The notes beneath the pieces are model-generated. The model ran no database searches. It was not told where the DNA came from and worked only from the letters and a program-made list of their open reading frames with translations. This document shows, piece by piece, positions 1-64,000 of a stretch of DNA of 64,000 nt. Every line of letters starts with the position of its first letter. Within the stretch, counting starts at the first letter, position 1. The translations under genes were made by a program, and so were the position numbers. The DNA comes from a virus (lineage: Duplodnaviria; Heunggongvirae; Uroviricota; Caudoviricetes), in IMG/VR virus record IMGVR_UViG_3300028534_000003, positions 33,090 to 97,089 of that record. The stretch is one strand, 5' to 3'.

Positions 1-1
1 T

Positions 2-3000
2 AAGGTAGTTGCAGAGGAGCGAGCTAGTAAGGCTGAAGCAGAGATTAAAGAAACAATCAGAGCTAAAGGTAATGTGTACGGTGAAGACAACACAGATGAA
101 GGTGCAATTGGTGAGATTAAAAAGAGAGTTAGCAATGATGAAGAGTTCTACAGCGAACTAGAGAAAGATAAGCAAGATAGGGTAAGTAAACTGTTCGAAG
201 TAGAGAATGGTAGAATAGTAGCAGCTAAGCCAGGCACAACAGCCAAAGAGATTGAAGAAGTAATGGAATGGGCTAATGAGTACGGTAAAGAGTTAGAAGG
301 CAGTCAAGCAGCTAAAGAAGCAGTTGAAGAGTTAACAGGGCCAACAGTAAAGATGATGCTAACAGAGGCTAAAACAGCAGAAGTAGAAGCTAACGGAGTT
401 AATGAAAAAGTAGCTGAAGAATTAGCTGACAAAGTAGTTAACAAGGACACAGCTAAGCTAGATGAGATACTGAATAGTAATGCAGATGATAAAGAGGCTA
501 AGGTTGAAAGCTACCTTAATAAGTTGTTGTACAATGAAGATGGTACAAGGTTGAACGGGGTTAATGATGCAGTAGAGAAAGCAGTTAGACGAAAGGTAAC
601 TGAATACGTTAGTAAGTTCAATAATGATGGAATAGACGTAATGGAAGACGCTAATGCAGAAGTTAAGAGTGAATTAAAAGCAAAAACTAGGCCAAGTAAG
701 AAGAACGTTAAGAACAAGGTTAGACATGCTGAATGGGTATCAAGTGAAGCACTGACTGAAGTAATGAATAATGGGTTAAACCCAGATGACATTAGATTCC
801 ATACAGATAGCACAAAAGACAGGACTACAGTAATCAATAAGCTGGATAAGAATGCTAGTAGTAAAACAGGAGTAGGTAAGGTACTGAAAGAGGTTGGTAG
901 CAAGATAGAAGCAGTTACAGCCAATTATGATAGTGATAAAGTTAATGAAGTGTTCAAGGACAAGCCAAATAAAGATGAGTTAAACAGAATGGCACTGATA
1001 GCTATTAACACTATTAACGGAGCAACTGCAACTGATACAGAGCAACGGGCTAGAATGGTAAATGATGGTACAAGTCCAATAGAGTTAAATGAAAATGAAT
1101 ACTGGGCATCACACGAAGGTATAGTAACACAGGCTGGTAAAGATTGGTATACAAGCTTAGGTATCAAGGTAGAGGGAAGTAAAGAATACGTACTACGAGA
1201 GTACAGAAAAGCTGGTGAGTTGATGCTAGACATACTGACTAAAGCAGGGATAGCTGAAGTTAGTGAGAATGAAATGCTAATACCAATAAGTGATAACATG
1301 GTTACAGCTGATGGTAATAGAATTGGAGTTAAAGCTAATGGTACTGTTAACACTGGTGGAGTAGCTACAGGTACAGTTGAAGATAAGTTAAGTGGGGCTA
1401 AGAAATTAGCTAAAGTAGAACGAGGAGTTAGACTAACTGATAGTAATAATGCAATAGATGAAAACTCAGTAGATACAGTTAAGACAGTAATACCATACAG
1501 AAGTGAGATGGGTGATGCAGTTAAGAGACTAGTTAAGTTGGTAATGCCAGCTAATAGAGAGAAGCCAGGCCATGAGAAATATAATGGTGAGATGAAGATA
1601 GCTGATGGGATCACGCCAACAGATGACAATATAGAGACAGTAGATACACTAGAGGATAGGCCACTAACAATACAAACTAACAAGATACCACTAATGATGA
1701 AGCTGAAAGAGATGAGAGATAATAGCTCAACAGGGTTAGGTGGATTAGTTAGAAAAAATAAGTGGCTAGCTGAGTTAATGGGAATGGAGAATACAAAATC
1801 AGAACTACTGTCAGCAAGTGAAGTAGGGATTAACAATACAAAGCTACAGATAATGAATGATATGTTAGACATACTAGATGAGTTCGTAGAAGAAGTTGAT
1901 GGTGAGTGGGTAGCTAAACCAATGTACTTCGAGTACCAAATAGATGTCAATAACAGGATATCACTGGTGAATACAATACTGAACTTCCAACACGATAGTA
2001 AGTTAAGTAGATTTATGTTAACTAGTACAGAGAAGATGGAAATAGGTGATGCCACAAGTGATGATAGAGTAGTGCAGGCTAAAGCAGTGATTGAAGACGC
2101 AGGAATAGCTAAAACAGCTAAAGACTATGAGATACTAGTTGATGCATTGGTAAATGGTACAATGGATACAGGTAACAAAGAGGCTGATGTGCTATTGGAT
2201 CACATATACAAGATGTACAAACTAATGGAGACTAAATCACCAGAGTACATAGCTAAGATGCTCATGAGCCAAACTAAGCCAGATGCAGTACTAGGTAAGT
2301 TGAATAAGAAAATATTCAAAGCAATGAACGTAGTTGAAGAGATTGGTAAGATGATTGACAGCAAAGGTGATAGCTACACTAGTGAGTACATGGTTGAGAT
2401 GGATGCAAGTGCATCAGGTGTGTTCATAACAATGATGAACATACTAGGACGAAACCCAGATGTAATTAAAAGACTACTAACACAATTGAATGTAGGATTT
2501 GATGGCAAAGAAGTTGACAGAGAAACACTGATGGATGCATACAAACTACTAGAGAATAAGGTACTACAAGCAATAGATGAAGATACAATAGTGATTGGTA
2601 GTGAGTTAGACAGTGAAGTTAAGACTAATGAGATAGAAGAGCTACTAAAAGAGTTAGGTGAAGCTGGAATAGATACAAGAGAGATGGCTAAACCAGTAGT
2701 AATGACATGGTTCTACTCAGCTGGAGATACATCGATAGTAAGCAACTTAGTTGGTGAGACAATACAGAGTATAATACGAGCTGCTACAAGTAACGATAGT
2801 AAGAATAAAGATGCTGCGCTGAAGCACATCAGTAGGATACTAGGTAAAGAAGTGGATGCTAAATACGTACGAGAGATTAAAGCTAGAAGCAAAGACCACA
2901 AGAAATTGGTTAAAGAATACAGCAAGATTGGTGAGAAATACGTAGAACAATTAGGTAATGCATTCCCAGAGGTGACCGATTACAAAGCTGAAATGGCTGA

Positions 3001-5113
3001 GATGTATGATGAGTTGGTAGAGATAGGTAAAGTTAACGGTAAAGACTACTTCAATGGCAAACTAAGAACTGCAAGTGGAATGATAGAAGGCGGTAGCAAA
3101 GGATACACGTCAGTGTACAAGGCTAAAGAAGTTGCACTAGATGCTGATGGTAATCAGAAGAGAGAGATGGGATTACTAAGTGAGATGTCAAGTGACAATC
3201 CACTACTAGCTACAGTACAAGACATGCCAAACTCAACATCACTGCTACCAGTAATGACACATACAGCTGATGCATACCAACTGTTCGAAGGATTGAAAGC
3301 ATTCATAGGTGACAGTAAGCATGGAGTAATGACAGTGCATGATGCATACTACGGATACGTACGAGACTTAATGAAAGCTCAAGAAGCATACAATAAAGCA
3401 GCAGTAACACTAGCAACTAAGTTCGACATGGTTGAGGTGATGATAGATGCAATGAGACGAACAGCTAATGACATGCTAACAGATAAAGAAGGAAAAACAG
3501 TTAACGAGATTAAAGCACTAGAAAGTGCTGCAAATAGCTTAATTGAGTTAGCAGATAAGAAAGCCAAAGAGAATGCTGATAGGATGACGAAGAAGGAACA
3601 AGCACTAAAGAAAGCCAGAGTAAAACTACTAGGTGTTAGTAAAGCTGACACAGCAACTGGAGATGAAGTTAAGATACTAAGTGGGTTGAAGACAAGCAAT
3701 AGTGATAAAGAGAAGGTCGAAGATAAAAGTGAGCATAAGAGCAGAAGAGAGACAGCTAAAGAGTGGTTAAATACTACGATGTTCGATACAGAGGCTACGC
3801 TACATGGAGTTGAAGAAGGCAGTGGTGCGACAGTACATCAGATTGGATACATGACTGCTGGTGGTAAGAGTGGTACAATATTCGTAGGTGATACAATAAC
3901 AGATCCAGCAGAGTACTACGGACCAAATGAAGATGCAGAGTCAGCTAAGGCTAATGGATTGATGACATACGAAGCGTACCTAGAGCAACGAGAAGATCAA
4001 AAGATAATGACGATTGATGAGGCTAAGGCTAAGTTACTAGAGTTAGGTAAAGATGGGTTAACTGGATTCAATAACAAGCACTACGATGGTAGAATGCTTA
4101 ATGAACTGTTCAATAATGATGCAGAGATAGCTGAGTTAATGGAGAATAGTAATGATGTTGCAATTATGCTATTAAAAGAAGGTGGTAGCTACGAAGGTAA
4201 GCAAGTTGATTACGCAATAGTAGCTGGAGTTGATACAAGAGGAGCTCACAAGGCTGAAGACGATGCTAAGATGCTACAAGGTGTGCTGAAAGCAGTTAGT
4301 AATGGAATAATAGAAGATAATGATAACATCAAAGAGAAAGCAATTAAAGCTGCATTCAATAGACTAATTAGTGGTGGAGACTTGAGCAGATACATACACG
4401 AAATAGGACAACTGAATGGTGAGTTGGTTAAAGGGCTAGAAGAAAATCAAAGCTTATCAGATGCAGAAATGGTGTGGTTCGATAAGATTGATGAGTTAGG
4501 ACTTAGTGACGAGTTAGTTGAACAGATAGATGGTGCTAGTGCATTCACAGTTGATGGTAAAGTATACATTAGCAAACATGCTGCAGTTGATAATGGTAGC
4601 ATGTTGGATGTGATTAACCATGAGTTAGTACATACAGTGGTAGATAAATACGTACGAGCTAATAGTGATGCAGCTGAAGTTAAATACATGCAGAGAGTAC
4701 TGGATAGATTAAGTAACAAAGAGATTGATAGTACTAGCAGGTTAGGATACATAGTAGAGATGTACAAGCAAGATAAAGTACAAGGTGTGCTAGAACTGTT
4801 AGCAGTGTACAATGGTGAAGGCAAGGATGAGTTGGTTAATCAGATTGATAATGAGTTGAATCCAGGGATAGCGTCAAAGCTGTACAGTATGCTAGTTAGT
4901 GTAGTTAATCAAGCAATAGAATGGCTAAATGGTAAGAGCTACGATGAAGCTATTAGTGAGCTAGGTGATGAGATAGATAGTGTGGGATTAGCTAGAGCAC
5001 TAGAGATAGCAACAAGACAAGCAGTTGAACTGCAGAAGACAAAGAGAAACGTAAAAGTTGATAGTAAGGTTACAGACGCTATAATAGCTAAGATAAAAGA
5101 GAAAGGTTGTTAA
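2..5113 (+). CDS. Virion-encapsidated giant RNA polymerase (N4 vRNAP-like), 5'-truncated by the window edge. The frame is open from nt 2; the GTG at 74 in the ORF track is not the true start.
   Basis: T7-type RNAP motifs in the translation: motif A VEMDASASGVFITMM, motif B REMAKPVVMTWFYSAG (R..K..MT..Y..G), motif C TVHDAYYG. Size is over 1700 aa. It is the last gene of the + strand block next to the replication module, as in N4-like phages. There is also an HELVH (HExxH) motif near the C-terminus. Confidence 0.7.
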   Translation, partial: KVVAEERASKAEAEIKETIRAKGNVYGEDNTDEGAIGEIKKRVSNDEEFYSELEKDKQDRVSKLFEVENGRIVAAKPGTTAKEIEEVMEWANEYGKELEGSQAAKEAVEELTGPTVKMMLTEAKTAEVEANGVNEKVAEELADKVVNKDTAKLDEILNSNADDKEAKVESYLNKLLYNEDGTRLNGVNDAVEKAVRRKVTEYVSKFNNDGIDVMEDANAEVKSELKAKTRPSKKNVKNKVRHAEWVSSEALTEVMNNGLNPDDIRFHTDSTKDRTTVINKLDKNASSKTGVGKVLKEVGSKIEAVTANYDSDKVNEVFKDKPNKDELNRMALIAINTINGATATDTEQRARMVNDGTSPIELNENEYWASHEGIVTQAGKDWYTSLGIKVEGSKEYVLREYRKAGELMLDILTKAGIAEVSENEMLIPISDNMVTADGNRIGVKANGTVNTGGVATGTVEDKLSGAKKLAKVERGVRLTDSNNAIDENSVDTVKTVIPYRSEMGDAVKRLVKLVMPANREKPGHEKYNGEMKIADGITPTDDNIETVDTLEDRPLTIQTNKIPLMMKLKEMRDNSSTGLGGLVRKNKWLAELMGMENTKSELLSASEVGINNTKLQIMNDMLDILDEFVEEVDGEWVAKPMYFEYQIDVNNRISLVNTILNFQHDSKLSRFMLTSTEKMEIGDATSDDRVVQAKAVIEDAGIAKTAKDYEILVDALVNGTMDTGNKEADVLLDHIYKMYKLMETKSPEYIAKMLMSQTKPDAVLGKLNKKIFKAMNVVEEIGKMIDSKGDSYTSEYMVEMDASASGVFITMMNILGRNPDVIKRLLTQLNVGFDGKEVDRETLMDAYKLLENKVLQAIDEDTIVIGSELDSEVKTNEIEELLKELGEAGIDTREMAKPVVMTWFYSAGDTSIVSNLVGETIQSIIRAATSNDSKNKDAALKHISRILGKEVDAKYVREIKARSKDHKKLVKEYSKIGEKYVEQLGNAFPEVTDYKAEMAEMYDELVEIGKVNGKDYFNGKLRTASGMIEGGSKGYTSVYKAKEVALDADGNQKREMGLLSEMSSDNPLLATVQDMPNSTSLLPVMTHTADAYQLFEGLKAFIGDSKHGVMTVHDAYYGYVRDLMKAQEAYNKAAVTLATKFDMVEVMIDAMRRTANDMLTDKEGKTVNEIKALESAANSLIELADKKAKENADRMTKKEQALKKARVKLLGVSKADTATGDEVKILSGLKTSNSDKEKVEDKSEHKSRRETAKEWLNTTMFDTEATLHGVEEGSGATVHQIGYMTAGGKSGTIFVGDTITDPAEYYGPNEDAESAKANGLMTYEAYLEQREDQKIMTIDEAKAKLLELGKDGLTGFNNKHYDGRMLNELFNNDAEIAELMENSNDVAIMLLKEGGSYEGKQVDYAIVAGVDTRGAHKAEDDAKMLQGVLKAVSNGIIEDNDNIKEKAIKAAFNRLISGGDLSRYIHEIGQLNGELVKGLEENQSLSDAEMVWFDKIDELGLSDELVEQIDGASAFTVDGKVYISKHAAVDNGSMLDVINHELVHTVVDKYVRANSDAAEVKYMQRVLDRLSNKEIDSTSRLGYIVEMYKQDKVQGVLELLAVYNGEGKDELVNQIDNELNPGIASKLYSMLVSVVNQAIEWLNGKSYDEAISELGDEIDSVGLARALEIATRQAVELQKTKRNVKVDSKVTDAIIAKIKEKGC

Positions 5114-8013
5114 TGAACTGTGTACAAGAATTAAGAGACGAAATGGTAAAAGCTGTGTTGGATAAGAATCCATATACAGCTAATCCATACAGATCAGTGA
5201 TGGCATCATTAGATGGCAAACTAACTGAAGATGAGTTACAAGAAGTACTGAATACAATTGGTAATGAGTTACTATGGACTGGTGATAGAATAGTTGACCA
5301 AGATGGTAATGAAGTAGTAGTTGAGGTTAGAGATGGTAAAGTTAGTAAGTTCGGAGGAGTGTTCACTGAGAAGTCAATGGAAATGAACAAGTACGCTAGT
5401 TACATGCTGATAGGTGCAGGTAATAGGTTAGAAGAGCTGTTCGGACCAAAGATAGCTAAATGGCATGAGAGAGCCATGGAACGAAGTAAAGTGTACAGTA
5501 GAACTACTGAGCTAATAAAGACTGGATTAAGTGATTCAAAGACATACAAGAGCTTAAAGGCATCACTGTTCCTAACTGATGATATCGATAGAGAGAAGCT
5601 AAGTGAATGGACTACAATGGCTGAGACAATAGCAAGAAGAACATATGAGTTGCTAGATAGAGAAATGCCTAAGCTGGAAGCTAAGATTAATAATATGGAA
5701 TTAAGTGAAGCTGAGAAAGAAGACATTGGAAGATTGTTTGGTGATACAGGGTTCGGAGTGCTTAATGATATACCAGGATTGCTAGAGAAGATAGAGAATG
5801 GTGAAGACTTACAAGAGTTGATAGATGGATTAAAGCTAACTGATGTAGAGAAATCATACGCAAGACAGCTAAAAAGATTCTATGAAGATAGATTAGTAAA
5901 TGCTGAAAACATACAAAATGATATGGGTGATAGTAAAGTTGGTGCCGCAGTTGCCATGCAAATGATGATGAGTAATGATGGTAAGCTATTGAAGCTAATG
6001 AGAAAGCTAATGAAGAAGTATCCAAAAGAGTACTTAGAGCTAAGAGGATTAGCTGCTAGTAATAGGGCACTAGTTGAGGTTATAAATAGAAATAGGAGCG
6101 GTACAGTGTTTGGTGATGGATCAGGAGTGGTGTATAATGGTTACAATGGTAATAACATAATGGATGTATACGAACGGGTACAAGAGTTCAGGCCAGTTAC
6201 ACTAGAAGATATGCGTAAGAAAGAGTACCAACACAGCTCATGGCGAGTAATACGAGAACCAAAGAAAGGTCAGTTAGGGGTAATAGCTAGAAATGCGACT
6301 AACTCATACATGGAAGGATTGGGGCTGAATAATGATAGATTCCTCAATGGTGTAATAGTTAGTAATGAGTTGGTTAATAAAATGACTGATAAGATGAGTA
6401 AGAAAGATAAAGAGAAGTGGTTAGTTAGTAATAACATAGTTATGGATAGAGATAATGGATTCATACGATACACAGTTAAATTGAATAACGATGAATTCAC
6501 CAAAGCTGGTGGAGTAAAGAATGCTGCTCAGATGCTATACAGAACATACGTACACAATCAAGGATTGGTTGAGACAGATACAGTAAGGAAGATGGTAGCA
6601 GATTCAATGACATACAACAATGATGAATTAGCTAAGATAGAAACAATGCTAGAGTTCAACGAACAGAAAGGTGTAAAAAAGAAATACATCAAACCATTCA
6701 TCAACACAACAATGCCGTATAAGTTGATGAAGAAGAGGTATCCAAGAGTAGCTAAGATGTTCGAGCCAGCTAATGGAGTTACTAAGTATGGTGATATGGA
6801 TAAGAAGTTACGATATGTACGAATTGATATGAGTGATATGGTAGTTGGATACAATCAAGAGTTACTGTTCAAAGACTCACAACCAGGATTACAAGCTGCA
6901 GAAATGCTATACAAGCAGATGGTACAATTACTGAAGATCAAGTTAGCAGTTAATAACCCAAAGAAGTTATTGATGGATTCAGTGGCAAATACAGGTGTAC
7001 TATTATCGGTTGATGTGCCAATAATGGACATAGTGAAAGGCTACAAAGAAGGACCAGGTAGACTGCAAGAGATAAGTAAGCTAGAAGGCGATTTAGTTGG
7101 ATTGAAGTTAGAGTTAGCAATGAATCAGAATAGTGCGATTAAGACAGCTAAGATACAAGAGAAGATCAACAAGATAACTGAAGAACTAAATGAATACATA
7201 GAGTTGAAGTACGGATTCATACAGTCAATGGGTACAAGTATGATGATAAAAGAATTCGATACAGTTAGTGGGTTGCAGTTGAGTATAGATAAAGCAATTG
7301 AATACATGGTTAAAGACAAAGAAGGTAATCCAACAGAGATACATAAAGCAGTTGTATGGTGGATGAATGCAGGATTCAGTATAGAAGATATAATAGATGT
7401 AGTTACAAAGAGAGCTAAAGATAAGAACAGTGGATTCACAAAAGAATTAATTGATATGGGTAATACATTACGAAGTAGTAAGGTTAAAGGCCATGAAGAT
7501 ACAGTTAAGTACATAGGGCAAATAATAGGAGGACCAAATAGTGAAGCCACTAGACAAGGTGGTAGAGTAATGGTTGGAATGGATGCCATAATGAAGAGAA
7601 TACTAACAGAGTTCTTCAGAGACAATGAAATTAAGAGATACGAGAAAGAGATTGGTAGGAGAGTTAATGAGAAAGAATATGCTAAGATAGAGCTAAAGGC
7701 TGCTACACAAGCGATGGATATGGGAATAGATTATAGATTGAACTTACCAGAGCAGATTAATAAGGCAAGTAACTATGGTGTACTTATGTTCCCGTCATTC
7801 TGGATGAGAATACAACCAGTAATATACAGATTAATCAAGTACAATCCAATCAACGTACTAAGTGGTTATGCAATAGCATGGATGCTAGGATTGAATAACG
7901 GTAGTATAGTTGATTCGAGTATACCTATTAAAATGACTGCAGAAGGGTTAGTACACCCATTACAGGATGTACTAACAACTGAAACATTTATACTTGGTGC
8001 ATCAGCACTATAA
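5113..8013 (+). CDS. Large hypothetical protein (about 966 aa) directly downstream of the vRNAP, possibly virion-associated or ejected. The ATG at 5113 overlaps the vRNAP stop (TAATG).
   Basis: Long uninterrupted ORF that is translationally coupled to the vRNAP gene. The translation is charged and K/E-rich. I recognise no catalytic motif. Confidence 0.55.
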   Translation: MNCVQELRDEMVKAVLDKNPYTANPYRSVMASLDGKLTEDELQEVLNTIGNELLWTGDRIVDQDGNEVVVEVRDGKVSKFGGVFTEKSMEMNKYASYMLIGAGNRLEELFGPKIAKWHERAMERSKVYSRTTELIKTGLSDSKTYKSLKASLFLTDDIDREKLSEWTTMAETIARRTYELLDREMPKLEAKINNMELSEAEKEDIGRLFGDTGFGVLNDIPGLLEKIENGEDLQELIDGLKLTDVEKSYARQLKRFYEDRLVNAENIQNDMGDSKVGAAVAMQMMMSNDGKLLKLMRKLMKKYPKEYLELRGLAASNRALVEVINRNRSGTVFGDGSGVVYNGYNGNNIMDVYERVQEFRPVTLEDMRKKEYQHSSWRVIREPKKGQLGVIARNATNSYMEGLGLNNDRFLNGVIVSNELVNKMTDKMSKKDKEKWLVSNNIVMDRDNGFIRYTVKLNNDEFTKAGGVKNAAQMLYRTYVHNQGLVETDTVRKMVADSMTYNNDELAKIETMLEFNEQKGVKKKYIKPFINTTMPYKLMKKRYPRVAKMFEPANGVTKYGDMDKKLRYVRIDMSDMVVGYNQELLFKDSQPGLQAAEMLYKQMVQLLKIKLAVNNPKKLLMDSVANTGVLLSVDVPIMDIVKGYKEGPGRLQEISKLEGDLVGLKLELAMNQNSAIKTAKIQEKINKITEELNEYIELKYGFIQSMGTSMMIKEFDTVSGLQLSIDKAIEYMVKDKEGNPTEIHKAVVWWMNAGFSIEDIIDVVTKRAKDKNSGFTKELIDMGNTLRSSKVKGHEDTVKYIGQIIGGPNSEATRQGGRVMVGMDAIMKRILTEFFRDNEIKRYEKEIGRRVNEKEYAKIELKAATQAMDMGIDYRLNLPEQINKASNYGVLMFPSFWMRIQPVIYRLIKYNPINVLSGYAIAWMLGLNNGSIVDSSIPIKMTAEGLVHPLQDVLTTETFILGASAL

Positions 8014-8138
8014 TGCTAGTAGGGAATAAATTACAAACCCTACTAGAATAACTACTAATACCCAAAATGCTGCATATGCAACAAACAATGATAATATGAT
8101 AACTAACGTAATAGCAAAACTACGTAGATTATGCAGTG

Positions 8139-8612
8139 TCACGAGTCAAACCTGTCAATAATGGCCTGTAACTTAGCTTCAGGGCCAATAAAGTTATCAG
8201 GCTTAGTTACCTTGCCAGTACTGTCTTTAGTACCAAGCTTAGCTAAATTAGCGTTGTGCACTGCTTGTAATCCATCAACCATAGCAGCTGGAGTAGCTCC
8301 GAATTTATGAAGCTCACCAATTGTTATATATAGTGAGTCAAGTAATGCATCGAACTGATCAACAGTAGCTACAGATGATTTAGGTGTGTCCTTGATTAGT
8401 AATCGAGCAGTTCCACGTGGGTTTGCTGCTCCAACTAATTCAAGTGATTCCTCAATAATCATAGCTGCTGCTGAGTTAGGATCGAATTGACCACGAGGGT
8501 TATCCCACTGTGATTGATTTATACGCACAATGTCCTCAAATAGGTTGAATAATTGCTTCTTGTGTTGCAAGTTACACCTCCCTAAGTAATAGTAAACGCT
8601 GTAACTCACCAA
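8139..8612 (-). CDS. MazG-like nucleoside triphosphate pyrophosphohydrolase (all-alpha NTP-PPase)
   Basis: 157 aa with an EESLELV..A acidic helix and an overall MazG/HisE-like pattern. It sits in the nucleotide-metabolism neighbourhood. Confidence 0.4.
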   Translation of the reverse strand: MVSYSVYYYLGRCNLQHKKQLFNLFEDIVRINQSQWDNPRGQFDPNSAAAMIIEESLELVGAANPRGTARLLIKDTPKSSVATVDQFDALLDSLYITIGELHKFGATPAAMVDGLQAVHNANLAKLGTKDSTGKVTKPDNFIGPEAKLQAIIDRFDS

Positions 8613-8832
8613 GCTTCAATAGATTATCTACTTGAGTAGATTCAATTGTAGTTGGTTGTAACAATGTATTGTTAATTATATCATCAATTAATCCTATATT
8701 ATGCTTATTTCTAGAATAATTAGCAGCTTCATCTTGTGTGTCAGACTCATCATGTTCATCTTCTTCCTCAATAAGCTGTATCATTCTAAGTAAGTCATAT
8801 AATTCCTCTTCAGTTAAAAATTTATTCATCAA
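8572..8832 (-). CDS. Hypothetical acidic protein
   Basis: 86-aa ORF with an acidic stretch (EEEDEHDESD). Confidence 0.35.
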   Translation of the reverse strand: MMNKFLTEEELYDLLRMIQLIEEEDEHDESDTQDEAANYSRNKHNIGLIDDIINNTLLQPTTIESTQVDNLLKLGELQRLLLLREV

Positions 8833-10006
8833 GTTCCTTTTCGCTCTGATTGAGCATTTTAATATTAAAGATAGAACGAGCTATCTCACCAAATTCACTA
8901 TGATAAGTAATTGACTTAGCCTGCCCTATAGTTCCACGGAACCCCATAGATTCTGCCCATTTATCACGAGGTGTTATGTTCTTGTGCACTTCTACAGTAC
9001 AAAGAGTTCCTTCAGTTGTATGGTTAGAGTGCAAGTGTCCGAAGTGGAAATAACGGTATTCAGACTGGCTAAATATTTCTTGGTTATCATATACCAATAC
9101 TTCGCCAGCTTTAGCCGGCTTAAGTTCATGTCCATGCGTAAACCCAAGAATATTTTTACCAAATACATGATATTGCTGGGCTACATGGTCTGTCTTAACT
9201 ATCACACGTGGCTCATCCTTATACCAAGCTGATAAGAAAGCTTTTAGGTATATGGATACATCTTCAGAGTGATTACCAGCTACTGAATAGAAATAAACAA
9301 ACTGGTGTTTAGTTAAAGCCTTATCAATTAACGCTCTAGTTATATCAAATGATGCATTAATTATTTTTGACATACGCCCATCAGCATCAAGTTGATGCCC
9401 AGATGTTGTTGTATTACTGTTATCTGAGAAATGGAGAAAATCTCCTAAGTCAGTTATTACAGCGAATTGAGATGATGGTGATGATTCAACTAGTGAATCC
9501 ATAGCACCAAGCACCCATTCAGTAGCGTGCTTCAAGTCCCAATTGTAGTTGTGGTTTGACTCACTACCATGAATTAATAAGCCAAAGTGTAGATCTGGTA
9601 ATGGGTAAAAAGTAGTTAATTCACTACTATTAAACTGTGGCGGTGCTACTGGTGAATAGTGGCTAACTAATGATTCAGTTATTGACTCGACAGCAGTTCG
9701 AAAAGATTCAAGAGAGTCTTCTTTAGCTACGTCAGATTTCACCCACTGTAGTTTGATGTTACCATCAGCATCATATAGTGTTGATGAGCCCTTAAGGACT
9801 TCACCGGACTGAACTGAATTACCAGAGTCCAATGGTAGTTGGCCTTTGGCTTTCAGTCGAGCTCGCCTAAGAGATATAGATGGCAGACTGATGTCGGCAT
9901 CATATAGCTCCTTTGCAGCTGCTTGGATGTCATTTAAGTGGACATGTTGTTTACATAATTCACTAAATTGATCACGGGTTAGTTTCATTTGGATACTCCA
10001 ATTCAA
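8822..10006 (-). CDS. Calcineurin-like metallophosphoesterase (possible DNA-repair nuclease or phosphatase)
   Basis: Metallophosphatase motifs: DLGDFLHF (GD..D), GNHSED (GNHE), HGHE. Confidence 0.55.
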   Translation of the reverse strand: MNWSIQMKLTRDQFSELCKQHVHLNDIQAAAKELYDADISLPSISLRRARLKAKGQLPLDSGNSVQSGEVLKGSSTLYDADGNIKLQWVKSDVAKEDSLESFRTAVESITESLVSHYSPVAPPQFNSSELTTFYPLPDLHFGLLIHGSESNHNYNWDLKHATEWVLGAMDSLVESSPSSQFAVITDLGDFLHFSDNSNTTTSGHQLDADGRMSKIINASFDITRALIDKALTKHQFVYFYSVAGNHSEDVSIYLKAFLSAWYKDEPRVIVKTDHVAQQYHVFGKNILGFTHGHELKPAKAGEVLVYDNQEIFSQSEYRYFHFGHLHSNHTTEGTLCTVEVHKNITPRDKWAESMGFRGTIGQAKSITYHSEFGEIARSIFNIKMLNQSEKELDE

Positions 10007-10250
10007 TGATACGATCTATGTACCATTTAGCTTTCTGTAGATCTTCTACACCATTTTTGCGTTTATAACGAGTTACGTATTTGATAACACTGCCCTCATG
10101 GAATGACAAGTTGTTGGCTTCAATGAATTCAATCGGTTCGATTGCTGTTTCATAGTGATTACCACCAACTTGTGGTTTAGGCTTGCTGTTGATGAACTGT
10201 TGTTCTAAAATAATCGCTTCTGGGCTCATGTTATACCCTCCACTATCCAA
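9972..10250 (-). CDS. Hypothetical protein
   Basis: 92-aa ORF in an operon context. Confidence 0.35.
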   Translation of the reverse strand: MDSGGYNMSPEAIILEQQFINSKPKPQVGGNHYETAIEPIEFIEANNLSFHEGSVIKYVTRYKRKNGVEDLQKAKWYIDRIIELEYPNETNP

Positions 10251-10441
10251 TCAGGCATAGAATCAGTGTCAACTTTAGTGTCTGTAGAGTCAGATGCCCA
10301 AATACTAGTAGGTGATTTACCAGACTCAAATTGTTTAGCCGCTAATTGCTTAGCTTCATCAGGTGAACTAGCTTCAACTTCATACGTTGCTAAATCTACT
10401 GAATATACAAGTATCTCTACTCGTACTTCATACTTTTTCAT
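10226..10441 (-). CDS. Hypothetical protein
   Basis: 71-aa ORF overlapping its neighbours' start and stop. Confidence 0.35.
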   Translation of the reverse strand: MKKYEVRVEILVYSVDLATYEVEASSPDEAKQLAAKQFESGKSPTSIWASDSTDTKVDTDSMPDWIVEGIT

Positions 10442-11565
10442 GTTAAATCCTTTGCTATTTCATCCCAGTCAGATTGAGTCATGTTCGTATCAGTAATTCC
10501 AAGTTTATAGTTGGCTGATGTTTTCTCTTTCTGAGCTGTTTGGATGTTAGATGGTTTACTGTACTTAGATGCCCATAGACACGGGTTAAATGTATCATGC
10601 GTAATTGGCTCAAGACCAACTGACAGCATAACACTACGGATGTTATGGTCAGCATACTGCTTCATAACTTGGCTATTGAGTCCAAGTAGCTGTGCACCAT
10701 CCTCCCATAGATAATCAATCCAATCATAATCGGCTTGTAGTGTTGATTTGTATAGGTTTACTGCACGCTGTTCTACTGCTGCAACTGCCGGAGCCCATTG
10801 TGGGTTATTACGGTGATGGTTCAGTAGGTTTACAGTCATGCCATAATGACCTATTTCATCGATGTTAATACGAGCTATTGCATCAGCAGTTACAGACATC
10901 ATACCATTCTCTTTGAATCCAAATGAGGTTAGGAATGATGATTTGAATAGTACTGCTTCAAGGATGTTAAGTGCGTATAGTGACATGATGATTGATTTCT
11001 GGTGCTCAAATAAGTCATACGATGGATGATTACATGAGCGCATGCTATTGTGGACAACTGTCTCCTCAAACACTGCTAAGATTGATTTAGCTCTGTTAAT
11101 AATGTTATCATTAATCATGATATCATCAAAGATTTCTATAGCATTAGTTGGCATTGCTTTCAATATCTCAGCGTATGTTAATGAGTGAATGTTGTTCTCA
11201 AAGAATGCATGTGAGTACCACCAGCTCTCGCACTGAGGATTGGTAGTGACTGGGATGAATACTTCCGCTACTGTTCTAGCTGCTAGAGAGTCAAGTGTTG
11301 TCTGAAATTTCAAGTTCTTCAGGAACAAGTCACGAAGAATTGGAGACATAGTTTGATAGTCTTTAGCGTCTTTAGAGTACGGAAAGTCATCAGCGAACCA
11401 CATTAGTCCAAGTGCATTAGCTGTCATAGCTGATATGTTCGACTGGATTGATAGATCAAGCCGAGAGATATTACGACCAGAACCAAGAAATAATGGTTCC
11501 TGCGTAAAGTCGATTGGGGTTAATTCAAATAGTTGATTCATACTGAACACCCCCCACCAGCACAT
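10438..11565 (-). CDS. nrdB: Ribonucleotide reductase small (beta) subunit
   Basis: 375 aa with E..H iron-ligand-like motifs (DEIGHYG) and a ferritin-like helix pattern. It overlaps the start of the large-subunit gene. Confidence 0.55.
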   Translation of the reverse strand: MCWWGVFSMNQLFELTPIDFTQEPLFLGSGRNISRLDLSIQSNISAMTANALGLMWFADDFPYSKDAKDYQTMSPILRDLFLKNLKFQTTLDSLAARTVAEVFIPVTTNPQCESWWYSHAFFENNIHSLTYAEILKAMPTNAIEIFDDIMINDNIINRAKSILAVFEETVVHNSMRSCNHPSYDLFEHQKSIIMSLYALNILEAVLFKSSFLTSFGFKENGMMSVTADAIARINIDEIGHYGMTVNLLNHHRNNPQWAPAVAAVEQRAVNLYKSTLQADYDWIDYLWEDGAQLLGLNSQVMKQYADHNIRSVMLSVGLEPITHDTFNPCLWASKYSKPSNIQTAQKEKTSANYKLGITDTNMTQSDWDEIAKDLT

Positions 11566-13760
11566 CCATCAGTGACATCATTGGCATCTTCAATTTTGGT
11601 GTTGTGGTAATACCTACCCTTGACACCATAGTGTTTAGCAATATATAGTTCATGTATAATGTCCTTTGCTATTACTTTCCCATTATTCCACTCAGGGTTA
11701 TGAAATACGTTACCAGATATACCCTTGTCAATCCACTTCTGTGTTACAGCTAGGTGCTTGATAAATGGTATATTCATGTTACGATCATATGCGAATTCAT
11801 ACTTGTCAGCTAATTTGATAGCTAGTGGTGCGAATTGCTTATAATTAGTTCCCTGTTTGTCTTTAATGGTAAGTAAATCTTTTATTGGTTCAAGACCAGT
11901 TGTTTGGTTAGATGGTCCAGCAGAGGTTTCTGCAGGTGGAACCATAGCTAATCCACAATTGGCCATACCATGGATTGATACTTGCTGTTGTAACCAGTTC
12001 CAATCACATGAGTGTTGTCTAGATACAAGCTTATCTACGTTACGATTGTAGCGATTAATAGGCATGTGTGTTCGCCAATTAGTACGATTGAGAGCTGGAG
12101 CTTGTCCAATTTCCTTAGCAAGCTCCATAGATGCTTTGATTAGGTTAAATGAAAAATGTTCCATCCACTCATCATGGGCAAGTAATGCTTCAGGTGTACC
12201 ATAGCGAAGTGACTGAGATGCTAACCAAAATGCATGGTTAGAGATTCCAATACCAATGTCACGGTACTGTCTAACAAATTCATTAGCCTGTGGAGTTGGA
12301 TGCTGTTGCTTAGCCATTAAATGTGTCTGTAGACGAACCATAATGTTGGTATAGTGTGGTAACTGTTCTATAGGGATAAGTCCCTGATTGAGATTACCAA
12401 GAACACATACACCAATATCAGGTGAATGTCTACGAGTTGATGATAATGGTTTAGTAGGTGCCATATATTCAATACATATATTAGCCATCTTAATTGGATC
12501 AAGGTGTGGTGTATTAGAATTAATTTCATCTATGTTAATAATGTAGTAGGCTGATGTTTCAGTTGCTTCTACAGCTATTGAACGGATGAAAAAGTCACGA
12601 GCATCAATCTCAGCAGTAGCCAAACCATCGGCCTCACACTGCTCATAGTATGCAGTAAATGCTCCTATGTCAGATGAATAGAATAGCTCAGCTAGTTTAG
12701 TTGCTACACGAGTAGAAAATAGTGATAGTTTACCACCGTTGATTGCTCTATCGTAGACTACTTGGTTGACTTTGATGCCGTACGACATGTCATTAATACG
12801 ATCTTCAGCAGGCATACGAGGTGACTTCAATGCAAAGATAGTCTCTATCTCAGGGTCAAAGAAGTTCACGTAGGCTGTAGCGCTTCCACGCCTTCCGTTT
12901 TGGGACGCTTTGCCAATGTCAGCATCAATTGATTTAATGACAGGTATCTTACCGGAGTGAGTAATTGTTCCATTCTTTACCTTGTCACCAAGTGATGCAA
13001 TACCAGCTATGTCCATACCAACACCAGCTGATGAGGTTGTATGCGATACCAGTGCTGCCGATGCTTCATTCCACGAATCAATTGAATCACCCATCTCGAT
13101 GATTATGCACGATGCTATGTCAAATGAACCAGTTCGTAGTGCTCTCATCTCAGGAGATGGCAGAGTTAGTTTGAATTGGCTGAGTCCATGATACAGTGCT
13201 TCAATATATCGAAGTGGTGTTATGTGGTAATCATGAAATGCTGTAATAGCAATTGCCATGAACATGAACTGAGGTGATTCTAATGGCTGCTTGTCAGCTG
13301 ATAGTCCGTAACCATTGACTAATGAGTCAAATCCAGAGGAAGTGAAAGTGAAGTCAAGATTATGGTCGATGACTGTGCCAAGATAGTCAAGATCGGCATC
13401 AAGTACATCATGGTGGTAGTGCCCAGACTCAACCATTGTTGTTAAAAATTGACGTAAACTAGGTGGTGTTACGTCACCAAATACTCGCTTATATAAGCGG
13501 AGTACCTTCAAGTTACGGGCAACAGTATCATAGTTAGGGTTACGCAAATCAGCTAAATCATCACAAGTTTTGATGAATATATCCTCAATGTATGTTGTAT
13601 GTATCCCATCAAAGAAGTGTAATTTTGATTGCATTTCAATGTCTGATACAGATACATTTTGTATATTGTGCGTTGCCCAGGTTAGTGATGCTGTTGCTTT
13701 AGAGATGTCAAGTGGCTCAATTGAGCCATCACGCTTGACTACTGTAAATGTGTTATTCAA
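11538..13760 (-). CDS. nrdA: Ribonucleotide reductase large (alpha) subunit, class I
   Basis: N-terminal ATP-cone (TVVKRDGSIEPLD..K), an active-site-like NICIEY region and C-terminal Cys pairs (CAGGGCSV). Length is 740 aa. Confidence 0.75.
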   Translation of the reverse strand: MNNTFTVVKRDGSIEPLDISKATASLTWATHNIQNVSVSDIEMQSKLHFFDGIHTTYIEDIFIKTCDDLADLRNPNYDTVARNLKVLRLYKRVFGDVTPPSLRQFLTTMVESGHYHHDVLDADLDYLGTVIDHNLDFTFTSSGFDSLVNGYGLSADKQPLESPQFMFMAIAITAFHDYHITPLRYIEALYHGLSQFKLTLPSPEMRALRTGSFDIASCIIIEMGDSIDSWNEASAALVSHTTSSAGVGMDIAGIASLGDKVKNGTITHSGKIPVIKSIDADIGKASQNGRRGSATAYVNFFDPEIETIFALKSPRMPAEDRINDMSYGIKVNQVVYDRAINGGKLSLFSTRVATKLAELFYSSDIGAFTAYYEQCEADGLATAEIDARDFFIRSIAVEATETSAYYIINIDEINSNTPHLDPIKMANICIEYMAPTKPLSSTRRHSPDIGVCVLGNLNQGLIPIEQLPHYTNIMVRLQTHLMAKQQHPTPQANEFVRQYRDIGIGISNHAFWLASQSLRYGTPEALLAHDEWMEHFSFNLIKASMELAKEIGQAPALNRTNWRTHMPINRYNRNVDKLVSRQHSCDWNWLQQQVSIHGMANCGLAMVPPAETSAGPSNQTTGLEPIKDLLTIKDKQGTNYKQFAPLAIKLADKYEFAYDRNMNIPFIKHLAVTQKWIDKGISGNVFHNPEWNNGKVIAKDIIHELYIAKHYGVKGRYYHNTKIEDANDVTDGCAGGGCSV

Positions 13761-14877
13761 TTGGCTCTCCTTCAGAGTTACAGTTACGAAGTGCTATGCC
13801 AACAGGCTTCAGCGGAATTCCAGTGGCTGAGTAAGTTTCAAATTCTATTGTGTACCAATGATCGAGATACTCAGTGTCAAATGAATCAACTATAGCTTGT
13901 CGCTCTGCTGCTGTTCCTTTAGGTTTGCAACTAAATAATTGATTATTGTGTGTACAGGTAAATACTGGTTGGTTGTTCTTATCAAGAGTCATACCAGTAA
14001 TTAGTACTTCAATAGATTGTGCTTTCTTATACTTCCACATACGGTTAGATCTAATGTTATGTTTGTACATAGCAAGAGGGTGCTTAATAACAGTGCCTTC
14101 GAGGCCATCAGCAATTGCTTTATCATAACACTCTTCAATATCATCATGTGATTCACATATCGTAACAGGTGTGGGTGTAATAGTTATATTATCTTCATTG
14201 TACTGTTCCAATAAGTAATCACTGATTGGCTGAAATAACTCTACTCTGCTTTCAAATACAGCATCCATAGATGGTATATCAAAGATAATAAATTGCAGCT
14301 TTACTGATAACTCGTTAGATTTACGAACTGCAGCGGTTATATACTGTAAGTATTCACCATGAATGTATAGCTCTCCGTTTAATTCAGTGATATTGAAATA
14401 CTCCATCAATGGTAATAATTGGCCCTCTATGTGAGGGATTGATGGTAGAATATCTCCACCACGACTAGTTAATACTAGTTTTCCATTGGTTAGACGATAA
14501 GTAGCATTAACTCCATTAAACTTAGGCGTTGAGTAGAGTGGGAATGATACTTTCGGTGGTAGTTTACCTTGTGTCCACGATTTCACTTTCATCGGTAAGT
14601 TGACTTTGGTATTAGTCGATTCAGCTACTGAATAGCCAGATTTGACTTTACGATTCCACTTAGATTTGGCCTCAAAACGAGTTTGTTGTTCAGGCGTAGT
14701 TTCATTTAATTTACCAATGTTTTTGCCAGATTCAATGGTGTCTCGCTTAGTTTGCATGACACCAAATTGTTGCCCCCACTCAGTTATAATACATTTGCCA
14801 TAAACAGATATATTACAAATTTGTGTAGCACCTGTAGCTGTTGTTTTATATAGTGTTGGTAATACTATGTGATTCAT
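13753..14877 (-). CDS. ATP-dependent DNA ligase
   Basis: Nucleotidyltransferase motifs: K-x-N/D-G (PKFNGVNATYR), ELNGELYIHGE (motif III), EGTVIKHP (motif IV), MWKYKK (motif V). Confidence 0.6.
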   Translation of the reverse strand: MNHIVLPTLYKTTATGATQICNISVYGKCIITEWGQQFGVMQTKRDTIESGKNIGKLNETTPEQQTRFEAKSKWNRKVKSGYSVAESTNTKVNLPMKVKSWTQGKLPPKVSFPLYSTPKFNGVNATYRLTNGKLVLTSRGGDILPSIPHIEGQLLPLMEYFNITELNGELYIHGEYLQYITAAVRKSNELSVKLQFIIFDIPSMDAVFESRVELFQPISDYLLEQYNEDNITITPTPVTICESHDDIEECYDKAIADGLEGTVIKHPLAMYKHNIRSNRMWKYKKAQSIEVLITGMTLDKNNQPVFTCTHNNQLFSCKPKGTAAERQAIVDSFDTEYLDHWYTIEFETYSATGIPLKPVGIALRNCNSEGEPIE

Positions 14878-15158
14878 TAGGCTGCAATTGTTCTTTTTAA
14901 CACAGCTGATGGTTTGAACTTAATTACTTGCTTAGCAGGCGATTCAAATGGTTGACCATTGATTGCATTAATACCGGATCTAGCTGCTTGTCTAGCAGGA
15001 ACAAATTTACCAAATGATTGCCCAAGAGCAACTTCGTTACCTTGATGTACTTCAGATGTAATTAGATTCAATAAGAAGTCAAGTGTATCACCAGCTGATT
15101 TCTTAGTTTCAAATACGTCTAATTCGTACATTCTTTCAATTAATTCTTTTCTTGTCAT
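14877..15158 (-). CDS. HU/IHF-family histone-like DNA-binding protein
   Basis: 93 aa with the HU signature: GQSFGKF..R..R.GIN..NGQ beta-arm and an N-terminal MTRKELIE helix. Confidence 0.7.
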   Translation of the reverse strand: MTRKELIERMYELDVFETKKSAGDTLDFLLNLITSEVHQGNEVALGQSFGKFVPARQAARSGINAINGQPFESPAKQVIKFKPSAVLKRTIAA

Positions 15159-15198
15159 ATTGTTTCCTTGTTGATATGTCAGTTTATAGTGCTGCCCA

Positions 15199-16683
15199 CT
15201 ATACTATGTACTTAGCATTATTAAGTACATGCCTACAACGGGTTACAGCTACATAATAGAGCTTGAGTTCGGCTAAGAGCTCAGCAGTAGGTTTGTAGTT
15301 GTCAATGTGTTTATATTGTAGCATAATGTCTTCTATAGAATTGTTTAAATCATCTGATATTGTTACTACATCAAATGTCATACCCTTCACTGAATGAGCT
15401 GTTGTCAAGCATAGATTAGCTGATGAATGCAAATGTGCGTCAGCTGAGTTATATGCATCTATAATAGACTTAGGTCCATATTTCAGTATCAGAGTAATTG
15501 CTGAAGCTATATTAGGATTATCTTCATTGTGTTCACGAATGTAGCTAAACATGCCTTGTTTGGCTTGCTCTTGCTCAGATAGGTTAAACCAGTCATTGAT
15601 GGTATGCTGTACACCCTTCAGTTCATGCTCGTATACTGTACGATTAGGTTCAGAACCAAGTAAGAATAAAGGATATTTGAATAGCTGCTTCAATTTACCA
15701 GGGGTAATTAATCGATATGGTGTATTAGTACGGTTTAGGCCAATCATATGCTCAATTAATGCCGAGTTAGTTCGTGTGATGTATGCCTCAGTAGTAGTTG
15801 AAATTGAGCTATAATGCATGCCTTCAAATTTCATATTAGGTGCGAATGTATTATTGCAGAATGCCTGTACTTTCTCTGCAATAGGTGCTGACACTCGAAA
15901 TGATTGAGTTAGATGAAGTGTCTTGCCAACGTTGCTGAAGTGAGTAAAACCATTCTTGCATCCCATAAAGTAAAAGATTGCCTGGGCATCATCGCCAACC
16001 ATAATACGCTGATGGGCTGGATACGCTCCAAATACATTAATAGTGATTGGAGTTAAATCACCAGCTTCATCAAGTGCGAGTGTATCAACTGTATCAGGAA
16101 TGATTGTACCATTGACTAATCCATCATGGAACAGCTTAAGGTAGAAATCATGAGTTGGTTTGATCAAGCCAGTAGCCATACCATTGACGATTTGTCTAAC
16201 AAATGGTAATAGTTCGTGATTATCCTCTAACTCAGACTCAAATGATCCAAATGATAATGCTGTAGAATTACAATACTGGGTTACAATATCAATAGTAGTT
16301 GATGTCTTCCCGAAAGGTATACGAATTGATTTAGGTATATCTCTCCAAGTTATAAACGGTACTATTGTTGAATTTAGGTTGAATCGCTTCTTAGTAATGA
16401 TTTCATAATAAGCTAATGAATGAAGCGTACTACAAATTGCTGTTGTAGCAAATGATGTACGAGCTTCAGAGGCATTAGCATTACCGAAGACTAAGTAACG
16501 AAAAGTAGATTGTGGATTAGCTGCTTTTAATCTAGCTGCTATTTCGACTAGAGTTGTTGTCTTAGAAGCTCCTGCTACTGCTTCAATCTTGATGAATGGG
16601 TTAGTAGGTGATCCATCAGGATTACGTGCAAGAACTTCATCAAAGATTAGCTCCTGCTCAGGAGTCCAAGTGAAATCTGCCAT
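15199..16683 (-). CDS. UvrD/Rep-family (SF1A) DNA helicase
   Basis: Walker A (VAGASKTTTL), UvrD motif III (VGDDAQAIFYFMG) and C-terminal YVAVTRCRHVL (motif VI). Confidence 0.6.
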   Translation of the reverse strand: MADFTWTPEQELIFDEVLARNPDGSPTNPFIKIEAVAGASKTTTLVEIAARLKAANPQSTFRYLVFGNANASEARTSFATTAICSTLHSLAYYEIITKKRFNLNSTIVPFITWRDIPKSIRIPFGKTSTTIDIVTQYCNSTALSFGSFESELEDNHELLPFVRQIVNGMATGLIKPTHDFYLKLFHDGLVNGTIIPDTVDTLALDEAGDLTPITINVFGAYPAHQRIMVGDDAQAIFYFMGCKNGFTHFSNVGKTLHLTQSFRVSAPIAEKVQAFCNNTFAPNMKFEGMHYSSISTTTEAYITRTNSALIEHMIGLNRTNTPYRLITPGKLKQLFKYPLFLLGSEPNRTVYEHELKGVQHTINDWFNLSEQEQAKQGMFSYIREHNEDNPNIASAITLILKYGPKSIIDAYNSADAHLHSSANLCLTTAHSVKGMTFDVVTISDDLNNSIEDIMLQYKHIDNYKPTAELLAELKLYYVAVTRCRHVLNNAKYIV

Positions 16684-16686
16684 CTA

Positions 16687-17349
16687 CTACGCGAATAAAT
16701 TCTTTTTAGGTTGTGGTGCTGCTGCTGCAGTTGTTCTACCAGATGATTGAGCTTTCTTAAGTTCAGCTACTTTCTCAGCTGTTAATCCGTCTTTATAAGT
16801 TACTGCTTCACAGTACTTAGGATCAGAGTCTTTAGCTAACTTGATACCAATTTCAGTACCGTTAACAATTTCAGATGCAGATGCACCATCAGCTCTATAG
16901 AATTCAACTATCTCTTTTTTAGATTTAAGCTCATTTTTGTATAATGAGTAAACTTCTTTAACCCATACTTTAACTTCTAAGTCAGTAAATTCAGTTAATA
17001 CTGATAAATCAGTTGGAGTTTGGTCTTTACCAATTTTATGAGTTTGAATTTCTGGGTCAGCTAATACTATTTCATTTTGATCGTTAACTAAGTCGGCTAT
17101 GATACACAAGTGATCAAAGATTCTAGCTTGATAGTTAGGTGTACCATCATTGTTATCTAGTTTAAGACCATATAGTACGTTGTTACTACCTTCATAGTCT
17201 ACGTTGAAGTCGATAGATCTAGCTCCATGTTCATTGATTTTAACTGATGCTATCTTAATTGTTACTGGGTAAATACCTGATTTACCGATGAATTTACCAC
17301 CAGACTCCTTAACTGTGTCTGCTGTTACTGTTGATTTATAAAATGCCAT
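16687..17349 (-). CDS. Hypothetical protein, possibly an ssDNA-binding protein
   Basis: 220 aa sitting between the helicase and the ATPase/nuclease genes. I see no clear motif; the call rests on position only. Confidence 0.3.
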   Translation of the reverse strand: MAFYKSTVTADTVKESGGKFIGKSGIYPVTIKIASVKINEHGARSIDFNVDYEGSNNVLYGLKLDNNDGTPNYQARIFDHLCIIADLVNDQNEIVLADPEIQTHKIGKDQTPTDLSVLTEFTDLEVKVWVKEVYSLYKNELKSKKEIVEFYRADGASASEIVNGTEIGIKLAKDSDPKYCEAVTYKDGLTAEKVAELKKAQSSGRTTAAAAPQPKKNLFA

Positions 17350-17435
17350 TGTTGTTTATTTCCTTATTAGGTTGGTATGTTAGCCACTGAGGGCACCAGA
17401 ATACGAAACGGTAGTTTTAATTCATTGCGGAATAG

Positions 17436-17681
17436 TTATGATACTTTGATAAAAGTAGTCTCTGATGAACAATTAACTACACCAAATGGAATACCATAAA
17501 TTCTACTAACTGCATTAGGTTGTGAGCTTGTATGGTAATACTGGATTGGTGAGTTCTTTTGTAAAAGTAATGTATGGTATGCTGTTGGATCCATAACTAT
17601 TAGAGATGGTTCTCCATTGTCTTTCTTTATTTGGATTATTTGATCCAATATGTCACGTATAATCTCTTCAGCTATCATCAT
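17436..17681 (-). CDS. Hypothetical protein
   Basis: 81-aa ORF. Confidence 0.3.
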   Translation of the reverse strand: MMIAEEIIRDILDQIIQIKKDNGEPSLIVMDPTAYHTLLLQKNSPIQYYHTSSQPNAVSRIYGIPFGVVNCSSETTFIKVS

Positions 17682-18397
17682 AGTGAGAATTTCTCAACCT
17701 CAGAGTTAGTAGATTCTAACAGTTTGATGTGATCAGCTAGTGAATATTCATCAGCTGGTTGGGTTGATGGTAATACATCTTCCGGTAGTAATGTTCTACA
17801 AGGTAATCCAGGTGATCTATGTACTACTTCGTATTTTTTATTTTTAATTCTAAAGAATACTACGTTATCATGTACTGAGATTGCTCCACCAGATTTCTTA
17901 TATGCACCAGATGATGCATCTTCATACATACCAGTATCAGGATTAATAGTAACATGCGTAGTAGATATTACATTAATACCAGACGCTACTAACTCATTTT
18001 CAAGAAATGAGTTGAATTCAGCTATCTCTTTAGAGATGTTAGAGTGAATTTCAAATCCCTTGAATTGTCTTTGACAGTTATCAGCTATGATTTGAAATAC
18101 TCTAGATACTGTATCAACTACAACATTCTTAGGATATTCACCAGTAGCTTCTTTGAATTTCTGCATCTTATCTACGATACCATCTACATGGTTACCTTCT
18201 TCGTCATTATATCCATATAAGAATCCAGCTATGTTTGGAAAGCCTGCAAAATTTGAATGAGGTATACCAAATGGAAATGTTTTACCGTCTATAGATACTA
18301 CAAATGTAGTCTTAGGGTCTAGTGATTTAAGTGCGTTAGTCTTACCACTGTTAGATAGTCCTGTACATAATAATTTAATTCCTCTTTTAGTTGCCAT
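17678..18397 (-). CDS. P-loop recombination/repair ATPase (Sak4/RecA-like small ATPase)
   Basis: Walker A (GLSNSGKTNALKSL) followed by a hydrophobic strand with D (Walker B-like VVVD). Length is 239 aa. Confidence 0.5.
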   Translation of the reverse strand: MATKRGIKLLCTGLSNSGKTNALKSLDPKTTFVVSIDGKTFPFGIPHSNFAGFPNIAGFLYGYNDEEGNHVDGIVDKMQKFKEATGEYPKNVVVDTVSRVFQIIADNCQRQFKGFEIHSNISKEIAEFNSFLENELVASGINVISTTHVTINPDTGMYEDASSGAYKKSGGAISVHDNVVFFRIKNKKYEVVHRSPGLPCRTLLPEDVLPSTQPADEYSLADHIKLLESTNSEVEKFSL

Positions 18398-19241
18398 TGT
18401 TGTCCTTTATAAATAATTTATTAGTTGGCATATTCTGCTCAAGCTGTGATGGATGTAATCTCCAATCTTTAGCTAGTGCATACCTTAGTTCAGGTTGTTC
18501 ATTCCAAAGCTGCACAGAGTGTGCTATTAAGTTAATAATACCCTCTATGTAGTCAAAGTCTTCTTGAGTTACATTTTCGGTAAGTACTTTAACTTGCGAT
18601 GGGTATGATTTAAGTTGTTTACCTGTCTTATCTGAAATCTTCCCAGGCTTATCTCTGGATACATAAACAATACGAATACGGTCAATTGGAGTACCTTGTT
18701 TACGTTTAATCCAAGCGTATGTTAGCAATTGCAATCTGTATTCAAATTTGATAGTGTCAGGTAATTTAGTTAATGATGAGGTTTTGTAATCAACTATAAT
18801 ATTGTTAGTAATATTGTCGATTGAACCCCCTACCATTATGTTTGGTAGAATTGTCTCTACTACAAATGGCTCCACTTCCTGTGGATGATTGTAGATTAGA
18901 TATTCATTAATTAGATTGGTTGCCATTATCTTAAATTGAGTACGAATTATGTCTGGGTCAACTTCAGAATTTTTAGCAGACTCTTGGTCTATGTAGTCCT
19001 CGATATGCTGTTTGTCTTCATCTGAGAGAGTTCCAGTTAATGCATATCGTTCTGCGCAATAATGAACACATGTACCAAGTACAGATGCTGTTGAACCCTC
19101 AAATCCTGCTTCACCAAGTAAATTTTCACGCCACCATGCTGTTGGAGCAGTGAAAAACCTAGCTATGCCAGATGGAGATATACGGAAAGCACCATCGGGA
19201 ACTATATGTTCACCGTTGTTGTAATCTAATGGGTTTGCCAT
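18387..19241 (-). CDS. PD-(D/E)XK family exonuclease (RecB/Cas4-like)
   Basis: IVDYKTSS (D..K core motif), conserved Cys (CVHYC) and genetic coupling to the ATPase. Confidence 0.5.
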   Translation of the reverse strand: MANPLDYNNGEHIVPDGAFRISPSGIARFFTAPTAWWRENLLGEAGFEGSTASVLGTCVHYCAERYALTGTLSDEDKQHIEDYIDQESAKNSEVDPDIIRTQFKIMATNLINEYLIYNHPQEVEPFVVETILPNIMVGGSIDNITNNIIVDYKTSSLTKLPDTIKFEYRLQLLTYAWIKRKQGTPIDRIRIVYVSRDKPGKISDKTGKQLKSYPSQVKVLTENVTQEDFDYIEGIINLIAHSVQLWNEQPELRYALAKDWRLHPSQLEQNMPTNKLFIKDNNGN

Positions 19242-19243
19242 TG

Positions 19244-19726
19244 TTATCCTTTGTTATTGATATAGCAGTTTGGTCTTCTGCCTGTTAGGGTAAATCCCAA
19301 GTCGGCTATCATGTTTTTGGTAGCTCTGATAGAAGGCGATGAAGCCTCTGGCCAAACTGCTGATGAGTTACCAAGTTTACCATGAATAACATCGAAATTA
19401 CGCTCTGCCATACTGTTGGATGCAGCCGCTGATTTAATAATTGCGATGTCATTGTCAGTGAATTTGTATTTAGAGGTTTTAGTACGAGTTGGTGGTGCTG
19501 ATTGATAGAACGGCTGTTGATGTTGCTGCTGTTGTGGCTGTTCAGCTTCATATGCTTCTGCAAGCTCTACTAGAGATTTACTAGTTAGTGATTGTCTGTC
19601 ACTGTCAGTTAATAAGCATTCACCTTCGAATGATTCCTCTACTGGAGTAAATTGAGTAGTAGATTGTTTAGATGCTAAATACTCAAGATATTCAGCTGAT
19701 TCCTGTTCGTTAAGAGTTATAGTCAT
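19244..19726 (-). CDS. Hypothetical Q-rich protein
   Basis: 160-aa ORF with a Q-run (QQQQHQQ). Confidence 0.35.
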   Translation of the reverse strand: MTITLNEQESAEYLEYLASKQSTTQFTPVEESFEGECLLTDSDRQSLTSKSLVELAEAYEAEQPQQQQHQQPFYQSAPPTRTKTSKYKFTDNDIAIIKSAAASNSMAERNFDVIHGKLGNSSAVWPEASSPSIRATKNMIADLGFTLTGRRPNCYINNKG

Positions 19727-19728
19727 AG

Positions 19729-20946
19729 TTATTTCCTTTGTAGTTGTTGATAATCACGAGTTGTTCCAATAAATAAATCACACTTACTACGCATACGAGA
19801 AATTGCTACGTATATGTATCGAAGTTGTGCATTGAGTGAGATTGGATTGTTGTACTTATTCTTCGGAGTTGTATATGCTGAAGTTATATCATTGAGGTCA
19901 ACAAATACATGCTCGACAGATGAACCCTGTGTTTTAGTTATAGTGGCTGCGTATGAATACTTGAAATTAAAACACTTGTCTAATGCTTTATGGTATCCTT
20001 TGTAGTCTCGCTTGTCCTTGAACTGCTGTAGTTGAGCTTCCAGTGTTGGTTTGTGTAGGAAGTGAAATACTTCAAACTGCTCACCGTGATTATTAGTTAC
20101 AAGTAATTTGTAATAAGTTGGCTCATGCTCAATTACTTCAGTTATAGTTGCTATTGTCTGGTTGGCTGCTGCTCCAAGTGGTTTGTCAATAATTACTTGA
20201 TCACCAGGTTCAAATAGTGCTGAAGGATGGATGTTGTAATTGTACTTGTCGACTTTGGTGTTACGGTAAGCCACAACTAGTTTGTCAGATTGACAGTTGT
20301 TGTATGCTTGACAGAATTCCTTATGCGATTGGTGATAAGTGAACTCAGGTACAGTTGGATCATACGGATCAAAGAATTGATTATTCTCGATTGCTGTACG
20401 GAGGTTAGCGAAGTACGATTGAAGCTGTGGTGATGCTGATGACTGCCTCATCTGCTCAGTAAGTTGAATTACTGTTGGATTAAGTGTAGTAAAATCAGGC
20501 TGTATTCCTATTGCTTCAAGTTGAATTAGGTCACCAAGTAACACTAGTTGTTGTACTGTACCATCCGTTAGACACTGTACTATACGTTCAAACAATGGCT
20601 GGGTTAACATAGAGATTTCATCAATCACTAAAAGATTAGTTGGAGTAATTGGTTTCTCGTTACCGTCACGATCACGCTTAGGTACGAGCTGTTTATGGTA
20701 ACCTATATTGGACATAACCATTTCGAGGTATGAGTGAATAGTACGAGCTTGTAAGCCAGTAGCGTCATTGATAGCTCCGCAGGCTTTATGAGATAGTGCA
20801 GTTACCACATATGATGATGAGTAATCTGCAAGTATCTGTTGGAGTGAATAAGTCTTACCACAGCCAGCTTCACCAAGACACATAACTACACGATCACCAC
20901 GATGAACTGCATCATAGAATTGCTGTTGTCCACTGTTAAGTGCCAT
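19729..20946 (-). CDS. Dda/RecD-like SF1B DNA helicase
   Basis: Walker A (GEAGCGKTYS), LVIDEISM (Walker B) and ATITKTQGSSVEHVFV (motif V/VI of RecD/Dda). Confidence 0.65.
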   Translation of the reverse strand: MALNSGQQQFYDAVHRGDRVVMCLGEAGCGKTYSLQQILADYSSSYVVTALSHKACGAINDATGLQARTIHSYLEMVMSNIGYHKQLVPKRDRDGNEKPITPTNLLVIDEISMLTQPLFERIVQCLTDGTVQQLVLLGDLIQLEAIGIQPDFTTLNPTVIQLTEQMRQSSASPQLQSYFANLRTAIENNQFFDPYDPTVPEFTYHQSHKEFCQAYNNCQSDKLVVAYRNTKVDKYNYNIHPSALFEPGDQVIIDKPLGAAANQTIATITEVIEHEPTYYKLLVTNNHGEQFEVFHFLHKPTLEAQLQQFKDKRDYKGYHKALDKCFNFKYSYAATITKTQGSSVEHVFVDLNDITSAYTTPKNKYNNPISLNAQLRYIYVAISRMRSKCDLFIGTTRDYQQLQRK

Positions 20947-22640
20947 TAGAATCTCCTAATTTGAGATATAATTGTGTTTTCAAGCCGGACTGGATCCATA
21001 GGGTGGGTCCAATAATTGTTTATGTCGTGAATAAGATCAATAATGTTATCATTGTCCATACCAAGTTCATGAGCTCTATGAGCTGCCCAGATTAGTTTAC
21101 GAGAACCCTCACCATGCTCAGCATTGTAGGCTGGGCTAAATGTACCCATAGGATCAGATAGTAGTGCAGCTGCCTCAGCTTTGGTTGGTGGTTTAGTTGG
21201 CTTAGGCTTACTGGCTACTGCAGACTCAGCCATTAGAATATGGTCTTTAACATCTAGAGGTGATTGATCAGTTACAGAGTAAACAGGTCTACCAGCATAC
21301 GAGAAATAAATTTGCGATTGAGGTAAACGATCAGCTTGCAGTTGAAGTGAGTCAGCTATTGATTGGATAAAGTACGGCCATGCTTCAGGTGATAATGATA
21401 CAATTGAGTCTAGTTCTAGCAATACTCTGAACTTGAAATCATTGTCAGGATCAGATGTAAGAGCTATGTGATGGTTAATGTCTTGGAGGATACTATGACA
21501 TTCAGATGCAGTAATTAATGATGTATCTATGTCGAGTACAATCCAATTAGTTCCACCACGTAGGTTAGCTTTAGAACGCTTACCATCAACAAATTCAAAT
21601 GGTGAATATGCGAAATCACCTTGTAACATTGTTGCAAGATCAGCAAAGGTAGTAGGTGCATAAGTAAAGTTCTGCGAGCACTGTTTGGCACGTACTTCCT
21701 TCGAACCAGATACTGGTAAGAAAGAAATATGTGGTTCAGCTTCACGGATAAGTTCCTCGTAGCAAATTCCATCACCACAAAGCTTGTAAGTGGCATTATT
21801 ATCAAATGAGTTAGATAATTGAACTAATTCAGTTAATTTAGCTTTAGTAACAGGTGCAGTTATATACCCCATCTTCTGTAGTATGTGCAATGATATAGTT
21901 GCTTTACCATCATCAGCTTTAGCACGCATAAATGAACAGAATAGCTCATGCTTGCCTTTTACGAACTCAGACTCAAATAACGCCATATCCTTATCAAGTA
22001 CTTCACAGAAATTAATAGCTTCAACGTAGTCAGATAATTCAATTTGTTCATGCTGATTAAATAATGCTAGTGCACCAGATAGTTTCAATGCTTTCCATTG
22101 TAGGTGAGCTCGAACCAGTGCTGATAATGGATAAGCTTTCGACATTGATTGAGATAATCGTTTGTTGTATGCTTTGTAGATGATGAATAGCTTACGAACA
22201 TCAGCTGATACTGGCAGTGGTTCACCAACTAGTGGTAAATATGCTTCTGTAATTGCTTGAACACCAGAGTTAACTTGGTTACGAACTGCAATTGCTTTGT
22301 CTTCAAGTTCCTCTTCAGCTTCTATCATAGCTGTTACTGACTCATAGTTAGGTTCAGGTAATTCATCAGGTACAAAGCAGAAGAATGACCTACGAGCTAG
22401 CTTAGAGTTGAATTCCTTCTTGAATCGTTGTTTAACTGCATTGTCATAGAGAATTGGTTCCTGTGCTCCCATGAATAGTGCTGATACAGGTAATGATACT
22501 AATGGTTTAAGTTGTTCAGACTTGTCACCAATTAGCTTAACTTCTTTCGAGCCAGTATCATATACTTCAGACATATACTTCATAAGTTCATCGATGTTGC
22601 CAGTGCCAAGCTCTGTCGTGAATTCCGTTATATTCAACAC
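20946..22640 (-). CDS. Putative primase / replication initiation protein (AEP-like?)
   Basis: 564 aa with a WIVLDIDT (hhhDhD-like) motif and an H.H motif downstream. It is translationally coupled to the Dda-like helicase. Weak call. Confidence 0.3.
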   Translation of the reverse strand: MLNITEFTTELGTGNIDELMKYMSEVYDTGSKEVKLIGDKSEQLKPLVSLPVSALFMGAQEPILYDNAVKQRFKKEFNSKLARRSFFCFVPDELPEPNYESVTAMIEAEEELEDKAIAVRNQVNSGVQAITEAYLPLVGEPLPVSADVRKLFIIYKAYNKRLSQSMSKAYPLSALVRAHLQWKALKLSGALALFNQHEQIELSDYVEAINFCEVLDKDMALFESEFVKGKHELFCSFMRAKADDGKATISLHILQKMGYITAPVTKAKLTELVQLSNSFDNNATYKLCGDGICYEELIREAEPHISFLPVSGSKEVRAKQCSQNFTYAPTTFADLATMLQGDFAYSPFEFVDGKRSKANLRGGTNWIVLDIDTSLITASECHSILQDINHHIALTSDPDNDFKFRVLLELDSIVSLSPEAWPYFIQSIADSLQLQADRLPQSQIYFSYAGRPVYSVTDQSPLDVKDHILMAESAVASKPKPTKPPTKAEAAALLSDPMGTFSPAYNAEHGEGSRKLIWAAHRAHELGMDNDNIIDLIHDINNYWTHPMDPVRLENTIISQIRRF

Positions 22641-22782
22641 ACGTCGTTAATGTGTGCCCGTCAGTTAATGACTGCTGTATATTTCTATACAGACTAGACT
22701 ATATCTTTATCGCTTTGCAATTTAAGCATTGTTTTATTAAAATTATGGTACTATATAAATATATTATGCTAAAGGATAATAA

Positions 22783-23604
22783 ATGGAAGAAATATGGGTA
22801 CCAATTAAAGGTAGAGAAGAGTACTATGAAGTATCAAACCTAGGTAGAGTTAGGACATTATTTGGTAGAGTAAACAAATTAAATGAACCAAAAATAATGA
22901 TAGGTAGAGCATATACTGCTAGTCAAACTAAATATAATCAAGTTAAGTTAAGTAATGGTGGAAAACCAGAGTACTCCTTAGTACATCGATTAGTAGCTGA
23001 AGCTTTCATACCAAATCCAGAAAATAAACCATTTGTTAATCATATAGATAATAATGGATTAAATAATAATCATACTAATTTAGAATGGTGCACACAGTCA
23101 GAAAACCTAAAGCATGCTCAAAAGCAAGGTAGGTTGTTTGAAGCCCAATCTAAAGGCGGTAAAGCTCAACGAGATTTAGTAAGAACTAACGCTAAAGAAA
23201 TAGCTAGTAATCTGGTTGGCACACAGTATTATAAATGGACTGTTACTAATTATTTAGGGATAAAGCACCATAACAGAGAATACATAGAATGTACATGTGA
23301 GTGTGGTGCTAAAGTTGATATGTATTATATAACTATTATTAACGGTAAAGCTAGTCATAGTTGTAAGCAATGCGCTAAAACAGATGCTAAGGATAAATAC
23401 ATCAAAGAAATACTTAATGATATAAAAGATACTTCAGTAAATAATTGGGTATTTACAGGCAATGCTGTAGGCTATAATAAAAATTTAACAACTACAAAAC
23501 AATTAAAGTTAGAGGCTGTATGTAGTTGTTGTGGTAATGTTGACAGTCTTCCGTATGCCAAATTACCTAAAGTAAAACAATGTTTAAATTGCAAAGTACG
23601 ATAA
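22783..23604 (+). CDS. Free-standing HNH homing endonuclease (NUMOD4 + HNH_3 type)
   Basis: N-terminal WVPIKGREEYYEVSNLGRVRT (NUMOD4), then VHRLVAEAFIPNPENKPFVNHIDNNGLNNNHTNLEW (HNH_3). It is the lone + strand gene inside the minus-strand block. Confidence 0.7.
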   Translation: MEEIWVPIKGREEYYEVSNLGRVRTLFGRVNKLNEPKIMIGRAYTASQTKYNQVKLSNGGKPEYSLVHRLVAEAFIPNPENKPFVNHIDNNGLNNNHTNLEWCTQSENLKHAQKQGRLFEAQSKGGKAQRDLVRTNAKEIASNLVGTQYYKWTVTNYLGIKHHNREYIECTCECGAKVDMYYITIINGKASHSCKQCAKTDAKDKYIKEILNDIKDTSVNNWVFTGNAVGYNKNLTTTKQLKLEAVCSCCGNVDSLPYAKLPKVKQCLNCKVR

Positions 23605-23908
23605 CTCCCGTTTCGGATCACTTGATCCTACGTGCTATGCACTAGTCGTTGAACGTTACACATACTGCCGTTGCAGGTTAGTGTCTTCGCTGCTGATTGT
23701 CCGTTAGTGATATAGACTTCACTTTATAAGTATTTCTACTTATATTAGCGCTATATCCTCTTGGGAGTTCCCAGCAATTAGAGAGTTACAAAGTCGTATA
23801 TTACTATACGACAGGGCTAGTAATATATACATCATAATAATTATTTAATATGCTATCATTTGTTTATTTTCATCACATATTAAATAAATATTACTAGGTA
23901 TATACATA

Positions 23909-24424
23909 TTAACCCGAGTAGACAAAACCACCACCGATTCCTGAAGCTTCAAGAGCATTAAAGTGCTTATGTAGGCCCTTGATTGATGAGTCAGGTGCAG
24001 CGAATAGTTCATCAGGTTCGACGTAGTATTTGCTATAGTTTTCGTGCAAGTAAGGTTGATCACAACCATCAAGTGAAGCTAGTTTGACTGCTTGTTGTAC
24101 AGCTATTTCTAGTCGCTTTTCATTGATGAGTTGATATCCAGCAGAGAAGCACTTACGAGCATAGTTTACACCAGAGTCCTTGCCGATACCAGAACCAGCA
24201 ATTACAAATGAGATTGAATTAACTGGAATAGATCCACCATCCCAATGAGCTATGTTTCTACGAAGATGAGATGCATAAAGCATGATTTCGGATACAGCTA
24301 TTGTTTGTTTGAATCGAAGTGGTACATTGATTGGAATAGAATCAACTATACGATTTATTATTGGTGGCAGGTTATTAGTTAGAGCACCTGCTTGCTCAAG
24401 AGTTGCTTTTAATTCAGGTAGCAT
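23909..24424 (-). CDS. Hypothetical protein downstream of the DNA polymerase
   Basis: 171-aa ORF with no recognisable motif. Confidence 0.4.
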   Translation of the reverse strand: MLPELKATLEQAGALTNNLPPIINRIVDSIPINVPLRFKQTIAVSEIMLYASHLRRNIAHWDGGSIPVNSISFVIAGSGIGKDSGVNYARKCFSAGYQLINEKRLEIAVQQAVKLASLDGCDQPYLHENYSKYYVEPDELFAAPDSSIKGLHKHFNALEASGIGGGFVYSG

Positions 24425-24436
24425 AGTCCTCCTTTG

Positions 24437-24871
24437 TTAGTGTGTTTCAGACCAATTAAGGCCTATAGAATAGTCAGCTTCAATTGGAATATTCATATTA
24501 AATTGCTCAGTTACTAGTGAACAACCATTTACAATGTGCCGTCCAAGTGTACCAGCTAAGTCAGGTTTTACAGCACACTGATACTCATCATGTACAAATA
24601 CCATTTGATACCAATCAATACCTTCAGTAAGAGTTGGAGCTGCTAGATTGTGGAAGTTAATTGCCCATTGCTTAGCTATTATTCCGGCTGATCCCTGTAG
24701 TAGTAAGTTAAGGGCTGAGTGAGGCGATTTAGAGATTAATTCACGCCCATCAATAGCTGTAACTGTCCCTTTTGTTTTAGATTGAGTTGAACAATCAGCT
24801 ATTAATTCGTTAATACCATCCATACGAGCTAAGAAGTTATCAGCTACTTGCTTACCATAGATGGTTTCCAT
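24437..24871 (-). CDS. DNA polymerase (family A), 3' exon / C-terminal segment
   Basis: The translation begins (M)ETIYGKQ, which completes motif B (FG..YG). It contains LLQGSAGIIAKQW and motif C VFVHDEYQ. Confidence 0.7.
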   Translation of the reverse strand: METIYGKQVADNFLARMDGINELIADCSTQSKTKGTVTAIDGRELISKSPHSALNLLLQGSAGIIAKQWAINFHNLAAPTLTEGIDWYQMVFVHDEYQCAVKPDLAGTLGRHIVNGCSLVTEQFNMNIPIEADYSIGLNWSETH

Positions 24872-26221
24872 AATTAGACGCTCAGTTGGTTTAACGAATT
24901 CATCCTTACGAAGTGGGAATAAGCCAGCTTCGTTAAGTCTACGATTGATTGATTTAACTGCAATGTCGTAATCCTGTTGTGTAAATTCTAATGTTGTTAT
25001 TGAATTAGATGCCTCATACCCGTATGATGACGATCCAGTTGTACTTGTTGTTGTGTTAGTCCATACTATTATTGAGCCATCACTTAAAACATGGCCTCGT
25101 ATTGTATGGCCTTGCCCATATAAATCATTGTCTTCAGTAATGGTCGCAACACCATTACCCGTTCTCTTATGAACTGCTATATATTTCTATACAGATGAGA
25201 CTATATCATCACCCTCAGCATTATCTGTTAGGGGCAAACCGCTTCCATCACCATTAGCTTGTGATGTACTCCCTTCCGGGATAGTCGTTACACTTTCTCT
25301 ATTTAAAAATTTATCATTATATACACGCTTTACAGCGTATGGTACTCGTTTAATTATGGCTTTAGCCACAGCTTTTGTTATACCATACTTGTCTACTATA
25401 TTATGTACTTTATAATCATTATCATAGTAATCTATTAAAATACTTAGTATAGTATCATCAGGTACTGAATACTTACGTGATTTTCTTGTAATATGCTCAT
25501 CACTATTACTAAATGAATAGTGAGGTTTATTTAGGTAGTCAATAGCTTTTTGTAGTGTCTCTACAGAATCTTTTAATTGACCTAAGGCTGTGTTACATGT
25601 ATGACAAAGTAATCCTCTAACATCCCCTGAAGTATGACAATGGTCAATTACTAGTGGCATTGTTAGAGATTTAGCAGAGTTTGTCATATATCCTGTATAT
25701 CCACATATACTACATTTACCATCTTGTTCAATATACATATCTATATAGTCATCTAGTGACATATTATAATTACGTTGAAGCCAAGCATTAGCTAGGCCTT
25801 TACTAGCGCATTTATCTGAACAATAGTGTTCAGATGGTGCTTTTGGTGTAAATGTATTATTACATATTCTACATGCCTTATCTTTAAAGTACCCTTGTGG
25901 ATACTTAGAAGCAGAGGCTGTTTGATCTTTCTTAATTCTTAAATGCTTACCTGTACTAGGTAAAGGTACTTCATGTCTTTCCATAATATTATTCCTTAAT
26001 AGTTTTATGGAGTGTAACATGTAATTTATTAAATAGAGCTTAGCTCGGGATTGTCTTTAACTTAATAATAAGATGTCCCCCGAATTCAATTTGTTTACTT
26101 ATACACTATTTCTAGTGTAACCGGTCATTTATACATTAATACACTTAGTACACTTACTACTATCATTTGTCTATTCTCATCATAGTAATTGTATTAGTAT
26201 ATTGGAACAATGTAATGTTCA
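24869..26221 (-). mobile_element. Putative group I intron interrupting the DNA polymerase gene, carrying a homing endonuclease ORF
   Basis: The polymerase reading frame stops (TGA) straight after FFFG and resumes with ETIYG 1.35 kb downstream. The upstream exon ends in U and the insert ends in G. The insert has GC-richer structured flanks around an HNH ORF. Confidence 0.5.
25187..26020 (-). CDS. Intron-encoded HNH endonuclease of the Endonuclease VII (T4 gp49-like) type
   Basis: LVIDHCHTSGDVRGLLCHTCNTALG signature plus Zn-finger-like CRICN..C..C at the N-terminus. Confidence 0.65.
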   Translation of the reverse strand: MLHSIKLLRNNIMERHEVPLPSTGKHLRIKKDQTASASKYPQGYFKDKACRICNNTFTPKAPSEHYCSDKCASKGLANAWLQRNYNMSLDDYIDMYIEQDGKCSICGYTGYMTNSAKSLTMPLVIDHCHTSGDVRGLLCHTCNTALGQLKDSVETLQKAIDYLNKPHYSFSNSDEHITRKSRKYSVPDDTILSILIDYYDNDYKVHNIVDKYGITKAVAKAIIKRVPYAVKRVYNDKFLNRESVTTIPEGSTSQANGDGSGLPLTDNAEGDDIVSSV

Positions 26222-27721
26222 ACCGAAAAAGAATTTTTTACTCAAAGCTCTGGCTGCTTTCATTTCTGGTGTGGCTGTATGCTCATCCCAATCACAATCA
26301 TTTTTAGTCCAGAATCCAGCTACTTTTGCATGATACCAATGCATATCTTTAGATAATACAGCTTCAGCATACTTACCATTGTCATATGGGTATAAGTAGT
26401 GAGCTAATACACGTATTTCAATATTTTTAAGATCTGCTCCAAGTAATACAAAATCAGGTGGTGCAGTGAATAATGCCCTATACTTAGGGTCAGCATCAAT
26501 TTGGGCAAGATTAGGCTTTGTATGAGTTGCACGATGTGTTATTGCTCCTATTGTGTCACACTTGCCATGGATTGAATGCGTAATTGGGTTAAATCTAGCT
26601 ATCCAACTATTATCAGTTGTTGATAAGGATGATAGGGATTTCTTTACTTTCATAAGCTTAATAAGATCCTCACCATAGGATCCAAGACGCTTGAGGTCAT
26701 CTCTATCAACCTTAACATTACCTTTAGCTGTATACGTGTTGAACTCAAAATCATATAATGCTTTAAGCCATAGTTTAATTTGATTATCAGTGCCAGTAAA
26801 TTTAGTGAGTTTAATATTCTGGAATTCACCATTTTTCTCAACAAAGATTAGTCTGTGAGGTACTGAGAACCACTGGTACTTAGACTTTGCTGGTAGTTTC
26901 AGTTTGCCAGATTTAAATCGTTTTAATGGTCTAGTATATTGATGAACTGGATCCCACTTGATAAATGATGGATCAGGTATATACTGCCTGCGTCGGATTA
27001 GTTTGTTGGTTTTCTGTGGCTTCCCATCAGGCAAGAATCGAGGTTTGAATGTTTTAGATAATTTGAATTCAAGCTTCTGTCGTTCAAATAATAATGATGT
27101 ATTAAGTTTACGAGCTGCTTCTATGTCGAAATAGAATCCATAACGCTCCTGATCACCTATGATAGCTGCTATTGAATTCTCAAGTTCAATTACATTAGTT
27201 GCTGGAAAGCTAGGCATCGATTCAAGCTTGGTTAGTAATGCATAGGTTACTTCAACATCCTGCTTACAATAGTCAACCATTTCAGTAGTTAACTTAGACC
27301 AGTCATCGTATGAGCCCTTGTAAAGGCCAAGACGACGTCCAAATGCATCCAATGAGTATGAACCATACAATGCAGATGGAAAGTCTTCTATACCCATATC
27401 CATGCCAATAAGGTGCTCTTTAGGAAACATAATCTTAGCAAGTAACATAGTGTCGAGATGACTAGTGTTAAAGTTAAGATTGAAATAGGTTGATAAGTAT
27501 GGGATGTCGAATTTCATACCATTGTGGTGAACTAATTGGTCACAGTTAGATATGGTTCGAATGAATGCTTTTAGGCTACCATCAGAGTTAGGTAACCAAT
27601 GCGAGGTGAAGCACTGAGTTGGTTGTGGTTCACCATCGATCTCAAGCTTACATCCGATACAATGGATAATGCCATTGATATCAAATCCGTTGGTTTCAAT
27701 GTCAATTATTGCTCTCGTCAT
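26219..27721 (-). CDS. DNA polymerase (family A), 5' exon: 3'-5' exonuclease plus N-terminal polymerase domain
   Basis: Exo I (IIDIETNG), polymerase motif A region, and the translation ends ...RALSKKFFFG (the first half of motif B) immediately before the stop. Confidence 0.75.
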   Translation of the reverse strand: MTRAIIDIETNGFDINGIIHCIGCKLEIDGEPQPTQCFTSHWLPNSDGSLKAFIRTISNCDQLVHHNGMKFDIPYLSTYFNLNFNTSHLDTMLLAKIMFPKEHLIGMDMGIEDFPSALYGSYSLDAFGRRLGLYKGSYDDWSKLTTEMVDYCKQDVEVTYALLTKLESMPSFPATNVIELENSIAAIIGDQERYGFYFDIEAARKLNTSLLFERQKLEFKLSKTFKPRFLPDGKPQKTNKLIRRRQYIPDPSFIKWDPVHQYTRPLKRFKSGKLKLPAKSKYQWFSVPHRLIFVEKNGEFQNIKLTKFTGTDNQIKLWLKALYDFEFNTYTAKGNVKVDRDDLKRLGSYGEDLIKLMKVKKSLSSLSTTDNSWIARFNPITHSIHGKCDTIGAITHRATHTKPNLAQIDADPKYRALFTAPPDFVLLGADLKNIEIRVLAHYLYPYDNGKYAEAVLSKDMHWYHAKVAGFWTKNDCDWDEHTATPEMKAARALSKKFFFG

Positions 27722-28256
27722 GTTGCTCCTTTGTCAAGTACCAATGTTTGATTAGAAATGCTTCAGCAATACCATCCTCAGTAGACTTGAATTGGCGAGA
27801 TAATAGCGATGAAGCTAAGTCAAGTGATAATTGCTTGTCTTTGGACAGGTTGAGGTCAGACTTCCACTTATGAGGTGCTACAGTGATGGTTTGCAATTGA
27901 AGTAGTTCAGCTATTGCTAATAGCTTGCCATAGTTACGATTAGTAGTTGCTGTAGTACGAGCTGAATTACCACGAGAAATACCAGGTGTTTCAATAATGA
28001 GATGAGTGTGATTAGTTAGTAACTGATGGATTGCTATTGTATCAAGCTCACGATGAGTTTTCGCTGGTGTGTGTAGCTTGTACTTAGGTTGGCCTTTGTT
28101 AGGCCCAGACTTATAATACTGCTTCTTGCCATTGAGTAGTGCTAATGTATAACGGGCTGGTTTATCTACTACCGTTGTAGTTGGCATCGGATGAAGTGAA
28201 TTATCACTTAGACAAATACCACCACTAAGTCCAGGATCAATAGCTGCTACTGTCAT
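27702..28256 (-). CDS. RuvC-like Holliday junction resolvase
   Basis: N-terminal AIDPGLSGGI (RuvC GIDPG motif). Length is 184 aa. Confidence 0.5.
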   Translation of the reverse strand: MTVAAIDPGLSGGICLSDNSLHPMPTTTVVDKPARYTLALLNGKKQYYKSGPNKGQPKYKLHTPAKTHRELDTIAIHQLLTNHTHLIIETPGISRGNSARTTATTNRNYGKLLAIAELLQLQTITVAPHKWKSDLNLSKDKQLSLDLASSLLSRQFKSTEDGIAEAFLIKHWYLTKEQHDESNN

Positions 28257-28474
28257 GGTGACTCCGATGATAATTCATCAAGCAATAGTTGATTATGTTT
28301 GATGGCTTTATGGATGGCATGAATACGAACATCATCACGAGTTTGGTATGGTACTTCAATTAGAGTTGCTATTAACTGCTTAGCACTAGTTATCTTAAAT
28401 TCAAGTGCTGATTGATAAGATAAATTGGTTAATTGAGCTGGTTGAATTGAGTAAAGGTATGTAGTTGTTTTCAT
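28253..28474 (-). CDS. Hypothetical protein
   Basis: 73-aa ORF. Confidence 0.3.
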   Translation of the reverse strand: MKTTTYLYSIQPAQLTNLSYQSALEFKITSAKQLIATLIEVPYQTRDDVRIHAIHKAIKHNQLLLDELSSESP

Positions 28475-30060
28475 TGTGTTAACGCTCTATGCCAAGTAAT
28501 TAATTGATCCCTATCAGCTTTAAATAGTGTTTCTGATGTTGCTCCAAAGCCAGATAACTCAGTAATTAGATCATTAGTAGAATAAGATGAGTAATCAGAG
28601 TTATCAGAATTATTAGTAGAATTATCAGGTTCAAGACCAGGATGATCCAATTCAGATTGAAGGTAGCTGATGAACTCATCATACTCATAAATTAGTTCAA
28701 CTTTATTCATTTGTTTAAGTGCTTTAATGGTTGATTGTACTAGTGATTCATCTTCAAACTCCTCTTCAGTAAGTTTAATTAATATCTCACGAAGTTTATC
28801 CTCTGACATATGCATCAGCTCAATATTAGATAGATTAGTATAGTCAATATCTTCATCGGCTTTAGTTAGACTTAATAACTCAGCCTGCAGTGCTTTATAT
28901 GTTGCAATTAATTGTGGCTTAGGAAGAACTTTAGTGTAGTGTGGCTTACGACCAAAATAGATTAAAGCTAGTTTGGCAATTAATTTCTCAATATCAGTTG
29001 CAGATAGTTTATCTAATTGCTTGTCATTTTTAAATCGTATTTTGGCTACATCAGCTGCGTTAATAGTATTATTAGTACGATCGGTAGTTGGAAACATATT
29101 AGCTATAGCTAACGGTTTAGCTTGTTTAGTTAAATATGGTTGGCTACTACCATAATATGTGTATGTTGGTTTTGATTTACTAGATACATTATCAGGCTGA
29201 ACTAAATCACAATTAGGTACAAAATTAGTCTCATCCCATAATTTATGAATTGATTTAAGTAAGTTGTTGAATTCAAGATTATCAGTTGTATGGTAGTGAG
29301 TTGTCTTAGGAGTGATGCCAAATAATAGTTCAGACTCAGATACAGCTGTTACAGGTGATTTAATAAGTGCTGCACATCTGCCTTTATAGTAAGTTATGTC
29401 AGCATCTTCTTTGCCATTAGCAATACGATATTCATAATGAGCTATCATATTACGAGTACCATTGTGGGCCATGATTCCAGAGAATGACGGTTTCATATCA
29501 CCAGAGCTAAGTGGAAATACAATACCAAGATCAGAGTTGGCATTGGTGTTAAGATCAGTGCTAGAGAATGACTGGTTAGTGGGTGAGCCAGGATGCTTAT
29601 GTAATGTACAGTAATCAACTGATAATATCTCAGATGAATGGTTAGGAAATAATTGCTTGATGCTGTCGAATAATGGTAATGGTAATAATGAGTTAGCCAT
29701 AGCGTTATGTAGTGGAACTAACTCAGTTGAGATTTCCTCAACATCAGTTAATTCAAAGTCAATATGCGCTGAAGTTACTTGCTGTCTATAGTTAAAAAAT
29801 ACAGTAGGTACACAAATATCAATAATTGATTTATCAGCTGCTGTTAGTCGAAGTACTAATGAATGGTAATGCACTTGGTATTCGTTATTGTTAGCTAGTG
29901 GACCAGATCCCTTTCTAATTGATTGAAGAGTTTGATCAGCTAGTAGAATGATCCCAATATTGGCTGGATTAGTTTTCTTGTGGATCTTCTGCTTCGGTGT
30001 CGGAGTTGTCACCATCATTGTTGTCTGTTTCTGTTGTTGTTGTATTGGTTTTTTCATCAC
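28471..30060 (-). CDS. Hypothetical protein (529 aa) in the E1-like cluster
   Basis: Long ORF containing HYH..D and HKHPGS (weak JAB-like H.H motifs with non-canonical spacing). Confidence 0.45.
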   Translation of the reverse strand: MMKKPIQQQQKQTTMMVTTPTPKQKIHKKTNPANIGIILLADQTLQSIRKGSGPLANNNEYQVHYHSLVLRLTAADKSIIDICVPTVFFNYRQQVTSAHIDFELTDVEEISTELVPLHNAMANSLLPLPLFDSIKQLFPNHSSEILSVDYCTLHKHPGSPTNQSFSSTDLNTNANSDLGIVFPLSSGDMKPSFSGIMAHNGTRNMIAHYEYRIANGKEDADITYYKGRCAALIKSPVTAVSESELLFGITPKTTHYHTTDNLEFNNLLKSIHKLWDETNFVPNCDLVQPDNVSSKSKPTYTYYGSSQPYLTKQAKPLAIANMFPTTDRTNNTINAADVAKIRFKNDKQLDKLSATDIEKLIAKLALIYFGRKPHYTKVLPKPQLIATYKALQAELLSLTKADEDIDYTNLSNIELMHMSEDKLREILIKLTEEEFEDESLVQSTIKALKQMNKVELIYEYDEFISYLQSELDHPGLEPDNSTNNSDNSDYSSYSTNDLITELSGFGATSETLFKADRDQLITWHRALTQ

Positions 30061-31120
30061 TATCCTTTAAGATGTTGGTAAATTTATATATTTCGAATGA
30101 CTTAGCTATTGAAGCATCCACATAAGCAAGTGCCCCAGGACGAATTAAATTATCAATTGTATCACTGAATGGACTACCCATGTTCACATGGTTAAGTGTT
30201 TGTAGGCCAGCTAGTGTTCGGTTGGACGTTGATCCGGTACATACTGAATTAAAGTGGGCATAAATAGTATCAAGTGGCTGATCAACTATCAATGATGTTT
30301 GATATGCTATATTACAAGAAGTCATTGGGGTTAAATGGGTGCCAGTAACAGCATGCCCAGCAGTAGTAAGGGATACACCATAATATGGTGCTGCTATACC
30401 ATCAGTTAAGAATTGGTTAGCGATGATATTAAGTACAGTGACGGTAGTACCAGTGGTACCCTCAACACGATAATTAATAGTAGCCATATTACCATCAATG
30501 TAATGCCCCTCAATAAATGTCTTAGGTGGTTCGGTTAATTCAGCGGAACCAAGGGTACGGATTAGATTGTTAATTAATCCATCTATTTTATCTTTGTCAA
30601 CTAAATCAGCTTCTTGTAGATCATATTCTATAAGGCTACGATTGCCATTGTAAGTATAAATAATCACACTGTATATTGCTGCTTCCACTTCAGGTGTAAT
30701 AGACATAGCTATTAGTATATGTAGTGGATTAAATATTTCACCAGTAGCATTGTTTTTAATAATTGCCCCATACAACTCAGATCCAAGTGTTTTATAAATT
30801 GTATAAATTGCTTGAATAGCTTCAGCAAAAGTAAATGAATTACCAATAGGAATAATTGTATCAGATATAATGCTAAGAAAGTCTTTGCCATTGAATCTAG
30901 GTTCATCTGGAGTAGTTGCCGGTACACGGTAATTAGTTAATATATCCTGGACAGATTGCATAGATGGTGATACTGAATATACTAATGCTTGATTGTCAAT
31001 TTTATTAGTGGCTACTGAACAGTTGTCAAGTAATGATTGAGATTCAAACTCAACACAAGACTTAAATTCGTTATCAAATATTCTAGTGAATAAAGGTTTA
31101 CTGTGTTTATCTGGTACCAT
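29969..31120 (-). CDS. Hypothetical protein (383 aa) with an acidic C-terminal tail
   Basis: Long ORF that overlaps its neighbours. The tail reads ETDNNDGDNSDTEAEDPQEN. Confidence 0.45.
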   Translation of the reverse strand: MVPDKHSKPLFTRIFDNEFKSCVEFESQSLLDNCSVATNKIDNQALVYSVSPSMQSVQDILTNYRVPATTPDEPRFNGKDFLSIISDTIIPIGNSFTFAEAIQAIYTIYKTLGSELYGAIIKNNATGEIFNPLHILIAMSITPEVEAAIYSVIIYTYNGNRSLIEYDLQEADLVDKDKIDGLINNLIRTLGSAELTEPPKTFIEGHYIDGNMATINYRVEGTTGTTVTVLNIIANQFLTDGIAAPYYGVSLTTAGHAVTGTHLTPMTSCNIAYQTSLIVDQPLDTIYAHFNSVCTGSTSNRTLAGLQTLNHVNMGSPFSDTIDNLIRPGALAYVDASIAKSFEIYKFTNILKDSDEKTNTTTTETDNNDGDNSDTEAEDPQEN

Positions 31121-33180
31121 TATAGTGCCTCCATATTATTAATATCTGTATCGGTATGAATTACATTAGATGATTGTGATATTTGAAAATTATACTTACG
31201 AGCTGTTGGTAGTACAGGATTACCATCGAATTCATAACTAAGAAGATTAAGGTCACGAGCTTGTGGATCAAAATCAGGGTTGGCTAATGTTTCAAGTAAA
31301 CCAATAGCTAGTCTAAGTTGATTCATAAAGAATGTATTCAATTCGATTACACCATACGATTCAACCTGTAAGGTTAAGTTGTGTGATGGATTAAGGTAAA
31401 GACTACAAGATGAGTCACCATGAGTGGCTGAGATGAATCCACCAATGTTAGATAACTCTTCACGAGTAGCTAAGCCAGGTGCACCATACACGATATGTTT
31501 GTCAGTTAATGGTACAGTTGTATTATCATCAATAGACTTAAATACGTTTTGAATGTACCCATTAGTACGTAGTCGCTGCTTATTGATAGATGGTACATTA
31601 TTTGATAGCCTACTTAATTGGTTACCAAGTAAATCAAGCTTATTAATGTCATTTCTAATTGTGCTAGTTAATACTGATGTAGGATCAATTGGGAATCTAA
31701 GTAAATTAGAAAATTCAATATTGTCATACTCAAAGATATTGACTGACTTAAATAAGTTAGCACTATCAGTATATTGCATGATAGAATTAAGCCAATGGAT
31801 AGTATTAGTATTAGTTCCACCGTAGCCAATGAATGTCATAGTATATTGCTGCTTACGAACTGCAGTAACTAGCTCAACCAAGTGTTTACGAGTATATCCA
31901 AGAACAGTGCAAAGATCAGCTATAGGTATCTGCTTCACACCAAATGCACGAGCAATGAATGGTGAGATAGCAGTAGCTGTACTAGGTAGCCTATAATTGT
32001 TAAACTCACTCATATTAAATCTATTGGCTATTAGTGACAATGGGAAATAAGTATCGACTACAATATTAGCTAATCCACTAGCTGGCCTAGCTTTCATAGC
32101 ATACCTGGTATTAATTTGTGATGTTAGATATTGATTAATTGACATTCGCTTAAGTTGAGAGTGTCCAAATACGGTTGCTCCCGGCTGAATACCAGTGTTG
32201 CGATTAAACATATGTATATCATTAGCGTAGCTTTTTAGTACTCCAGTGTCTTCAATGGCTAGTGTATATGCAGTAGAATGATACCTACTTGTATAGTATA
32301 GAATTGATAATGATGACTCAAACCCACTAGAATACCTAGCAGGTTTTATATTAAACAGGTAATGTACATCCTTTGTATTAAATATAAATATACTATCTCC
32401 AATTATAGCAGGGCCTATTATGGAATTACTTAAACAGGTTAGTATAACACTACTGATTGGGTCTGACCCATCGGCGGCTACTGTAATAGTAGGTATTCTA
32501 TTATTAACTTTTGTAGATATAAGCCCCTTATCACCAATATAATGTTTATTCCCAAATAATGTAAATTCAGCTTTGTATGATCGGGTATGGTCGGTTGAGC
32601 TATACTTAGTTACACGCAATCCAGTCGGGCTAACACTATCAGATTGAGAGAATAATTTACTAATTAATTCAGCTTGTTGCTCTTTTGAATATATAGATGG
32701 ATTTTCTGGTGTAAACTCAAATAAATCGGGACTTACTGATTTACGTAAATACTCAAGGGGGACGTCAGGATAAGTAGGTGGTCCATTTAATACACCGTTG
32801 TTATTTATAGTAAATTGTGTTATACTGCCGTTATTACCCATATCATATCTATCTATGTTGATATGGGCACCACTTGGTGATTGCATATACTCATTAAAAA
32901 CTTTAGTAGCTAAAAATTTATTAGTTCTTAGTACAAGTAATGCAGATGAATCTAGCAATACTGGTGTTGCTGACAATTCAAATAATACTATAGGAGTATC
33001 AAATGGATCTTCTGTTTCTACAGTACTATGTACTGATAAGAACATGGGATCAGATTCATAAGTAGGGTAGATAGCTGCGAATCCACTAGAGCTGGTTAGG
33101 TATACAGTAGATATATATTCAGGAGAACGATGTTCAATTGGAATATGTTCGAAGATTCTGTCTTGAAGTGATGTTGGCAT
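31120..33180 (-). CDS. Protein with a C-terminal E1/ThiF-like adenylation (Rossmann) domain
   Basis: G-rich loop FIGYGGTNTN followed about 30 aa later by IFEYDNIEFSNLLRF. Compare the ThiF/MoeB/E1 signature D.D.VE.SNLNRQ. Confidence 0.5.
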   Translation of the reverse strand: MPTSLQDRIFEHIPIEHRSPEYISTVYLTSSSGFAAIYPTYESDPMFLSVHSTVETEDPFDTPIVLFELSATPVLLDSSALLVLRTNKFLATKVFNEYMQSPSGAHINIDRYDMGNNGSITQFTINNNGVLNGPPTYPDVPLEYLRKSVSPDLFEFTPENPSIYSKEQQAELISKLFSQSDSVSPTGLRVTKYSSTDHTRSYKAEFTLFGNKHYIGDKGLISTKVNNRIPTITVAADGSDPISSVILTCLSNSIIGPAIIGDSIFIFNTKDVHYLFNIKPARYSSGFESSLSILYYTSRYHSTAYTLAIEDTGVLKSYANDIHMFNRNTGIQPGATVFGHSQLKRMSINQYLTSQINTRYAMKARPASGLANIVVDTYFPLSLIANRFNMSEFNNYRLPSTATAISPFIARAFGVKQIPIADLCTVLGYTRKHLVELVTAVRKQQYTMTFIGYGGTNTNTIHWLNSIMQYTDSANLFKSVNIFEYDNIEFSNLLRFPIDPTSVLTSTIRNDINKLDLLGNQLSRLSNNVPSINKQRLRTNGYIQNVFKSIDDNTTVPLTDKHIVYGAPGLATREELSNIGGFISATHGDSSCSLYLNPSHNLTLQVESYGVIELNTFFMNQLRLAIGLLETLANPDFDPQARDLNLLSYEFDGNPVLPTARKYNFQISQSSNVIHTDTDINNMEAL

Positions 33181-33232
33181 AATTAGTCCTTATAATATTT
33201 TAGTGAGCCCTCTAAGGAGGACTCTAAAAAGA

Positions 33233-33358
33233 TTAAGCTGCTACACCAGATCCAGATTTACTTTTCATAGTTGATCCAGATGCAGTTGTAACGTTAACAG
33301 GTGCTGACGTATCTGCTCCAGCTAATGCTGCTGCAATTAATTCTGCGTTAGTTGCCAT
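33233..33358 (-). CDS. Unannotated small ORF (41 aa, A/S/G/T-rich peptide MATNAELIAAALAGADTSAPVNVTTASGSTMKSKSGSGVAA)
   Basis: Strong SD (GGAGG 7 nt upstream of the ATG). It is followed by an 8-bp hairpin (including one G.U pair) before the next gene's RBS. Confidence 0.4.
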   Translation of the reverse strand: MATNAELIAAALAGADTSAPVNVTTASGSTMKSKSGSGVAA

Positions 33359-33360
33359 AA

Positions 33361-33606
33361 TTAATCCTCCTTACCTATTGATACTGGTAAATTAACTGTT
33401 ACTTCACCCTCAAGTGAGTATAGCTCAATTGTAGCATCAGTAGTCGCTAATCTCTTAGCGATCTTCTTAGCTTCTTTAACCGATACAAACTCACTACCGA
33501 TTTGACCATTGATAACTAAGATTTTATTCTTCTTAGCTTTCTTAGTAGTTTTTACTGGTGCGAATACTGCTTCAAGTTTTGCCAATATTTCTTCTGTTTT
33601 AGACAT
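33361..33606 (-). CDS. Hypothetical small protein (Lys-rich N-terminus, possibly a beta-grasp-like core)
   Basis: 81 aa. ILVINGQ...TIELYSLEGEVTV resembles ThiS/MoaD-like strand patterns, but there is no C-terminal GG. Confidence 0.35.
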   Translation of the reverse strand: MSKTEEILAKLEAVFAPVKTTKKAKKNKILVINGQIGSEFVSVKEAKKIAKRLATTDATIELYSLEGEVTVNLPVSIGKED

Positions 33607-33692
33607 AGTTGTCTCCTAATTGATTGTTATGTTCTGCCATTGTGGCATACCAGAATACGGGTCCTTGTACAAAGGCCTATAGTTTAAAGTCA

Positions 33693-33890
33693 TTACGGAC
33701 TGATTAATGCTGCTAACAGCCCAAGTACTGCAATAGCAGTTATATTAGTTATGAATAATATAAATGCAGACCAAGCTGCTTGTGGGAAAGTAGCTCCATG
33801 TGCCCATAAAAAGATTAAAGTCCTAAATACTAGTAGACTACCAAATGCTACTAATAAGTACGCTATTATCATAAGTATGTCAGATATCAA
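33693..33890 (-). CDS. Small membrane protein (2 transmembrane segments)
   Basis: Hydrophobic 65-aa ORF. Confidence 0.4.
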   Translation of the reverse strand: MISDILMIIAYLLVAFGSLLVFRTLIFLWAHGATFPQAAWSAFILFITNITAIAVLGLLAALISP

Positions 33891-33895
33891 TTGTC

Positions 33896-34639
33896 TTATG
33901 ATTCAGCCACACAATCTTCAAATAAGAATTTATGATCGTCTGGCAATGCATCAAATATAGCTTGTGCTAGGTCTCTGATTTCCCATAATGCTGCTTTAGA
34001 TGATCGTAATGATAGAAAGTTCTGTAATGATCTGGCATTGATAGTCCAAACTAGAGATGTACGATAGGCCTCAGGCATACAGTACTTAGCTAGGTCATTA
34101 GAGCAATTGTTATTAAGTATGCTTCTCAAATTTTCAAGAGCTTCAACACTAGCTGAGTCAACATCATCATTGCCAGTAAGTACAATATATTTACAAGCAC
34201 GATCTATAGCATATTGTTCTGTAAATGGTGTTATGAATGTATCTTCATCAGTAAGTTCGGCTAATGTGTAGCGACTAGACTTTACTGAGAATGAGCTAAT
34301 TCTATGTCGAACTAATTCTTGCAAGCAAGCTCTACTAATTCCATCAATATCGAAATTGTATGATACATGTTCAATAGTTGAGGCGTGTTTGTTCTTGTTG
34401 GCTATACGCTCTATTCGTGCTACATTGCAACCTGGTATTTTAATAGGGCTACCAAACTGAGCATTACAATTGTCACATAAATAATAGTCGTCAGGTTGAG
34501 ACTTAAACTCAAAAGATTCACTTCCACAAGATGGACAAACACCCTCATCATTAGTATCTGGTGTAGGTTTATCCCAACATTTCCCTATAGCTTTATCTGC
34601 TATCCAAAGTGGTGTATGATTTAAAAGTGTTACTGTCAT
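33896..34639 (-). CDS. thyX: FAD-dependent thymidylate synthase ThyX with an inserted Zn-ribbon
   Basis: N-terminus LLNHTP..IADKAIGKCW (ThyX start) and RHRISSFSVKSSRY (ThyX RHR...S..S.RY motif). A CPSCGS...CDNC insertion lies between them. Confidence 0.6.
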   Translation of the reverse strand: MTVTLLNHTPLWIADKAIGKCWDKPTPDTNDEGVCPSCGSESFEFKSQPDDYYLCDNCNAQFGSPIKIPGCNVARIERIANKNKHASTIEHVSYNFDIDGISRACLQELVRHRISSFSVKSSRYTLAELTDEDTFITPFTEQYAIDRACKYIVLTGNDDVDSASVEALENLRSILNNNCSNDLAKYCMPEAYRTSLVWTINARSLQNFLSLRSSKAALWEIRDLAQAIFDALPDDHKFLFEDCVAES

Positions 34640-34896
34640 GATTGCTCCTCTTGTATTGTATAAATATCATTAATAATATCAGTCATATATTCTAATGATG
34701 CCTCACCAGTTAGTTCAATTAAAGATATATCAGTATCTCCAATGTATGTTGTAGTTAAATTAGTATGTTCATTATAGTCAATAGTAATAGTATCTGAATT
34801 AGAGTGTATTTTAGTACCGTCTTCATGACTCCATATATAAGTTATGTCACTCATTATTGTTCCTTTGTAAATAGATAATTGTAGATTTGTTTCCAT
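34636..34896 (-). CDS. Hypothetical protein
   Basis: 86-aa ORF. Confidence 0.3.
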   Translation of the reverse strand: METNLQLSIYKGTIMSDITYIWSHEDGTKIHSNSDTITIDYNEHTNLTTTYIGDTDISLIELTGEASLEYMTDIINDIYTIQEEQS

Positions 34897-35042
34897 ACTG
34901 AATGTTCAGCTGACGATTTAGCTTTCATTGCTTTATTAGAAATATAATCTTTCTGTTCAGCTAATATTGATTTCAATTCAGTTTCTCGTAGTTTAGGCTG
35001 AAGTTTAGCTGCATTAAATATTAATTCCCATTGTGACATCAT
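34854..35042 (-). CDS. Hypothetical protein
   Basis: 62-aa ORF. Confidence 0.3.
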   Translation of the reverse strand: MMSQWELIFNAAKLQPKLRETELKSILAEQKDYISNKAMKAKSSAEHSVWKQIYNYLFTKEQ

Positions 35043-35254
35043 TTATGTTCCTCTATATATTGTTTAACTAATTTAGGGTTTATCTTATCAAATTTATTAC
35101 AATATTGTTGTACTGGACAGTGATTATAACAGTCACATAAATCATAATCATTACATTTAATATCTACATATTCAGATTCATTATTATAAACAAGATTAAA
35201 ATGTTCAGATATAATTGATAGTGTTTTAAGTTCATCGTTAGTTAATATATCCAT
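35039..35254 (-). CDS. Cys-rich small protein
   Basis: CNDYDLCDCYNHCPVQQYC cluster. Confidence 0.35.
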   Translation of the reverse strand: MDILTNDELKTLSIISEHFNLVYNNESEYVDIKCNDYDLCDCYNHCPVQQYCNKFDKINPKLVKQYIEEHK

Positions 35255-35892
35255 CAGCTATCAAACCCTACAGCTAGTATAACTTCGTCATACTTATTTT
35301 CATCATATGGAGCATATAATAACATCCATTGTTTTAATTTTTCAATGATTGTTACGAATGGTTTCTCTTCCCATGAAGTTCTAATATATAACTCTTTAGG
35401 TATTTTACCTTTAGATGAATTATTATAGTATTCCAGTTCAAAATTACCTTTATCATATTGATAATCATCTAATACTTGAACACCTTTACCTGTTATATCA
35501 CCACAATAATCTATATCTTCAGGTAAGCTTTTATTGTCTTTTATAAGCTTATACTCATGTTCAGTAAAGACTCCATATCTTACTACCTGTACTAAATGTT
35601 TATCAGTTTGTAAGATATCTTTTAATGTTACATGTGTTTTACTATGATCACCAAATATCCAAGTGTCTTTAGCTTCAAATGATGATAATACTTTTGGTAT
35701 GCCTTTATTTTCTGCGATTGGTGTTACTGGAGTATGTCTAGCACATCCTGCAAATCCATAACCATTTCTAACACCTGCTAAAATAGCGAAGAAATCATAG
35801 TTTCTTCCACTAAATACTGGTGGTAATTCAACAAACTGGTATTCATCTTTCCATGACTTATAGAATAATCCACCGTGTATATCTGTTCCCAT
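35254..35892 (-). CDS. Hypothetical protein (212 aa)
   Basis: ORF with a THVTL (H-x-T-x-like) motif. No secure assignment. Confidence 0.4.
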   Translation of the reverse strand: MGTDIHGGLFYKSWKDEYQFVELPPVFSGRNYDFFAILAGVRNGYGFAGCARHTPVTPIAENKGIPKVLSSFEAKDTWIFGDHSKTHVTLKDILQTDKHLVQVVRYGVFTEHEYKLIKDNKSLPEDIDYCGDITGKGVQVLDDYQYDKGNFELEYYNNSSKGKIPKELYIRTSWEEKPFVTIIEKLKQWMLLYAPYDENKYDEVILAVGFDS

Positions 35893-35966
35893 ATATACTC
35901 CTTTATTTAGTATTTAGTCAACTAAGCTTATTTAATATATGTTTAGTTGACTAAATAGTTTAATAG

Positions 35967-36065
35967 TGGTACTGGTTGGATTCGAACCAACGATTCCAGG
36001 CGATCTATGAGCTTATAGATGCTTAAGGTCTGCCTACACTAGACCAACTTGTGCGTACAGTACCA
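35967..36065 (-). tRNA. tRNA-like gene, 99 nt, with a ~23-nt insertion in the anticodon-arm region
   Basis: On the minus strand the acceptor is GGTACTG/CAGTACC+A, the D-arm is GCAC-AAGTTGGTCTA-GTGT, and the T-arm is GTTGG-TTCGAAT-CCAAC. Between them, a TAGGC/GCCTG stem closes a 30-nt loop that holds an ATCTAT/ATAGAT hairpin. Confidence 0.5.
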
Positions 36066-36449
36066 AATGCGAGGATTGATTAGATCCTCTGACTTTAGTG
36101 ACCTTTATATTCAGTCTTATGGTAAGCTAGGAGTCACCTAGTACCTCCAATGATTCCCGCATTGGTACAGGCTCAGTAATCAGCTGAGTTATTGGTATTT
36201 ATAGTGTTTTTAGCACTGTGGTGTAGTAGCTGGGAGTTGCACCCAGATTGTTCCCGGGGATTCTACTAATTGAATTACCACTACAATAAGTAATTAAGAT
36301 GGGCGACTAATCCCCTGTAGCTACGACTGTAAACAGTTCAGTAGTCATCTGAATTGAGTAACTAGTAACAATAAGCATACTGATACCTGTAGGAGATTAC
36401 TATAGTAATGTTTAATGGCACACTACTTCAGTCATTATAAGCCAATAGG

Positions 36450-37349
36450 TTATTGTTTAGCGGATGTGTTTAATAATACTGGCATACTACCATTCATTAC
36501 CGATTTAGGTAATTGTCCATCCCATTTATTTGCTTCTGCTAACTTAACCTCAAGAGCTTTTTCCTGTAGTTCTAATTTACGTAATGTGATAAGTTCAGGA
36601 GTAATACCCTTAGCAGTCATAGCGTTGTAGTCTCTAATTCTCTTAGCTTCAAGCATACGAATATCATAGTCAGCTTCGGCTAGTTTTTTCTCACCTGCTT
36701 TTTTAGTTAATGCAATTTGTACATTAGCTTGTTCCTGTTCAATTTCCATTCGTCTTTTCTTAGCTGCTTCGATTGCATTAGTTACTATGTCTGGATATTT
36801 AATCTCTCCTATAGTAACATCGGAGATATCGATTGGTAATCCTTGTAACTTAGGTGCTAATGCTTGATACAATTCCTCAGTGATACGAGCATAGTTAGTG
36901 TTAACTTCATCTACGTTATATTTAGACATTACAGCTCTAGCAGTGTTAAGAATTACCATCTTACCATATACGTAATACACTTCTTGAGTAGTAATAATGT
37001 TATCATCCAACTTCATATCGTTGAATATAGCGTTCTGTCTTTTTCTATCGGATGTAACTCTACCTCTGAATACTACTGAGAACCTAAGAGTTAATTTATC
37101 TCTCAGTAAGACCTTTACAGGCTCTACAAACTTTTGTGTAGTGGTTTCAATTTGGATCATTCGTTCATGCATTGATGTTCTGGTAAAAGGACCATTGTCA
37201 ATATTTACGATGCCTGGGGGATATACCTCAGGTTGGAATCCGGTAGGCCCTAATACCTTACCTACGTGTCCTTGATCTACTTGAACATTACATCCGGTAA
37301 ATACAATTGTTGCTGTAATTGCAGCTATAATACTTAATATACGTTTCAT
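36450..37349 (-). CDS. SPFH/band-7 (prohibitin/HflKC-like) domain lipoprotein
   Basis: Lipobox (LSIIAAITATIVFTGC), then an SPFH-like core and a coiled-coil tail (EQEQANVQIALTKKAGEKKLAEADYDIRMLEAKR). Confidence 0.5.
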   Translation of the reverse strand: MKRILSIIAAITATIVFTGCNVQVDQGHVGKVLGPTGFQPEVYPPGIVNIDNGPFTRTSMHERMIQIETTTQKFVEPVKVLLRDKLTLRFSVVFRGRVTSDRKRQNAIFNDMKLDDNIITTQEVYYVYGKMVILNTARAVMSKYNVDEVNTNYARITEELYQALAPKLQGLPIDISDVTIGEIKYPDIVTNAIEAAKKRRMEIEQEQANVQIALTKKAGEKKLAEADYDIRMLEAKRIRDYNAMTAKGITPELITLRKLELQEKALEVKLAEANKWDGQLPKSVMNGSMPVLLNTSAKQ

Positions 37350-37663
37350 TAGTTTCCTTTTAATAAATTACCAGATAACTTAGCGTTATCGGTAAATGTG
37401 TTGTCTACCTGTTTAGGTGGTAATATTGTATGGCGTTCCTCAATTACTTTATCCATTTGTCTCATAGTTGGTGCAGTAGTTGGTTCCATTCTAATTGGAA
37501 TCATCCATTGTACAGTAATGAGAATAAGCGAAATTGTAGTCCACGTATTCCATACGACTTTTTTAGTTACAGATCGTCTCCAAGCTAAGTACAGAGCTAG
37601 AAAAGTAATCCCCATTGCGGTTAATTTAATTAACCAAAAATATGAAAATGATAGTTCAATCAT
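37349..37663 (-). CDS. Membrane protein
   Basis: 104-aa ORF with hydrophobic helices, coupled to the SPFH gene. Confidence 0.4.
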   Translation of the reverse strand: MIELSFSYFWLIKLTAMGITFLALYLAWRRSVTKKVVWNTWTTISLILITVQWMIPIRMEPTTAPTMRQMDKVIEERHTILPPKQVDNTFTDNAKLSGNLLKGN

Positions 37664-37675
37664 TGGTATCCTTTA

Positions 37676-37921
37676 TTAGTGTTTATTCCAGCATTGCATA
37701 ACTGGTGCTTTATATTTAGACTCAGTAAAGATAATTACACATTGCTGTGCTGGTTTACTATTAGGTACAGTGAACACATATGATCTTACATTAAGACCAG
37801 CAGTATCAAGTGTATAACGAGCATCAGGTTTGACTTCTTTATCATTCCATGTAGATATAGTTGTAAACATACCAGCATTAGCTGATATGATAAGTGTTAA
37901 TGTTAGTAGTAATGTTTTCAT
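37676..37921 (-). CDS. Small secreted protein (signal peptide)
   Basis: 81-aa ORF with an N-terminal signal peptide MKTLLLTLTLIISANA. Confidence 0.4.
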   Translation of the reverse strand: MKTLLLTLTLIISANAGMFTTISTWNDKEVKPDARYTLDTAGLNVRSYVFTVPNSKPAQQCVIIFTESKYKAPVMQCWNKH

Positions 37922-39316
37922 TTAATTTCCTTTGTTTCTTATTTCAGTTAAATTAGTTTCTATTAATAGCTTACCATTATGAAATACAGGCTTAAGAGCT
38001 TCCTCATATCCTTCAGGCAATTCGTTATACTGTTGAGTATATAACTCATACTTTCCATCTTTAACGATTGTAGTTACTCTACCTCGTTTAGATTTTTTAC
38101 CAGGATCTGTAATTGGGTCTTTGAAGATGTCAATATTCATAGTATGTAACTCTTCAGGTGTGCAATCAATATCAGATTGTACAGTAATTTGGCTACACTT
38201 AATAGCAAACTTATTGGTGTCTCTAGTGATATTCTGTGCAAGATCACCGCCACTACCGAAGATAAAGTTCTCTGCCGCGTAGCCAAGAGCTGTTACATGT
38301 TCAAGAATAGCTTCAATCTGTTCTGGAGTAATACCATCACCCCACAGTAGTCCATATTGTTTGAATGTAATTGGACGAGTATCTCTGTCTGTTTCACAGT
38401 TAGCGTACATTATCTCCAATATGCGTTCAAGCACTTCAATTGGATCACCACTATCAGGCCTGATTACAAGTTTCTGGTGTGGCCTGCTATCAAGTAATTG
38501 CCTAATACGTCCAGATGGATTAGTTACCATATCAGTGAATGCATAGACATCGTATGAGTCAGCAACAAATGACATGATTGGTGCATCAGGATTCTTTTGT
38601 AGTTGATCCCATACGAATTGCTCCTCACCATCCCTGCCGTACGATGTAGTAGTAGAGTGCTCAGATGCCCATACAGAAAATGAGTCAGCTGAAGTTGAGT
38701 TATAGTAGAGAGCTGGTAATAGTAATGAATTAAAGTTATCAGTTCCCATGAATTGAGTTGAATGTGCAAATCCAGCTAGAGAGGCTGATTCAACTGAGGT
38801 ACAGCCACGGTCAGAGAAGTTGTGTAGTGCGAAGTTAGCCCAATCAGGTGGCCCATAGTTGAGTAAGGTTTGCTTGATGTAGTACGACTTAGTAGCTATA
38901 GTAATTGGATACCACAACTTAAGTAATAAAGTTTCAAGATAACCTGGCAGCCAAGGTACTTCAGGGTCAGTTGATTCTATTACAAGTAATGGTAGTCCAG
39001 TAGGGATTAAAGATCCTTCAGGTACTGCTTTGATCGATACTGGTAGATAGCCAAGTTCGACTATGTAGTCCCATCCTGCTTTGTTAAATGGTTCACCGTG
39101 TTCAGCAGCTAGTTTAGCAGCCATAATTACATCAGTTTTAGTTGGTACTTTAAGTAAATACTTTTTAATGTAATATTGCAGTCCAACGAACACTGTAGCT
39201 GGGTACTGTCCACCACGAGATTCAAGATAAGAATACATAGATACCATATTATCAGGGTATTGAGAGTACTGGCCAAGTTTATATGAGTCAGTTAGTGTTA
39301 CTATCGAGTTAGTCAT
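37922..39316 (-). CDS. nadV: Nicotinamide phosphoribosyltransferase (NAMPT/NadV)
   Basis: N-terminal TDSYKLGQYSQYP, 464 aa, typical NAMPT family length and motifs. Confidence 0.75.
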   Translation of the reverse strand: MTNSIVTLTDSYKLGQYSQYPDNMVSMYSYLESRGGQYPATVFVGLQYYIKKYLLKVPTKTDVIMAAKLAAEHGEPFNKAGWDYIVELGYLPVSIKAVPEGSLIPTGLPLLVIESTDPEVPWLPGYLETLLLKLWYPITIATKSYYIKQTLLNYGPPDWANFALHNFSDRGCTSVESASLAGFAHSTQFMGTDNFNSLLLPALYYNSTSADSFSVWASEHSTTTSYGRDGEEQFVWDQLQKNPDAPIMSFVADSYDVYAFTDMVTNPSGRIRQLLDSRPHQKLVIRPDSGDPIEVLERILEIMYANCETDRDTRPITFKQYGLLWGDGITPEQIEAILEHVTALGYAAENFIFGSGGDLAQNITRDTNKFAIKCSQITVQSDIDCTPEELHTMNIDIFKDPITDPGKKSKRGRVTTIVKDGKYELYTQQYNELPEGYEEALKPVFHNGKLLIETNLTEIRNKGN

Positions 39317-39870
39317 TATTGTCCTTTGTTAAGTTGATACCATTGTAATAGGTATCGAGTTGACGCATCAGTTAGTGGATTAGCTAGTACTAAATCGATA
39401 TTATTAATATCTAAATAGACTATTTCAATAGACTCAGTATCAGTTAATTGTTGTCCACAATCCTGATCAGAATGCACTTCTACATAAAATGGATAACAAG
39501 TTGATCCAGTTAATCCTGCAGATCCAATATATGGTGGTAATGCAGTAAAATCTTCAAGTTCGGTACGATAGCCAAGTTCCTCATATACTTCCTGTGCTGC
39601 TATTGATAATGCCTGTAAGTGTGGAGGTTTGTCATGAAAGTTATCGATGATTCCAGCACAGCACTCAATAGTGAATGCGTCAACAGGAGGCCTATACTGC
39701 TTAACTAATAGTAAACAGTTATGGTCTACGTGGTAAACTAATACATGTACTGTGTTATGTGCTTTAACACGTTCCCATTGTAACTGTTTATCATTATGTG
39801 TATATGAGATTAGTTCAGTGTGAATAAATGATGGATCAATTAATGGCTCACGTTTTGTTATTGTTGGCAT
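39316..39870 (-). CDS. Nudix hydrolase (ADP-ribose pyrophosphatase-like)
   Basis: Degenerate Nudix box ...AAQEVYEELGY. It is coupled to the NadV and NMNAT genes. Confidence 0.5.
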   Translation of the reverse strand: MPTITKREPLIDPSFIHTELISYTHNDKQLQWERVKAHNTVHVLVYHVDHNCLLLVKQYRPPVDAFTIECCAGIIDNFHDKPPHLQALSIAAQEVYEELGYRTELEDFTALPPYIGSAGLTGSTCYPFYVEVHSDQDCGQQLTDTESIEIVYLDINNIDLVLANPLTDASTRYLLQWYQLNKGQ

Positions 39871-40546
39871 GCTGTTCCTTCAGTGAATTAATAACTTGAC
39901 AGGTTCTATAACAATGCTGCATAGTACCATGCCTAAGTGTTAAGTTATACGTTTTTGTATTATCAATAGCTTCTAATGTGTACACTATATTATTAAGTGC
40001 ATAGGTGTTACCTACAGCTATTCCATAGTAAGCATTCAATACAGAATAATACTTATTAAGTACTATAGGATAGACATCATCATGTAAATATTGGTTATAT
40101 TTAATCGGATTAGAACGGATATCAGTAGCACATATTGGTATTGATGAAATTGGTAATTGCTTAGTTGATATGTTATTAAGTTCAAATAATTTACTGTATG
40201 ATTGTGAGATATAGTGGATATTGTTATAAGTAAAATCACATCTATCTTCTGGTTTGTCATGTAAGTAGATTGTACATTTTGTAGGTAATAACGATTTAAG
40301 ATGGTCAAACCAATCATCCCAGCTATCATAGTCTGGTAAAAACTTAATGTTGGTTATACCAGTAGCTAATGTTATCATGTTAGCTCGTTCTGTGGCTGTG
40401 AACGGGTTTTTATGCGAAAGAGGTACATTGGTTGACCCAATAATAATAAGTGGTTCTAGACCATCTGCAATGATTGTATCAATGATTGATTGGTGGCCTA
40501 AATGAAATGGCTGAAATCGTCCGATTACTACTCCGTAGTGTGTCAT
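39848..40546 (-). CDS. Nicotinamide-nucleotide adenylyltransferase (NadM/NadR-type cytidylyltransferase)
   Basis: GVVIGRFQPFHLGH (HxGH motif) at the N-terminus. Confidence 0.65.
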   Translation of the reverse strand: MTHYGVVIGRFQPFHLGHQSIIDTIIADGLEPLIIIGSTNVPLSHKNPFTATERANMITLATGITNIKFLPDYDSWDDWFDHLKSLLPTKCTIYLHDKPEDRCDFTYNNIHYISQSYSKLFELNNISTKQLPISSIPICATDIRSNPIKYNQYLHDDVYPIVLNKYYSVLNAYYGIAVGNTYALNNIVYTLEAIDNTKTYNLTLRHGTMQHCYRTCQVINSLKEQHANNNKT

Positions 40547-40555
40547 ATGTGTCCT

Positions 40556-40819
40556 TTATATATCCAATACTATTTGTGTATCATATTTACTAATAAACTC
40601 ACCATAATCCATAGATGTTAAATTAGATGGTATATTCTTATCCCAATTCCACATAAAGTCTGTATTGTATCCATCATCATAGGCTATAGTTGGATTATCT
40701 TCATTAATAATGTCATTACAGCCTGTAGCCGTACATTCTTTTCCTTCACAAATAGTTGCTATATTATGAAGTTGGTCCATAGATGTAATATTTGTTACTG
40801 CTAAGCCGCGAATAATCAT
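40556..40819 (-). CDS. LTLNI-family small paralog 1
   Basis: IRGLAVT...FMWNW...QIVLDI. Homologous to 42118..42411. Confidence 0.45.
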   Translation of the reverse strand: MIIRGLAVTNITSMDQLHNIATICEGKECTATGCNDIINEDNPTIAYDDGYNTDFMWNWDKNIPSNLTSMDYGEFISKYDTQIVLDI

Positions 40820-40831
40820 TGTAATCCTTAT

Positions 40832-41254
40832 TTAAATATGTAGTGTTAATTGATCATTTGACTTACTTAAGTATAAAGAGTTAAACTGATCCAATGTCAT
40901 TAGATGGTACGTTAGTCCTACACAGTTAGATATACTCCAATTAAACATAAACATATCATCTCCACCACAATCAAATATGTACCTTACATTATTTAATTCG
41001 CTTATATTAATGCCTTCACATCTATTAACAACTTTTTCATAGTCTTTAGCTGGTATCATATCATTATTTGATACAATAAATAGATTACGCAATATTTCAT
41101 CAGATTGTGGTGGAAGTTTATTATCAGTATTACGTGATAACAATAAATAATCATCATATATAGTTAATAAAGTATATCCCTGATTAATACGTTCACGTAG
41201 TCTGGCTGGCAATTTATGTGTAGGTACATTCTTATAGTTGAGTCTTAAGGACAT
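40832..41254 (-). CDS. LTLNI-family paralog 2 (longer, 140 aa)
   Basis: FMFNW...DQLTLHI C-terminal block. Confidence 0.4.
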   Translation of the reverse strand: MSLRLNYKNVPTHKLPARLRERINQGYTLLTIYDDYLLLSRNTDNKLPPQSDEILRNLFIVSNNDMIPAKDYEKVVNRCEGINISELNNVRYIFDCGGDDMFMFNWSISNCVGLTYHLMTLDQFNSLYLSKSNDQLTLHI

Positions 41255-41256
41255 AA

Positions 41257-42108
41257 TTAAGCTTTACGTGGCTTACACGGTACTACTAATTCATCAAGAA
41301 TTGACTCTACAGTTGATACTGCATCAAAATCATCCTGTAAATTGATACAGTTAGGTAATTGAACAGGTGTTCCATACCCATCAGCTATATCGTCACCATA
41401 CAAGTCTTCGAATATAGCAAAGCCAAATTTACGAAGTAAACGTACATTGATGAATGATGATAATGTTGAAATAGATTTAATATCTTGGTAAGAATGTACT
41501 GGAATTGTTATAAGTAGATTAGGTTTACCATCTCCTCTATTTACATTCCTTGCTGTAAATACAGCGTTTATCTTAATGTATATACGTTTTGACTCTAGTA
41601 ATTCTACAGTTGCAAGTATCTTAGCTAATTTATTCTGTACATCCTCATCATCAACAGTCCATGGGATTGATGAGTTAATATATAGTTCATAGAAATAATT
41701 CTTTCCAGCTGATTTGGGTACTATTGCACATTCAGGATTACCTGCTAAATACCTAGCTATATCAATTAGTTCACCAGATACAGAATACTCAAATCCACTA
41801 TAAATTGTATCAGAAATTAACTTACGCTTGAGTAGTGATTCCTTTACTTTATATTTAATAGTTTGGTAGTTATTATCAGATATAGTACTAACACCAGCTC
41901 TTAATTCTTGTAATGCATCAGCATAAGATATGTCACATTTTATATCATCTAACTGTGTAATAGCTGATACAGTGTTTTTGAAATGTTCGGTATTCCTGAA
42001 TGATAGCATAGTTGTTGATTCATTATCCAATACAGTTAACCATGATTGTGGGTGATAATCCGCTAGTGGCTCATCAGTAATAAATTGCTGTGTTGTTAAA
42101 TTTGCCAT
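41257..42108 (-). CDS. Hypothetical protein (283 aa)
   Basis: ORF embedded among the paralogs and the AAA ATPase. Confidence 0.4.
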   Translation of the reverse strand: MANLTTQQFITDEPLADYHPQSWLTVLDNESTTMLSFRNTEHFKNTVSAITQLDDIKCDISYADALQELRAGVSTISDNNYQTIKYKVKESLLKRKLISDTIYSGFEYSVSGELIDIARYLAGNPECAIVPKSAGKNYFYELYINSSIPWTVDDEDVQNKLAKILATVELLESKRIYIKINAVFTARNVNRGDGKPNLLITIPVHSYQDIKSISTLSSFINVRLLRKFGFAIFEDLYGDDIADGYGTPVQLPNCINLQDDFDAVSTVESILDELVVPCKPRKA

Positions 42109-42117
42109 TAATTTCCT

Positions 42118-42411
42118 TTAAATGTTTAATGTTAGTTTAGTAACATAGTGGCTATAAAAATCCTTATATGGTATGTAAATTAAGTCATTTTTACTAGCCC
42201 TACCCCAATTGTACATAAATGAAATACTAGACCCACTATCATAGACTATATCATTACAGTGTACAAAAACTTTAGCTCTAGTTCTTCTTATGTCCTCTAG
42301 AGGCTCATTATAACATATTGCTAGTATTTGGCATAATTCTTCTGCTGTATTTACACCAGTTACAGCTAAGCCTCGTATGAAACCATTATCATCACGTGTT
42401 GGTAAGTTCAT
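42118..42411 (-). CDS. LTLNI-family small paralog 3
   Basis: FIRGLAVT...FMYNW...YKDFYSHY..KLTLNI. Confidence 0.45.
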   Translation of the reverse strand: MNLPTRDDNGFIRGLAVTGVNTAEELCQILAICYNEPLEDIRRTRAKVFVHCNDIVYDSGSSISFMYNWGRASKNDLIYIPYKDFYSHYVTKLTLNI

Positions 42412-42419
42412 AATATTTC

Positions 42420-42641
42420 CTATATATTCAGTGTTAGTGATGGGTATAGTTCAAATTCTTCAACTGAAAAGTTATATACTGATGAAATATTTAGACGGAA
42501 TGGAAAGCTAGGTCTATCTTCAAATATTTGAGTTATAGTTGCTTTTTTACCAATATAGGCTATCTTATCTCTATTACCTGTTACTGATTTAGTTATTATC
42601 ACATTGTCACCAACTTTAAACTTATATGCTTCATTTCTCAT
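42420..42641 (-). CDS. LTLNI-family small paralog 4
   Basis: ...YNFSVEEFELYPSLTLNI. Confidence 0.4.
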   Translation of the reverse strand: MRNEAYKFKVGDNVIITKSVTGNRDKIAYIGKKATITQIFEDRPSFPFRLNISSVYNFSVEEFELYPSLTLNI

Positions 42642-42643
42642 TA

Positions 42644-43441
42644 TTATTCACCAGTATTTGTTAACTCAGCTTCATATAATATCCTATCTTTAAGTTCATC
42701 AAATGTAGTCATATCAGCTTGAGTTAATGCACGCTTACGTTTATCTTCTTCAATTTGTGCTAAATATGCAGTAAATGCCTGTTTAAGTTCATCAGATGTA
42801 TTATCAATTAATCTTAGTAATGGGTTATCATCAAGCCCTAACTCTAATAGCTTATCATATAATATTTCATCTCTCATAGTTAATGTTATTGATGAACCAT
42901 ATGATTTAAGAAAATCACGCAATATAGTTACATCGTCAATAGCTTTAGTACTAGCTATGTTCGACGCTAATGTTTGATCATAATTGATCTTGATAGTATA
43001 ATATCTGTTAAGTGTAGAGAAGTCTAGATTAGCTCTAGCTCCATACTGTACTGTTACAGGATTAGCTGTAGCGATTAGATGGAAATCAGGATGAACATCA
43101 ATAACACCATCAGGGAATGGTACAAATCCATTGTCAAGTGAGTTAAGGCATAGAATAGTGTTAGGATCCATAGCAGTTAACTCTTCTATTACAAATATAC
43201 CGCCAAATTCAACAGCTTTACGGAATAGTGTTGGTGAATAATTGCTATTAACATCATAGAAGCCCAAGAATGCTGCTTGAGATGTTTGATATGTACCAGT
43301 AATTACATAGAATGGTATATTAAGATCATCAGCAATAGCCTTAGCTATAGTTGATTTACCAGTACCAGATTCACCAATTAGTAAAGGTGATAGTCCAGCT
43401 TTTACTGTGGCTAATACATAGTCATATTGAAAGTGTTTCAT
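42644..43441 (-). CDS. AAA+ ATPase of the AAA_5 (MoxR/CobS/McrB-like) type
   Basis: Walker A (GESGTGKST), Walker B (IFVIEELTAMD) and sensor-1-like LIATANP. Confidence 0.55.
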   Translation of the reverse strand: MKHFQYDYVLATVKAGLSPLLIGESGTGKSTIAKAIADDLNIPFYVITGTYQTSQAAFLGFYDVNSNYSPTLFRKAVEFGGIFVIEELTAMDPNTILCLNSLDNGFVPFPDGVIDVHPDFHLIATANPVTVQYGARANLDFSTLNRYYTIKINYDQTLASNIASTKAIDDVTILRDFLKSYGSSITLTMRDEILYDKLLELGLDDNPLLRLIDNTSDELKQAFTAYLAQIEEDKRKRALTQADMTTFDELKDRILYEAELTNTGE

Positions 43442-43442
43442 A

Positions 43443-44081
43443 TTAATCCTTTGCTAGTTTAAGTGTTGGTAGTGTTACAGGTAATGGATTACTAAGTACT
43501 TTATTGCGAATAAATGAAGTTAAGTTATCAATATTATATAATGTTTCAGTATCTTGTCCACCAGGTTTTATAATAAACTTAAACACATCATCAGATAATA
43601 TTGTAGCTGTTTGTAAAAACTCTCTATAGTAGCTTGTTTCATTTATACTAGCTAATGGATCTTTAAGTACATTATATAGTTCATTAATATCTAAATCAGA
43701 TGGTAAATGTAATCTTGGTAATATATTCTGCATAGCTTCTAGAGATGATGTATGTACTGTATGGTGTAGTAACCATACAGAAGATTTCATGGAGTCTGTT
43801 GCTTGTATGTTACATGGAGTAAAGTTAGAATAGTCTGGTGGAGTAAGGAATATATCATATTCTCTAAGTGAATTAGCTAATGAACCAAAAGCTACTACAT
43901 ATGATACACTGCCATCAACAATCTTTTGTAGTTCACTCTTAACACTATCATCCATTGTCTTAGATAACAGCGTTATTACATGCAATAAGAGTTTAGTCTT
44001 ATCATCTATTGTATCTAGGTTAGAAATTATATCATATGATTTATTTGGAGATAGCTTATTTTTATATCTTGAAAATATCAT
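43443..44081 (-). CDS. Hypothetical protein (212 aa), coupled to the AAA ATPase
   Basis: Its start overlaps the ATPase stop (ATGA-type coupling). Confidence 0.4.
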   Translation of the reverse strand: MIFSRYKNKLSPNKSYDIISNLDTIDDKTKLLLHVITLLSKTMDDSVKSELQKIVDGSVSYVVAFGSLANSLREYDIFLTPPDYSNFTPCNIQATDSMKSSVWLLHHTVHTSSLEAMQNILPRLHLPSDLDINELYNVLKDPLASINETSYYREFLQTATILSDDVFKFIIKPGGQDTETLYNIDNLTSFIRNKVLSNPLPVTLPTLKLAKD

Positions 44082-44091
44082 GTATGTTCCT

Positions 44092-44346
44092 TTATATATT
44101 TAATGTTAATTGTTTTATAGGTAATCCGTCGCTATCAAGTCCGGCTTCAGTTAGCCAGCAATTATATTGTTTAATTCTAATGCAATCAGATACAGACATG
44201 TAACTAATAATTTTGTTTGAGTTAGAAGATGAATACTTTAATATTATTCCCTTTACGTCATTATTACCTAAAAGTAAAAAATTTACACAACTACTATTGA
44301 TTGCTCTTATATCATTATAAGTCATGCAATGAGTATATTTAATCAT
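44092..44346 (-). CDS. LTLNI-family small paralog 5
   Basis: ...YNCW...KQLTLNI. Confidence 0.4.
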   Translation of the reverse strand: MIKYTHCMTYNDIRAINSSCVNFLLLGNNDVKGIILKYSSSNSNKIISYMSVSDCIRIKQYNCWLTEAGLDSDGLPIKQLTLNI

Positions 44347-44401
44347 ACAATGTCCTTGTTAAATTAATAGAGTTTACTATAGTGTGAACTCTATAATGTA
44401 A

Positions 44402-44752
44402 CTAGATGATACTAGATTCAGTAGTTTTACCAATGTTACATAAGATTGGATTGATTGCAACAAGTTCTTCAACTTTTTTGTCAAATACTATACCAGTTGT
44501 GCATTCAGTAGCTTCCATTGCTCTTACTCTAATGTCTTCTACAGCAGTTTTAATTAGAGCTAGTTTGTCTTTTTCAGATACATATTGAATTTGAACTCTT
44601 CCTACACAGCTATTAACTGGTGCAGTATCAATTTCAATATCAGTATTGCCATATGATTCTCTTGCAGCCTTAACTATTTTCTTAATAGCTTTTAGCTTTA
44701 CACTTGGGTTCATTTTCTTGTTTGGAGTCTCTAAAATTTGAGAGATTGTCAT
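44402..44752 (-). CDS. Hypothetical protein
   Basis: 116-aa ORF. Confidence 0.35.
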   Translation of the reverse strand: MTISQILETPNKKMNPSVKLKAIKKIVKAARESYGNTDIEIDTAPVNSCVGRVQIQYVSEKDKLALIKTAVEDIRVRAMEATECTTGIVFDKKVEELVAINPILCNIGKTTESSII

Positions 44753-44807
44753 GTTTGGTCCTTTAAGTCAGATTAAGTGCTTATAGTACACTTTATGAGA
44801 GACGGGC

Positions 44808-45269
44808 TCAACTATTTTCATCAGAAGTTGGACAGCTATCCTTATCTTCTTCAATATCATCCATAATATCAATTATTTCTTTAGTGAATTGTCTATTACG
44901 AGCTGCTTTTAATTTACGATTAGCCATATGTAATGTACTACGAACTAATTCCCTACGTACATTAAGTACCTCAGCTATATCATTGTCATCCATATCATCA
45001 AATAGATAGGATAGATTAGAATCCATAAGCTGTAATACTATATGTAACCGTAAATCTGTTTCAACATACTGTTCAAAAGAATTAGTTTTGGTCATACGGC
45101 TAAAAAATTGTTTATTGGTATTGTGTATACGCTGTAAATAAGATAGCAACTCTGCATTGGATTGTTTAATATTGGCACAATAGTCATTGTAGTGATCATA
45201 CTGTGCTTGTAATGGCATAGCTGCTATTAGTTGATCAATTATTGATTTCAGTGTTTGGGCTGATGTCAT
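44808..45269 (-). CDS. Sigma-70 region-4-like HTH protein (putative transcription factor / sigma-like)
   Basis: C-terminal DIAEVLNVRRELVRSTLHMANRKLKAA, matching a sigma-70 region 4 helix-turn-helix. Confidence 0.4.
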   Translation of the reverse strand: MTSAQTLKSIIDQLIAAMPLQAQYDHYNDYCANIKQSNAELLSYLQRIHNTNKQFFSRMTKTNSFEQYVETDLRLHIVLQLMDSNLSYLFDDMDDNDIAEVLNVRRELVRSTLHMANRKLKAARNRQFTKEIIDIMDDIEEDKDSCPTSDENS

Positions 45270-45504
45270 GTTGTTCCTTTAACTCGGATGTTGCTATTAA
45301 TGTATCGTTATAAGTGATATACTCAGCTGTTGTATGCTCTATTAGACCACGAAGCCATTGTTTTATTAATAGTGCTTGATTATAGTCAACTAGTACTTGT
45401 GTAGCTATTGGGCTAACAATAATTTCAAGTGAGGTTATTGGTGTTGGGAATTGCTGACCAATTATTATGTTAGATTGATTAGCTATGATTACTACAGGTT
45501 CCAT
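45235..45504 (-). CDS. Hypothetical protein
   Basis: 89-aa ORF. Confidence 0.3.
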   Translation of the reverse strand: MEPVVIIANQSNIIIGQQFPTPITSLEIIVSPIATQVLVDYNQALLIKQWLRGLIEHTTAEYITYNDTLIATSELKEQHDISPNTEINN

Positions 45505-45506
45505 TG

Positions 45507-46598
45507 TTATTTACCAGATTTCAGTAAGTATTTATCACTAATACATTTAAAACTAATAGATCCATCACATGCTTTATATACACGTCCTTCAGACCAAACA
45601 GAGGATGATAGAGATTTACTAGTTACTCTTTCCTGAAACTGCTCAAATGATGTTATTTCCTTGAATATCTCTACTTCAGGATTAACTACTGGCACGTACT
45701 GTGCTTTAGGTAAGTAGTAGCTAACAAACCATCTAGCCTCTGTTGGTGTAAGGTATTTTTGATCAGTAATGTCAAATACTGAAAATATGTAGAATTCAAC
45801 TTCAGATACTTTCTCATAGTTACCTTGAATATTTGGTGCTAATACCTCACCCTGTACAGCAAATCCAGTAGGTAAGTCAATATGTAGATTATATTTATCC
45901 GATGCTGTCCAAAAATTAGATGGTTTATCACCAAGTTTAGGCTGCTTAAGTTCAAGATTACGAGAGCATACACCAAAGTGAGTTATGTTATATATATTGA
46001 ATAATTTATTTAATACTTGTTTATACCACGGTAATTTTATTTCAATTTTATAAGCTGTCATTGATGAACCATCAAGTTTAAGTGTCTCTTCAAAGAATAT
46101 TTCTTTATGAGTCTCAAATAGATGCGGTAAGTTTTGAATACGTTCCTGATCAGTTTTAGGGATGAATGCTGGGAAATTACCTGCAGGTTTTCCAGTTACT
46201 GAATTGCCTTTACTTTGCTGTTGCGCTATGTCAATGTCGTATTTGATTACTCCAAGCAGTTCAGTTAGATTATCCCCAATATTAAGGGTTACAGAATTAA
46301 GCTCCTCAAACAGGCTAATCGGTAATAACAATCCCTGAGATATTGCTCCTGCTAACTTCATAGTACGAATACGATATCCTTGTTTACCTTGATGGGTAGT
46401 AGATTTACCTAAGAATGAGTATTTGTCAGATTTAGGTATGAATGAATCTATTTCAAAAAATACTCCAATGGATCCTTCAGTAAATTCCCCTTTTTTAACT
46501 ATACATGACCAACCATCAATTACAGCTAACTCAATTCTATCCTTGTTCGGAATTGGTAGTAATTTATTTACTTTACGAATTGTTACTAATTTTCTCAT
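45507..46598 (-). CDS. RNA ligase-like nucleotidyltransferase (Rnl with N-terminal OB-like domain)
   Basis: Motif I KLDGSS (EETLKLDGSSMTAY) and an N-terminal RKV...DR.EL..IDGW..VKKGEF OB-like module. The phage already has a separate DNA ligase. Confidence 0.5.
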   Translation of the reverse strand: MRKLVTIRKVNKLLPIPNKDRIELAVIDGWSCIVKKGEFTEGSIGVFFEIDSFIPKSDKYSFLGKSTTHQGKQGYRIRTMKLAGAISQGLLLPISLFEELNSVTLNIGDNLTELLGVIKYDIDIAQQQSKGNSVTGKPAGNFPAFIPKTDQERIQNLPHLFETHKEIFFEETLKLDGSSMTAYKIEIKLPWYKQVLNKLFNIYNITHFGVCSRNLELKQPKLGDKPSNFWTASDKYNLHIDLPTGFAVQGEVLAPNIQGNYEKVSEVEFYIFSVFDITDQKYLTPTEARWFVSYYLPKAQYVPVVNPEVEIFKEITSFEQFQERVTSKSLSSSVWSEGRVYKACDGSISFKCISDKYLLKSGK

Positions 46599-46713
46599 TA
46601 TTATCCTTTTATATTTAATGCTTACAGAATTGATAATGTTGGTACATTATTATTATTACCTACACATTACCCCCTGCCAGGAAGTTCTGTATCAGCTCTG
46701 TAAGAATTAGAAT

Positions 46714-46731
46714 GAGGGCAATTATGCCCTC
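46714..46731 (-). terminator. Hairpin GAGGGCA-ATTA-TGCCCTC (7-bp GC-rich stem) in an intergenic region, followed by a U-rich stretch on the minus strand
   Basis: Perfect inverted repeat in the 180-nt non-coding gap downstream (in minus-strand sense) of 46780..47004. Confidence 0.35.
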
Positions 46732-46779
46732 AATAGTACAAAATGGTATTGAACTATTCGAAATCTATTATGATCCAGT

Positions 46780-47004
46780 TTAAGTCAAGGTGACTAGTTC
46801 ATCTGGAGTAAACATAACTATAATAGTACTAACTCCATATGGATGGACTGGTATATGAGTATAGTGAAAGCACTTGAAACCAGGCTTATGTCGGTTAGCT
46901 AATGCTGTTGCTAGTGGTACACACTGGTAAATTGTTGGCGAGTTCATACCCTGGTAAGTTATATTAAGCTTCATCAGCGAACCCTCCATGATATGGGCAG
47001 TCAT
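46780..47004 (-). CDS. Hypothetical protein
   Basis: 74-aa ORF. Confidence 0.3.
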   Translation of the reverse strand: MTAHIMEGSLMKLNITYQGMNSPTIYQCVPLATALANRHKPGFKCFHYTHIPVHPYGVSTIIVMFTPDELVTLT

Positions 47005-47293
47005 TGGAATAAATAGCCTCAGCTACTCCAATTCTGTCTAAATTATCAGTAATAGGACAAGTACAATGAGGTAACTGAATCCAGTATTTGTGATAGCTAG
47101 AATCACGAGGAAAGTTCCAGTTATCCTGTAACTGATACTCAAGCTCAGTAAGTTCAGCAGCTAACTCAGGTGTTGGAGTTAATTTGGCTCGAGCGAATAA
47201 TGATTCAATATCAGAATAAAGATTATGAAGATTCTCTTGTTGTTGTGGAGTTACTTGTTGTTGAATTAGCAAATGTGGGTTAAGTAATGTCAT
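46964..47293 (-). CDS. Hypothetical protein
   Basis: 109-aa ORF. Confidence 0.3.
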   Translation of the reverse strand: MTLLNPHLLIQQQVTPQQQENLHNLYSDIESLFARAKLTPTPELAAELTELEYQLQDNWNFPRDSSYHKYWIQLPHCTCPITDNLDRIGVAEAIYSNDCPYHGGFADEA

Positions 47294-47301
47294 AATTGTT
47301 C

Positions 47302-49521
47302 CTAAAAAATGATTCGTTGTAGTTCCTCAATATTGGTTAATACATTGATCGAATAATCGGAAGTAGTACCAATAGTAATATCAGCTTCATCAGGTGATGT
47401 AGTGATAGATGACTTAGGAATAGTTAAGGCTAATACTGATGCTAAGCTAGTATGCTGATTACGGTTGTTAATAGCTTCTAGGTTAGATTGTAATAACGAG
47501 TTAGCATTATCATAATTAGTTGATGGTGTATTAATACTTAATGATGTCATAGTACGATCAACTAGATCAATATAGAACGGTAGATAATTCTTAGATGTAG
47601 CTGGTAATGATACAGCATAGTCTTGTTTGGCAAGATCAATAGTTATAGTGCTACTAGGTTTAATTCGTTGTGCAGGTGTAATAACAGATAAGAAGATATG
47701 AGTATCATATTTATCAAAAGTTTTACCCCTATACATATTGACCATATTAAATAATGAAGTAAATCCAGCATCTACTGCTTTATCAATATCGATATCGATG
47801 AATTCAGCTGAATAGATATCAGTATCACAAGAAGTAATATCACCAGATGATACAGCTATTAGTTGGCTATTATGACGAAGTTCAGGCGAACCATAGTAGC
47901 AATTAGCTAACTCAGGTCCAGACATCTTAGGTCGAATGAAGATTGATGATAAATCAATATCACATGAACCATGTCCGATGTCCTTCCAACAGATACCAAG
48001 ACGAATAATTGATCCGTCAGGTAATGGTAAGGTTGAGTTAGGTGGAATAAATCCACCACTAAGAGCTATTTCATCAGAATTAGCTCCAGAGTACTGAACA
48101 GCAATTGATTGAAGTTCAGGAGCTATGTAGACTTTGCCAAGGTTATGGTTGGCAGATTGTTTAGTCTGCATAATATAACGAGATACTGTGCTAATCACAC
48201 TGCTAACTAAAGCTGTATCAAATGCTGGTATCGGAGTAATATAGTGAATTAATTGCCCACGTACTTCACGACTGTGGATAGGTTCATAGTGAACTGGGTT
48301 ATGAAGTTCCTCTAGTAGTTGAATAGCAGTTTTAATTGCAGGTTTAGCTGATGCTAGAATTGTCGGTAATTGATTACGAAGCTGATCAGATGCATCAGAT
48401 TGAACTACAGCTGGTTTAGTATCAGAAGTAGTTGCTATTGAAGTTCCAGTAGTGTACTTACAATACATGATGATGTTACGAAGCAATAATCCAGGTTTCT
48501 CTGTTAAGATTTCAAATGCAAGTGAATAATCATAAGATTGTAATGCACGTTGATAACGAGAGTTAAATGTCCATGAACGATCAGTTGAATAAAGTATAGT
48601 TAAAATCAGCTTAGTTACAGGATAACGATGGTTAAATTTAGCAGATGAGCACCAATGTGAGTGATGGAATAATCGCTTCCAGAATTGTTCATATACTAAT
48701 AGTTGCTCAGTTATTGGTCTTACACTCTGATTGTTAAACCAGTTAAGAATGAACTTCTTCATACGAGTTGGTAAATGGAATTGGACTGATTTCAACATGT
48801 CACTAGTTATTTGGCCATTGAAATCGATGTCATGTGGTTTGGTTCCAACTGATAAGATAAATCGTAATAGCTCATCAATTGACGAGATTGTTGGTAAGAT
48901 ACCTTGCTTATACTGCGATAATTGAACTAATGATTTAGTAGACTTTACATAGTAAGTTGGGTTGAGACTAGACAACTCATGCCAATCAGCAGATTGAATG
49001 ATCTTCTCTTGATTAAGTCGAAGTGGTGCTTTAGATTCAAGTAATGATAGCATATAGGCTTCATAGGCTGGTCTGTCAAATAAAGTAATATGCTTAGTAG
49101 TTGATTTATCATAGGCTGGGATTAATGGTGCTGTATCGAGTTTATACTGCGATAGAATCGCTGCTGGAGATAAGTTAGTTACTGATTCAAAAGTTGATTC
49201 CCAATCATATGTGATAGAATATTGAGCAAAGATAGCTAAGTAATCATCATAAGTATATGATTCAAGATCAAGCTGAGAACCGAATGAATTACGAAATACA
49301 GTAGCTTGTTTAGTGGTTGACGAAATACAGTTCAAGATTGAGTTAGAAGCTGATGTATAGTCAGCTTGTAGTAGTACCTCAGGATTGGTGATGATATATC
49401 CACTGTGGGCTAATTTAACAAGTAGTTCAATCTTAGCTGGGATATCCTCGGGTGAAGTTGGTAGAATTGGAATTGAACTAGTTAGTCCATAGATTAGTGA
49501 TTTATGAGTATATTGACTCAT
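47302..49521 (-). CDS. Large hypothetical protein (739 aa)
   Basis: Long ORF with a C-terminal Cys/His and acidic-repeat region (GICWKDIGHGSCDIDLSS...DIDIDK). Confidence 0.5.
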   Translation of the reverse strand: MSQYTHKSLIYGLTSSIPILPTSPEDIPAKIELLVKLAHSGYIITNPEVLLQADYTSASNSILNCISSTTKQATVFRNSFGSQLDLESYTYDDYLAIFAQYSITYDWESTFESVTNLSPAAILSQYKLDTAPLIPAYDKSTTKHITLFDRPAYEAYMLSLLESKAPLRLNQEKIIQSADWHELSSLNPTYYVKSTKSLVQLSQYKQGILPTISSIDELLRFILSVGTKPHDIDFNGQITSDMLKSVQFHLPTRMKKFILNWFNNQSVRPITEQLLVYEQFWKRLFHHSHWCSSAKFNHRYPVTKLILTILYSTDRSWTFNSRYQRALQSYDYSLAFEILTEKPGLLLRNIIMYCKYTTGTSIATTSDTKPAVVQSDASDQLRNQLPTILASAKPAIKTAIQLLEELHNPVHYEPIHSREVRGQLIHYITPIPAFDTALVSSVISTVSRYIMQTKQSANHNLGKVYIAPELQSIAVQYSGANSDEIALSGGFIPPNSTLPLPDGSIIRLGICWKDIGHGSCDIDLSSIFIRPKMSGPELANCYYGSPELRHNSQLIAVSSGDITSCDTDIYSAEFIDIDIDKAVDAGFTSLFNMVNMYRGKTFDKYDTHIFLSVITPAQRIKPSSTITIDLAKQDYAVSLPATSKNYLPFYIDLVDRTMTSLSINTPSTNYDNANSLLQSNLEAINNRNQHTSLASVLALTIPKSSITTSPDEADITIGTTSDYSINVLTNIEELQRIIF

Positions 49522-49720
49522 TGTAGATCCTTTATGGTGAGTTATTCACTTACTGCTGACAAGTGTGTGATAACAGTAGTTTATTAAATCCGATATTGTT
49601 AGTAACTGATATCAGGACTTGTCAATAGTAAATGAATAATCCAAGTATGTCTAAAGTGTAGTTATGTCAAATTAAAAGTTTGGTAAGTAACACAATAGAG
49701 GACTTGGATGGTATGTGTTT

Positions 49721-49876
49721 CCACATAGTACTACATAAGTGTGCGTAAGTAGTAAAATAACGTGCTCTACCACTGAGCTACTACTCCACTAATGTCGGAG
49801 TAGGCTGGATTTGAACCAGCGACCACGTGCTCCAAATGCAAGTAACTAATTACAGGACTTATGCAGTACTATGTGG
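49721..49876 (-). ncRNA. Circularly permuted tRNA-like element flanked by a 20-bp inverted repeat
   Basis: The minus strand reads ...GTGGTC-GCTGG-TTCAAAT-CCAGC-CTACTCC-G-(ACATTAGT)-GGAGTAG-TA-GCTC-AGTGGTA-GAGC-A.... The flanks are CCACATAGTACTGCATAAGT and ACTTATGTAGTACTATGTGG. Confidence 0.4.
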
Positions 49877-49958
49877 AATATGCGGAGCTAAGCGCTCCGA
49901 CTGATTAGGTGAATAAGTTACCGTCCCATCTAAGGTAATTCAAGGCATACTTGAGTAA

Positions 49959-51071
49959 CTATCTACCATAATAAACTGAGTTGTTCACATAGTATCGAAC
50001 CTTAATAATAGATCCATTTCTATGCTCAGCTACAATATAGTGTTCGTCTTTAGTAATTATACTATCTTTATAAAATGTATAGTGTCTAACATCACGTCTA
50101 AAGGCTATAGTTGAATCAGGGTCAGGAGTATCATCATCCTCAGGAATAGGTACAGAAATACTAAATGATTTCTCATAAGGATCCTGAAGGTCGTTAAGCT
50201 GTAATTGTGTATTCAACGGTAGCTTAGATGCTAATGGTCCAGTCACTTCTTCAATGATACAAGTATAAGTTTCATCTGCTATAGGTATATTCATAATACC
50301 AAATAATTCCTCAATAGATAATTTAGGGTAGCGTTTGTGCTCAGTAATGATTTCTTTTAAGATATCAATACTGAACATTTGTTGTTTGCCTGCATACTTA
50401 ATTATCTGTTTACGGATAGATTTCTTAATCTTATGTTCTTTCAATATCTCAGAAGTTACTATAGGCTCAAGTGTTTTAAATTTAATACTATATAATATTC
50501 TACTAGGTCTATCAATTAAATAGCTATTGACTTCGTGTATACTATTATCAGTTAAGATAGTTAAACGTTTACCAGGTACTGTTCCATCTAATAGGTGAAG
50601 TAATGGCTCTTGGTTGGCTCCAGATGGTCTTTCATAATTATCAACATTAGAGTCCATAATCTTAACAAACTCATCGATTAACAGCACATGTGGAGGTAAT
50701 AATTCAAGGAATTGATAGATTGAATTATCAAATGAATTACGAATTACTACTACTGGATAGTTGTTGTCGATAGCAAGGTTACAGATCGAATTAGCTAATG
50801 CTGTTTTACCAGAGCCCTTCAATCCAGTGAATAGTGCACCAATAGATTTGTTAGACTGTTCAAATGTGTTGAATATACGATGCTTACGAGATGTAATTGA
50901 ACCATACTCACGAGCCGGTGCATCAAGTTTATCGCCAAGTTTGGTTAAGTAATAACCAGATGGAGATTGTTCTACAAGATACACAGCTGGTGGTAATGAT
51001 TCTTTTAATAGGTTCTCATCAAGTTTGAGTACTGTAACAGTATCCTTATCAATGATGTATTTAGTTTCCAT
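49959..51071 (-). CDS. P-loop ATPase (DnaC/IstB-like or another AAA family)
   Basis: Walker A (GLKGSGKTALA) and Walker B (VLLIDEF). Confidence 0.45.
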   Translation of the reverse strand: METKYIIDKDTVTVLKLDENLLKESLPPAVYLVEQSPSGYYLTKLGDKLDAPAREYGSITSRKHRIFNTFEQSNKSIGALFTGLKGSGKTALANSICNLAIDNNYPVVVIRNSFDNSIYQFLELLPPHVLLIDEFVKIMDSNVDNYERPSGANQEPLLHLLDGTVPGKRLTILTDNSIHEVNSYLIDRPSRILYSIKFKTLEPIVTSEILKEHKIKKSIRKQIIKYAGKQQMFSIDILKEIITEHKRYPKLSIEELFGIMNIPIADETYTCIIEEVTGPLASKLPLNTQLQLNDLQDPYEKSFSISVPIPEDDDTPDPDSTIAFRRDVRHYTFYKDSIITKDEHYIVAEHRNGSIIKVRYYVNNSVYYGR

Positions 51072-51073
51072 TG

Positions 51074-51916
51074 CTATGCTTTAGTTGAATTAACTGGAAT
51101 ATCTAATGTATGTACTTTAGATGCTTTGTAAGTAACTACTGTATATCCAAGTAAGTCTTTAGCTTTAGTTTTAAGCATATTGATTGCGTCTGCGTTAGAT
51201 TCAAGTGCAACAGCTTTTACAAGTGTTCCTTCTTCATCAAATACATGCCCAACAAATGCTGGTTTGTTACATAAATCAGTAGTACATTTCTCTCCAAATA
51301 GCTCTGCTAAGATCTCTTGTAGAGTCATTTCTGCTAATGTTTTAGTTGTTTCTTTCATAATTGTTTCCTTTGTTGTTAAGTTTGGTTGATCAAGTTGATC
51401 GTCATGCGCTATAGTAGTTGTAGAAGGTATTGAAGGTTTATCTGTATGTAAGGCTAGATATTGTCCCCACTTAACAGATAATGCTGACCATTTAATAGCG
51501 TCATGCCATTGAAAGCTATTTAATATGAGATAAGCTGTGCCTCTAAATACACTATCAGTATAAAAAGACTTATTAAATGAATTAAGATACTCTTCTACTA
51601 TATCTTCTACTATTAAGAAGTTATAGAATAGGTACATATCACGATGGCTTATGTGTTCATTAAGGCTGCTAAATACAGTGTATAAATTGTGCCACTTCTC
51701 ATCTATGTCTATCCATGGACTAGAACTATTGGCCCATGCAAAATTACTACTAATGGCAGTATCATCTAAAGCTATTGATAGTATATGGCTATCTATTAAA
51801 TCCCAGAACGATGTAGCATCATGTTGTTTTAGAAATACTTCAAATAGATTCAATGGGATAGTAGCACATTCAACTTGAATTGATCTAGAGTGATCTATTT
51901 GCTTAGTTTCAATCAT
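51074..51916 (-). CDS. Hypothetical protein (280 aa)
   Basis: ORF. Confidence 0.4.
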   Translation of the reverse strand: MIETKQIDHSRSIQVECATIPLNLFEVFLKQHDATSFWDLIDSHILSIALDDTAISSNFAWANSSSPWIDIDEKWHNLYTVFSSLNEHISHRDMYLFYNFLIVEDIVEEYLNSFNKSFYTDSVFRGTAYLILNSFQWHDAIKWSALSVKWGQYLALHTDKPSIPSTTTIAHDDQLDQPNLTTKETIMKETTKTLAEMTLQEILAELFGEKCTTDLCNKPAFVGHVFDEEGTLVKAVALESNADAINMLKTKAKDLLGYTVVTYKASKVHTLDIPVNSTKA

Positions 51917-52164
51917 TATTGTTCCTTTAATTTGAGTGTACCAATTACATCACCACATTTGCTGAGGATTTGACATTCTCCAGTTGAATGGAGTAAGTCA
52001 AGGTGTGATTGAGTTATGACTAAGTCAACTTGCATAGGTTCAGTAATTGAGTCCACTACAGTATCATAAGTATCAGCTACTGTGTCAATAGCTGATGTAG
52101 CTGTTGATGATATAGTTGAAGCGGTTTGTTTCGCTTTATGTTTAAGTTTGTTGATTAATGACAT
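51916..52164 (-). CDS. Hypothetical protein
   Basis: 82-aa ORF. Confidence 0.3.
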   Translation of the reverse strand: MSLINKLKHKAKQTASTISSTATSAIDTVADTYDTVVDSITEPMQVDLVITQSHLDLLHSTGECQILSKCGDVIGTLKLKEQ

Positions 52165-52492
52165 GTGTTTCCTTTATTTTATTGGTTTGGCAAATACTCG
52201 ATAGTATGTAGATACTTCATCGATATACTTCTTAGATAACTTATCCCATTCATCATCTAACCAAAATGATTCAGATAGTCCATAAGTAGGCTTACCTTTC
52301 TTAATTCGCTTAAGAGCTTTCTTAAGAGTTATTCGTTTTAATTTCATGATAGTTCTTTATTTGAGGGATACTATAATAAGGACTGCTGTGATAAGTACTA
52401 CTATATAAGTGCAGATTTGTAGTGCTAGTGATTCGGTTTGATATGTAGTTAAGGTTGAGGGATCTAACGATGTTAGATTTGAAATAAGCCAA

Positions 52493-52711
52493 TTATTCAT
52501 TATTGTCTCCTTTTCTTTTAATTACAATATCATGCCCATAAGTAGCTATAACTGTTATATTAAATAAGGGTACGAAAGCTACTATTGGTAATAGTATGCA
52601 GTCAGATAATGTAATTATCTTAGCTTGTCTAAGATAAGTATACACTACATATACAGCTCCTATAGTAAATAATATATGAGCTATGGTAAGAATTAGTTCT
52701 AAAGTATTCAT
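52493..52711 (-). CDS. Small membrane protein
   Basis: 72 aa with 2 hydrophobic helices. Confidence 0.35.
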   Translation of the reverse strand: MNTLELILTIAHILFTIGAVYVVYTYLRQAKIITLSDCILLPIVAFVPLFNITVIATYGHDIVIKRKGDNNE

Positions 52712-52713
52712 AA

Positions 52714-53607
52714 TTAGAATAAGTTAGACTTATTAAGTGTTAATACTCTAAGTATTCTATTCTTTTGCTTCTTAGACATCTTAGATTTATCTACAATGAT
52801 TGCTACATGAGTTTCAAATGTTTCTGCTTCAGTGTCAAAGAATCCCTTAGCTACTGTTGTATCTACAAATCTATAGATAGGCTTAGCTCCATCACCGAAG
52901 TCGATTGAATCATTCAAGTCAGAGTCATCAAAGTCTACATACTCAATACCATCAGTAGCTTGAACATCTTTTGCAAGTTGGTCAGATGATGGGTTAAGGT
53001 GAGCTGTTTTGATAATAGCATCTACTCTGCCAGCAGCTAAATCAGATAATGCTGAGATGTCGATGTCACCATAGACTGTAGTTGCTAATTTGTAATCAGG
53101 TTCAAGTGATTGGATTAATTGCCAAGAAGCAGCTCCACCACTGTTTGCAAGTCCAACTAATACCTTGGCACCTTTTTCTTGGATATCATCCTCTGACATA
53201 CCTTTACGCATGATTAATTGTACATTCTCAGTACGTTCTAAAGTGATAATTGCTTTGTTGTCGAAGAATGCTTTGTCTTGCCCTCTAAGAAAAGCTAAGT
53301 AGTCCTCTTGAACAAATGCTACATTACAAATACCATCAGCCACTAGTTGTAGATTCTGTTTAGTTCCATCAGTTGTTTCAGCTACTGCTGTGTTATGTGA
53401 TGTGCCTCTTTCTTGTCCAAGTAATGACACTAATCGTTTACCAGCTTGGTAGTACGAACCAGTTTCGGATGCCGTACAAATTACATACTGATACTTCTGT
53501 TGGTCAGAACCAGTTAAGTATTGATCAGGTTGAGAGGAATTAGTTCCAAATCCTCCAGCGAATACTGTTAGCGATAAAGCTGCTAAAGCTATGATTGTTT
53601 TCTTCAT
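52714..53607 (-). CDS. Periplasmic solute-binding protein, TAXI-family-like (TRAP-associated) / PhnD-like fold
   Basis: Signal peptide (MKKTIIALAALSLTVFAGG), then ICTASETGSYYQAGKRL (TAXI TGG..G.YY..G motif) and NVAFVQEDY. Confidence 0.45.
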   Translation of the reverse strand: MKKTIIALAALSLTVFAGGFGTNSSQPDQYLTGSDQQKYQYVICTASETGSYYQAGKRLVSLLGQERGTSHNTAVAETTDGTKQNLQLVADGICNVAFVQEDYLAFLRGQDKAFFDNKAIITLERTENVQLIMRKGMSEDDIQEKGAKVLVGLANSGGAASWQLIQSLEPDYKLATTVYGDIDISALSDLAAGRVDAIIKTAHLNPSSDQLAKDVQATDGIEYVDFDDSDLNDSIDFGDGAKPIYRFVDTTVAKGFFDTEAETFETHVAIIVDKSKMSKKQKNRILRVLTLNKSNLF

Positions 53608-53686
53608 GTTTATTCCTTTGCTGTTTTATGATATTGTTATTTTCTGTTTATATCTGCAATTGTTGTATTAAATTTCATAGATACCC

Positions 53687-54040
53687 CTAACTACATTGTT
53701 CAAATAAGTTACACTTAGGTGCATACTTATATCTATGATAGGTAATTATTATAGCTTCTATTACAAAGCCAATGAGCATTAAGACACCCATAATAACCAT
53801 AGGCCAGGCTATTCCATAGACTAGGCCAGCGTCTATTAGGTCTACAGGACATAAGCCTGTTAGATCTCCATAGTACCATATTGTAATTTGCTGAGCAACT
53901 ATCCCTACTAGGATTAAGTAAATTCCTATAGGTACCAGTAATAAAATTGGCATAATGGTTATATTAAATAAAAATGTTTTTAATTTCTTATTAGCGCATT
54001 GTGTCATACAATACTGCTTATTATTCCATGTTAGTTTCAT
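53687..54040 (-). CDS. Membrane protein
   Basis: 117 aa with multiple transmembrane helices. Confidence 0.4.
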   Translation of the reverse strand: MKLTWNNKQYCMTQCANKKLKTFLFNITIMPILLLVPIGIYLILVGIVAQQITIWYYGDLTGLCPVDLIDAGLVYGIAWPMVIMGVLMLIGFVIEAIIITYHRYKYAPKCNLFEQCS

Positions 54041-54303
54041 TTATTCCTCTTTACTGTTATTGTTTCTTTATACCTTAATGATGGTATGATAGTTACATTA
54101 CCATTATTGTAGTAGATAGCTACTTCGTTTGTATACCTTGTTACACTCTTTACATTGTGTTGAGGTACGTCATCTATATAGTAAGTATGTTGCTTATTAG
54201 TTGTGGGATTAAATAATAGATAAAGTATTACGCCAGTACTTATAATAAGTGCAAATATCGTAATTGCAATGGATGTTATCTGTTCAAGTGTATCTTCTGT
54301 CAT
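54037..54303 (-). CDS. Membrane protein
   Basis: 88 aa with an N-terminal transmembrane helix. Confidence 0.35.
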   Translation of the reverse strand: MTEDTLEQITSIAITIFALIISTGVILYLLFNPTTNKQHTYYIDDVPQHNVKSVTRYTNEVAIYYNNGNVTIIPSLRYKETITVKRNK

Positions 54304-54695
54304 TATTTATCCTTCAGCTTAGCTGTTGCTTTATCTAAAGCTAAATCTAATATCTCATCTAATTTATCAAGTTTAGTTACTGTAGTGTCAGACTTGACTA
54401 CATTCATTACAGCAGGAGTTGCCACAAGTAAGAGAAATCCTTTACGATTAGGTATCAAATTAGATATTAATATAAATACTAATAAAGTCACCATTGCAAC
54501 AAAAGTTGACTTATAATGATTAAGAAATAAAGATTTTTCTGTATCATACCATCCTTTATGTCCATCGAAGATATAGCTCAAGCCTGTGACAATAAGAAAT
54601 CCTAATACAAACAATAGCAAAATTATCCAAACTACTGTCCAACCTCCATCAGGCCATATTGAATATAAGTAAACTATCCATTGTTCATCTGTCAT
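54303..54695 (-). CDS. Membrane protein
   Basis: 130 aa with transmembrane helices. Confidence 0.4.
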   Translation of the reverse strand: MTDEQWIVYLYSIWPDGGWTVVWIILLLFVLGFLIVTGLSYIFDGHKGWYDTEKSLFLNHYKSTFVAMVTLLVFILISNLIPNRKGFLLLVATPAVMNVVKSDTTVTKLDKLDEILDLALDKATAKLKDK

Positions 54696-54698
54696 TAT

Positions 54699-55214
54699 TT
54701 ATCCTTTTACGTATGTAGGTAGTTCACCAATAAATGGCTCACATTTACCCCAGTTATATCCATCAGTTTTATATAGTCCTGTATTAGTTAAATCAATATA
54801 CTTTTCTAGTACTAATGCACTATCATCTACATCATCCCAAAACCAACACCATTCATCAGGTTGAGGTTCCCATAGTTTAATAGATGATATATCTACTAAT
54901 ACAGCCCCTTTTGTTACTGGATTTGCATAAGCTACTTTACCATATAGGTCACCCGAGCTAGGGCCATATACAGTAACAATTTTATAAGGCTTATCCTTAA
55001 TTACTATCCAGTCACCAACTTTAAATTCTGGTTTATCAGGTTTTATCCTGTAGTACTTGGGATCATGTACGAACTTATTAGAAGTATCTAATTTCCATGG
55101 TCTTTTTTCGTCAGACGATGATCCACCAGCGAAGTGGTCAACTTTAGATTCAATTTCCTTACCATCAGCTAATGCTTTACGAAATTCAGCATATTCATCA
55201 TTGATTGCATACAC
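54699..55214 (-). CDS. Hypothetical protein
   Basis: 171-aa ORF. Confidence 0.35.
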   Translation of the reverse strand: MYAINDEYAEFRKALADGKEIESKVDHFAGGSSSDEKRPWKLDTSNKFVHDPKYYRIKPDKPEFKVGDWIVIKDKPYKIVTVYGPSSGDLYGKVAYANPVTKGAVLVDISSIKLWEPQPDEWCWFWDDVDDSALVLEKYIDLTNTGLYKTDGYNWGKCEPFIGELPTYVKG

Positions 55215-55351
55215 TTTATTAATATCCCATTCTGGTTCAAGTAAATAAAACCAGCCTGATGCATCTTTACACCATACACAAGTACCTTCTGGCTGTTCAT
55301 AAAACCATTATATTACTTCTTTATGTTTTTGGTATTGTTCTTTATTCATGC

Positions 55352-55633
55352 TTATCCTTTAATTCTTTCAAATCTAATACATCCGAAGTTATTGGCTACT
55401 ATTGGACCATATCTCATTATATTGTGTGGATCTAACATAGCATCATTATCTAGATTAGTACAACGACTATTCTTATAATAAACACAATTAGCACATATTC
55501 TAGTTTCCATATTATCAAATATTCCAGTAATGATTCGCTTAGCTACATTGATATTAATATGCTTACGCGCATCAGTTGATATAGATGTTATTATGTATTG
55601 TTCAAGTTCAGCTATTGCTGATTCTCTAGTCAT
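55352..55633 (-). CDS. Hypothetical Cys-containing protein
   Basis: 93-aa ORF with CANC..C..C motifs. Confidence 0.3.
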   Translation of the reverse strand: MTRESAIAELEQYIITSISTDARKHININVAKRIITGIFDNMETRICANCVYYKNSRCTNLDNDAMLDPHNIMRYGPIVANNFGCIRFERIKG

Positions 55634-55964
55634 TTGGCACCTCTACTTCTATAGGGTCTCCGAATTTATACCAGCCTTTATAATATTTATCAATATATTT
55701 TTGATTATAATACCATGAAGTTACTTCAGTCAGGTCATTAAAATTTTTAGCTACACGCCATCTCAATTCAATTTTAGGCTCTGGCTCGACTATTTCAAAA
55801 TCTTCTGTAGTTATACTATACCACCTACCTTCCATAGATGCATCACCATGTCTGAATGGATTGTTATATGCTTCACTATAATATAATATATCTCCATTGC
55901 TTGCTTTAAATTTTTCACCTTTCATAACTCTATTTATGAATTCTTCTTTACTTTTAAATTTCAT
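55626..55964 (-). CDS. Hypothetical protein
   Basis: 112-aa ORF. Confidence 0.35.
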   Translation of the reverse strand: MKFKSKEEFINRVMKGEKFKASNGDILYYSEAYNNPFRHGDASMEGRWYSITTEDFEIVEPEPKIELRWRVAKNFNDLTEVTSWYYNQKYIDKYYKGWYKFGDPIEVEVPND

Positions 55965-56007
55965 TGTTTATTCCTTGTTGTTAGTCTATACGGAGACGTA
56001 CTAATTA

Positions 56008-56202
56008 TTATGATTCACTTTGGTCAACTATAATAGCAAGCTCCTGTATGAACATTTCATAATGATTAATTACTTCTCTATTAATACGAGATTCATCACT
56101 ATTGTTAGAATAAACAAGCCTATCAGCTAGTTCGTCTCTCTTGTGCATCATTTTACGTTGAAGTTCAGCTACACGTACCATTGTTATATCTGCTTGTATC
56201 AT
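56008..56202 (-). CDS. Hypothetical coiled-coil protein
   Basis: 64-aa ORF. Confidence 0.3.
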   Translation of the reverse strand: MIQADITMVRVAELQRKMMHKRDELADRLVYSNNSDESRINREVINHYEMFIQELAIIVDQSES

Positions 56203-56210
56203 AGGTATCC

Positions 56211-56495
56211 TTATGCATATGTTATAACTGATGATGGCTTACCATCACATTGTTTGTTGATTCTAACCACAGTTGGATTAGCTTTAAGTTCAGCTACTTT
56301 TCTAGCAAGTAAATCACATCTATGTTCAGCCTTTGCTAGTGATTGTACTAATTCTTCATACGAATTAAGTAGACGATTGTATTTGTCAATGTATTGGGCA
56401 GCTACATCATTAGCATCCGCTAAATTAGTCTTTAGTTGCTGTATATGTCTAATAGTTCTATCTACTTCAGCTACAGTAAATTTAATAGTTTCCAT
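56211..56495 (-). CDS. Hypothetical coiled-coil protein
   Basis: 94-aa ORF with heptad-like repeats. Confidence 0.35.
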   Translation of the reverse strand: METIKFTVAEVDRTIRHIQQLKTNLADANDVAAQYIDKYNRLLNSYEELVQSLAKAEHRCDLLARKVAELKANPTVVRINKQCDGKPSSVITYA

Positions 56496-56569
56496 TGTGG
56501 TTTCCTAAGAATTGGTTAGCTACAATTAACATAATTATACCAGTTAAATTAACAAATAAGATATCCATA

Positions 56570-57016
56570 TCATTTCTCCATAAGTTGAACTAAATGCTTA
56601 GCTCTTGTTCCAGTTTGTCTGTACCATATTGAATCTTTCATAGCTAATGCAGCTAAATGATAATCATGTCGGGATAGTGCAGTAATCATGTCCTTAAACT
56701 TGAGTACACCAGTTATGCCTACATTGTAAGCTAAGTCAAGTACTATAGCTTGTTTCATAGTTGGTAAATTACGAAACCAAGCACGAGTCATAAGTTTACG
56801 ATTAAGGGCTATTGTACGATAGTTGAGAAGGATTAAAGCTTCCTCTTTACTAATACCATGAGTTAATGATGTTCCATAACCAATAGATAGCCCATAAGTG
56901 TCTTTGTATGGTTTACTACGGAAGCCCTCATGGTGGGTAATCAATGTCTGAGCTAAAGTTATTGAACTATCAGCATACAATGATAATGTTATTATGAATG
57001 ATAATATTAGTTTCAT
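56570..57016 (-). CDS. Endolysin, T4-type lysozyme (GH24) with an N-terminal signal/SAR segment
   Basis: EGFRSKPYKDTYGLSIGYGT (catalytic E and the GH24 TIGYG motif), plus a hydrophobic N-terminus. Confidence 0.7.
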   Translation of the reverse strand: MKLILSFIITLSLYADSSITLAQTLITHHEGFRSKPYKDTYGLSIGYGTSLTHGISKEEALILLNYRTIALNRKLMTRAWFRNLPTMKQAIVLDLAYNVGITGVLKFKDMITALSRHDYHLAALAMKDSIWYRQTGTRAKHLVQLMEK

Positions 57017-57231
57017 TATAGTGGCTTTGGTAATTGGATTGTTTGTAGTAATGTATCAGTTGTATCGTGTACTAATACTTCTAATTCATGTACTAAATCA
57101 GTTATAGTTAATATGTACTCATTAGTACATATAGTAACAGGTCTGTTAATATCAGATTGCTCTATAATGATATTAAGGTCAGGCTGACTATCAGCTAGGA
57201 TAATACTAGCATTGTTTCTATTTACTAACAT
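57016..57231 (-). CDS. Hypothetical protein
   Basis: 71-aa ORF. Confidence 0.3.
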   Translation of the reverse strand: MLVNRNNASIILADSQPDLNIIIEQSDINRPVTICTNEYILTITDLVHELEVLVHDTTDTLLQTIQLPKPL

Positions 57232-57402
57232 GTAAATCCTTTAACAGTTGATTGAATGATGGTTTGTGATATACTTTACTAGGTTTAGTAATGCTAATAG
57301 GTTGCATACGTATAAACTGTTTACATCTATTATCAAATAATGGGTCAGAATATCTGCCATTATCTATAATTGTATAGTCAAGTGTATCATACATGTTAAT
57401 CC

Positions 57403-57675
57403 TTATATGTAGAGTTTAATAGATGGAGAAGATGGTATTTTAATTATTTCAAATTCACCACTATCTTCTATACTTCCCCATATTCCCTGCATATGTGATT
57501 TATCTCCATACCTATAACATAGCTCATATCCATTACTGTCTATACCTATGAAAGAATCATCAAAAAATAACTCTACTCTAGTGCTTCCACTAGCAAAACG
57601 ATACCCTTTACGAAGTAGTTGCTTACAATGGTCAACAGAGTCAAATGTAATAATATCACCTACTTGCATGGCCAT
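57403..57675 (-). CDS. Hypothetical protein
   Basis: 90-aa ORF. Its C-terminus SPSIKLYI is reminiscent of the LTLNI family. Confidence 0.3.
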   Translation of the reverse strand: MAMQVGDIITFDSVDHCKQLLRKGYRFASGSTRVELFFDDSFIGIDSNGYELCYRYGDKSHMQGIWGSIEDSGEFEIIKIPSSPSIKLYI

Positions 57676-57925
57676 ACCATTGTGGGGAATTTGAATTGAT
57701 TAGAGTTATAGACATAGTTAGCAAATAAAGCTAATGTTGGATGACGTTTACTATGGTGTTGAAATAAACGTAATAGTTCGTCTTTGTTAAGGTCAATAAA
57801 TGCTTGTAACATGTTAATCCTTTATGTTGACATGATAGAACCATCAATGATAGCTCTACATACCAAGAAGGGTATTGAAGAATACGGAAGAATAATAGGA
57901 ACTCGATCTGTCCTAGTAAGAAAGG

Positions 57926-58153
57926 TTAATCAAGTAATGATAAGTTAGGTGGAGAGAAAAATAGATATAATGATAATAGAAATGATGATATCATAGCTAT
58001 TGTCATGCCAGTTAATGTTCCACCAAACATATAATTGAGTGTTGCTAATCCAGCTATGTCAAGGGTCAGATCAGCATATCGTTCACGTTCAAATTTGATT
58101 TTAAGTATGATAAGGTTAAGGAATGTTACTATTCCTATAATGATTACTTCCAT
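57926..58153 (-). CDS. Small membrane protein (holin candidate)
   Basis: 75 aa with 2 transmembrane helices, near the lysozyme gene. Confidence 0.3.
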   Translation of the reverse strand: MEVIIIGIVTFLNLIILKIKFERERYADLTLDIAGLATLNYMFGGTLTGMTIAMISSFLLSLYLFFSPPNLSLLD

Positions 58154-58162
58154 TGTATACTC

Positions 58163-58678
58163 CTACGAAATTGGATAATAAGTTGTACGATCATACCCAT
58201 AGGTGTCATGGATAGATTGGTGACAGTTACGACATACAATACGAAGATCATCTATGTGTTCCATAGTTAATCGCTCGTATGTTATATGATGTAATTCCAA
58301 CGGTATGTTGGATTGACCACATGATTCACAAGAATGATTTGCTATTGATAAACGTTGCTGTTTAAGTGCATGCCATTCAGGTGATTGAAGATAGATGTCT
58401 TTATCCTCTTTAGATATAAATTTAAGGTTATCAGGAACAAATAACTTATCATACTGATGAGTATTGTTAGATGTATAAGTTGGTGAGTATGTTTTTATTA
58501 CATGCTCTTCAACTTCTGATAATGATTTTATATCAGTGTCAGATGATTCACGAGTAGGTGATTCAAATGATAGGAGTATAAAGATAGCTACCCAAAAATA
58601 AGGTTGAGATAGTGCTACTACTAACAGGATTAGGATAATGATATATCGTAGTCGAGTTAGTAGTGATAGATTATGCAC
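58163..58678 (-). CDS. HNH nuclease with an N-terminal transmembrane segment
   Basis: CESCGQS...ELHHITYE...LRIVCRNCHQSIH (HNH bba-Me motif with Zn ligands). The N-terminus is hydrophobic. Confidence 0.55.
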   Translation of the reverse strand: MHNLSLLTRLRYIIILILLVVALSQPYFWVAIFILLSFESPTRESSDTDIKSLSEVEEHVIKTYSPTYTSNNTHQYDKLFVPDNLKFISKEDKDIYLQSPEWHALKQQRLSIANHSCESCGQSNIPLELHHITYERLTMEHIDDLRIVCRNCHQSIHDTYGYDRTTYYPIS

Positions 58679-58961
58679 TAGCTACTGATGAATTGAAGAT
58701 ATTTTCAGGCTTTGATTGAGGCTGTTGTTCAGTTGACTCTGATGAGTTGAATAGCCCTTCATCGTAACCTTTAACGATTGCATCAGGGATATCTTTGATA
58801 TCATCAATGATTGCTTCTCCAATAGATGCTGTTTGGTGAATTGTTTCACCTACAATTGCTGATGTGATTTCGAATAATTTACTTAACATTATGTGTCCTT
58901 TAAGTTGATTTGTGTTACTACACATAAGAACAACCATGTAGGAGGAACAGTAGTAGTTCAT
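58671..58961 (-). CDS. Hypothetical protein
   Basis: 96-aa ORF. Confidence 0.3.
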   Translation of the reverse strand: MNYYCSSYMVVLMCSNTNQLKGHIMLSKLFEITSAIVGETIHQTASIGEAIIDDIKDIPDAIVKGYDEGLFNSSESTEQQPQSKPENIFNSSVASA

Positions 58962-59075
58962 GGTTGCTCATATGTACAGTAGTACAAGTTGTGATACAAA
59001 CTACAGTACGTATTACAATATGGTGTAAAATATGTACTGTAGTCTAATAGTGGGATGTAGCTTAGAGCCTATGGC

Positions 59076-59351
59076 TTAAGGCCATAAGAGACCCGCTTTT
59101 TCGGCAGCTAGCTTCTTCTGAGAAGATTTTGTAAGTGCTTCGATTTTATTTTCGAGCATTGTCTGTTGAATTTCAATGATTGTTTCAACAGGTAGTTCAT
59201 GGTTACTCCCAGCAGGGAATACCTTATCAAGCATAGGTTTAACTGTCATATCCCAGTCAGCCTTGCTATACTGCTTAGCCTTCTTCTCTATCTCTGGATC
59301 AATTCCAGATGGATTAAGTCCTGCAGCCATTGCATCTGTATCTATAGCCAT
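59076..59351 (-). CDS. Hypothetical protein
   Basis: 91-aa ORF. It is the first gene downstream of the divergent control region. Confidence 0.4.
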   Translation of the reverse strand: MAIDTDAMAAGLNPSGIDPEIEKKAKQYSKADWDMTVKPMLDKVFPAGSNHELPVETIIEIQQTMLENKIEALTKSSQKKLAAEKAGLLWP

Positions 59352-59524
59352 TGTGGCTCCTTTATAGTTAAATTGTTAATGCCATTGAGGCACACCTTCA
59401 CACGATAAACTAGCTAATGCTAGCTTACTGGTGCGAACTTGTCCAGATCAGGATAATCAGGATTAAAATCAGGCATTGGTGCTCCTTGATTGGCGTATAA
59501 ATGAATCAATCACTTATCATAGAA

Positions 59525-59542
59525 CACCGGCCCCGTCCGGTG
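59525..59542. promoter_or_regulatory. GC-rich hairpin CACCGG-CCCCGT-CCGGTG in the divergent intergenic region
   Basis: 6-bp perfect stem in an otherwise AT-rich context. It could be a terminator or a structured promoter element. Confidence 0.3.
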
Positions 59543-59759
59543 CAGAAACACGGTGACTAACTTAGTTGAGAAACTAGGTTCGAAATAGGTTGAACTATGT
59601 GGGTTGAATGAATCAAAACTGCCAGCATTACCCGGTACAGAATGAAATCAACACCACACAATAATACCCTCCGAAGAGGGCACTATGTATGGTAAATTAA
59701 TTGCTATATTATATATAGAAAGTACAATCCGTTAACGATGGTAGCTAGACTATAAAAAC

Positions 59760-59815
59760 TTTACCCGTTAACAGGTAAAATTCCAAATTAATTTACCCGT
59801 TAACAGGTAAAATTC
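59760..59815. promoter_or_regulatory. Two direct copies of a 24-bp operator-like imperfect palindrome TTTACCCGTTAACAGGTAAAATTC
   Basis: Exact 24-bp repeat at 59760-59783 and 59792-59815. Each copy has internal dyad symmetry (TTTACC.GTTAAC.GGTAAA). They lie about 160 bp upstream of the + strand gene at 59978. Confidence 0.5.
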
Positions 59816-59977
59816 TTGTTAAGCTATGATAAAGTTAATAGATGTTATACTACATTCATGATAGTTTAAGTGAGTGTCTTACTCCGAAAGTCTACACACT
59901 TTGTGTAGGCATTCACTTAGATTATTAGCGTGATTAAGGAGTAAGACACCACTAATCATAAATCTAAATTCACACTC

Positions 59978-60448
59978 TTGAAAGATAACATGGATAATGA
60001 AATACCATTAAACATATCACTCGGTAAGGATGAATCAATCCAAGTTAAACGAGTATATGATAACAAGCCACCATTCTCTATGGTCGGCACTAAGCAAACC
60101 AAGAAAGGATCAACAATGTTAAATAGTGAACATCACTTAGATATACTAGAAGTAATGGAAAATATATCACCAAATGCTATATACGTACTAAGACTACTAC
60201 GAGATAGTAGAGAGATTAGTGATTATGAAACACATAGCATAGCTCCAATGATCACTAGTAGACGTAAAGAACTGTCTAAAAGTGACCAACGTAGATGGGA
60301 TAAAGGATTAGCTGTACTAATAGCTAATAAGCTTATAGCTAGCTATATAGGTAAATATATGATTAATCCATTCCTGATTATACCAAACAACTTCGAGGAG
60401 CATGAAAAGCTATGGAACAAACTATCTGATGATATAGTTACTAGCTAG
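59978..60448 (+). CDS. Putative winged-helix transcriptional regulator
   Basis: 156 aa with AIYVLRLLRDSREISDYE, matching a MarR/wHTH recognition-helix pattern. It is divergent from the early gene block and has the operator repeats upstream. Confidence 0.35.
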   Translation: MKDNMDNEIPLNISLGKDESIQVKRVYDNKPPFSMVGTKQTKKGSTMLNSEHHLDILEVMENISPNAIYVLRLLRDSREISDYETHSIAPMITSRRKELSKSDQRRWDKGLAVLIANKLIASYIGKYMINPFLIIPNNFEEHEKLWNKLSDDIVTS

Positions 60449-62482
60449 TATATCATCAGCTGTTAATTCACCCTTATCAAGGTATCCTTTACGTTTATGA
60501 TATGCAGCTTGTGATGGATCAATTTGTGATAAGATAGTATATAATAGATCCTGAGTAGATATTCTAGCCATAGTCTCTCTAATAACTTCCATAAGCTTAG
60601 CTGTATTGTTAGGATGACATCCAAATGAATCATGAATGAATGAGATGTCAAAGTCACAATTACGAATAACTTCCCTAGCAAAGTACGAGTCAATAGCATG
60701 GATAATGTTAGGAGCTAGTGCTCTAGACATAGCGTTAAACTGTTCAAGCTTAACACTGATATCACCACTATGAGTATTACCACTCATATCCATATAGTAA
60801 CCAGTTATCTTAGTATTACTCTTAGAGTCAGCTTCATCATTGTCTTCCATATAAGACACAACTGTAGTACATTCAACTTCAAATCCATCAGGCATAGTCC
60901 ATTTAAACTTAGTACGACCATTGCTATTGTATGTGTAAATTAGATTCATTAATCTGATAGCAGCTGGTGCAATAGAATCCATTGCAAATGTGAATGTGTC
61001 CCACATAGCTTTATGATCCATATCAGATGGGAAGAACTCAGCTATACCAGCAGTAACTCCATTCTTAGGATCATTAAGATTGTATAGGATATTATTAGCC
61101 ATAGAGCCATATAAGAATGTCATAAATGCTTTCTTAACATTACTACGATTGAAATTAGTAGTATCAGTTAGTTCATTAAGCTTATCAGCTAAAGCTTTAT
61201 ATGCGTCAGCTATTGAGCCAGTATCAAATATGTTACATAGAGATGCAGTAGCTCTATCCATAGCTAAGATTGAATAGAATTGTAATCCAGAGTTAGTAGC
61301 ATCCCATTGAGTGATAACACCAACAGGCTTCCCATTGATTGCATCAATATAGTCAAGAATTAATAGTGTAGCTATAGGATTAGATTGTTCATCCGCTATA
61401 GCTTGTAATGATGGAATAGATTGGCTATTAAACCAATCAACAGCATCATCGAATGATATCTTGTCATTATACAGTTCGTTAACTATAGCTACAGCTAAAT
61501 ATGATAGACCCTCGTCAGTACATACTTCCTTGTTAGCAAACTCTAACATAGACTTCTGATACTTATCACCTTGGATTTTAATGTAAGCTGATAGGTCATA
61601 TATTCTACCTCTATCATCATATGACATAGCAAAGTAGAATCCAGGATTATCCTGTACTAATTGGATGTCAGCTAATAGTTTATTCCACTCATTAGCCATA
61701 AATACACCATTAGCATCATACCATTTATCATGCAGCTTATACTGTAATAGTATTTCATTAGTAAGATTAGTTCTAATGTTGTATTGTACAGATTGTAATT
61801 GATTAATAGCTTCATTAGCTCTATCAGATTGAGTGGATATACTATTAAACCCAGATGAATTAAGCATAGTACGTCCATTAGTTAGATTACCACCCTGTTT
61901 AGTCGATGTATGAGGCTTAGGCTCAGTTATCATAATAGAGTTAGCTCTAACTGATTTATATGCTTCAACTATATGAGGCATAATTAATGCTGTATGCGGT
62001 ACAATAGTGCTAATAGTGCGGTTATTAGCACCATGTATCATTTTATATGAATGCATCTTCATATACGCCGCTAAATTGATAAGGTTAAGCCCAAGAGATT
62101 CAGTTACCATAGCTCTATTATATGCTGTACCAGTTTTATATTGCTTAGGTAATAGTTTACGACCTACTTGCCATGCTATAACGTTTCTATCAATGTATGA
62201 GTTAGTTGTTACACTAGCTTTAATGATAGCTCGTAATAGTGTCTTAATGCCTTTAACAGGATCCACTTGCTCTAATAAGTCATGGTGAAATTGTTTATGT
62301 TTGTTGTCATCACTAATATTCATGAAGTTAGCCATATATTCACACCATGCATTGATGAAGATAGTTAAGTCAGTTGACTCGACTTCAGTTCGTATTAGTG
62401 CATCAATAGTGTTGATTGACTGAGATTGCTCTAATTGTCTTTGTAATTGTACTCTATCAGTGTTAGTTGTAATTGTTTTCAT
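60422..62482 (-). CDS. Single-subunit T7-like DNA-dependent RNA polymerase (compact, 686 aa; N4 RNAPII-like but a single polypeptide)
   Basis: Motif A ITQWDATNSGLQFYSILAMD, motif B RSNVKKAFMTFLYGS, motif C FIHDSFGCH. Confidence 0.75.
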   Translation of the reverse strand: MKTITTNTDRVQLQRQLEQSQSINTIDALIRTEVESTDLTIFINAWCEYMANFMNISDDNKHKQFHHDLLEQVDPVKGIKTLLRAIIKASVTTNSYIDRNVIAWQVGRKLLPKQYKTGTAYNRAMVTESLGLNLINLAAYMKMHSYKMIHGANNRTISTIVPHTALIMPHIVEAYKSVRANSIMITEPKPHTSTKQGGNLTNGRTMLNSSGFNSISTQSDRANEAINQLQSVQYNIRTNLTNEILLQYKLHDKWYDANGVFMANEWNKLLADIQLVQDNPGFYFAMSYDDRGRIYDLSAYIKIQGDKYQKSMLEFANKEVCTDEGLSYLAVAIVNELYNDKISFDDAVDWFNSQSIPSLQAIADEQSNPIATLLILDYIDAINGKPVGVITQWDATNSGLQFYSILAMDRATASLCNIFDTGSIADAYKALADKLNELTDTTNFNRSNVKKAFMTFLYGSMANNILYNLNDPKNGVTAGIAEFFPSDMDHKAMWDTFTFAMDSIAPAAIRLMNLIYTYNSNGRTKFKWTMPDGFEVECTTVVSYMEDNDEADSKSNTKITGYYMDMSGNTHSGDISVKLEQFNAMSRALAPNIIHAIDSYFAREVIRNCDFDISFIHDSFGCHPNNTAKLMEVIRETMARISTQDLLYTILSQIDPSQAAYHKRKGYLDKGELTADDILASNYIIR

Positions 62483-62717
62483 AATGTCCTCCTACAGGTT
62501 TATGTGAGTGATTAACTCGTTATGCTGCACAATAGTGCTCCTCCTACTCTATGACCGTTAATGTACGGTTTAATGCTAGGTGCTATCAATGATGATTAGC
62601 ACAGTGATTCCTCTGTCATGTTTACTCCTTTCGGTTAATGTTAGCCGTTGAAGGCAACTAATGTACTATCGGATATAGTACTCACTACAACCCTCGTAAT
62701 TGAGGGCTGTATGAGGA

Positions 62718-63041
62718 CTAAACACCAAGAGACTGTTCAGCCTCTGATAGGGCTTTCTCCTGTGCTCGTTTAAGTGACGCTGCTGCTTCCATATAACGTA
62801 GAGATGCCTCTCTATGGTACACTTCCGTGTCAGCTATCGTTGTATTAAGCCATTGGTGAGTCTTCTTAGTTGACTCTGGATCCTCAATTGCTTGTTCTAA
62901 TGCTTTGGCTCTGATGGCTTTAGCGTCCTTGATGATACCAACTGATCCATCTTTAGACCATCTAAGAAACCCTTTAGTTTCACTTGGTGCTAGGTATAAT
63001 CCTACTGCTATTACTACTGCTATTAAAATTAAAGTTGTCAT
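62718..63041 (-). CDS. Membrane-anchored coiled-coil protein
   Basis: 107 aa with an N-terminal transmembrane segment (LILIAVVIAVGLYLA). Confidence 0.35.
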   Translation of the reverse strand: MTTLILIAVVIAVGLYLAPSETKGFLRWSKDGSVGIIKDAKAIRAKALEQAIEDPESTKKTHQWLNTTIADTEVYHREASLRYMEAAASLKRAQEKALSEAEQSLGV

Positions 63042-63121
63042 TGTATTGTTCCTCCTACAGAACGGTTGCTCACTAAAGCTGAATTGTGCTAGTGTTGGCC
63101 CGACTAGCTCGGTAAACTGTA

Positions 63122-63349
63122 CTACTTACCTGTAAGGTGAGATAGTAACTGCTTATACTTACTAATGTCAGCTCCAACAGTAGCGATATCAGTAATCAGT
63201 TGATCACGTAGCATAGCTAACTGTTCATAACATGCGTCAGTCTCACAAAGCTCCATGTTAGTATTACATAGACTAAGCTCATCATTAAGATAAGTTAGTC
63301 TAGCATACAGCTGAGTAAGTATGTGTTGAGTATGTTTAATGTCATTCAT
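63122..63349 (-). CDS. Hypothetical protein
   Basis: 75-aa ORF. Confidence 0.3.
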   Translation of the reverse strand: MNDIKHTQHILTQLYARLTYLNDELSLCNTNMELCETDACYEQLAMLRDQLITDIATVGADISKYKQLLSHLTGK

Positions 63350-63708
63350 TGTGTCCTCCTTACGAACTGTGTTAATTAATCTCTACAGATTAACACCGGG
63401 GGCATGCCATCCGACTCACCCCAAAACCTCATCACTAACCCCCTCCACAAAAATTTAAAAATTTCCCATAGCTCCCACTTAAGCAAACTTTAAGACTAAC
63501 AACATTACCAGAACTAGGATTGGTAAAATGAAAATAGGTCTATTAGTAATTAATAGAGCTACATTCAAATTAAAGTAGGTCAGATTGATCCCTTTTATAT
63601 AGTATATACAATGTTAAGTTATTGTTAAGTGTACCAAAGGTAATAATAAATCCACAGTTGGCCTATTTAATATATAGGTTATATGAAATACTGTCAAAAA
63701 TACAGACC

Positions 63709-63816
63709 GGTCAATTGACCACTTTCCACTGATGGTCTAGTACAAATCCCATAAATAAGGTAAAGTTAGTATACCAATGGTCAACTGACCATATTTAAAA
63801 TTGTCAACCATCGACC
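63709..63816. promoter_or_regulatory. Cluster of GGTCAAYTGACC-type palindromes in the right-end intergenic region
   Basis: GGTCAATTGACC (perfect 12-bp palindrome, 63709-63720), TGGTCAACTGACCA (63778-63791) and TGTCAACCATCGACC (63801-63816). Confidence 0.4.
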
Positions 63817-63880
63817 AGAATTAAGGTTAGCGAAAGGCAATAAATGATACAATTAGGTATAAACAAATAAGGAGCCAGTA

Positions 63881-64000
63881 ATGGAAATAGAAGTAATAAG
63901 AGTAAATGAGTTAGTACTACATGAGCTAGCTGAATCAACACCGATGATGAATGACGAGCAATATGCAGCATTAAAGCACTCAATAGAGCAGAATGGACAA
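63881..64000 (+). CDS. ParB/Srx-like N-terminal domain protein (3'-truncated by the window)
   Basis: The translation of nt 63881 onward reads MEIEVIRVNELVLHELAESTPMMNDEQYAALKHSIEQNGQ, a ParB N-terminal pattern (I.V..L...E.NPR...E...L..SI...G). RBS AAGGAG is upstream. Confidence 0.4.
   Translation, partial: MEIEVIRVNELVLHELAESTPMMNDEQYAALKHSIEQNGQ

What the first reader, a model, noticed from the sequence alone, without database searches (positions are those of the whole stretch)
24437..27721. Family A DNA polymerase gene split within motif B by a 1.35-kb group I-like intron that carries an Endonuclease VII-type HNH gene
Exon 1 ends ...RALSKKFFFG followed by TGA. An ORF 1.35 kb downstream begins (M)ETIYGKQ and continues through motif C (VFVHDEYQ). 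Joining GGU|GAA gives ...FFFGETIYG..., which restores the R...K...FG..YG O-helix motif. Joining at GGU|ACC would give the canonical two-residue spacing FFFGTIYG, but then the insert would end in A rather than G.

For the GGU|GAA junction the upstream exon ends in U and the insert ends in G, as group I splicing requires. The insert is GC-richer than its surroundings, has paired segments such as UCGGGGGACA...CAAUCCCGAGC, and encodes an HNH protein with the DHCH..G.VRGLLC..CN..LG signature.

Intron insertion inside the catalytic O-helix codons of a polymerase is a classic homing site.
Basis: partly seen in the sequence, partly recalled or inferred. Interest (0 to 1): 0.55.

Follow-up and report, generated by a model that had tools for sequence, protein, structure and literature searches.

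The report
Self-splicing intron in phage DNA polymerase

Summary
The core observation holds. On the minus strand, a family A DNA polymerase gene stops after ...KKFFFG inside motif B, and an Endonuclease VII-type HNH gene lies in the insert.

The boundaries were wrong.

The intron is 26220..25126 (1095 nt, not 1353). Splicing GGU U|...AAUG|AU UUA gives FFFGYLYGQG and a 729-aa protein.

Four other metagenomic alleles carry an orthologous intron at the same site. All group I helices (P1-P10, with P7.1/P7.2 joined by GUA, so IA2-type) pair and covary. The endonuclease ORF sits in the P6 loop.

This is a new member of a known kind, apparently at an undescribed insertion site.

Two extras:
- The neighbouring primase gene has a second IA2-like intron whose HNH gene lies on the opposite strand, in P8.
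- Both introns carry, at the apex of a long P1 extension, an invariant 23-nt sequence between freely covarying arms. About 44 metagenomic phage introns share it. It matches no Rfam family and no sequenced phage isolate. Its function is unknown.

The parts
26221..27721 (-). DNA polymerase exon 1 (1501 nt). It encodes residues 1-500 plus the first base of Tyr501. It ends ...UUC GGU U, and the in-frame UGA is made of the last exon base plus the first two intron bases.
   Evidence: ORF and Pfam DNA_pol_A/RNase_H_2. Homologue alignment A1. Junction script.
25126..26220 (-). Group I intron, IA2-type, 1095 nt (a multiple of 3). It starts GAACAUU... and ends ...GAAGACAAUG, with the terminal G (omega-G) at 25126.
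   Evidence: Splicing here gives FFFGYLYGQG, the homologue consensus. Four orthologous same-site introns exist. All helices pair and covary. RF00028 gives sub-threshold hits here, and ORF-less relatives L001/L002 score 79.7/83.3 bits.
24437..25125 (-). DNA polymerase exon 2 (689 nt including the stop). It begins AU UUA UAU GGG (..Y LYGQGHTIRG...) and contains motif C (VFVHDEYQ). It has no start codon of its own for its first 86 codon positions.
   Evidence: Pfam DNA_pol_A on the C-terminal part. T7 DNA polymerase is the closest solved relative.
26221..26226 (-). P1, exon strand UCGGUU. U26221 forms the U.G wobble at the 5' splice site.
   Evidence: Pairs with the guide GACCGG in all five alleles. 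Changes are compensatory: exon GGU vs GGG matches guide A vs C. P1 forms in the minimum-free-energy fold.
26121..26135 (-). Internal guide sequence. UGUAUAAAU (26135..26127) pairs with the start of exon 2 (P10). GACCGG (26126..26121) pairs with the end of exon 1 (P1).
   Evidence: P10 AUUUAU/AUAAAU is invariant in five alleles and extends to 9 bp in the window. P1 covaries.
26136..26220 (-). P1 extension. This ~85-nt insert in the P1 loop is absent from the four other same-site alleles. It folds as a long interrupted stem on top of P1.
   Evidence: Alignment A2/A3. Fold.
26154..26188 (-). Apical hairpin module of the P1 extension. Arms are UUACUA (26188..26183) and UAGUAA (26159..26154), around the 23-nt sequence UGAUGAGAAUAGACAAAUGAUAG (26182..26160).
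   Evidence: The same 23-mer occurs in the neighbouring primase intron and in about 44 metagenomic or viral group I introns with different, complementary arms. Function unknown.
26102..26119 (-). P2 hairpin UACACUA-GAAA-UAGUGUA.
   Evidence: Present in the window and L006, absent in L005/L007/L009.
26029..26093 (-). Core 5' half: P3 5' strand CAAAUUG (26093..26087), P4 UCGGG (26083..26079), P5 UCUU/AAGA (26073..26054), P4' CCCGA (26049..26045), P6 5' strand CUCUAUUUAA (26038..26029).
   Evidence: Weak RF00028 hit at 26083..26019.
25187..25984 (-). Homing-endonuclease gene of the Endo VII / DHHRN type (265 aa from ATG 25984, preceded by AAGGA). The longest ORF starts at ATG 26020 (277 aa). It lies in the P6 loop and its last ~37 codons read through P6', P7, P7.1, P7.2, P3', P8 and P7' to a UAG in the P9 loop.
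   Evidence: Pfam PF02945 E 5.6e-23. PHROG 'endonuclease VII' families. PDB matches Hpy99I and T4 endo VII. 46-48% identical to the ORFs of the four other same-site introns, which start MDRxxIP.P.TGK and stop in the P7.1 loop. RBS context.
25126..25306 (-). Core 3' half: P6' (25306..25297), J6/7 + P7 GACUA (25286..25282), P7.1 (25281..25270), GUA, P7.2 (25266..25246), P3' CGGUUUG (25241..25235), P8 (25233..25212), J8/7 UGAUGAUA, P7' UAGUC (25203..25199), P9 (25194..25177), P9.1 (25174..25161), P9.2 (25158..25137), tail UGAAGACAAUG.
   Evidence: RF00028 hit. 82-98% nucleotide identity of 25297..25144 to intron cores in Vibrio, Staphylococcus, Streptococcus, Enterococcus and Lactococcus phages. 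Helix table and pair counts.

Best explanation
The window holds a phage family A (T7-like fold) DNA polymerase gene on the minus strand. A 1095-nt mobile group I intron of subgroup IA2 (26220..25126) interrupts it after the first base of codon 501. That position lies between the FG and the YLYG of the O-helix motif R..K...FG..YG.

Inferred mechanism, following the standard group I pathway:
- The guide GACCGG pairs with the exon end UCGGUU (P1), with U26221.G at the cleavage site.
- An exogenous guanosine bound in P7 attacks after U26221.
- The adjacent guide AUAAAU pairs with the first bases of exon 2 (P10), and the freed exon-1 3'-OH attacks after the intron's terminal G (omega-G, 25126).
- This ligates ...UUC GGU U|AU UUA UAU GGG... 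and yields a 729-aa polymerase with an intact O-helix (FFFGYLYGQG).
- Ribosomes translating unspliced RNA stop at the UGA formed across the 5' splice site.

The P6 loop carries a gene for an Endo VII-motif (DHHRN) HNH endonuclease. This enzyme presumably cuts or nicks intron-less polymerase alleles near TTC TTT GGN TAY TTA TAY GG, so that repair copies the intron in (homing).

Shown here: the exon junctions, the helices and their covariation, the orthologous introns, the intron-less alleles and an intact endonuclease motif. Inferred: actual splicing, endonuclease activity and target.

The intron's P1 helix is extended by about 85 nt. The extension is capped by a conserved hairpin module whose role is unknown.
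For: 1. Junction. Full-length uninterrupted homologues (697-725 aa) read ...SK.FFFGYLYGQGDTIRG...LFPL.KD..V....LIL.TIYGK.VAD. The window's exon-1 end and the open frame 25125..24872 align to this without a gap. The spliced product is 729 aa with one stop.

2. Orthologues. Four independent alleles (L005, L006, L007/L008, L009) have polymerase N-terminal ORFs ending ...FFFG, an Endonuclease_7 ORF and a C-terminal piece. The same splice rule gives FFFGYLYGQG in all of them. An intron-less allele, L010, reads TTC TTC TTT GGA TAC TTA TAC GGT.

3. Structure. P1, P10, P2-P9.2 all form in all five alleles.
- On the structural alignment A3, 99.2% of cells pair, against 33-41% when partners are slid.
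- 36 of 89 pairs show changes on both sides, and 0 of 500 shuffles reach the observed values.
- P1 covaries with a synonymous exon change (GGU/GGG against guide A/C).
- P7.1 and P7.2 are joined by GUA, the IA2 hallmark cited in PMC3428280.

4. Family. RF00028 hits the window core at E 3.3e-6. ORF-less relatives share 82-98% identity with 25297..25144 and score 79.7 and 83.3 bits, above the gathering score.

5. Endonuclease. Pfam, PHROG and PDB matches. CxxC, DH.H, R and CxxCN are all invariant across the five orthologous ORFs, matching the DHHRN definition in PMC6083498.

6. No alternative expression route.
- Eight in-frame stops cross the insert.
- Exon 2 has no ATG/GTG/TTG for its first 86 codon positions.
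Against: - No RNA data, so splicing is not demonstrated.
- Rfam does not reach its gathering score in the window (33 bits against 50). The 722-nt ORF loop in P6 and the 85-nt P1 extension can explain this, but it remains sub-threshold.
- The covariation alignment A3 has only five related sequences. It was fitted by hand to the proposed helices, with the P6 loop replaced by NNNN, so it leans towards the structure.
- The P1 loop is unusually long. In the window only, the endonuclease ORF reads through most of the catalytic core, which might interfere with folding or indicate some decay.
- Pfam alone does not discriminate the two junctions strongly (86.3 against 80.5 bits).
Confidence: 0.88

Rival explanations
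1. One reading: a 1353-nt intron from 26221 to 24869, with GGU|GAA ligation giving FFFGETIYG.
For: - The upstream exon would end in U and the insert in G.
- The called ORF starts at ATG 24871.
- Pfam DNA_pol_A aligns this product in a single stretch at 80.5 bits.
Against: - Homologues contain both FFFGYLYGQG and, about 85 residues later, LILxTIYGK. The 86 codons this version removes are conserved polymerase sequence.
- The product would be 643 aa, against 697-725 aa in homologues.
- The conserved ribozyme ends at 25126 in all five alleles. P10 pairs with AUUUAU at 25125, not with GAAACC.
- The FG..YG spacing would be non-canonical.
Confidence: 0.02
2. A naturally split or broken polymerase. 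The insert is a decayed intron or a simple endonuclease-gene insertion that no longer splices, and two polypeptides (or none) are made.
For: - No RNA evidence.
- Rfam is sub-threshold.
- The long P1 insert and the ORF read-through into the core are peculiar to the window.
Against: - Every helix is intact in the window. The guide matches the window's own exon variant (GGU with GACCGG), which means it is maintained by selection.
- Exon 2 has no start codon or RBS near its 5' end, and the O-helix would be cut between FG and YLYG.
- The polymerase exons show no other damage.
- The same P1 module sits in many apparently intact introns.
Confidence: 0.07
3. An in-frame protein-level insertion: an intein, or translational read-through of the insert. 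The insert length (1095 nt) is a multiple of three and exon 1, the HNH ORF and exon 2 share one frame.
For: - All three ORFs are in the same frame.
- Other members of this polymerase family do carry inteins at a different site, after THRC.
Against: - Eight in-frame stop codons cross the insert.
- There are no intein termini: no Cys/Ser/Thr at the start and no HN + Cys/Ser/Thr at the end.
- The RNA structure covaries.
Confidence: 0.01
4. The intron splices, but the endonuclease is no longer an active homing enzyme, so the intron is fixed and immobile.
For: - The window ORF has a 25-37 aa extra tail encoded by the ribozyme core.
- Activity was not tested.
Against: - The catalytic and zinc-binding residues are invariant among five orthologues that are only 46-48% identical, which implies purifying selection.
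- Intron-plus and intron-minus alleles coexist in the polymerase family.
Confidence: 0.2

Closest known systems
Group IA2 introns with HNH endonuclease genes in phage family A DNA polymerase genes: SPO1 (I-HmuI), SP82, Bastille (I-BasI), PhiI/W31 (I-TslI), phiL7, Pf-WMP3 (I-PfoP3I). Source: PMC3428280; also PMC11878797.
   Same: - Same host gene class.
- Same ribozyme subgroup, with P7.1/P7.2 joined by GUA.
- The ORF starts in the P6 region and runs into the core.
- A stop codon sits at the 5' splice site.
- The insertion lies in a highly conserved catalytic segment of the fingers/palm.
   Different: - Insertion site. The published sites are 674/676 (PNLQN region) and 881 (motif C) in E. coli Pol I numbering.
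- This one lies in the codon after the O-helix FG. By my own mapping of RRSAKAINFGLIYG, from memory and not tool-tested, that is about position 764.
- The endonuclease is Endo VII/DHHRN type, not the classical HNH of I-HmuI/I-PfoP3I.
- No nucleotide similarity to these introns beyond the generic core.
[quoted passage not shown] Source: PMC6083498.
   Same: CX2-4C ... DH(D)H ... R ... CX2C-N catalytic motif, encoded in a group I intron of a phage DNA polymerase gene.
   Different: - The window protein has DHCH rather than DHDH. The paper reports the third position as non-essential.
- It has an extra N-terminal CxxC...HYC..C segment and a C-terminal putative DNA-binding region.
- Its relationship to those particular proteins was not measured here.
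Phage T4 td intron (IA2) with I-TevI. Comparison from established knowledge.
   Same: - Order of helices: P1-P2-P3-P4-P5-P6[ORF]-P7-P7.1-P7.2-P3'-P8-P7'-P9-P9.1-P9.2.
- Endonuclease ORF looped out of P6.
- Protein-coding host gene of nucleotide/DNA metabolism.
   Different: - GIY-YIG enzyme instead of Endo VII type.
- No long P1 extension and no conserved P1 apical hairpin.
ORF-less introns in Vibrio phage 1.063.O (MG592441) and phage HSd1 primase/helicase (PQ867849).
   Same: - 82-98% identity to the window's P7-P9.2 region.
- Same helix set.
- Rfam RF00028 scores of 79.7 and 83.3 bits.
   Different: - Different host genes.
- No endonuclease ORF.
- No P1 module.

Membership tests
Group I intron (Rfam RF00028) | P1 formed by the exon end and an internal guide, with a U.G wobble at the 5' splice site | tested here: met
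   UCGGUU pairs with GACCGG, with U26221.G. Conserved in five alleles with two compensatory positions. Forms in the minimum-free-energy fold.
Group I intron (Rfam RF00028) | Terminal guanosine (omega-G) at the 3' end, and P10 pairing of the guide with the 3' exon | tested here: met
   The intron ends ...AAUG at 25126 in all five alleles. AUUUAU pairs with AUAAAU directly 5' of the P1 guide.
Group I intron (Rfam RF00028) | Conserved core P3-P4-P5-P6 and P7-P3'-P8-P7' with J8/7 (GAUAUAGUC) and the pseudoknot topology | tested here: met
   All helices identified. 99.2% of cells pair, against 33-41% when slid. 36 of 89 pairs have double changes (hand-fitted alignment of 5 sequences).
Group I intron (Rfam RF00028) | Score at or above the curated Rfam gathering threshold (50 bits) | tested here: not met
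   33 bits, E 3.3e-6 in the window. ORF-less close relatives reach 79.7 and 83.3 bits. The shortfall is attributable to the 722-nt P6 loop and the 85-nt P1 extension splitting the model.
Group I intron (Rfam RF00028) | Guanosine-dependent self-splicing with exon ligation | not testable with these tools
   Needs RT-PCR or in-vitro splicing.
Subgroup IA2 | Extra hairpins P7.1 and P7.2 between P7 and P3', linked by G-U-A (criterion as stated in PMC3428280) | tested here: met
   UCCC-GGAA-GGGA / GUA / CAUCAC-...-GUGAUG at 25281..25246. Both covary.
Family A DNA polymerase | Motifs A, B (R..K...FG..YG) and C (HDE) in order, with a Pfam DNA_pol_A match | tested here: met
   Spliced product: PF00476 at 86.3 bits. 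Motif B RALSKKFFFGYLYG is restored only by splicing. VHDEYQ is present. T7 DNA polymerase is the best PDB match, E 5e-20.
Endo VII-motif (DHHRN) homing endonucleases | CX2-4C ... D-H-x-H ... R ... CX2C-N | tested here: met
   GKCSIC ... DHCH ... VRG ... CHTCN, invariant in five orthologues. PF02945 E 5.6e-23. Motif definition from PMC6083498.
Endo VII-motif (DHHRN) homing endonucleases | Site-specific cleavage of the intron-less allele, and homing | not testable with these tools
   Indirect support only: intron-plus and intron-minus alleles coexist in the polymerase family.

The most novel reading that the evidence does not exclude
The apex of the intron's P1 extension may be a previously undescribed, sequence-invariant RNA module.

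Anatomy: a hairpin whose arms vary freely but always pair, around the 23-nt sequence UGAUGA-N-AAUA-N-ACAAAUGAUA-R.

Distribution:
- It occurs in both introns of this phage.
- It occurs in about 44 other uncultured-phage group I introns, inserted at five or more host-gene sites.
- It is absent from orthologous introns at the very same site.

This pattern fits an optional accessory element that recruits a trans-acting factor (a protein or another RNA) or makes a specific tertiary contact that helps P1 docking or regulates splicing.
Probability: 0.4. Interest if true: 0.6.

Novelty: new member of a known kind. Interest (0 to 1): 0.4.

Why it matters
For annotation:
- The polymerase of this phage, and of at least four related metagenomic phages, is a single 729-aa protein. 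It is not the 500-aa + 144-aa pair that gene callers report.
- The real exon 2 starts 257 nt upstream of the called ORF.
- The same correction applies to the neighbouring primase.

For intron biology:
- The site (between FG and YLYG of the O-helix) adds an insertion site to the three listed for phage family A polymerases in the paper I could read.
- This polymerase family appears to be a hot spot, with at least three intron sites plus an intein site.

The one part that could matter beyond bookkeeping is the invariant 23-nt hairpin at the tip of the P1 extension. It is shared by dozens of otherwise different phage introns and is unknown to Rfam. A conserved accessory of this kind usually marks a binding partner, and it is directly testable by deletion in a splicing assay.

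Tried and rejected
Intron detection and relatives:
- Rfam at gathering threshold on the whole window: no hit. E-value mode was needed.
- Megablast of the locus against 50,697 phage genomes: only the 150-nt ribozyme core matches. There is no close isolate. The best polymerase match by tblastn is 29% identical.
- A possible third intron suggested by TGATATAGTCT at 42243..42253: it lies inside an ordinary ORF and has no Rfam hit. Rejected.

Readings of the P1 module that I rejected:
- Hammerhead core. There is no conserved C before UGAUGA and no stem II.
- C/D-box-like kink-turn. The required register conflicts with the observed covariation of the innermost arm pairs.
- Conserved mini-ORF (AUG ARA AUA NAC AAA UGA). 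The two variable positions change the amino acid, and downstream frames differ.
- Promoter for the endonuclease gene. The primase intron's gene is on the other strand, and covarying arms argue for RNA.

Conservation of the 23-mer:
- Relaxed pattern scans tested whether its conservation is an artefact of exact-pattern ascertainment.
- Variants in the first 4 or the middle 6 positions have no flanking stems and are chance or coding matches.
- Only G23->A occurs with stems.
- A search for the module in isolate phage genomes gave only chance-level partial matches. Two were inspected and are coding sequence.

Dead ends:
- The contig of primase fragment P0181 has no DNA on record.
- Bonocora & Shub 2004 and 2009 are not held in the library.
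- Pfam cannot by itself decide between the two junctions.


Full report
**What is in the sequence.** All features are on the minus strand.
- ORF 27721..26219 (500 aa) carries an RNase H-like exonuclease domain and the N-terminal half of Pfam DNA_pol_A. It ends ...EMKAARALSKKFFFG followed by TGA.
- ORF 26020..25187 (277 aa) is an Endonuclease_7 protein (PF02945, E 5.6e-23).
- An ORF called from ATG 24871 to 24437 (144 aa) carries the C-terminal part of DNA_pol_A, including VFVHDEYQ.

**Where the exon really resumes.**
- The frame of the 144-aa ORF stays open for another 105 codons upstream, as far as the TAG that ends the HNH ORF. An ORF lister cannot show this because the stretch contains no ATG, GTG or TTG.
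- In alignment A1 these homologues read ...SK.FFFGYLYGQGDTIRG..LW...Y...EY..A.KRI.KRL...LFPL.KD..V....LIL.TIYGK.VAD.FL.
- The window's 'extra' frame (..LYGQGHTIRGHVL...QQDYDIAVKSINRRLNEAGLFPLRKDEFVKPTERLIMETIYGKQVADNFL) aligns along its whole length.
The true motif B is FFFG-YL-YG.

**The junctions.**
- Only one pair of sites restores the homologue sequence and obeys the group I rules.
- Exon 1 ends at U26221, the first base of the TGA. The intron ends at G25126. Exon 2 starts AU UUA UAU GGG.
- The split codon U|AU is Tyr, giving FFFGYLYGQGHTIRG.
- The intron is 1095 nt. The spliced ORF is 729 codons with a single terminal stop.

**Orthologous introns.**
- Several database homologues are N-terminal fragments that also end in ...FFFG (P0020, P0046, P0052, P0053).
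- Their contigs (L005, L006, L007/L008, L009) show the same architecture: polymerase N-terminal part, Endonuclease_7 ORF of 234-240 aa, polymerase C-terminal part.
- With the same rule (GGN U| ... UG|AUUUAUA) each gives FFFGYLYGQG. Intron lengths are 962-999 nt.
- An intron-less allele (L010, protein P0002) reads TTC TTC TTT GGA TAC TTA TAC GGT at the site.

**Ribozyme structure.**
- I split the five introns into helices by hand, and the pieces reassemble exactly to the sequences.
- Every helix of a group I intron is present: P1, P10, P2, P3, P4, P5, P6, P7, P7.1, P7.2, P8, P9, P9.1 and P9.2. P2 occurs in the window and L006 only.
  - P1 is exon UCGGUU with guide GACCGG, with U.G at the splice site.
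  - P10 is exon-2 AUUUAU with AUAAAU immediately 5' of the guide, extending to 9 bp in the window.
  - The endonuclease ORF sits in the P6 loop.
- I made a structural alignment in which gaps are written as N so that MAFFT keeps my columns and the P6 loop is replaced by NNNN. On it:
  - 99.2% of 398 cells are standard pairs, against 33-41% when the 3' partners are slid by 1-3 columns.
  - 36 of 89 pairs change on both sides.
  - No shuffle out of 500 reaches the observed values.
- Caveat: there are five related sequences and the alignment is fitted to the structure.
- The most telling single case is P1. The window has exon GGU and guide GACCGG. The others have GGG and GCCC(A/G)A.
- P7.1 and P7.2 joined by G-U-A is the criterion for subgroup IA2 quoted in PMC3428280.

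**Independent support for family membership.**
- Rfam's RF00028 hits 25346..25177 at 33 bits (E 3.3e-6) and weakly hits 26083..26019. Both are below the gathering score of 50, and nothing in the window passes at gathering level.
- The only part of the locus with nucleotide matches in phage genomes is 25297..25144, the P7.1-P9.2 core.
- Two of those matches are ORF-less introns: Vibrio phage 1.063.O, and phage HSd1 between two 'primase/helicase' fragments. They reach 79.7 and 83.3 bits.
- The window's low score is what one expects when 722 nt of ORF and an 85-nt P1 extension split the model.

**The endonuclease.**
- It matches PHROG 'endonuclease VII' families, and in the PDB it matches Hpy99I and T4 endonuclease VII.
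- The likely start is ATG 25984 (MERHEVPLPSTGK..., preceded by AAGGA). This corresponds to the MDRxxIPxPxTGK starts of the four orthologues.
- The five proteins are only 46-48% identical, yet they keep an N-terminal CxxC...HYCSD.C, then QDGKC.IC, DH(D/C)H, VRGLLCHTCN.ALGQ.
- That is the CX2-4C/DHxH/R/CX2C-N pattern that defines the DHHRN (Endo VII-motif) homing endonucleases. [quoted passage not shown]
- In the four orthologues the ORF stops at a UAA in the P7.1 loop. In the window that loop is GGAA, and the ORF runs on to a UAG in the P9 loop, adding a tail encoded by the ribozyme core.

**Rivals.**
- Read-through or an intein is excluded by eight in-frame stops.
- A non-splicing split gene cannot be excluded without RNA. 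It is unlikely because the guide tracks the window's own exon sequence, all helices are intact, and exon 2 has no start signal.
- The claim that the insert is GC-richer is not borne out.

**Comparison with what is known.**
- Group IA2 introns with HNH genes in phage family A polymerase genes are well documented: SPO1, SP82, Bastille, PhiI/W31, phiL7 and Pf-WMP3 (PMC3428280), and many Bastillevirinae (PMC11878797).
- The sites listed there are 674, 676 and 881 in E. coli Pol I numbering.
- The present site is the codon after the O-helix FG. By my own mapping from memory of RRSAKAINFGLIYG (not tool-tested) this is about codon 764, which would be a different site.
- A full-text search for a phage intron at the O-helix returned nothing, but the library is incomplete.
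- My verdict is a new member of a known kind.

**Second intron (noticed).**
- The next gene downstream is a primase-like protein (phrog_2135) split into ORFs 24424..23909 and 22640..20946.
- RF00028 hits 23840..23544 (43.5 bits, E 2e-9) and 22709..22677 (28.2 bits) on the minus strand.
- Joining GGU(23912)|...G(22626)|GAA gives GGGFVYSG-EFTTELG. This aligns without a gap to full-length homologues (GIGGGFVYSGEIGTEL), and the spliced ORF is 730 aa.
- This intron also has P7.1-GUA-P7.2.
- Its HNH_3/NUMOD4 endonuclease gene (22783..23604; phrog_59, E 1e-42) lies in the P8 loop but on the opposite strand. A 22-bp P8 stem closes the loop.
- Antisense endonuclease genes are described for nuclear rDNA group I introns (PMC3679873). 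I found no phage example in the papers searched.

**The P1 module (unexplained).**
- Compared with its four orthologues, the window's polymerase intron has about 85 extra nucleotides in the P1 loop. They fold as an extension of P1.
- At the apex lies UGAUGAGAAUAGACAAAUGAUAG between the arms UUACUA and UAGUAA.
- The primase intron has the same 23-mer with two transitions, at the same distance from its 5' splice site, between different arms (UUAAUAUG and CAUAUUAA).
- Exact-pattern scans (TGATGANAATANACAAATGATAG) found 5 viral, 49 metagenomic and 5 genome-collection loci.
- Of 52 unique instances, about 44 have uninterrupted complementary arms of 5-16 bp with unrelated sequences. The other eight have no arms and lie in coding sequence.
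- On a natural, ungapped alignment of 46 instances, the 8 arm pairs are 85.6% paired, against 30-52% when slid. The covariation score is 0.911 against 0.227 in shuffles, and 0 of 500 shuffles reach it.
- Ten of twenty short loci have an RF00028 hit immediately 3' on the same strand.
- The sequences show the arrangement 5' splice site, long stem, module, guide, P2, P3/P4.
- The host sites seen are:
  - three sites in this polymerase family (the GRLSS..P| site, SKDMHW| and FFFG|);
  - the primase;
  - a gene ending ..PEVSTEELSG|.
- Relaxing the pattern block by block in the viral collection produced no stem-flanked variants except G23->A. That variant keeps a U1-N23 pair.
- The module has no Rfam match and no match in 50,697 isolate phage genomes.
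- I could not assign a function. Hammerhead, kink-turn, mini-ORF and promoter readings do not fit. It is optional within one orthologous intron lineage yet present twice in this genome. That pattern suggests an accessory that works with a trans-acting partner, or that spreads between co-resident introns.

**Verdict.**
- The finding is real but ordinary in kind.
- Its anatomy needed correction: intron 26220..25126, with exon 2 starting at 25125.
- The P1 module is the only element with real novelty potential.

Noticed in passing
window 20946..24424 (minus strand); intron 23911..22626; HNH_3/NUMOD4 ORF 22783..23604 (plus strand): The primase-like gene next to the polymerase is split by a second IA2-like group I intron of 1286 nt. 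Rfam RF00028 gives 43.5 and 28.2 bits, both below the gathering score. Splicing gives GGGFVYSG|EFTTELG, ungapped against full-length homologues. Its HNH endonuclease gene sits in the P8 loop on the strand opposite to the intron and host gene. That arrangement is known from nuclear rDNA introns, but I did not find it described for phage introns.
   Followed up: partly
window 26188..26154 and 23883..23845 (minus strand); loci L011-L064 and L067: An invariant 23-nt sequence, UGAUGA-N-AAUA-N-ACAAAUGAUA-R, lies between freely covarying arms at the apex of a long P1 extension. It is present in both introns of this phage and in about 44 metagenomic or viral group I introns at five or more host-gene sites. 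It is absent from the four orthologous same-site introns, from Rfam and from isolate phage genomes. Function unknown.
   Followed up: partly
proteins P0023, P0024, P0045, P0050 (inteins after ..THRC); P0038, P0060, P0062 and locus L032 (stop after ..SKDMHW); L006 3020..3620 and P0035/P0036 (break after ..WHN.DT.EKG.V): This metagenomic polymerase family looks like a hot spot for selfish elements. Besides the FFFG| site there seem to be at least two further intron-like interruption sites and an intein site. L006 carries two interruptions in one gene.
   Followed up: partly
window 25060..24960 (exon 2, residues ~515-550 of the spliced protein): Relative to most homologues, the window's polymerase has a ~23-residue Thr/Ser-rich insertion (..SDGSIIVWTNTTTSTTGSSSYGYEASNSITTLEF..) just after motif B. 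A similar WTNTTT segment is in P0049. The corresponding place in L006/P0035/P0036 is where their second interruption sits.
   Followed up: no
window 25306..25187 (minus strand): The window's endonuclease ORF lacks the stop codon that the four orthologues have in the P7.1 loop (UAAU/UAAC/UGAC against GGAA here). It therefore reads on through P7.2, P3', P8 and P7' to a UAG in the P9 loop. About 37 codons are dictated by ribozyme core sequence.
   Followed up: partly
window 27702..28256 (minus strand): The gene immediately upstream of the polymerase, overlapping its start, matches a PHROG Holliday-junction resolvase family (phrog_1770, E 3e-19). The phage therefore has a separate candidate resolvase, and the Endo VII-like protein in the intron need not serve that role.
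   Followed up: no
locus L005 1832..2596: A reverse-transcriptase (RVT_1) gene lies about 900 nt upstream of the intron-containing polymerase in one related contig.
   Followed up: no

Follow-up and report, generated by a model that had tools for sequence, protein, structure and literature searches.

The window, a 64-kb stretch of DNA assigned to the Caudoviricetes, carries on its minus strand a module that reads, in the direction of transcription, as an 81-aa ORF (33361..33606, the position given in the original prediction), a 41-aa peptide ORF (33233..33358; MATNAELIAAALAGADTSAPVNVTTASGSTMKSKSGSGVAA), a 686-aa E1-like ORF (31120..33180), a 383-aa ORF for what we call the Cys-protein (29969..31120), and a 529-aa JAB ORF (28471..30060). 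All features described below lie on this strand. The ORF coordinates and strand, both sequence motifs, the GGAGG site, and the hairpin on which the original prediction was built were each found again where it had placed them. For the 529-aa ORF, the likelier start is the ATG at 30057, which has an AAGGA ribosome-binding site ahead of it and gives a likelier gene extent of 28471..30057. The stop codon of the E1-like gene overlaps the start of the 383-aa gene (TAATG), and the 529-aa gene, when counted from ATG 30057, shares 89 nt with the 383-aa gene, so the three enzyme genes appear to be translationally coupled. Their products probably act as one complex. The module indeed sits in a replication neighbourhood, with a RuvC-like resolvase (phrog_1770) and DNA polymerase A downstream and ThyX upstream; genes around it encode ThyX, ribonucleotide reductase, ligase, and polymerase. 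As to the description of the phage as N4-like, distant matches to the N4-type virion RNA polymerase and to N4-like RNAP families speak for it, but the collection holds no related phage genome.

The order peptide, hairpin, E1-like protein, Cys-protein, and JAB protein is kept in about 20 related loci (17 distinct lineages), which are all the related loci long enough to display the full gene order, and this synteny persists at E1-like identities as low as 32%. All contigs that bear the module are phage, namely viral contigs of 51-123 kb, and no deposited phage genome with module genes was found. Searches of Pfam, NCBIfam, PHROGs, PADLOC, and PDB sequences recognised none of the components, and neither an exporter nor an immunity gene was seen conserved beside the module in the related loci. 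The 81-aa gene, whose end lies 2 nt from the peptide ATG, appears from sequence comparison to be a variable accessory gene. Its product, here termed type A, reads as a putative N-terminal helix, a Lys-rich linker, and a probable small alpha/beta domain that contains a 'VNG' motif, and it matches nothing in Pfam, PHROGs, or NCBIfam. Type A homologs (81-103 aa, with no conserved C-terminal Gly) occupy the same position in 10 lineages, and in five lineages an unrelated type B protein of 164-181 aa stands in their place. No support emerged for the 81-aa protein as a beta-grasp modifier, a character that the original prediction had considered possible.

The small ORF, proposed from the window alone, proved to be a real gene, as its position and sequence are conserved in 17/17 distinct loci and it is under purifying selection. 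It is present once in the 64-kb window, with a GGAGG ribosome-binding site 8 nt 5' of its ATG, and homologous genes of 36-50 aa lie directly upstream of the E1-like gene at every one of the 17 loci. The window peptide has an amphipathic N-terminus, an A-G-x-D-T-S motif, and an S/T/G/K-rich C-terminal part ending in KSKSGSG plus a three-residue tail, VAA. The motif, as A-G-x-D-T-[ST], is present in every peptide aligned from these loci, and in all 17 peptides the C-terminus consists of [S/K]-G and then a tail of 1-10 residues that varies between loci. Close pairs give pN/pS values of 0.07-0.28, and two loci, L004 and L012, encode an identical peptide despite about 10 synonymous differences. An invariant Gly followed by a non-conserved tail is, by analogy, the pattern of modifier precursors, and corresponds to the hallmark of ubiquitin-like proteins (Ubls), a conserved C-terminal Gly with a removable extension. 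A beta-grasp modifier is nevertheless rejected for the peptide, which at 36-50 aa and with its low-complexity, A/S/T/G-rich composition is too short for such a domain; because it is the sole component with a conserved C-terminal Gly, the module does not appear to contain the beta-grasp modifier expected of a ubiquitin-like system. Nor did the analysis turn up a target, an E3, or any beta-grasp protein.

Between the peptide and E1-like genes, a 52-nt spacer holds an RNA stem-loop (33205..33224) of the form GAGUCCUC-CUUA-GAGGGCUC, with 8 bp, one G.U pair, and the tetraloop CUUA. It is the only GAG...CTC 8-bp hairpin within the 64 kb. Taken by itself it is marginal (z = -1.98; 11/200 shuffles fold equally well). 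The same spacer, however, contains a perfect stem-loop of 6-12 bp in 17/17 distinct loci, although the stem sequences are unrelated to one another, and the loop is often of the UNCG type; folded spacers beat dinucleotide shuffles in 16/16 cases (z -2.0 to -5.0), and compensatory changes are seen in 5/6 inner pairs of the stem. The predicted hairpin is thus borne out as a conserved structure, present in all loci, better folded than its shuffles, and co-varying; its conservation is structural and not at the level of sequence. In the related loci it lies clear of the ORF, 4-81 nt past the peptide stop. As no U-tract follows it, a terminator function is only inferred; the stem-loop is probably a partial terminator, an attenuator, or a 3'-end stabiliser that sets the ratio of peptide to enzyme expression.

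The N-terminal extension of the E1-like protein (residues 1-340; 32161..33180) is lineage-specific and non-conserved: no homologs span it, it is predicted with pLDDT < 50, and the 334-382-aa E1-like proteins of loci L017, L020, L024, L025, and L027 do without it. At L024, a separate 138-aa ORF lies between the peptide and E1-like genes. Residues 341-686 (31123..32160) form an adenylation-type domain with an E1-type Rossmann-like fold, and its best structural matches include MoeB, Uba4, and ThiF-type enzymes. Ahead of the Rossmann core lies a conserved helical insert of about 90 residues that includes an HTH-like stretch, and a 'TRY...RP' helix maps to 32083..32109. The Gly loop IGYGGTNTNT (31801..31830; IGYGGTNT is residues 451-458) is followed by the E1/ThiF signature EYDNIEFSNLLRF at residues 484-496, within EYDNIEFSNLLRFP (31690..31731), and by K514 (within 31627..31644). 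Over 23 divergent sequences, G452, G454, G455, N492, R495, and K514 are invariant and residue 484 is always E or D, so that the ATP site retains the GxGxxG loop, the acidic end of beta-2, the Asn and Arg of D.D.V..SNL.RQ, and the downstream Lys. The hhalign register against MoeB/ThiF/TcdA pairs E484 with D62, D486 with D64, N492 with N70, and R495 with R73, although only a local part of these alignments to ThiF-family proteins reaches significance (E 0.009, probability 4.5%); from its spacing, K514 would be equivalent to K86. Further invariant polar residues are T586, H587, E607, and Y609; the invariant ATH lies within 31417..31431 and VESYG at 31351..31365, and comparison with MoeB/ThiF suggests that the segments with these residues lie near the active site.

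The E1/ThiF-like identity of the protein stands on its fold and ATP-site residues, but Pfam ThiF (PF00899) does not recognise it. The protein has no Pfam match at E<=1, and the family consensus has none even at E<=10; there is also none between the profile and PDB sequences, and none in PADLOC or NCBIfam. Adenylation activity is not assured: by manual register, the position of MoeB D130 ('DCTDN', the Mg-binding catalytic Asp after beta-4) seems to read Y-G-A-P. The strand LNP is separated from the VESYG segment by only about 8 residues, and none of the 23 sequences shares an invariant Cys. A canonical thioester-forming E1 of the UBA1/Cap2/BilD type was rejected, as no crossover-loop Cys is invariant in the 23 sequences; in this respect the domain resembles MoeB, ThiF, and BubCD.

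The Cys-protein belongs to an orphan family of 199 representative clusters (phmmer, E<=1e-3) and its gene always lies between the E1-like and JAB genes. It matches nothing in Pfam, NCBIfam, PHROGs, or PDB sequences. Across 123 sequences, G118, N131, P245, Y247, N270, C294, and S316 are invariant, which gives the family one invariant Cys together with conserved His and Asn. C294, the only invariant Cys, lies in SVCTGS (30230..30247); NPLH maps to 30719..30730, N270 to within 30308..30316, and L.H.N..S to 30173..30196. The HPN...Cys signature of E2 enzymes was considered and dismissed, since N270 ('S.NI') stands 15-24 residues before C294 and NPLH 160 residues upstream. The protein is a candidate acyl carrier or ligase, which would give it an E2-like role.

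The 529-aa protein, originally described as having 'weak H.H motifs', is a JAB/JAMM peptidase. Its JAB domain (~29176..29988) has the JAB/MPN fold, with the catalytic Glu in NEYQVHY (29866..29886) and the zinc site in HKHPGSPTNQSFSSTD (29554..29601); the C-terminal extension is long, helical, and poorly conserved. The E...HxH...S..D pattern is intact, with E60, H154, H156, S166, and D169 (529-aa ORF numbering) invariant in 20 sequences, and the HxH-to-S spacing of the family is nine residues in contrast to the classical seven. Against Pfam JAB, Prok-JAB, and RadC, only one of the 20 members touches Prok-JAB (E=0.2), and searches with the family consensus and PADLOC gave no JAB match. The JAB identity tips the module towards ubiquitin-like conjugation over a YcaO-type RiPP. 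A specific anti-CBASS or anti-Bil role, which the original prediction had also raised, found no support.

An E1-like and a JAB fold with invariant ATP- and zinc-site residues are thus found in strict synteny with a Gly-plus-tail peptide under selection and a conserved hairpin. We tentatively favour the reading that the module is a phage-encoded, ubiquitin-like yet peptide-based cassette for acyl activation and conjugation, which may well be its nature. The peptide of about 40 residues would be produced in excess over the enzymes, with the stem-loop curbing read-through or stabilising a short transcript. The JAB metallopeptidase would cut off the variable tail of 1-10 residues and expose the conserved C-terminal Gly, whose carboxylate would be adenylated by the ATP-bound E1-like domain. 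The acyl group may then be handed to C294 of the 383-aa protein, in an E2-like role, and from there to a target amine, most likely a lysine of a host or phage protein; the JAB protein may also undo the conjugation. Bub type I offers a precedent, since BubCD uses its JAB domain to cut right after a conserved Gly and so yield the E1 substrate, and that E1 likewise has no catalytic Cys (PMC11601596). With more reserve, we suggest that the phage module could be a minimal 'ubiquitin-like' system that combines a JAB-trimmed, probably disordered peptide of about 40 residues and a Cys-less E1 with a new Cys-dependent carrier or ligase, which would attach the peptide covalently to host or phage macromolecules during infection. 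If so, it might act to redirect host proteins or to shut them off, those of ubiquitin-like defences (e.g., CBASS type II, Bil, or Bub) among them; alternatively, it might mark components of the replication machinery. It would then be the first conjugation system of a bacterial virus, use the smallest E1-activated modifier known, and represent a third solution to the E2 step beside UBC-fold Cys and Ser enzymes.

Other readings share parts of this evidence. In a RiPP-like pathway, the E1-like enzyme would bind an N-terminal leader of the peptide and activate a carboxylate for an intramolecular or nucleotide linkage (MccB acting on MccA and PaaA on PaaP being the precedents), the JAB protein and/or the Cys-protein would be maturation peptidases, and a free product (a toxin, signal, or inhibitor) would result. 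The layout of precursor gene, hairpin, and enzyme gene fits, and the adjacency of peptide and E1-like genes that the original prediction had likened to RiPP operons holds in 17/17 loci; both peptide halves are conserved, as leader plus core would be, and the ~90-residue helical insert with its HTH-like stretch could be a peptide-binding element. We nonetheless consider this pathway somewhat unlikely: no YcaO, radical-SAM, lanthipeptide, or similar domain was found in the module, no conserved exporter or immunity gene adjoins it, only 3/17 peptides have the C-terminal Asn of an MccB-type substrate, and a variable tail after an invariant Gly is more in keeping with a C-terminus that is to be exposed than with a core peptide. 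To our knowledge, JAB peptidases are a hallmark of Ubl and sulfur-carrier systems and not of known RiPP classes. Sulfur transfer is the subject of a further reading, in which the adenylated Gly of the JAB-trimmed peptide would become a thiocarboxylate and C294 would carry a persulfide or use the sulfur, e.g., for nucleotide or nucleic acid thiolation. ThiS, MoaD, CysO, and QbsE, with ThiF, MoeB, MoeZ, and the JAB proteins Mec+ and QbsD, are precedents, and the QbsCDE/CysO logic is just this set of an E1-like protein, a JAB protein, and a carrier whose Gly precedes a tail that can be removed. The structural matches to MoeB, Uba4, and ThiF-type enzymes, the lack of a catalytic Cys in the E1-like domain, as in MoeB and ThiF, and the neighbouring genes for ThyX, ribonucleotide reductase, ligase, and polymerase are in line with it, and in a by-eye reading of the alignment the loop after C294 (C-T-G-S-x-S-N-R/K, then an apparently helical stretch) faintly recalls rhodanese-type Cys loops. 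However, neither rhodanese, cysteine desulfurase, nor PP-loop was detected in ~100 members of the 383-aa family. The candidate carrier is a peptide of about 40 aa ending in SG, whereas all sulfur carriers known to us are beta-grasp proteins ending in GG, and we know of no thiolated base in phage DNA that calls for such a system. Sulfur transfer is accordingly judged unlikely.

The E1-like domain might also be non-catalytic, a scaffold binding nucleotide or peptide, while the JAB and Cys-proteins do the chemistry, e.g., as proteases of host or phage proteins, with the peptide as their regulator or as an inhibitor. Such domains exist among the E1-like partners of azoline-forming cyclodehydratases and the inactive adenylation domains of canonical E1s; here the equivalent of the catalytic Asp is not recognised, and the sequence has next to no similarity to those of active ThiF-family enzymes. 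That the Gly loop, the acidic residue of beta-2, the Asn and Arg of SNLxR, and K514 are invariant over 23 divergent sequences indicates a maintained ATP site, and T586, H587, E607, and Y609, placed near the active site by the MoeB/ThiF comparison, are also invariant, which makes a mere scaffold rather improbable. Finally, since the operon is directly preceded by a short ORF and then a stem-loop, the ORF could be a regulatory leader with a functionless product, which together with the hairpin would only attenuate the enzyme genes at the level of transcription or translation. We regard this as highly improbable: the amino-acid motifs are conserved where the DNA has fully diverged, pN/pS is well below 1, the ORF owns a strong ribosome-binding site, and there is no alternative-pairing arrangement, as the hairpin is found 4-81 nt past the stop and thus outside the ORF.

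The conjugation cassette that we favour differs from known systems in several respects. In type II CBASS, which is bacterial and defensive, Cap2 (an E2-E1 fusion) and Cap3 (a JAB protein) act on the C-terminus of the CD-NTase. A whole enzyme serves there as the 'modifier', and the fused E1 and E2 both have a catalytic Cys, whereas the phage module has a free ~40-aa peptide, an E1-like domain with no invariant Cys, and a third protein that is not a recognisable E2; it is borne by lytic-type phage genomes, and no sequence-level similarity to CBASS was found. MccB requires a C-terminal Asn and makes a peptidyl-nucleotide; the phage peptides end instead in Gly plus a tail, and neither MccA-MccB (microcin C) nor PaaP-PaaA (pantocin A) includes a JAB peptidase or a Cys-protein. 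In ThiS-ThiF, MoaD-MoeB, CysO-MoeZ-Mec+, QbsE-QbsC-QbsD, SAMP-UbaA-JAMM, and TtuB-TtuC, a rhodanese or desulfurase partner can usually be identified, and none was detected in the phage module. Bub type I (6E.1/DUF6527; BubAB, BubCD, BubE) differs in gene order and partners: its JAB and E1 are fused and not separate, its modifier consists of 1-3 beta-grasp domains joined in one protein to an E2 that has the UBC fold and a catalytic Ser, and it has a DUF6527 serine protease, none of which was detected in the phage module. Bil (BilABCD, ISG15-like) pairs a beta-grasp Ubl with a UBC-fold E2, and its large E1 has a Cys domain in addition to two adenylation domains in tandem. Bil defends against phages by tagging one of their tail proteins (PMC11601596), whereas the present module is on the phage side. 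The likeness to Pup-PafA-Dop, in which a small, disordered, peptide-like modifier has its C-terminus prepared and is then ligated to lysines, is a functional analogy only, as its enzymology (a glutamine-synthetase-like ligase and a deamidase, with neither E1 nor JAB) is unrelated.

The conserved N-terminal half of the phage peptide, the amphipathic helix plus A-G-x-D-T-S, would be superfluous for simple activation of the tail, and by analogy it looks more like the recognition 'leader' of RiPPs.

The module is encoded on the minus strand of the window, and all five ORFs named in the original prediction were recovered there by ORF calling: an 81-aa ORF (33361..33606), a 41-aa peptide ORF behind a GGAGG ribosome-binding site (33233..33358), a 686-aa E1-like ORF (31120..33180), a 383-aa ORF whose product we call the Cys-protein (29969..31120), and a 529-aa JAB ORF (28471..30060). 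The GGAGG and the hairpin that had been placed between the peptide and E1-like genes are both present, the latter as GAGUCCUC-CUUA-GAGGGCUC (33205..33224) in the 52-nt spacer 3' of the 41-aa ORF. The replication neighbourhood is likewise as described: the module is flanked by ThyX and, at its opposite end, by a RuvC-like resolvase and DNA polymerase A. Gene packing is tight, as only 2 nt separate the stop codon of the 81-aa ORF from the ATG of the peptide gene, and the E1-like stop and the Cys-protein start share an overlapping TAATG. For the JAB gene, the most likely start codon is the ATG at 30057, which is preceded by AAGGA and gives an 89-nt overlap with the Cys-protein gene.

Related loci were collected from metagenome contigs and from nine viral contigs of 51-123 kb in IMG/VR. 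Wherever such a locus was long enough for the order to be read, it ran E1-like, Cys-protein, JAB, and gene order is conserved down to 32% identity between the E1-like proteins. Among 185,579 prokaryotic species, each represented by one genome, the module was found on two short contigs of a single MAG only, and the one family member in BFVD is an uncharacterised protein from a metagenomic ‘Podoviridae sp.’. Thus, the module is phage-specific and so far confined to uncultured phages. In one lineage (L021/L022) the JAB gene is present as two ORFs about 355 nt apart (8023..8457 and 8813..9739), which may reflect an insertion, an intron or an assembly problem.

The 686-aa protein contains both motifs on which its E1-like assignment was originally based, IGYGGTNT at residues 451-458 and EYDNIEFSNLLRF at residues 484-496. 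Searching 5.8 billion proteins with a word index, we retrieved just 13 relatives (38-47% identity), all matching the C-terminal half alone; the family alignment similarly shows a conserved domain of ~345 residues and an N-terminal part that is not conserved. The E1-like proteins of other lineages are only 334-382 aa long, which marks the first ~340 residues in the window as an extension specific to its lineage. In one locus (L024), a 138-aa ORF (5560..5976) stands on its own between the peptide gene and an E1-like gene that is itself short (335 aa). Given that other family members carry unrelated N-terminal extensions, this arrangement hints at an accessory domain that can be swapped, perhaps to recognise the target or the peptide.

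In profile-profile comparisons (hhalign) with authentic E. coli MoeB, ThiF and TcdA, the E1-like family aligned over the stretch from the Gly-loop to SNLxR alone and with low probability, and within this motif region the register was the one first proposed. Across 23 E1-like sequences, the ATP-site residues G452, G454, G455, an acidic residue at 484, N492, R495 and K514 are invariant, as are the polar residues T586, H587, E607 and Y609. None of the cysteines is invariant in these sequences and the crossover segment is very short; therefore, the domain is a minimal one of the MoeB/ThiF/BubCD type rather than a thioester-forming E1. The position of the Mg-binding Asp130 of MoeB is occupied by Y-G-A-P in a manual register. 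Because the ATP site is otherwise intact and T586, H587, E607 and Y609 are invariant, we infer that the domain is catalytically competent. A second 686-aa ORF in the window (60422..62482, minus strand) was considered as a paralog and rejected, being an unrelated N4-like single-subunit RNA polymerase (phrog_414, E 6e-65; phrog_2166, E 8e-29).

The word-index search found no relative of the Cys-protein but itself. However, phmmer against 1.84 billion representatives identified 199 Cys-protein clusters (defined at 50% identity) at E<=1e-3, 133 of them at E<=1e-10, so that the module is far more widespread than the first search indicated. Seven residues, G118, N131, P245, Y247, N270, C294 and S316, are invariant in 123 sequences, and P132, H134, Q236, T295, G296, H311 and N313 are almost so. 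To judge from this alignment, they form a catalytic-looking constellation around one Cys. The E2 signature HPN...Cys is absent from the family, which also has no library or PDB sequence matches.

None of the 686-, 383-, 529-, 81- and 41-aa products matched Pfam, PHROGs or NCBIfam, and no member of the E1-like or JAB families matched PADLOC. Member-by-member scans of the JAB and Cys-protein families against Pfam, and of the Cys-protein family against NCBIfam, gave no match, nor did the family consensus sequences against Pfam. Profile searches of PDB sequences with the three large families returned nothing meaningful, the p85 coiled-coil matches of the C-terminal tail of the JAB family being compositional. 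Neither a DNA search with the region nor tblastn with the three enzymes, one at a time, found a match among 50,697 deposited phage records. The original prediction was aware of no such module in N4-like phages, and a search of the literature available here on phage-encoded E1/JAB modules, N4-like phages with ThiF/JAMM or AclA likewise found no relevant description.

Loss of the peptide gene from homologs had been named as evidence that would speak against the module. A gene for a peptide of 36-50 aa is present immediately 5' of the E1-like gene in 17/17 distinct loci, with the 138-aa ORF of L024 intervening in that locus. The peptides align as one architecture, starting with a short amphipathic N-terminal stretch and continuing with the motif A-G-x-D-T-[ST], a Ser/Thr-rich middle and S-L-x-T-x-S-x-[S/K]-G. 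The Gly is followed by a tail of 1-10 residues that is not conserved (VAA, VIA, LFA, AFA, K, N, I, AK, NR, S, Y, Q, TSGESC and DNSDRLDC). Between close pairs pN/pS is 0.07-0.28, and the loci L004 and L012 encode the same peptide despite ~10 synonymous differences. The small protein encoded upstream of the peptide varies, being of the window's type (81-103 aa) in ten lineages and an unrelated protein of 164-181 aa in five. Since neither type has a conserved C-terminal Gly, and the other protein takes its place in five lineages, the 81-aa protein was rejected as the leading candidate for an activated modifier.

Every distinct locus also has a perfect stem-loop of 6-12 bp in the spacer 3' of the peptide gene. 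The stem sequences of more distant loci have nothing in common, and UUCG and UACG are frequent loop sequences, an indication that the element functions as RNA. All of the folded spacers (16/16) were more stable than dinucleotide shuffles, with z from -2.0 to -5.0 and -1.98 for the window. Compensatory double changes occur in five of the six inner pairs among nine tetraloop loci, the stems having been preselected as best hairpins. A generic genome-wide element was rejected, as the window has no second GAG...CTC hairpin of this stringency. No U-tract follows the hairpin, which may be a partial terminator, an attenuator or a 3'-end stabiliser.

Ubiquitin-like and sulfur-carrier systems are characterised by the very combination seen here, an E1-like adenylating domain together with a JAB peptidase and a small gene product whose conserved Gly precedes a disposable tail. 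The JAB domain of Bub type I cuts directly after a conserved Gly and so yields the substrate for a Cys-less E1 (PMC11601596). In type II CBASS, the substrate is not a beta-grasp protein: its single C-terminal Gly/Ala is activated by the E1 domain of Cap2, and its C-terminus is also where the JAB protein Cap3 cuts (PMC10097602). Both systems are recent, close-fitting bacterial precedents for the phage module, and we therefore propose a scheme of trimming, adenylation, transfer and attachment. The JAB protein would trim the tail of the peptide and expose the Gly, which the E1-like domain would adenylate; the acyl group might then pass to C294 of the Cys-protein, a candidate carrier, before the peptide is attached to an amine of a target. 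The hairpin would ensure an excess of the peptide over the enzymes. The folds, conserved residues, synteny, peptide pattern and hairpin are observed directly in the present analysis, and from there on we infer the entire chemistry and the target.

Of the main rivals to this conjugation scheme, RiPP-like maturation would release a free product, and the conserved, ‘leader-like’ N-terminal half of the peptide, as well as the presence of MccB/PaaA among the structural matches, speaks for it. The peptide may also be a thiocarboxylate sulfur carrier, for which the MoeB-like, Cys-less nature of the E1-like domain and the nucleotide-metabolism gene neighbourhood would argue. Alternatively, the E1-like domain may be a non-catalytic scaffold; the apparent lack of the Mg-binding Asp would favour this reading, and the invariance of the remaining ATP site argues against it. 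It is unlikely that the peptide is purely a regulatory leader.

To our knowledge, the E1/JAB conjugation machinery of prokaryotes has so far been linked with sulfur transfer and, in recent work, with defence against phages (CBASS type II, Bil and Bub). The same enzymatic logic here turns up in the phages themselves, within the early/replication region of large, uncultured members of the N4-like group. While the enzymology is the known one of E1-like and JAB acyl-activation systems, the phage origin is new, as is the whole absence of all three families from annotation libraries. Also new is the simplicity of the system, in which a bare ~40-aa peptide replaces the beta-grasp modifier protein and an orphan, unrecognisable Cys-protein is the candidate for the position of the E2. 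If the module conjugates, the study of E1-driven tagging would gain a tractable minimal model, a new principle of counter-defence or host takeover would be added, and a compact, genetically encoded tool for ligating peptides would be at hand. In addition, three sizeable protein families that are so far ‘hypothetical’ in all libraries now have a hypothesis for their structure or function; the 199 clusters are those of the Cys-protein family alone.

The window's phage encodes N4-type virion-RNAP-like giant ORFs and an N4-like RNAP, a T7-like PolA (about 30% identity), ribonucleotide reductase, ligase, helicases, primase, NAMPT and RNA ligase. Near the module, several of these phages have a conserved gene for a nicotinamide/nicotinate phosphoribosyltransferase of NAD salvage (window 37922..39316; L001 1163..2821; L007 359..1813). 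Directly 3' of the JAB gene, 5/13 lineages encode a very small reverse transcriptase (243-278 aa, Pfam RVT_1), which two further lineages carry a few kb downstream (L001 7596..8411; L007 12177..13013; L009 4007..4825; L018 9439..10173; L019 9456..10205; L004 18656..19387); the phages carrying it are lytic-type. Because it adjoins the module in those five lineages only and is absent from the window, it was rejected as a core part.

The two giant overlapping ORFs (74..8013, plus strand; 1679 and 968 aa) lie on the strand opposite to all other genes and have only distant matches to the N4-type virion RNA polymerase family (E 1e-12 and 4e-8). Skews over this region are very strong (GC +0.28 to +0.41, AT +0.21 to +0.31), and the break between the ORFs at 5107..5113 may be a frameshift or separate two genes. 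The family-A DNA polymerase is also in pieces (24437..27721, minus strand), with the exonuclease and the first part of the polymerase domain at 26219..27721, the last part at 24437..24871, and an endonuclease VII-type ORF (25187..26020) between them. The split, which recurs in L004 and L012, is probably a homing-endonuclease or intein/intron-type insertion. The ThyX homolog (33896..34639, minus strand) has a zinc-ribbon-like CxxC...CxxC insertion near its N-terminus (residues ~31-62; weak Zn-ribbon matches), and in L008 ThyX is present as two ORFs.

Neither ARAGORN nor Rfam called a tRNA in the window, and Rfam gave no known RNA family there. Nevertheless, the intergenic region 49522..49958 contains a tRNA-like element on the minus strand (49764..49824) with its halves in permuted order. 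The 3' half consists of a variable region, the T-arm GCTGGTTCAAATCCAGC and the acceptor strand CTACTCC, followed by G; 8 nt downstream is the matching 5' half, with the acceptor GGAGTAG and the D-arm TAGCTCAGTGGTAGAGC, and both halves flank a common GAGCACGT. When the halves were joined in silico tRNA calls were obtained, and a tRNA gene that is split, permuted or rearranged is a possible reading. Three copies of AAGTCCT-N7-GTTACT (49860, 49705 and 49620, minus strand) all fall within the same intergenic 49.5-49.96 kb and nowhere else in the window, and may be a cluster of phage promoters or binding sites.

Follow-up and report, generated by a model that had tools for sequence, protein, structure and literature searches.

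Two tRNA-like elements without a usable anticodon loop in a structured gap of a phage genome are candidate tRNA-mimic RNAs

Within the window, a 64,000-nucleotide stretch of an environmental phage genome, a structured, gene-free gap separates two minus-strand genes and holds two tRNA-like elements, M1 and M2, neither of which can decode. We propose tentatively, with a confidence that stops just short of even, that they are stable tRNA-mimic non-coding RNAs, maybe tied to the SPFH and RNA-ligase genes of an RNA-repair system, and that these RNAs are probably cut out by tRNA-processing enzymes. A separate set of canonical tRNAs is present in the same genome, and the same design recurs in related phages. 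The original prediction for this locus had recognized only M1 and had taken it to be the sole tRNA-like gene of the gap; M2, at 36284-36219, is a second one and corresponds to what had been listed as a "TAGTAG...CTGGG-AGTTGCA-CCCAG...CTACTA multi-branch". The features of the locus, read along the minus strand, are the following.

36450..37349, minus strand: SPFH/Band-7 gene directly upstream of the gap (Pfam PF01145, E 1.7e-17)
35893-36449: structured gene-free gap of 557 nt, with the minus-strand elements M1 and M2
36285..36449, minus strand: 165-nt spacer upstream of M2, with no ORF and no RNA-family match
36427-36404, minus strand: strong hairpin AGTAGTGT/ACATTACT in the 165-nt spacer
36353-36337, minus strand: hairpin TTCAG-ATGACTA-CTGAA in the 165-nt spacer
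36219..36284, minus strand: M2, 66 nt, without an anticodon arm (T-arm and acceptor scan; model R1)
36065..36218, minus strand: 154-nt spacer between M2 and M1, with no match to tRNA, YrlA or R1 models
36217-36203, minus strand: hairpin AGTG-CTAAAAA-CACT in the 154-nt spacer
36188-36172, minus strand: hairpin CTCAG-CTGATTA-CTGAG in the 154-nt spacer
36165-36147, minus strand: hairpin CCAATG-CGGGAAT-CATTGG in the 154-nt spacer
36145-36121, minus strand: hairpin GGTACTAGG-TGACT-CCTAGCTTACC in the 154-nt spacer
36089-36071, minus strand: hairpin GAGGAT-CTAATCA-ATCCTC in the 154-nt spacer
35967..36064, minus strand: M1, tRNA-like, 98 nt (97 nt plus discriminator A35967; T-arm and acceptor scan, sequence reading)
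36064-36058 / 35974-35968, minus strand: M1 acceptor stem GGTACTG/CAGTACC
36056-36036, minus strand: M1 D-region, with GG at 36046-36045
36031-36021, minus strand: 11 unpaired nucleotides, AGACCTTAAGC, 5' of the M1 insert hairpin
36003..36020, minus strand: M1 insert hairpin ATCTAT-AAGCTC-ATAGAT, 6 bp with a 6-nt loop (base-pair probability 0.89)
35996-35992, minus strand: M1 variable loop GAATC
35991-35975, minus strand: M1 T-arm GTTGG-TTCGAAT-CCAAC, consensus
35911..35957, minus strand: perfect 15-bp hairpin between M1 and the Shine-Dalgarno sequence of the 212-aa gene (base-pair probability 0.98)
35254..35892, minus strand: 212-aa gene without an assigned function, directly downstream of the gap (no Pfam family)

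Both elements came from a scan of the two strands of the window (128 kb searched) for a T-arm with an adjoining 7-bp acceptor stem. Where about 1.15 matches would be expected in a whole window, the 557-nt gap alone has two, and both share the minus-strand orientation of the adjoining genes. In M1 as in M2 the 7-bp acceptor stem is stacked directly on a 5-bp T-stem with its T-loop. A 5-bp anticodon stem with a 7-nt loop carrying U33 and a purine at 37 is found in neither, since the M1 loop has 30 nt and M2 has a 13-nt linker in this place, and with no usable anticodon loop neither element can decode.

M2 reads GTAGTGG-TA-ATTC-AATTAGTA-GAAT-CCCCGGGAACAAT-CTGGG-TGCAACT-CCCAG-CTACTAC-A-CCA, where CCCCGGGAACAAT is the 13-nt linker. 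It thus combines a 7-bp acceptor stem (GTAGTGG/CTACTAC), a 4-bp D-stem, a 5-bp T-stem and an encoded CCA, with a T-loop, TGCAACT, in which position 55 is a G. A covariance model, R1, built from five tRNA or tRNA-like genes of other phages after removal of the anticodon arms, matches M2 from end to end with 25.4 bits (E 1.2e-4 for the whole window), which ranks it second among the R1 matches in the window, after a YrlA-like locus described below. When a normal anticodon arm was grafted into the linker, ARAGORN called the resulting sequence a tRNA. Thermodynamically, alternative pairings are favoured (-16.3 versus -14.6 kcal/mol for M2 in isolation; -28 kcal/mol in context), the competing helices being GUAGCU/AGCUAC and CGCCCA/UGGGUG.

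The canonical T-arm that had been ascribed to M1 is there, and a perfect GTTCRANYC T-arm occurs at just two non-coding sites in the window, one of which is M1. The acceptor stem given earlier, TGGTACT/AGTACCA, is the same helix as ours in a register shifted by one base, and the two registers joined make eight contiguous pairs. TAGGC (36036-36032) and GCCTG (36001-35997) indeed pair at the position of the anticodon stem and close a 30-nt loop (36031-36002), and the hairpin within it is as described (36020-36003). The predicted D-arm held up in part: the GG is present, but the D-region is irregular and does not form a regular arm. Its D-loop has 13 nt, and one U is claimed both by a 4-bp D-stem and by the 5-bp anticodon stem, so that nucleotide 26 is absent. 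CCA is not encoded. Energy-based folding favours other pairings in the interior of M1, with GGUCU/AGACC as the competing helix, the top Rfam match (tRNA-Sec, 17.9 bits) lies below its gathering score of 47, and R1 matches M1 only locally, at the T-arm (17.2 bits, E 0.027). We also considered M1 as a type II (Ser/Leu-like) tRNA with the hairpin as its long variable arm, and rejected this because the anticodon stem then pairs at three of five positions, compared to five of five for TAGGC/GCCTG.

An archaeal- or eukaryal-type micro-intron had been suggested for the M1 insert, and every test that we ran came out against it. The insert lacks a bulge-helix-bulge (BHB) motif and forms instead an asymmetric internal loop (11 nt/1 nt) followed by the 6-bp hairpin. 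A 7-nt loop that has both U33 and a purine at 37 cannot be obtained by any single contiguous excision, and the sole candidate loop with U33, AUAGAUC, has a U at 37. ARAGORN called a tRNA in 3 of 2207 in silico deletions of M1, all three of which lose D-region bases and carry an indeterminate 4-base anticodon; deletions confined to the loop restored no call, and neither did canonical 7-nt loops put in place of the 30-nt loop. Of the checks proposed earlier, ARAGORN with intron search found no tRNA in the window (nor did it without intron search), and the Rfam scan gave no tRNA reaching the gathering score. At 30 nt the insert is, as had been noted, too short for a group I intron (at least 200 nt), and the gap has no Intron_gpI match, the same search giving three matches elsewhere in the window. 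No tRNA-splicing endonuclease was seen among the ~40 ORFs scanned with Pfam, NCBIfam and PHROGs. ARAGORN at its default settings found no tmRNA in the window, and noise-level calls appeared just at a lowered threshold. Because the decoding part is replaced in M1 and missing in M2, what the gap encodes are look-alikes of tRNAs and not a tRNA with an intron. An "engineered" anticodon-arm extension has no support either, as this is an environmental phage contig and similar elements recur in related environmental phages.

The gap begins 1 nt past the SPFH stop codon. It is free of ORFs, as predicted, in that just ORFs of at most 44 aa are present and none has coding support, and every hairpin listed for it earlier was confirmed. 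Its fold is more stable than those of shuffled sequences (z = -3.3 to -4.9), and in a genome that is otherwise tightly packed it is one among a few long structured gaps. It contains no direct repeats or iterons, internal or window-wide. Rfam returned only noise for the gap, in which the 15-bp hairpin resembled miRNAs and M2 scored 15.9 bits with Tymo_tRNA-like. Neither a sigma-70-type promoter nor a terminator was identified on its minus strand and no repeated promoter-like word was found; the word TGTTACTAGTT, common to the relative L042, was rejected as a phage promoter, as it is not enriched. The 15-bp hairpin lacks a U-tract and is therefore no classical intrinsic terminator; it lies 3' of M1 and may serve in RNA processing or stability. 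The Shine-Dalgarno sequence of the 212-aa gene, AAAGGAG, is at 35904-35898.

Three 7-nt hairpin loops in the 154-nt spacer have the anticodon-loop-like form CU...A, a post hoc pattern for which we have no explanation. A third module in this spacer, YrlA-like and permuted, was picked out by eye and rejected, as no model supports it.

Homologues of the SPFH protein at 52-72% identity are frequent among uncultured phage contigs, and in the cultured Pseudomonas phage PS24 the SPFH homologue lies two genes upstream of an RNA ligase. The 212-aa protein has a confident AlphaFold model (pLDDT 93), for which a fold search of the PDB gave no match. Its nearest homologue is 42% identical and has different neighbouring genes, and in the relative L004 a homologue lies directly 3' of an RNA ligase gene.

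Elsewhere in the window, the RNA ligase and the aberrant tRNA-like locus at 49.8 kb that had been pointed out earlier are both real, and the latter proved to be of YrlA type, which had not been recognized.

45507..46598, minus strand: ATP-dependent RNA ligase of the DraRnl (DRB0094) family (PF21189, PF09414; TIGR02306 153.7 bits, cut-off 151.15)
49719..49878, minus strand: YrlA-type (Y-RNA-like) RNA (Rfam YrlA RF02553, 37.1 bits, E 1.9e-6, below the gathering score of 69)

The ligase gene is 9 kb from the gap. At the YrlA-type locus a tRNA-like module (49828-49757) in circular permutation, with the T-arm first, then the loop-closed acceptor and then the D-arm, lies inside a 22-bp stem (49878-49857 / 49740-49719), and the 437-nt gap around this RNA has a fold z-score of -8.9. 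A Y RNA would be expected within ~4 kb of a Ro60/TROVE gene on the same strand, but no Ro60/TROVE match was found in the scanned ORFs of the window or in the gene table of a 10-kb flank, together ~74 kb of the 97-kb genome. The 739-aa ORF beside the YrlA-like RNA was rejected as a Ro60 candidate, having no Pfam or PDB match and a weak partial match to a RING-domain family. GTDB genomes gave no match to the YrlA-like T-arm/acceptor pattern, and AAGTCCT-N7-GTTACT, which occurs three times at 49.8 kb, failed as a handle for relatives: its 19 IMG/VR matches are all single chance occurrences inside genes. The phage encodes its own single-subunit RNA polymerase, and PADLOC gave no meaningful result. 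Six canonical tRNAs (Ser, Trp, Asn, Gln, Pro and His) are encoded in the same genome, in a cluster 3.6-4.1 kb beyond window coordinate 64000 and on the opposite strand; their contig shares 11,283 nt with the window, all of them identical.

The gap has no detectable close relatives at the DNA level. It matched none of 50,697 phage records, exact and gapped patterns of the M1 DNA were absent from IMG/VR, JGI metagenomes and GTDB genomes, and nhmmer found nothing in any of the relatives fetched. The related phages are represented by duplicate assemblies that do not differ from one another, and this phage by two assemblies in exact agreement with the window. With identical assemblies and no close homologues of the gap, there is no covariation to measure.

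The design itself is found again in phages that carry the SPFH gene (56-72% identity), which have tRNA-like genes with intact stems and anticodon loops of 5, 6, 16, 42 and 82 nt; this set is biased by a scan that demanded perfect acceptor and T stems and left the D-arm and anticodon stem free. In phage L027, one element (L027-A) scores 44.6 bits with the Rfam tRNA model and has an intact 5-bp anticodon stem around a 42-nt insert with its own hairpin, and another (L027-C) has an anticodon loop of 5 nt. Phage L033 has elements with 6-nt and 16-nt loops; in another the anticodon region measures 54 nt, and a further one encloses within its anticodon loop a complete tRNA-like gene that itself ends in CCA. 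All the L027 and L033 elements have perfect acceptor and T stems, and most have a canonical GCTC...GAGC D-arm. Among ~21 distinct SPFH loci, just 3-4 (the window and the L027, L033 and L042 types) have tRNA or tRNA-like genes within 3-5 kb of this gene, and those of the L042 type are ordinary tRNAs.

These ordinary tRNAs provide the main rival to our reading. In L042, L032 and L053, canonical tRNA-Asn(GTT) and tRNA-Ser(GCT) genes directly follow the SPFH gene, and M1 and M2 could therefore be the decayed remains of such an ancestral pair, redundant given the other cluster (which indeed has Asn and Ser genes), eroding from the anticodon arm first and now functionless. Consistent with this, M2 shares 46 of 56 aligned bases with the tRNA-Asn of L042, including the acceptor 3' strand CTACT, the M2 T-loop and the M1 D-region depart from consensus, M1 fails tRNA models even with its loop repaired, and pseudo-tRNAs are frequent in phage tRNA clusters. 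However, all the helices that can be checked are intact in both elements, with the damage confined to the anticodon loop or arm, and the same pattern of intact stems and altered loops is seen in independent elements of two other phages, where the D and anticodon stems were outside the scan criteria. Furthermore, 557 nt of dead DNA would be unusual in a genome so tightly packed, and an encoded CCA and RNase P determinants would not be expected in a pseudogene. On balance we judge decay unlikely. The two modules might alternatively act in cis, as punctuation in the way that tRNAs serve between the mRNAs of mitochondrial transcripts, providing stability signals and cleavage sites for RNase P, RNase Z or RNase III that separate the SPFH and 212-aa mRNAs and perhaps control translation, with no role for the released RNAs. 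The position of M1 would suit this, since it ends 75 nt ahead of the next start codon and is followed by the U-tract-less 15-bp hairpin and then a strong Shine-Dalgarno sequence. The lack of an identified minus-strand sigma-70-type promoter or terminator in the gap is compatible with read-through, and the phage-encoded polymerase recalls T7-like phages, in which a single-subunit RNA polymerase makes long transcripts that are processed. Yet punctuation needs neither 557 nt nor two modules, homologues of both flanking genes are mostly joined to their neighbours without such a gap, and the structured 30-nt insert and the YrlA-type RNA elsewhere would go unexplained, and we hold a purely cis-acting role to be quite improbable.

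Two further readings fare worse. That M1 is a real tRNA with an unconventional small intron, which a nuclease would cut out before the phage RNA ligase rejoins the halves, would fit the intact 5-bp stem at the anticodon position, an insert exactly at the tRNA-intron site, the DraRnl-type ligase and the group I introns elsewhere in the phage. The nested gene of L033, if excised by RNase P and 3' processing, would by its expected chemistry also leave 3'-OH and 5'-phosphate ends that a ligase could join. Against this, the BHB motif is missing, no contiguous excision yields a proper 7-nt loop with U33 and a purine at 37, ARAGORN finds no tRNA with its intron search, after loop deletions or with a grafted loop, the gap has no Rfam intron match and the scanned ORFs no splicing endonuclease; we find this reading barely credible. 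Chance resemblance, or a DNA-level element rich in inverted repeats such as an origin or a packaging site, is very improbable too. Short hairpins are abundant in AT-rich sequence, curated RNA models give M1 and M2 low scores, and the z-score of the gap can be as moderate as -3.3, but R1 matched M2 independently (E 1.2e-4), M1 joins a consensus T-arm to an adjoining 8-bp helix, and the elements all lie on the transcribed strand in a gap without direct repeats or iterons.

If M1 and M2 are tRNA-mimic RNAs, the gap would be a non-coding transcription unit, or a piece of an early or middle polycistronic transcript, on the minus strand. What both elements retain, a 7-bp acceptor on a 5-bp T-arm, is the region of a tRNA that end-processing and CCA-adding enzymes read. 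Host RNase P would then cleave the 5' ends, 3' processing plus CCA addition or repair would make the 3' ends, and stable small RNAs of ~66 and ~98 nt would be released to act in trans as tRNA look-alikes. They might be cofactors of the RNA-repair genes (the SPFH/Band-7 scaffold, the DraRnl-type ligase and the YrlA-like RNA); alternatively, they might be decoys that draw off tRNA-binding or tRNA-attacking host factors. The idea of repair-linked or decoy tRNA-like RNAs in the original prediction comes near the explanation that we favour: the gap has an SPFH gene on one side and, on the other, a gene with a ligase-adjacent homologue, and a YrlA-type mimic is present at 49.8 kb. We would go further only with considerable doubt, to an uncultured marine phage lineage that uses the tRNA body as a natural chassis and the anticodon loop as a cargo slot, which is filled with hairpins, longer pieces or a second tRNA-like RNA, or deleted. 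The acceptor, D and T arms would be retained for maturation and stabilization of the RNA by host enzymes, namely RNase P and those of 3' processing and CCA addition. These RNAs, joined by a YrlA-like RNA without Ro60, would assist the SPFH scaffold and the DraRnl-type ligase as cofactors or decoys in a conflict over host tRNA cleavage.

The cleavage and supply of tRNAs are a main battleground between bacteria and phages, in which the known phage counters are replacement tRNAs and repair enzymes. If our reading holds, RNAs that lack an anticodon and keep everything else that tRNA proteins see would be a third player, as decoys, scaffolds or repair cofactors, and Y-RNA-type tRNA mimicry would extend to phages without Ro60. 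If the elements are merely decaying, the locus shows how phage tRNA genes die, and that tRNA finders miss elements with a conserved body and an altered loop. The nested tRNA-in-tRNA gene of L033 suggests in addition a protein-only route of cutting and rejoining RNA, by RNase P, 3' processing and ligase.

Several known systems resemble M1 and M2 in part. Extra sequence in the anticodon loop, as in M1, is found in tRNAs with BHB introns and in bacterial tRNAs with group I introns; M1 differs in having no BHB, no restorable loop and no match to an intron model. The T4 species 1 and 2 RNAs and the T5 small RNAs have tRNA-like parts, are co-transcribed with tRNAs and are matured by the tRNA-processing machinery, and to our knowledge their function has been unknown for decades. 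They lie inside a canonical tRNA cluster, whereas ~30 kb and a change of strand separate M1 and M2 from the real cluster. The acceptor/T-arm half could, by analogy, be a stable and processable chassis with the anticodon arm replaced, as in the tRNA-like domain of tmRNA and in the engineered "tRNA scaffolds" for RNA expression reportedly introduced by Ponchon and Dardel in 2007. In contrast to tmRNA, M1 and M2 have neither a tag reading frame nor a G3:U70 pair.

According to van den Berg et al. (2023, PMC10264068), phage tRNAs with altered anticodon loops evade the anticodon nucleases of the host, and tRNAs that escape PARIS and retron-Eco7 have been described as well (PMC11464382, PMC11555353). 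Like M1 and M2, these escape tRNAs belong to a context of tRNA conflict and differ from host tRNAs mostly in the anticodon loop. They still decode, with 7-nt loops, which M1 and M2 cannot. A "novel tRNA-like molecule" was reportedly tied to SPFH/Band-7 proteins in RNA-repair systems by Burroughs and Aravind in 2016. The present genome resembles that system, by description rather than by sequence or structure, in placing a tRNA-like RNA beside an SPFH/Band-7 gene and in having an ATP-dependent RNA ligase and a Y-RNA-like RNA; here, by contrast, the SPFH adjacency holds for just 3-4 of ~21 loci and the ligase is 9 kb off. Rfam has no family for a Band-7-associated tRNA-like RNA.

YrlA and other bacterial Y RNAs, some of which are carried by phages, share with M1 and M2 a tRNA-like module of acceptor-like stem, D-arm and T-arm without a decoding anticodon. 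Unlike YrlA, M1 and M2 have the normal arm order, free acceptor ends and no long closing stem; neither matches the YrlA model at E up to 10, and the GNCGAA(N)G motif is absent from both their own gap and the one at 49.8 kb. Chen et al. [quoted passage not shown] In Yrn1, a Y RNA of Deinococcus, the arms follow the normal order and the "anticodon" loop has 6 nt (PMC4201824), as does the loop of the M1 hairpin.

Direct reading of the minus strand confirmed the tRNA-like element (M1, 36064-35967) and the hairpins predicted in the non-coding gap at 35893-36449. All the elements described for M1 are present, and the other 380 nt of the gap contains only very short ORFs together with every hairpin listed. 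Folding of the gap is moderately stronger than that of shuffled sequence (z = -3.3 to -4.9). The acceptor helix of M1 has 7 bp, or 8 bp with T36065-A35967, the D-region has GG, the T-arm is GTTGG-TTCGAAT-CCAAC, and the stem TAGGC/GCCTG closes a 30-nt loop holding the hairpin ATCTAT-AAGCTC-ATAGAT. Because the T-stem has to abut the acceptor 3' strand, the correct acceptor register is GGTACTG...CAGTACC (36064-35968), in which A35967 is the discriminator; CCA is not encoded.

ARAGORN called no tRNA anywhere in the window, whether or not introns were searched for, and M1 had no Rfam match at gathering scores, its best match at permissive thresholds being tRNA-Sec (17.9 bits). The possibility that M1 is a tRNA broken by a removable intron was rejected. 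When 2207 M1 variants, each carrying one contiguous deletion of 1-44 nt, were run through ARAGORN, only three were called, all of which lose D-region bases and have an undetermined 4-base anticodon. Replacing the 30-nt loop with canonical 7-nt loops, with or without an added nucleotide 26, still gave no call. By inspection, only one contiguous excision retains U33 (AUAGAUC, with a pyrimidine at 37), and bulge-helix-bulge geometry is absent from the insert. The micro-intron interpretation of the original prediction is therefore not supported, and M1 is instead a tRNA-like RNA whose acceptor/T-arm half follows the consensus and whose D and anticodon half is non-canonical.

M1 had been taken for the only clear tRNA-like gene of the region, which overlooked a second one, M2, previously described as a multi-branch structure. 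The gap and its flanks are arranged as follows:

36450-37349: SPFH/Band-7 gene, upstream flank of the gap
36284-36219, minus strand: M2, GTAGTGG-TA-ATTC-AATTAGTA-GAAT-CCCCGGGAACAAT-CTGGG-TGCAACT-CCCAG-CTACTAC-A-CCA
35254-35892, minus strand: 212-aa gene of unknown function, downstream flank of the gap

M2 has an acceptor stem, U8-A9 spacer, D-arm, T-arm, discriminator and encoded CCA, and a 13-nt linker takes the position of the anticodon arm. Because energy-based folding of M2 favours alternative pairings, we sought independent support from a covariance model, R1, trained on five genes for tRNAs or tRNA-like RNAs from other phages, with their anticodon arms deleted, and searched against the whole window with filters off. 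R1 matched M2 end to end (25.4 bits; E 1.2e-4 for the whole window, these E-values being rough), and the only higher match in the window was the D-arm half of a locus at 49.8 kb. M1 gave a local match to its T-arm only (E 0.027), and no other site in the gap scored. Furthermore, grafting a normal anticodon arm into the M2 linker produced an ARAGORN tRNA call at default settings. M2 thus amounts to a good tRNA body from which specifically the anticodon arm is missing, and this body is more tRNA-like than that of M1. In the M2-M1 spacer (36217-36071, minus strand) there are also three hairpins with anticodon-like 7-nt loops (CTAAAAA, CTGATTA and CTAATCA) that share C32, U33 and A38, a pattern spotted post hoc and gauged statistically by a rough estimate.

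No homologue of the gap was found in phage, IMG/VR, JGI metagenome, GTDB or fetched-relative searches. The SPFH protein has many homologues (52-72% identity) on uncultured phage contigs, and we compared ~21 distinct SPFH loci, among which these carry tRNA or tRNA-like genes:

L042 (SPFH 61%): tRNA-Asn and tRNA-Ser, both canonical, immediately 3' of the SPFH gene
L033 (SPFH 56%): four tRNA-like genes, none more than 2 kb from the SPFH gene
L033, 1735-1881: nested tRNA-like pair, identical in two further loci, L038 and L056
L027/L043, the closest relative (SPFH 72%): 1.6-kb non-coding region, 4-5 kb upstream of the SPFH gene

Three of the L033 elements have, respectively, a 6-nt anticodon loop, a 16-nt anticodon loop and a 54-nt anticodon region; in the fourth, an intact anticodon stem (TCATC/GATGA) surrounds a complete tRNA-like gene of 74 nt with CCA at its end. 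The acceptor, D-arm, T-arm and 5-bp anticodon stem of this outer element are all perfect, and its loop consists of CA, the 74-nt inner gene (6-nt anticodon loop, ACCA end) and TTACAC. If the inner RNA were excised by RNase P and 3' processing, the leftover ends could be joined by an RNA ligase. ARAGORN calls none of the tRNA-like elements in the L027/L043 region (L027 1-1000 = L043 1341-2992), of which there are at least four. One of them, L027-A (Rfam tRNA, 44.6 bits), is of the same design as M1, with a stem CTTTC/GAGAG closing a 42-nt insert that has its own hairpin; another, L027-C, has a 5-nt loop. The motif AC[GA]CAACC follows several of these elements. The acceptor and T stems of the relatives' elements are uninformative on selection because the scan demanded them perfect; D-stems and insert-closing stems are intact in most, though the scan did not require them. 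Covariation could not be measured because the copies of each relative are mutually identical.

The gap is best read as encoding tRNA-mimic non-coding RNAs; in this reading M1 and M2 retain the features needed for RNase P, 3' processing and the CCA enzymes yet are unable to decode. The anatomy is the observed part of this reading; from it we infer that the M1 and M2 RNAs would be released by cleavage and build up as stable small RNAs. The main rival is that an earlier tRNA-Asn/Ser pair located here is now decaying, consistent with the synteny with the L042 tRNA-Asn/tRNA-Ser genes, the similarity of M2 to the L042 tRNA-Asn (46/56) and the non-consensus features in M1 and M2 alike. However, the helices are intact, the same pattern occurs again in other phages, and 557 nt have been kept in a compact genome.

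Chance resemblance is unlikely: a search for T-arms with a 7-nt strand behind them that can pair with an upstream 7-mer found two matches in the gap, both on the minus strand, where ~1.15 are expected per whole window on both strands. True splicing of M1, set beside the failed excision and geometry tests, is less likely than mimicry, and so is a purely cis-acting role of the gap elements as processing signals.

The phage is far from anything cultured: the gap has no DNA match among 50,697 phage records, and the phage's single-subunit RNA polymerase shares ~23% identity with the closest known enzymes. Its parent contig (97 kb, ena:ERZ27262685:k141_758487) is from an uncultured phage; the window has 35.5% G+C, and almost every gene past 8 kb is on the minus strand. 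The phage encodes ribonucleotide reductase, ThyX, NAMPT plus NMNAT and a split family-A DNA polymerase. Sub-threshold minus-strand matches to the group I intron model (23544-23840, 25177-25346 and 22677-22709; 43.5, 33 and 28.2 bits against a gathering score of 50) lie close to the split polymerase region and to an ORF (25187-26020) with an Endonuclease VII domain, and probably represent self-splicing introns accompanied by homing endonucleases. A 1070-nt region (59352-60421) located downstream of the RNA polymerase gene lacks minus-strand ORFs of at least 55 aa and gives the strongest folding signal of the window (z = -12). Around 59810-59760 it includes GAATTTTACCTGTTAACGGGTAAA as a tandem repeat, and a possible 156-aa ORF lies on the plus strand at 59978-60448.

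L007, a locus from a second assembly of this phage, is identical to the window over an 11,283-nt overlap and has four R1 sites. Its canonical tRNA cluster lies 3.6-4.1 kb past window coordinate 64000:

L007 4934-5426, opposite strand: six canonical tRNAs by ARAGORN (Ser-GCT, Trp-CCA, Asn-GTT, Gln-TTG, Pro-TGG, His-GTG)

M1, M2 and the RNA at 49.8 kb are therefore additional to the normal decoding set.

The aberrant tRNA-like locus predicted at 49.8 kb is indeed present, as a permuted module matching Rfam YrlA (E 1.9e-6; 37.1 bits against a gathering score of 69, hence sub-threshold):

49828-49757, minus strand: permuted tRNA-like module, enclosed in a 22-bp stem

The T-arm and acceptor 3' strand come first (GCTGG-TTCAAAT-CCAGC-CTACTCC-G), followed by the acceptor 5' strand and D-arm (GGAGTAG-TA-GCTC-AGTGGTA-GAGC). 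The surrounding 437-nt gap (49522-49958, minus strand; z = -8.9) forms three tandem long hairpins, of which the YrlA-like RNA is the first, and AAGTCCT-N7-GTTACT stands at the top of the 5' strand in each and nowhere else in the window. The GNCGAA motif was found neither here nor in the 35893-36449 gap. When un-permuted, the module (49757-49835) is identical at 51/61 positions to the L042 tRNA-Asn(GTT) (3986-4060), which suggests that the Y-like RNA derives from a phage tRNA gene. A 739-aa ORF just downstream (47302-49521) has a weak partial RING-domain family match only.

The genes around these elements suggest RNA repair. The phage has a ligase of its own:

45507-46598: DraRnl-family RNA ligase

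A member of the 212-aa family lies directly 3' of the RNA ligase gene in a relative (L004), and in the cultured Pseudomonas phage PS24 an SPFH homologue lies two genes upstream of the RNA ligase. A strict SPFH-tRNA-like link is counted against by the loci themselves, as only 3-4 of ~21 have tRNA or tRNA-like genes near the SPFH family, ordinary tRNAs in one of these. The 212-aa protein falls in PHROG 10141, a family widespread among phages (196 homologues) with an invariant N-terminus MGTDIH and RNY...VRNG motif, and its confident AlphaFold model (pLDDT 93) has no PDB fold match. Most likely, the mimics would act as cofactors or decoys in phage RNA-repair and anti-tRNA-nuclease biology, a reading close to the decoy or repair role first suggested.

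Burroughs and Aravind reportedly proposed in 2016 that TROVE and SPFH/Band-7 proteins act as scaffolds in RNA-repair systems, together with cognate non-coding RNAs, said to be Y RNAs and "a novel tRNA-like molecule". A comparable arrangement is present here, with tRNA-like RNAs beside an SPFH/Band-7 gene in a genome that has an RNA ligase and a Y-RNA-like RNA as well. The 49.8-kb locus has exactly the permuted tRNA-like module that is the hallmark of YrlA, the bacterial Y-RNA-like family, whose modules bear tRNA modifications, are cleavable by RNase P and can accept CCA (Chen et al., PMC4201824). YrlA genes adjoin Ro60 (Chen et al., PMC4201824), and here the locus differs, with no TROVE/Ro60 protein found in the window ORFs scanned or in 10 kb of flank; it is a YrlA-like RNA, short of a demonstrated family member. 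The gap element is best filed as a variant form among known tRNA-mimic RNAs.
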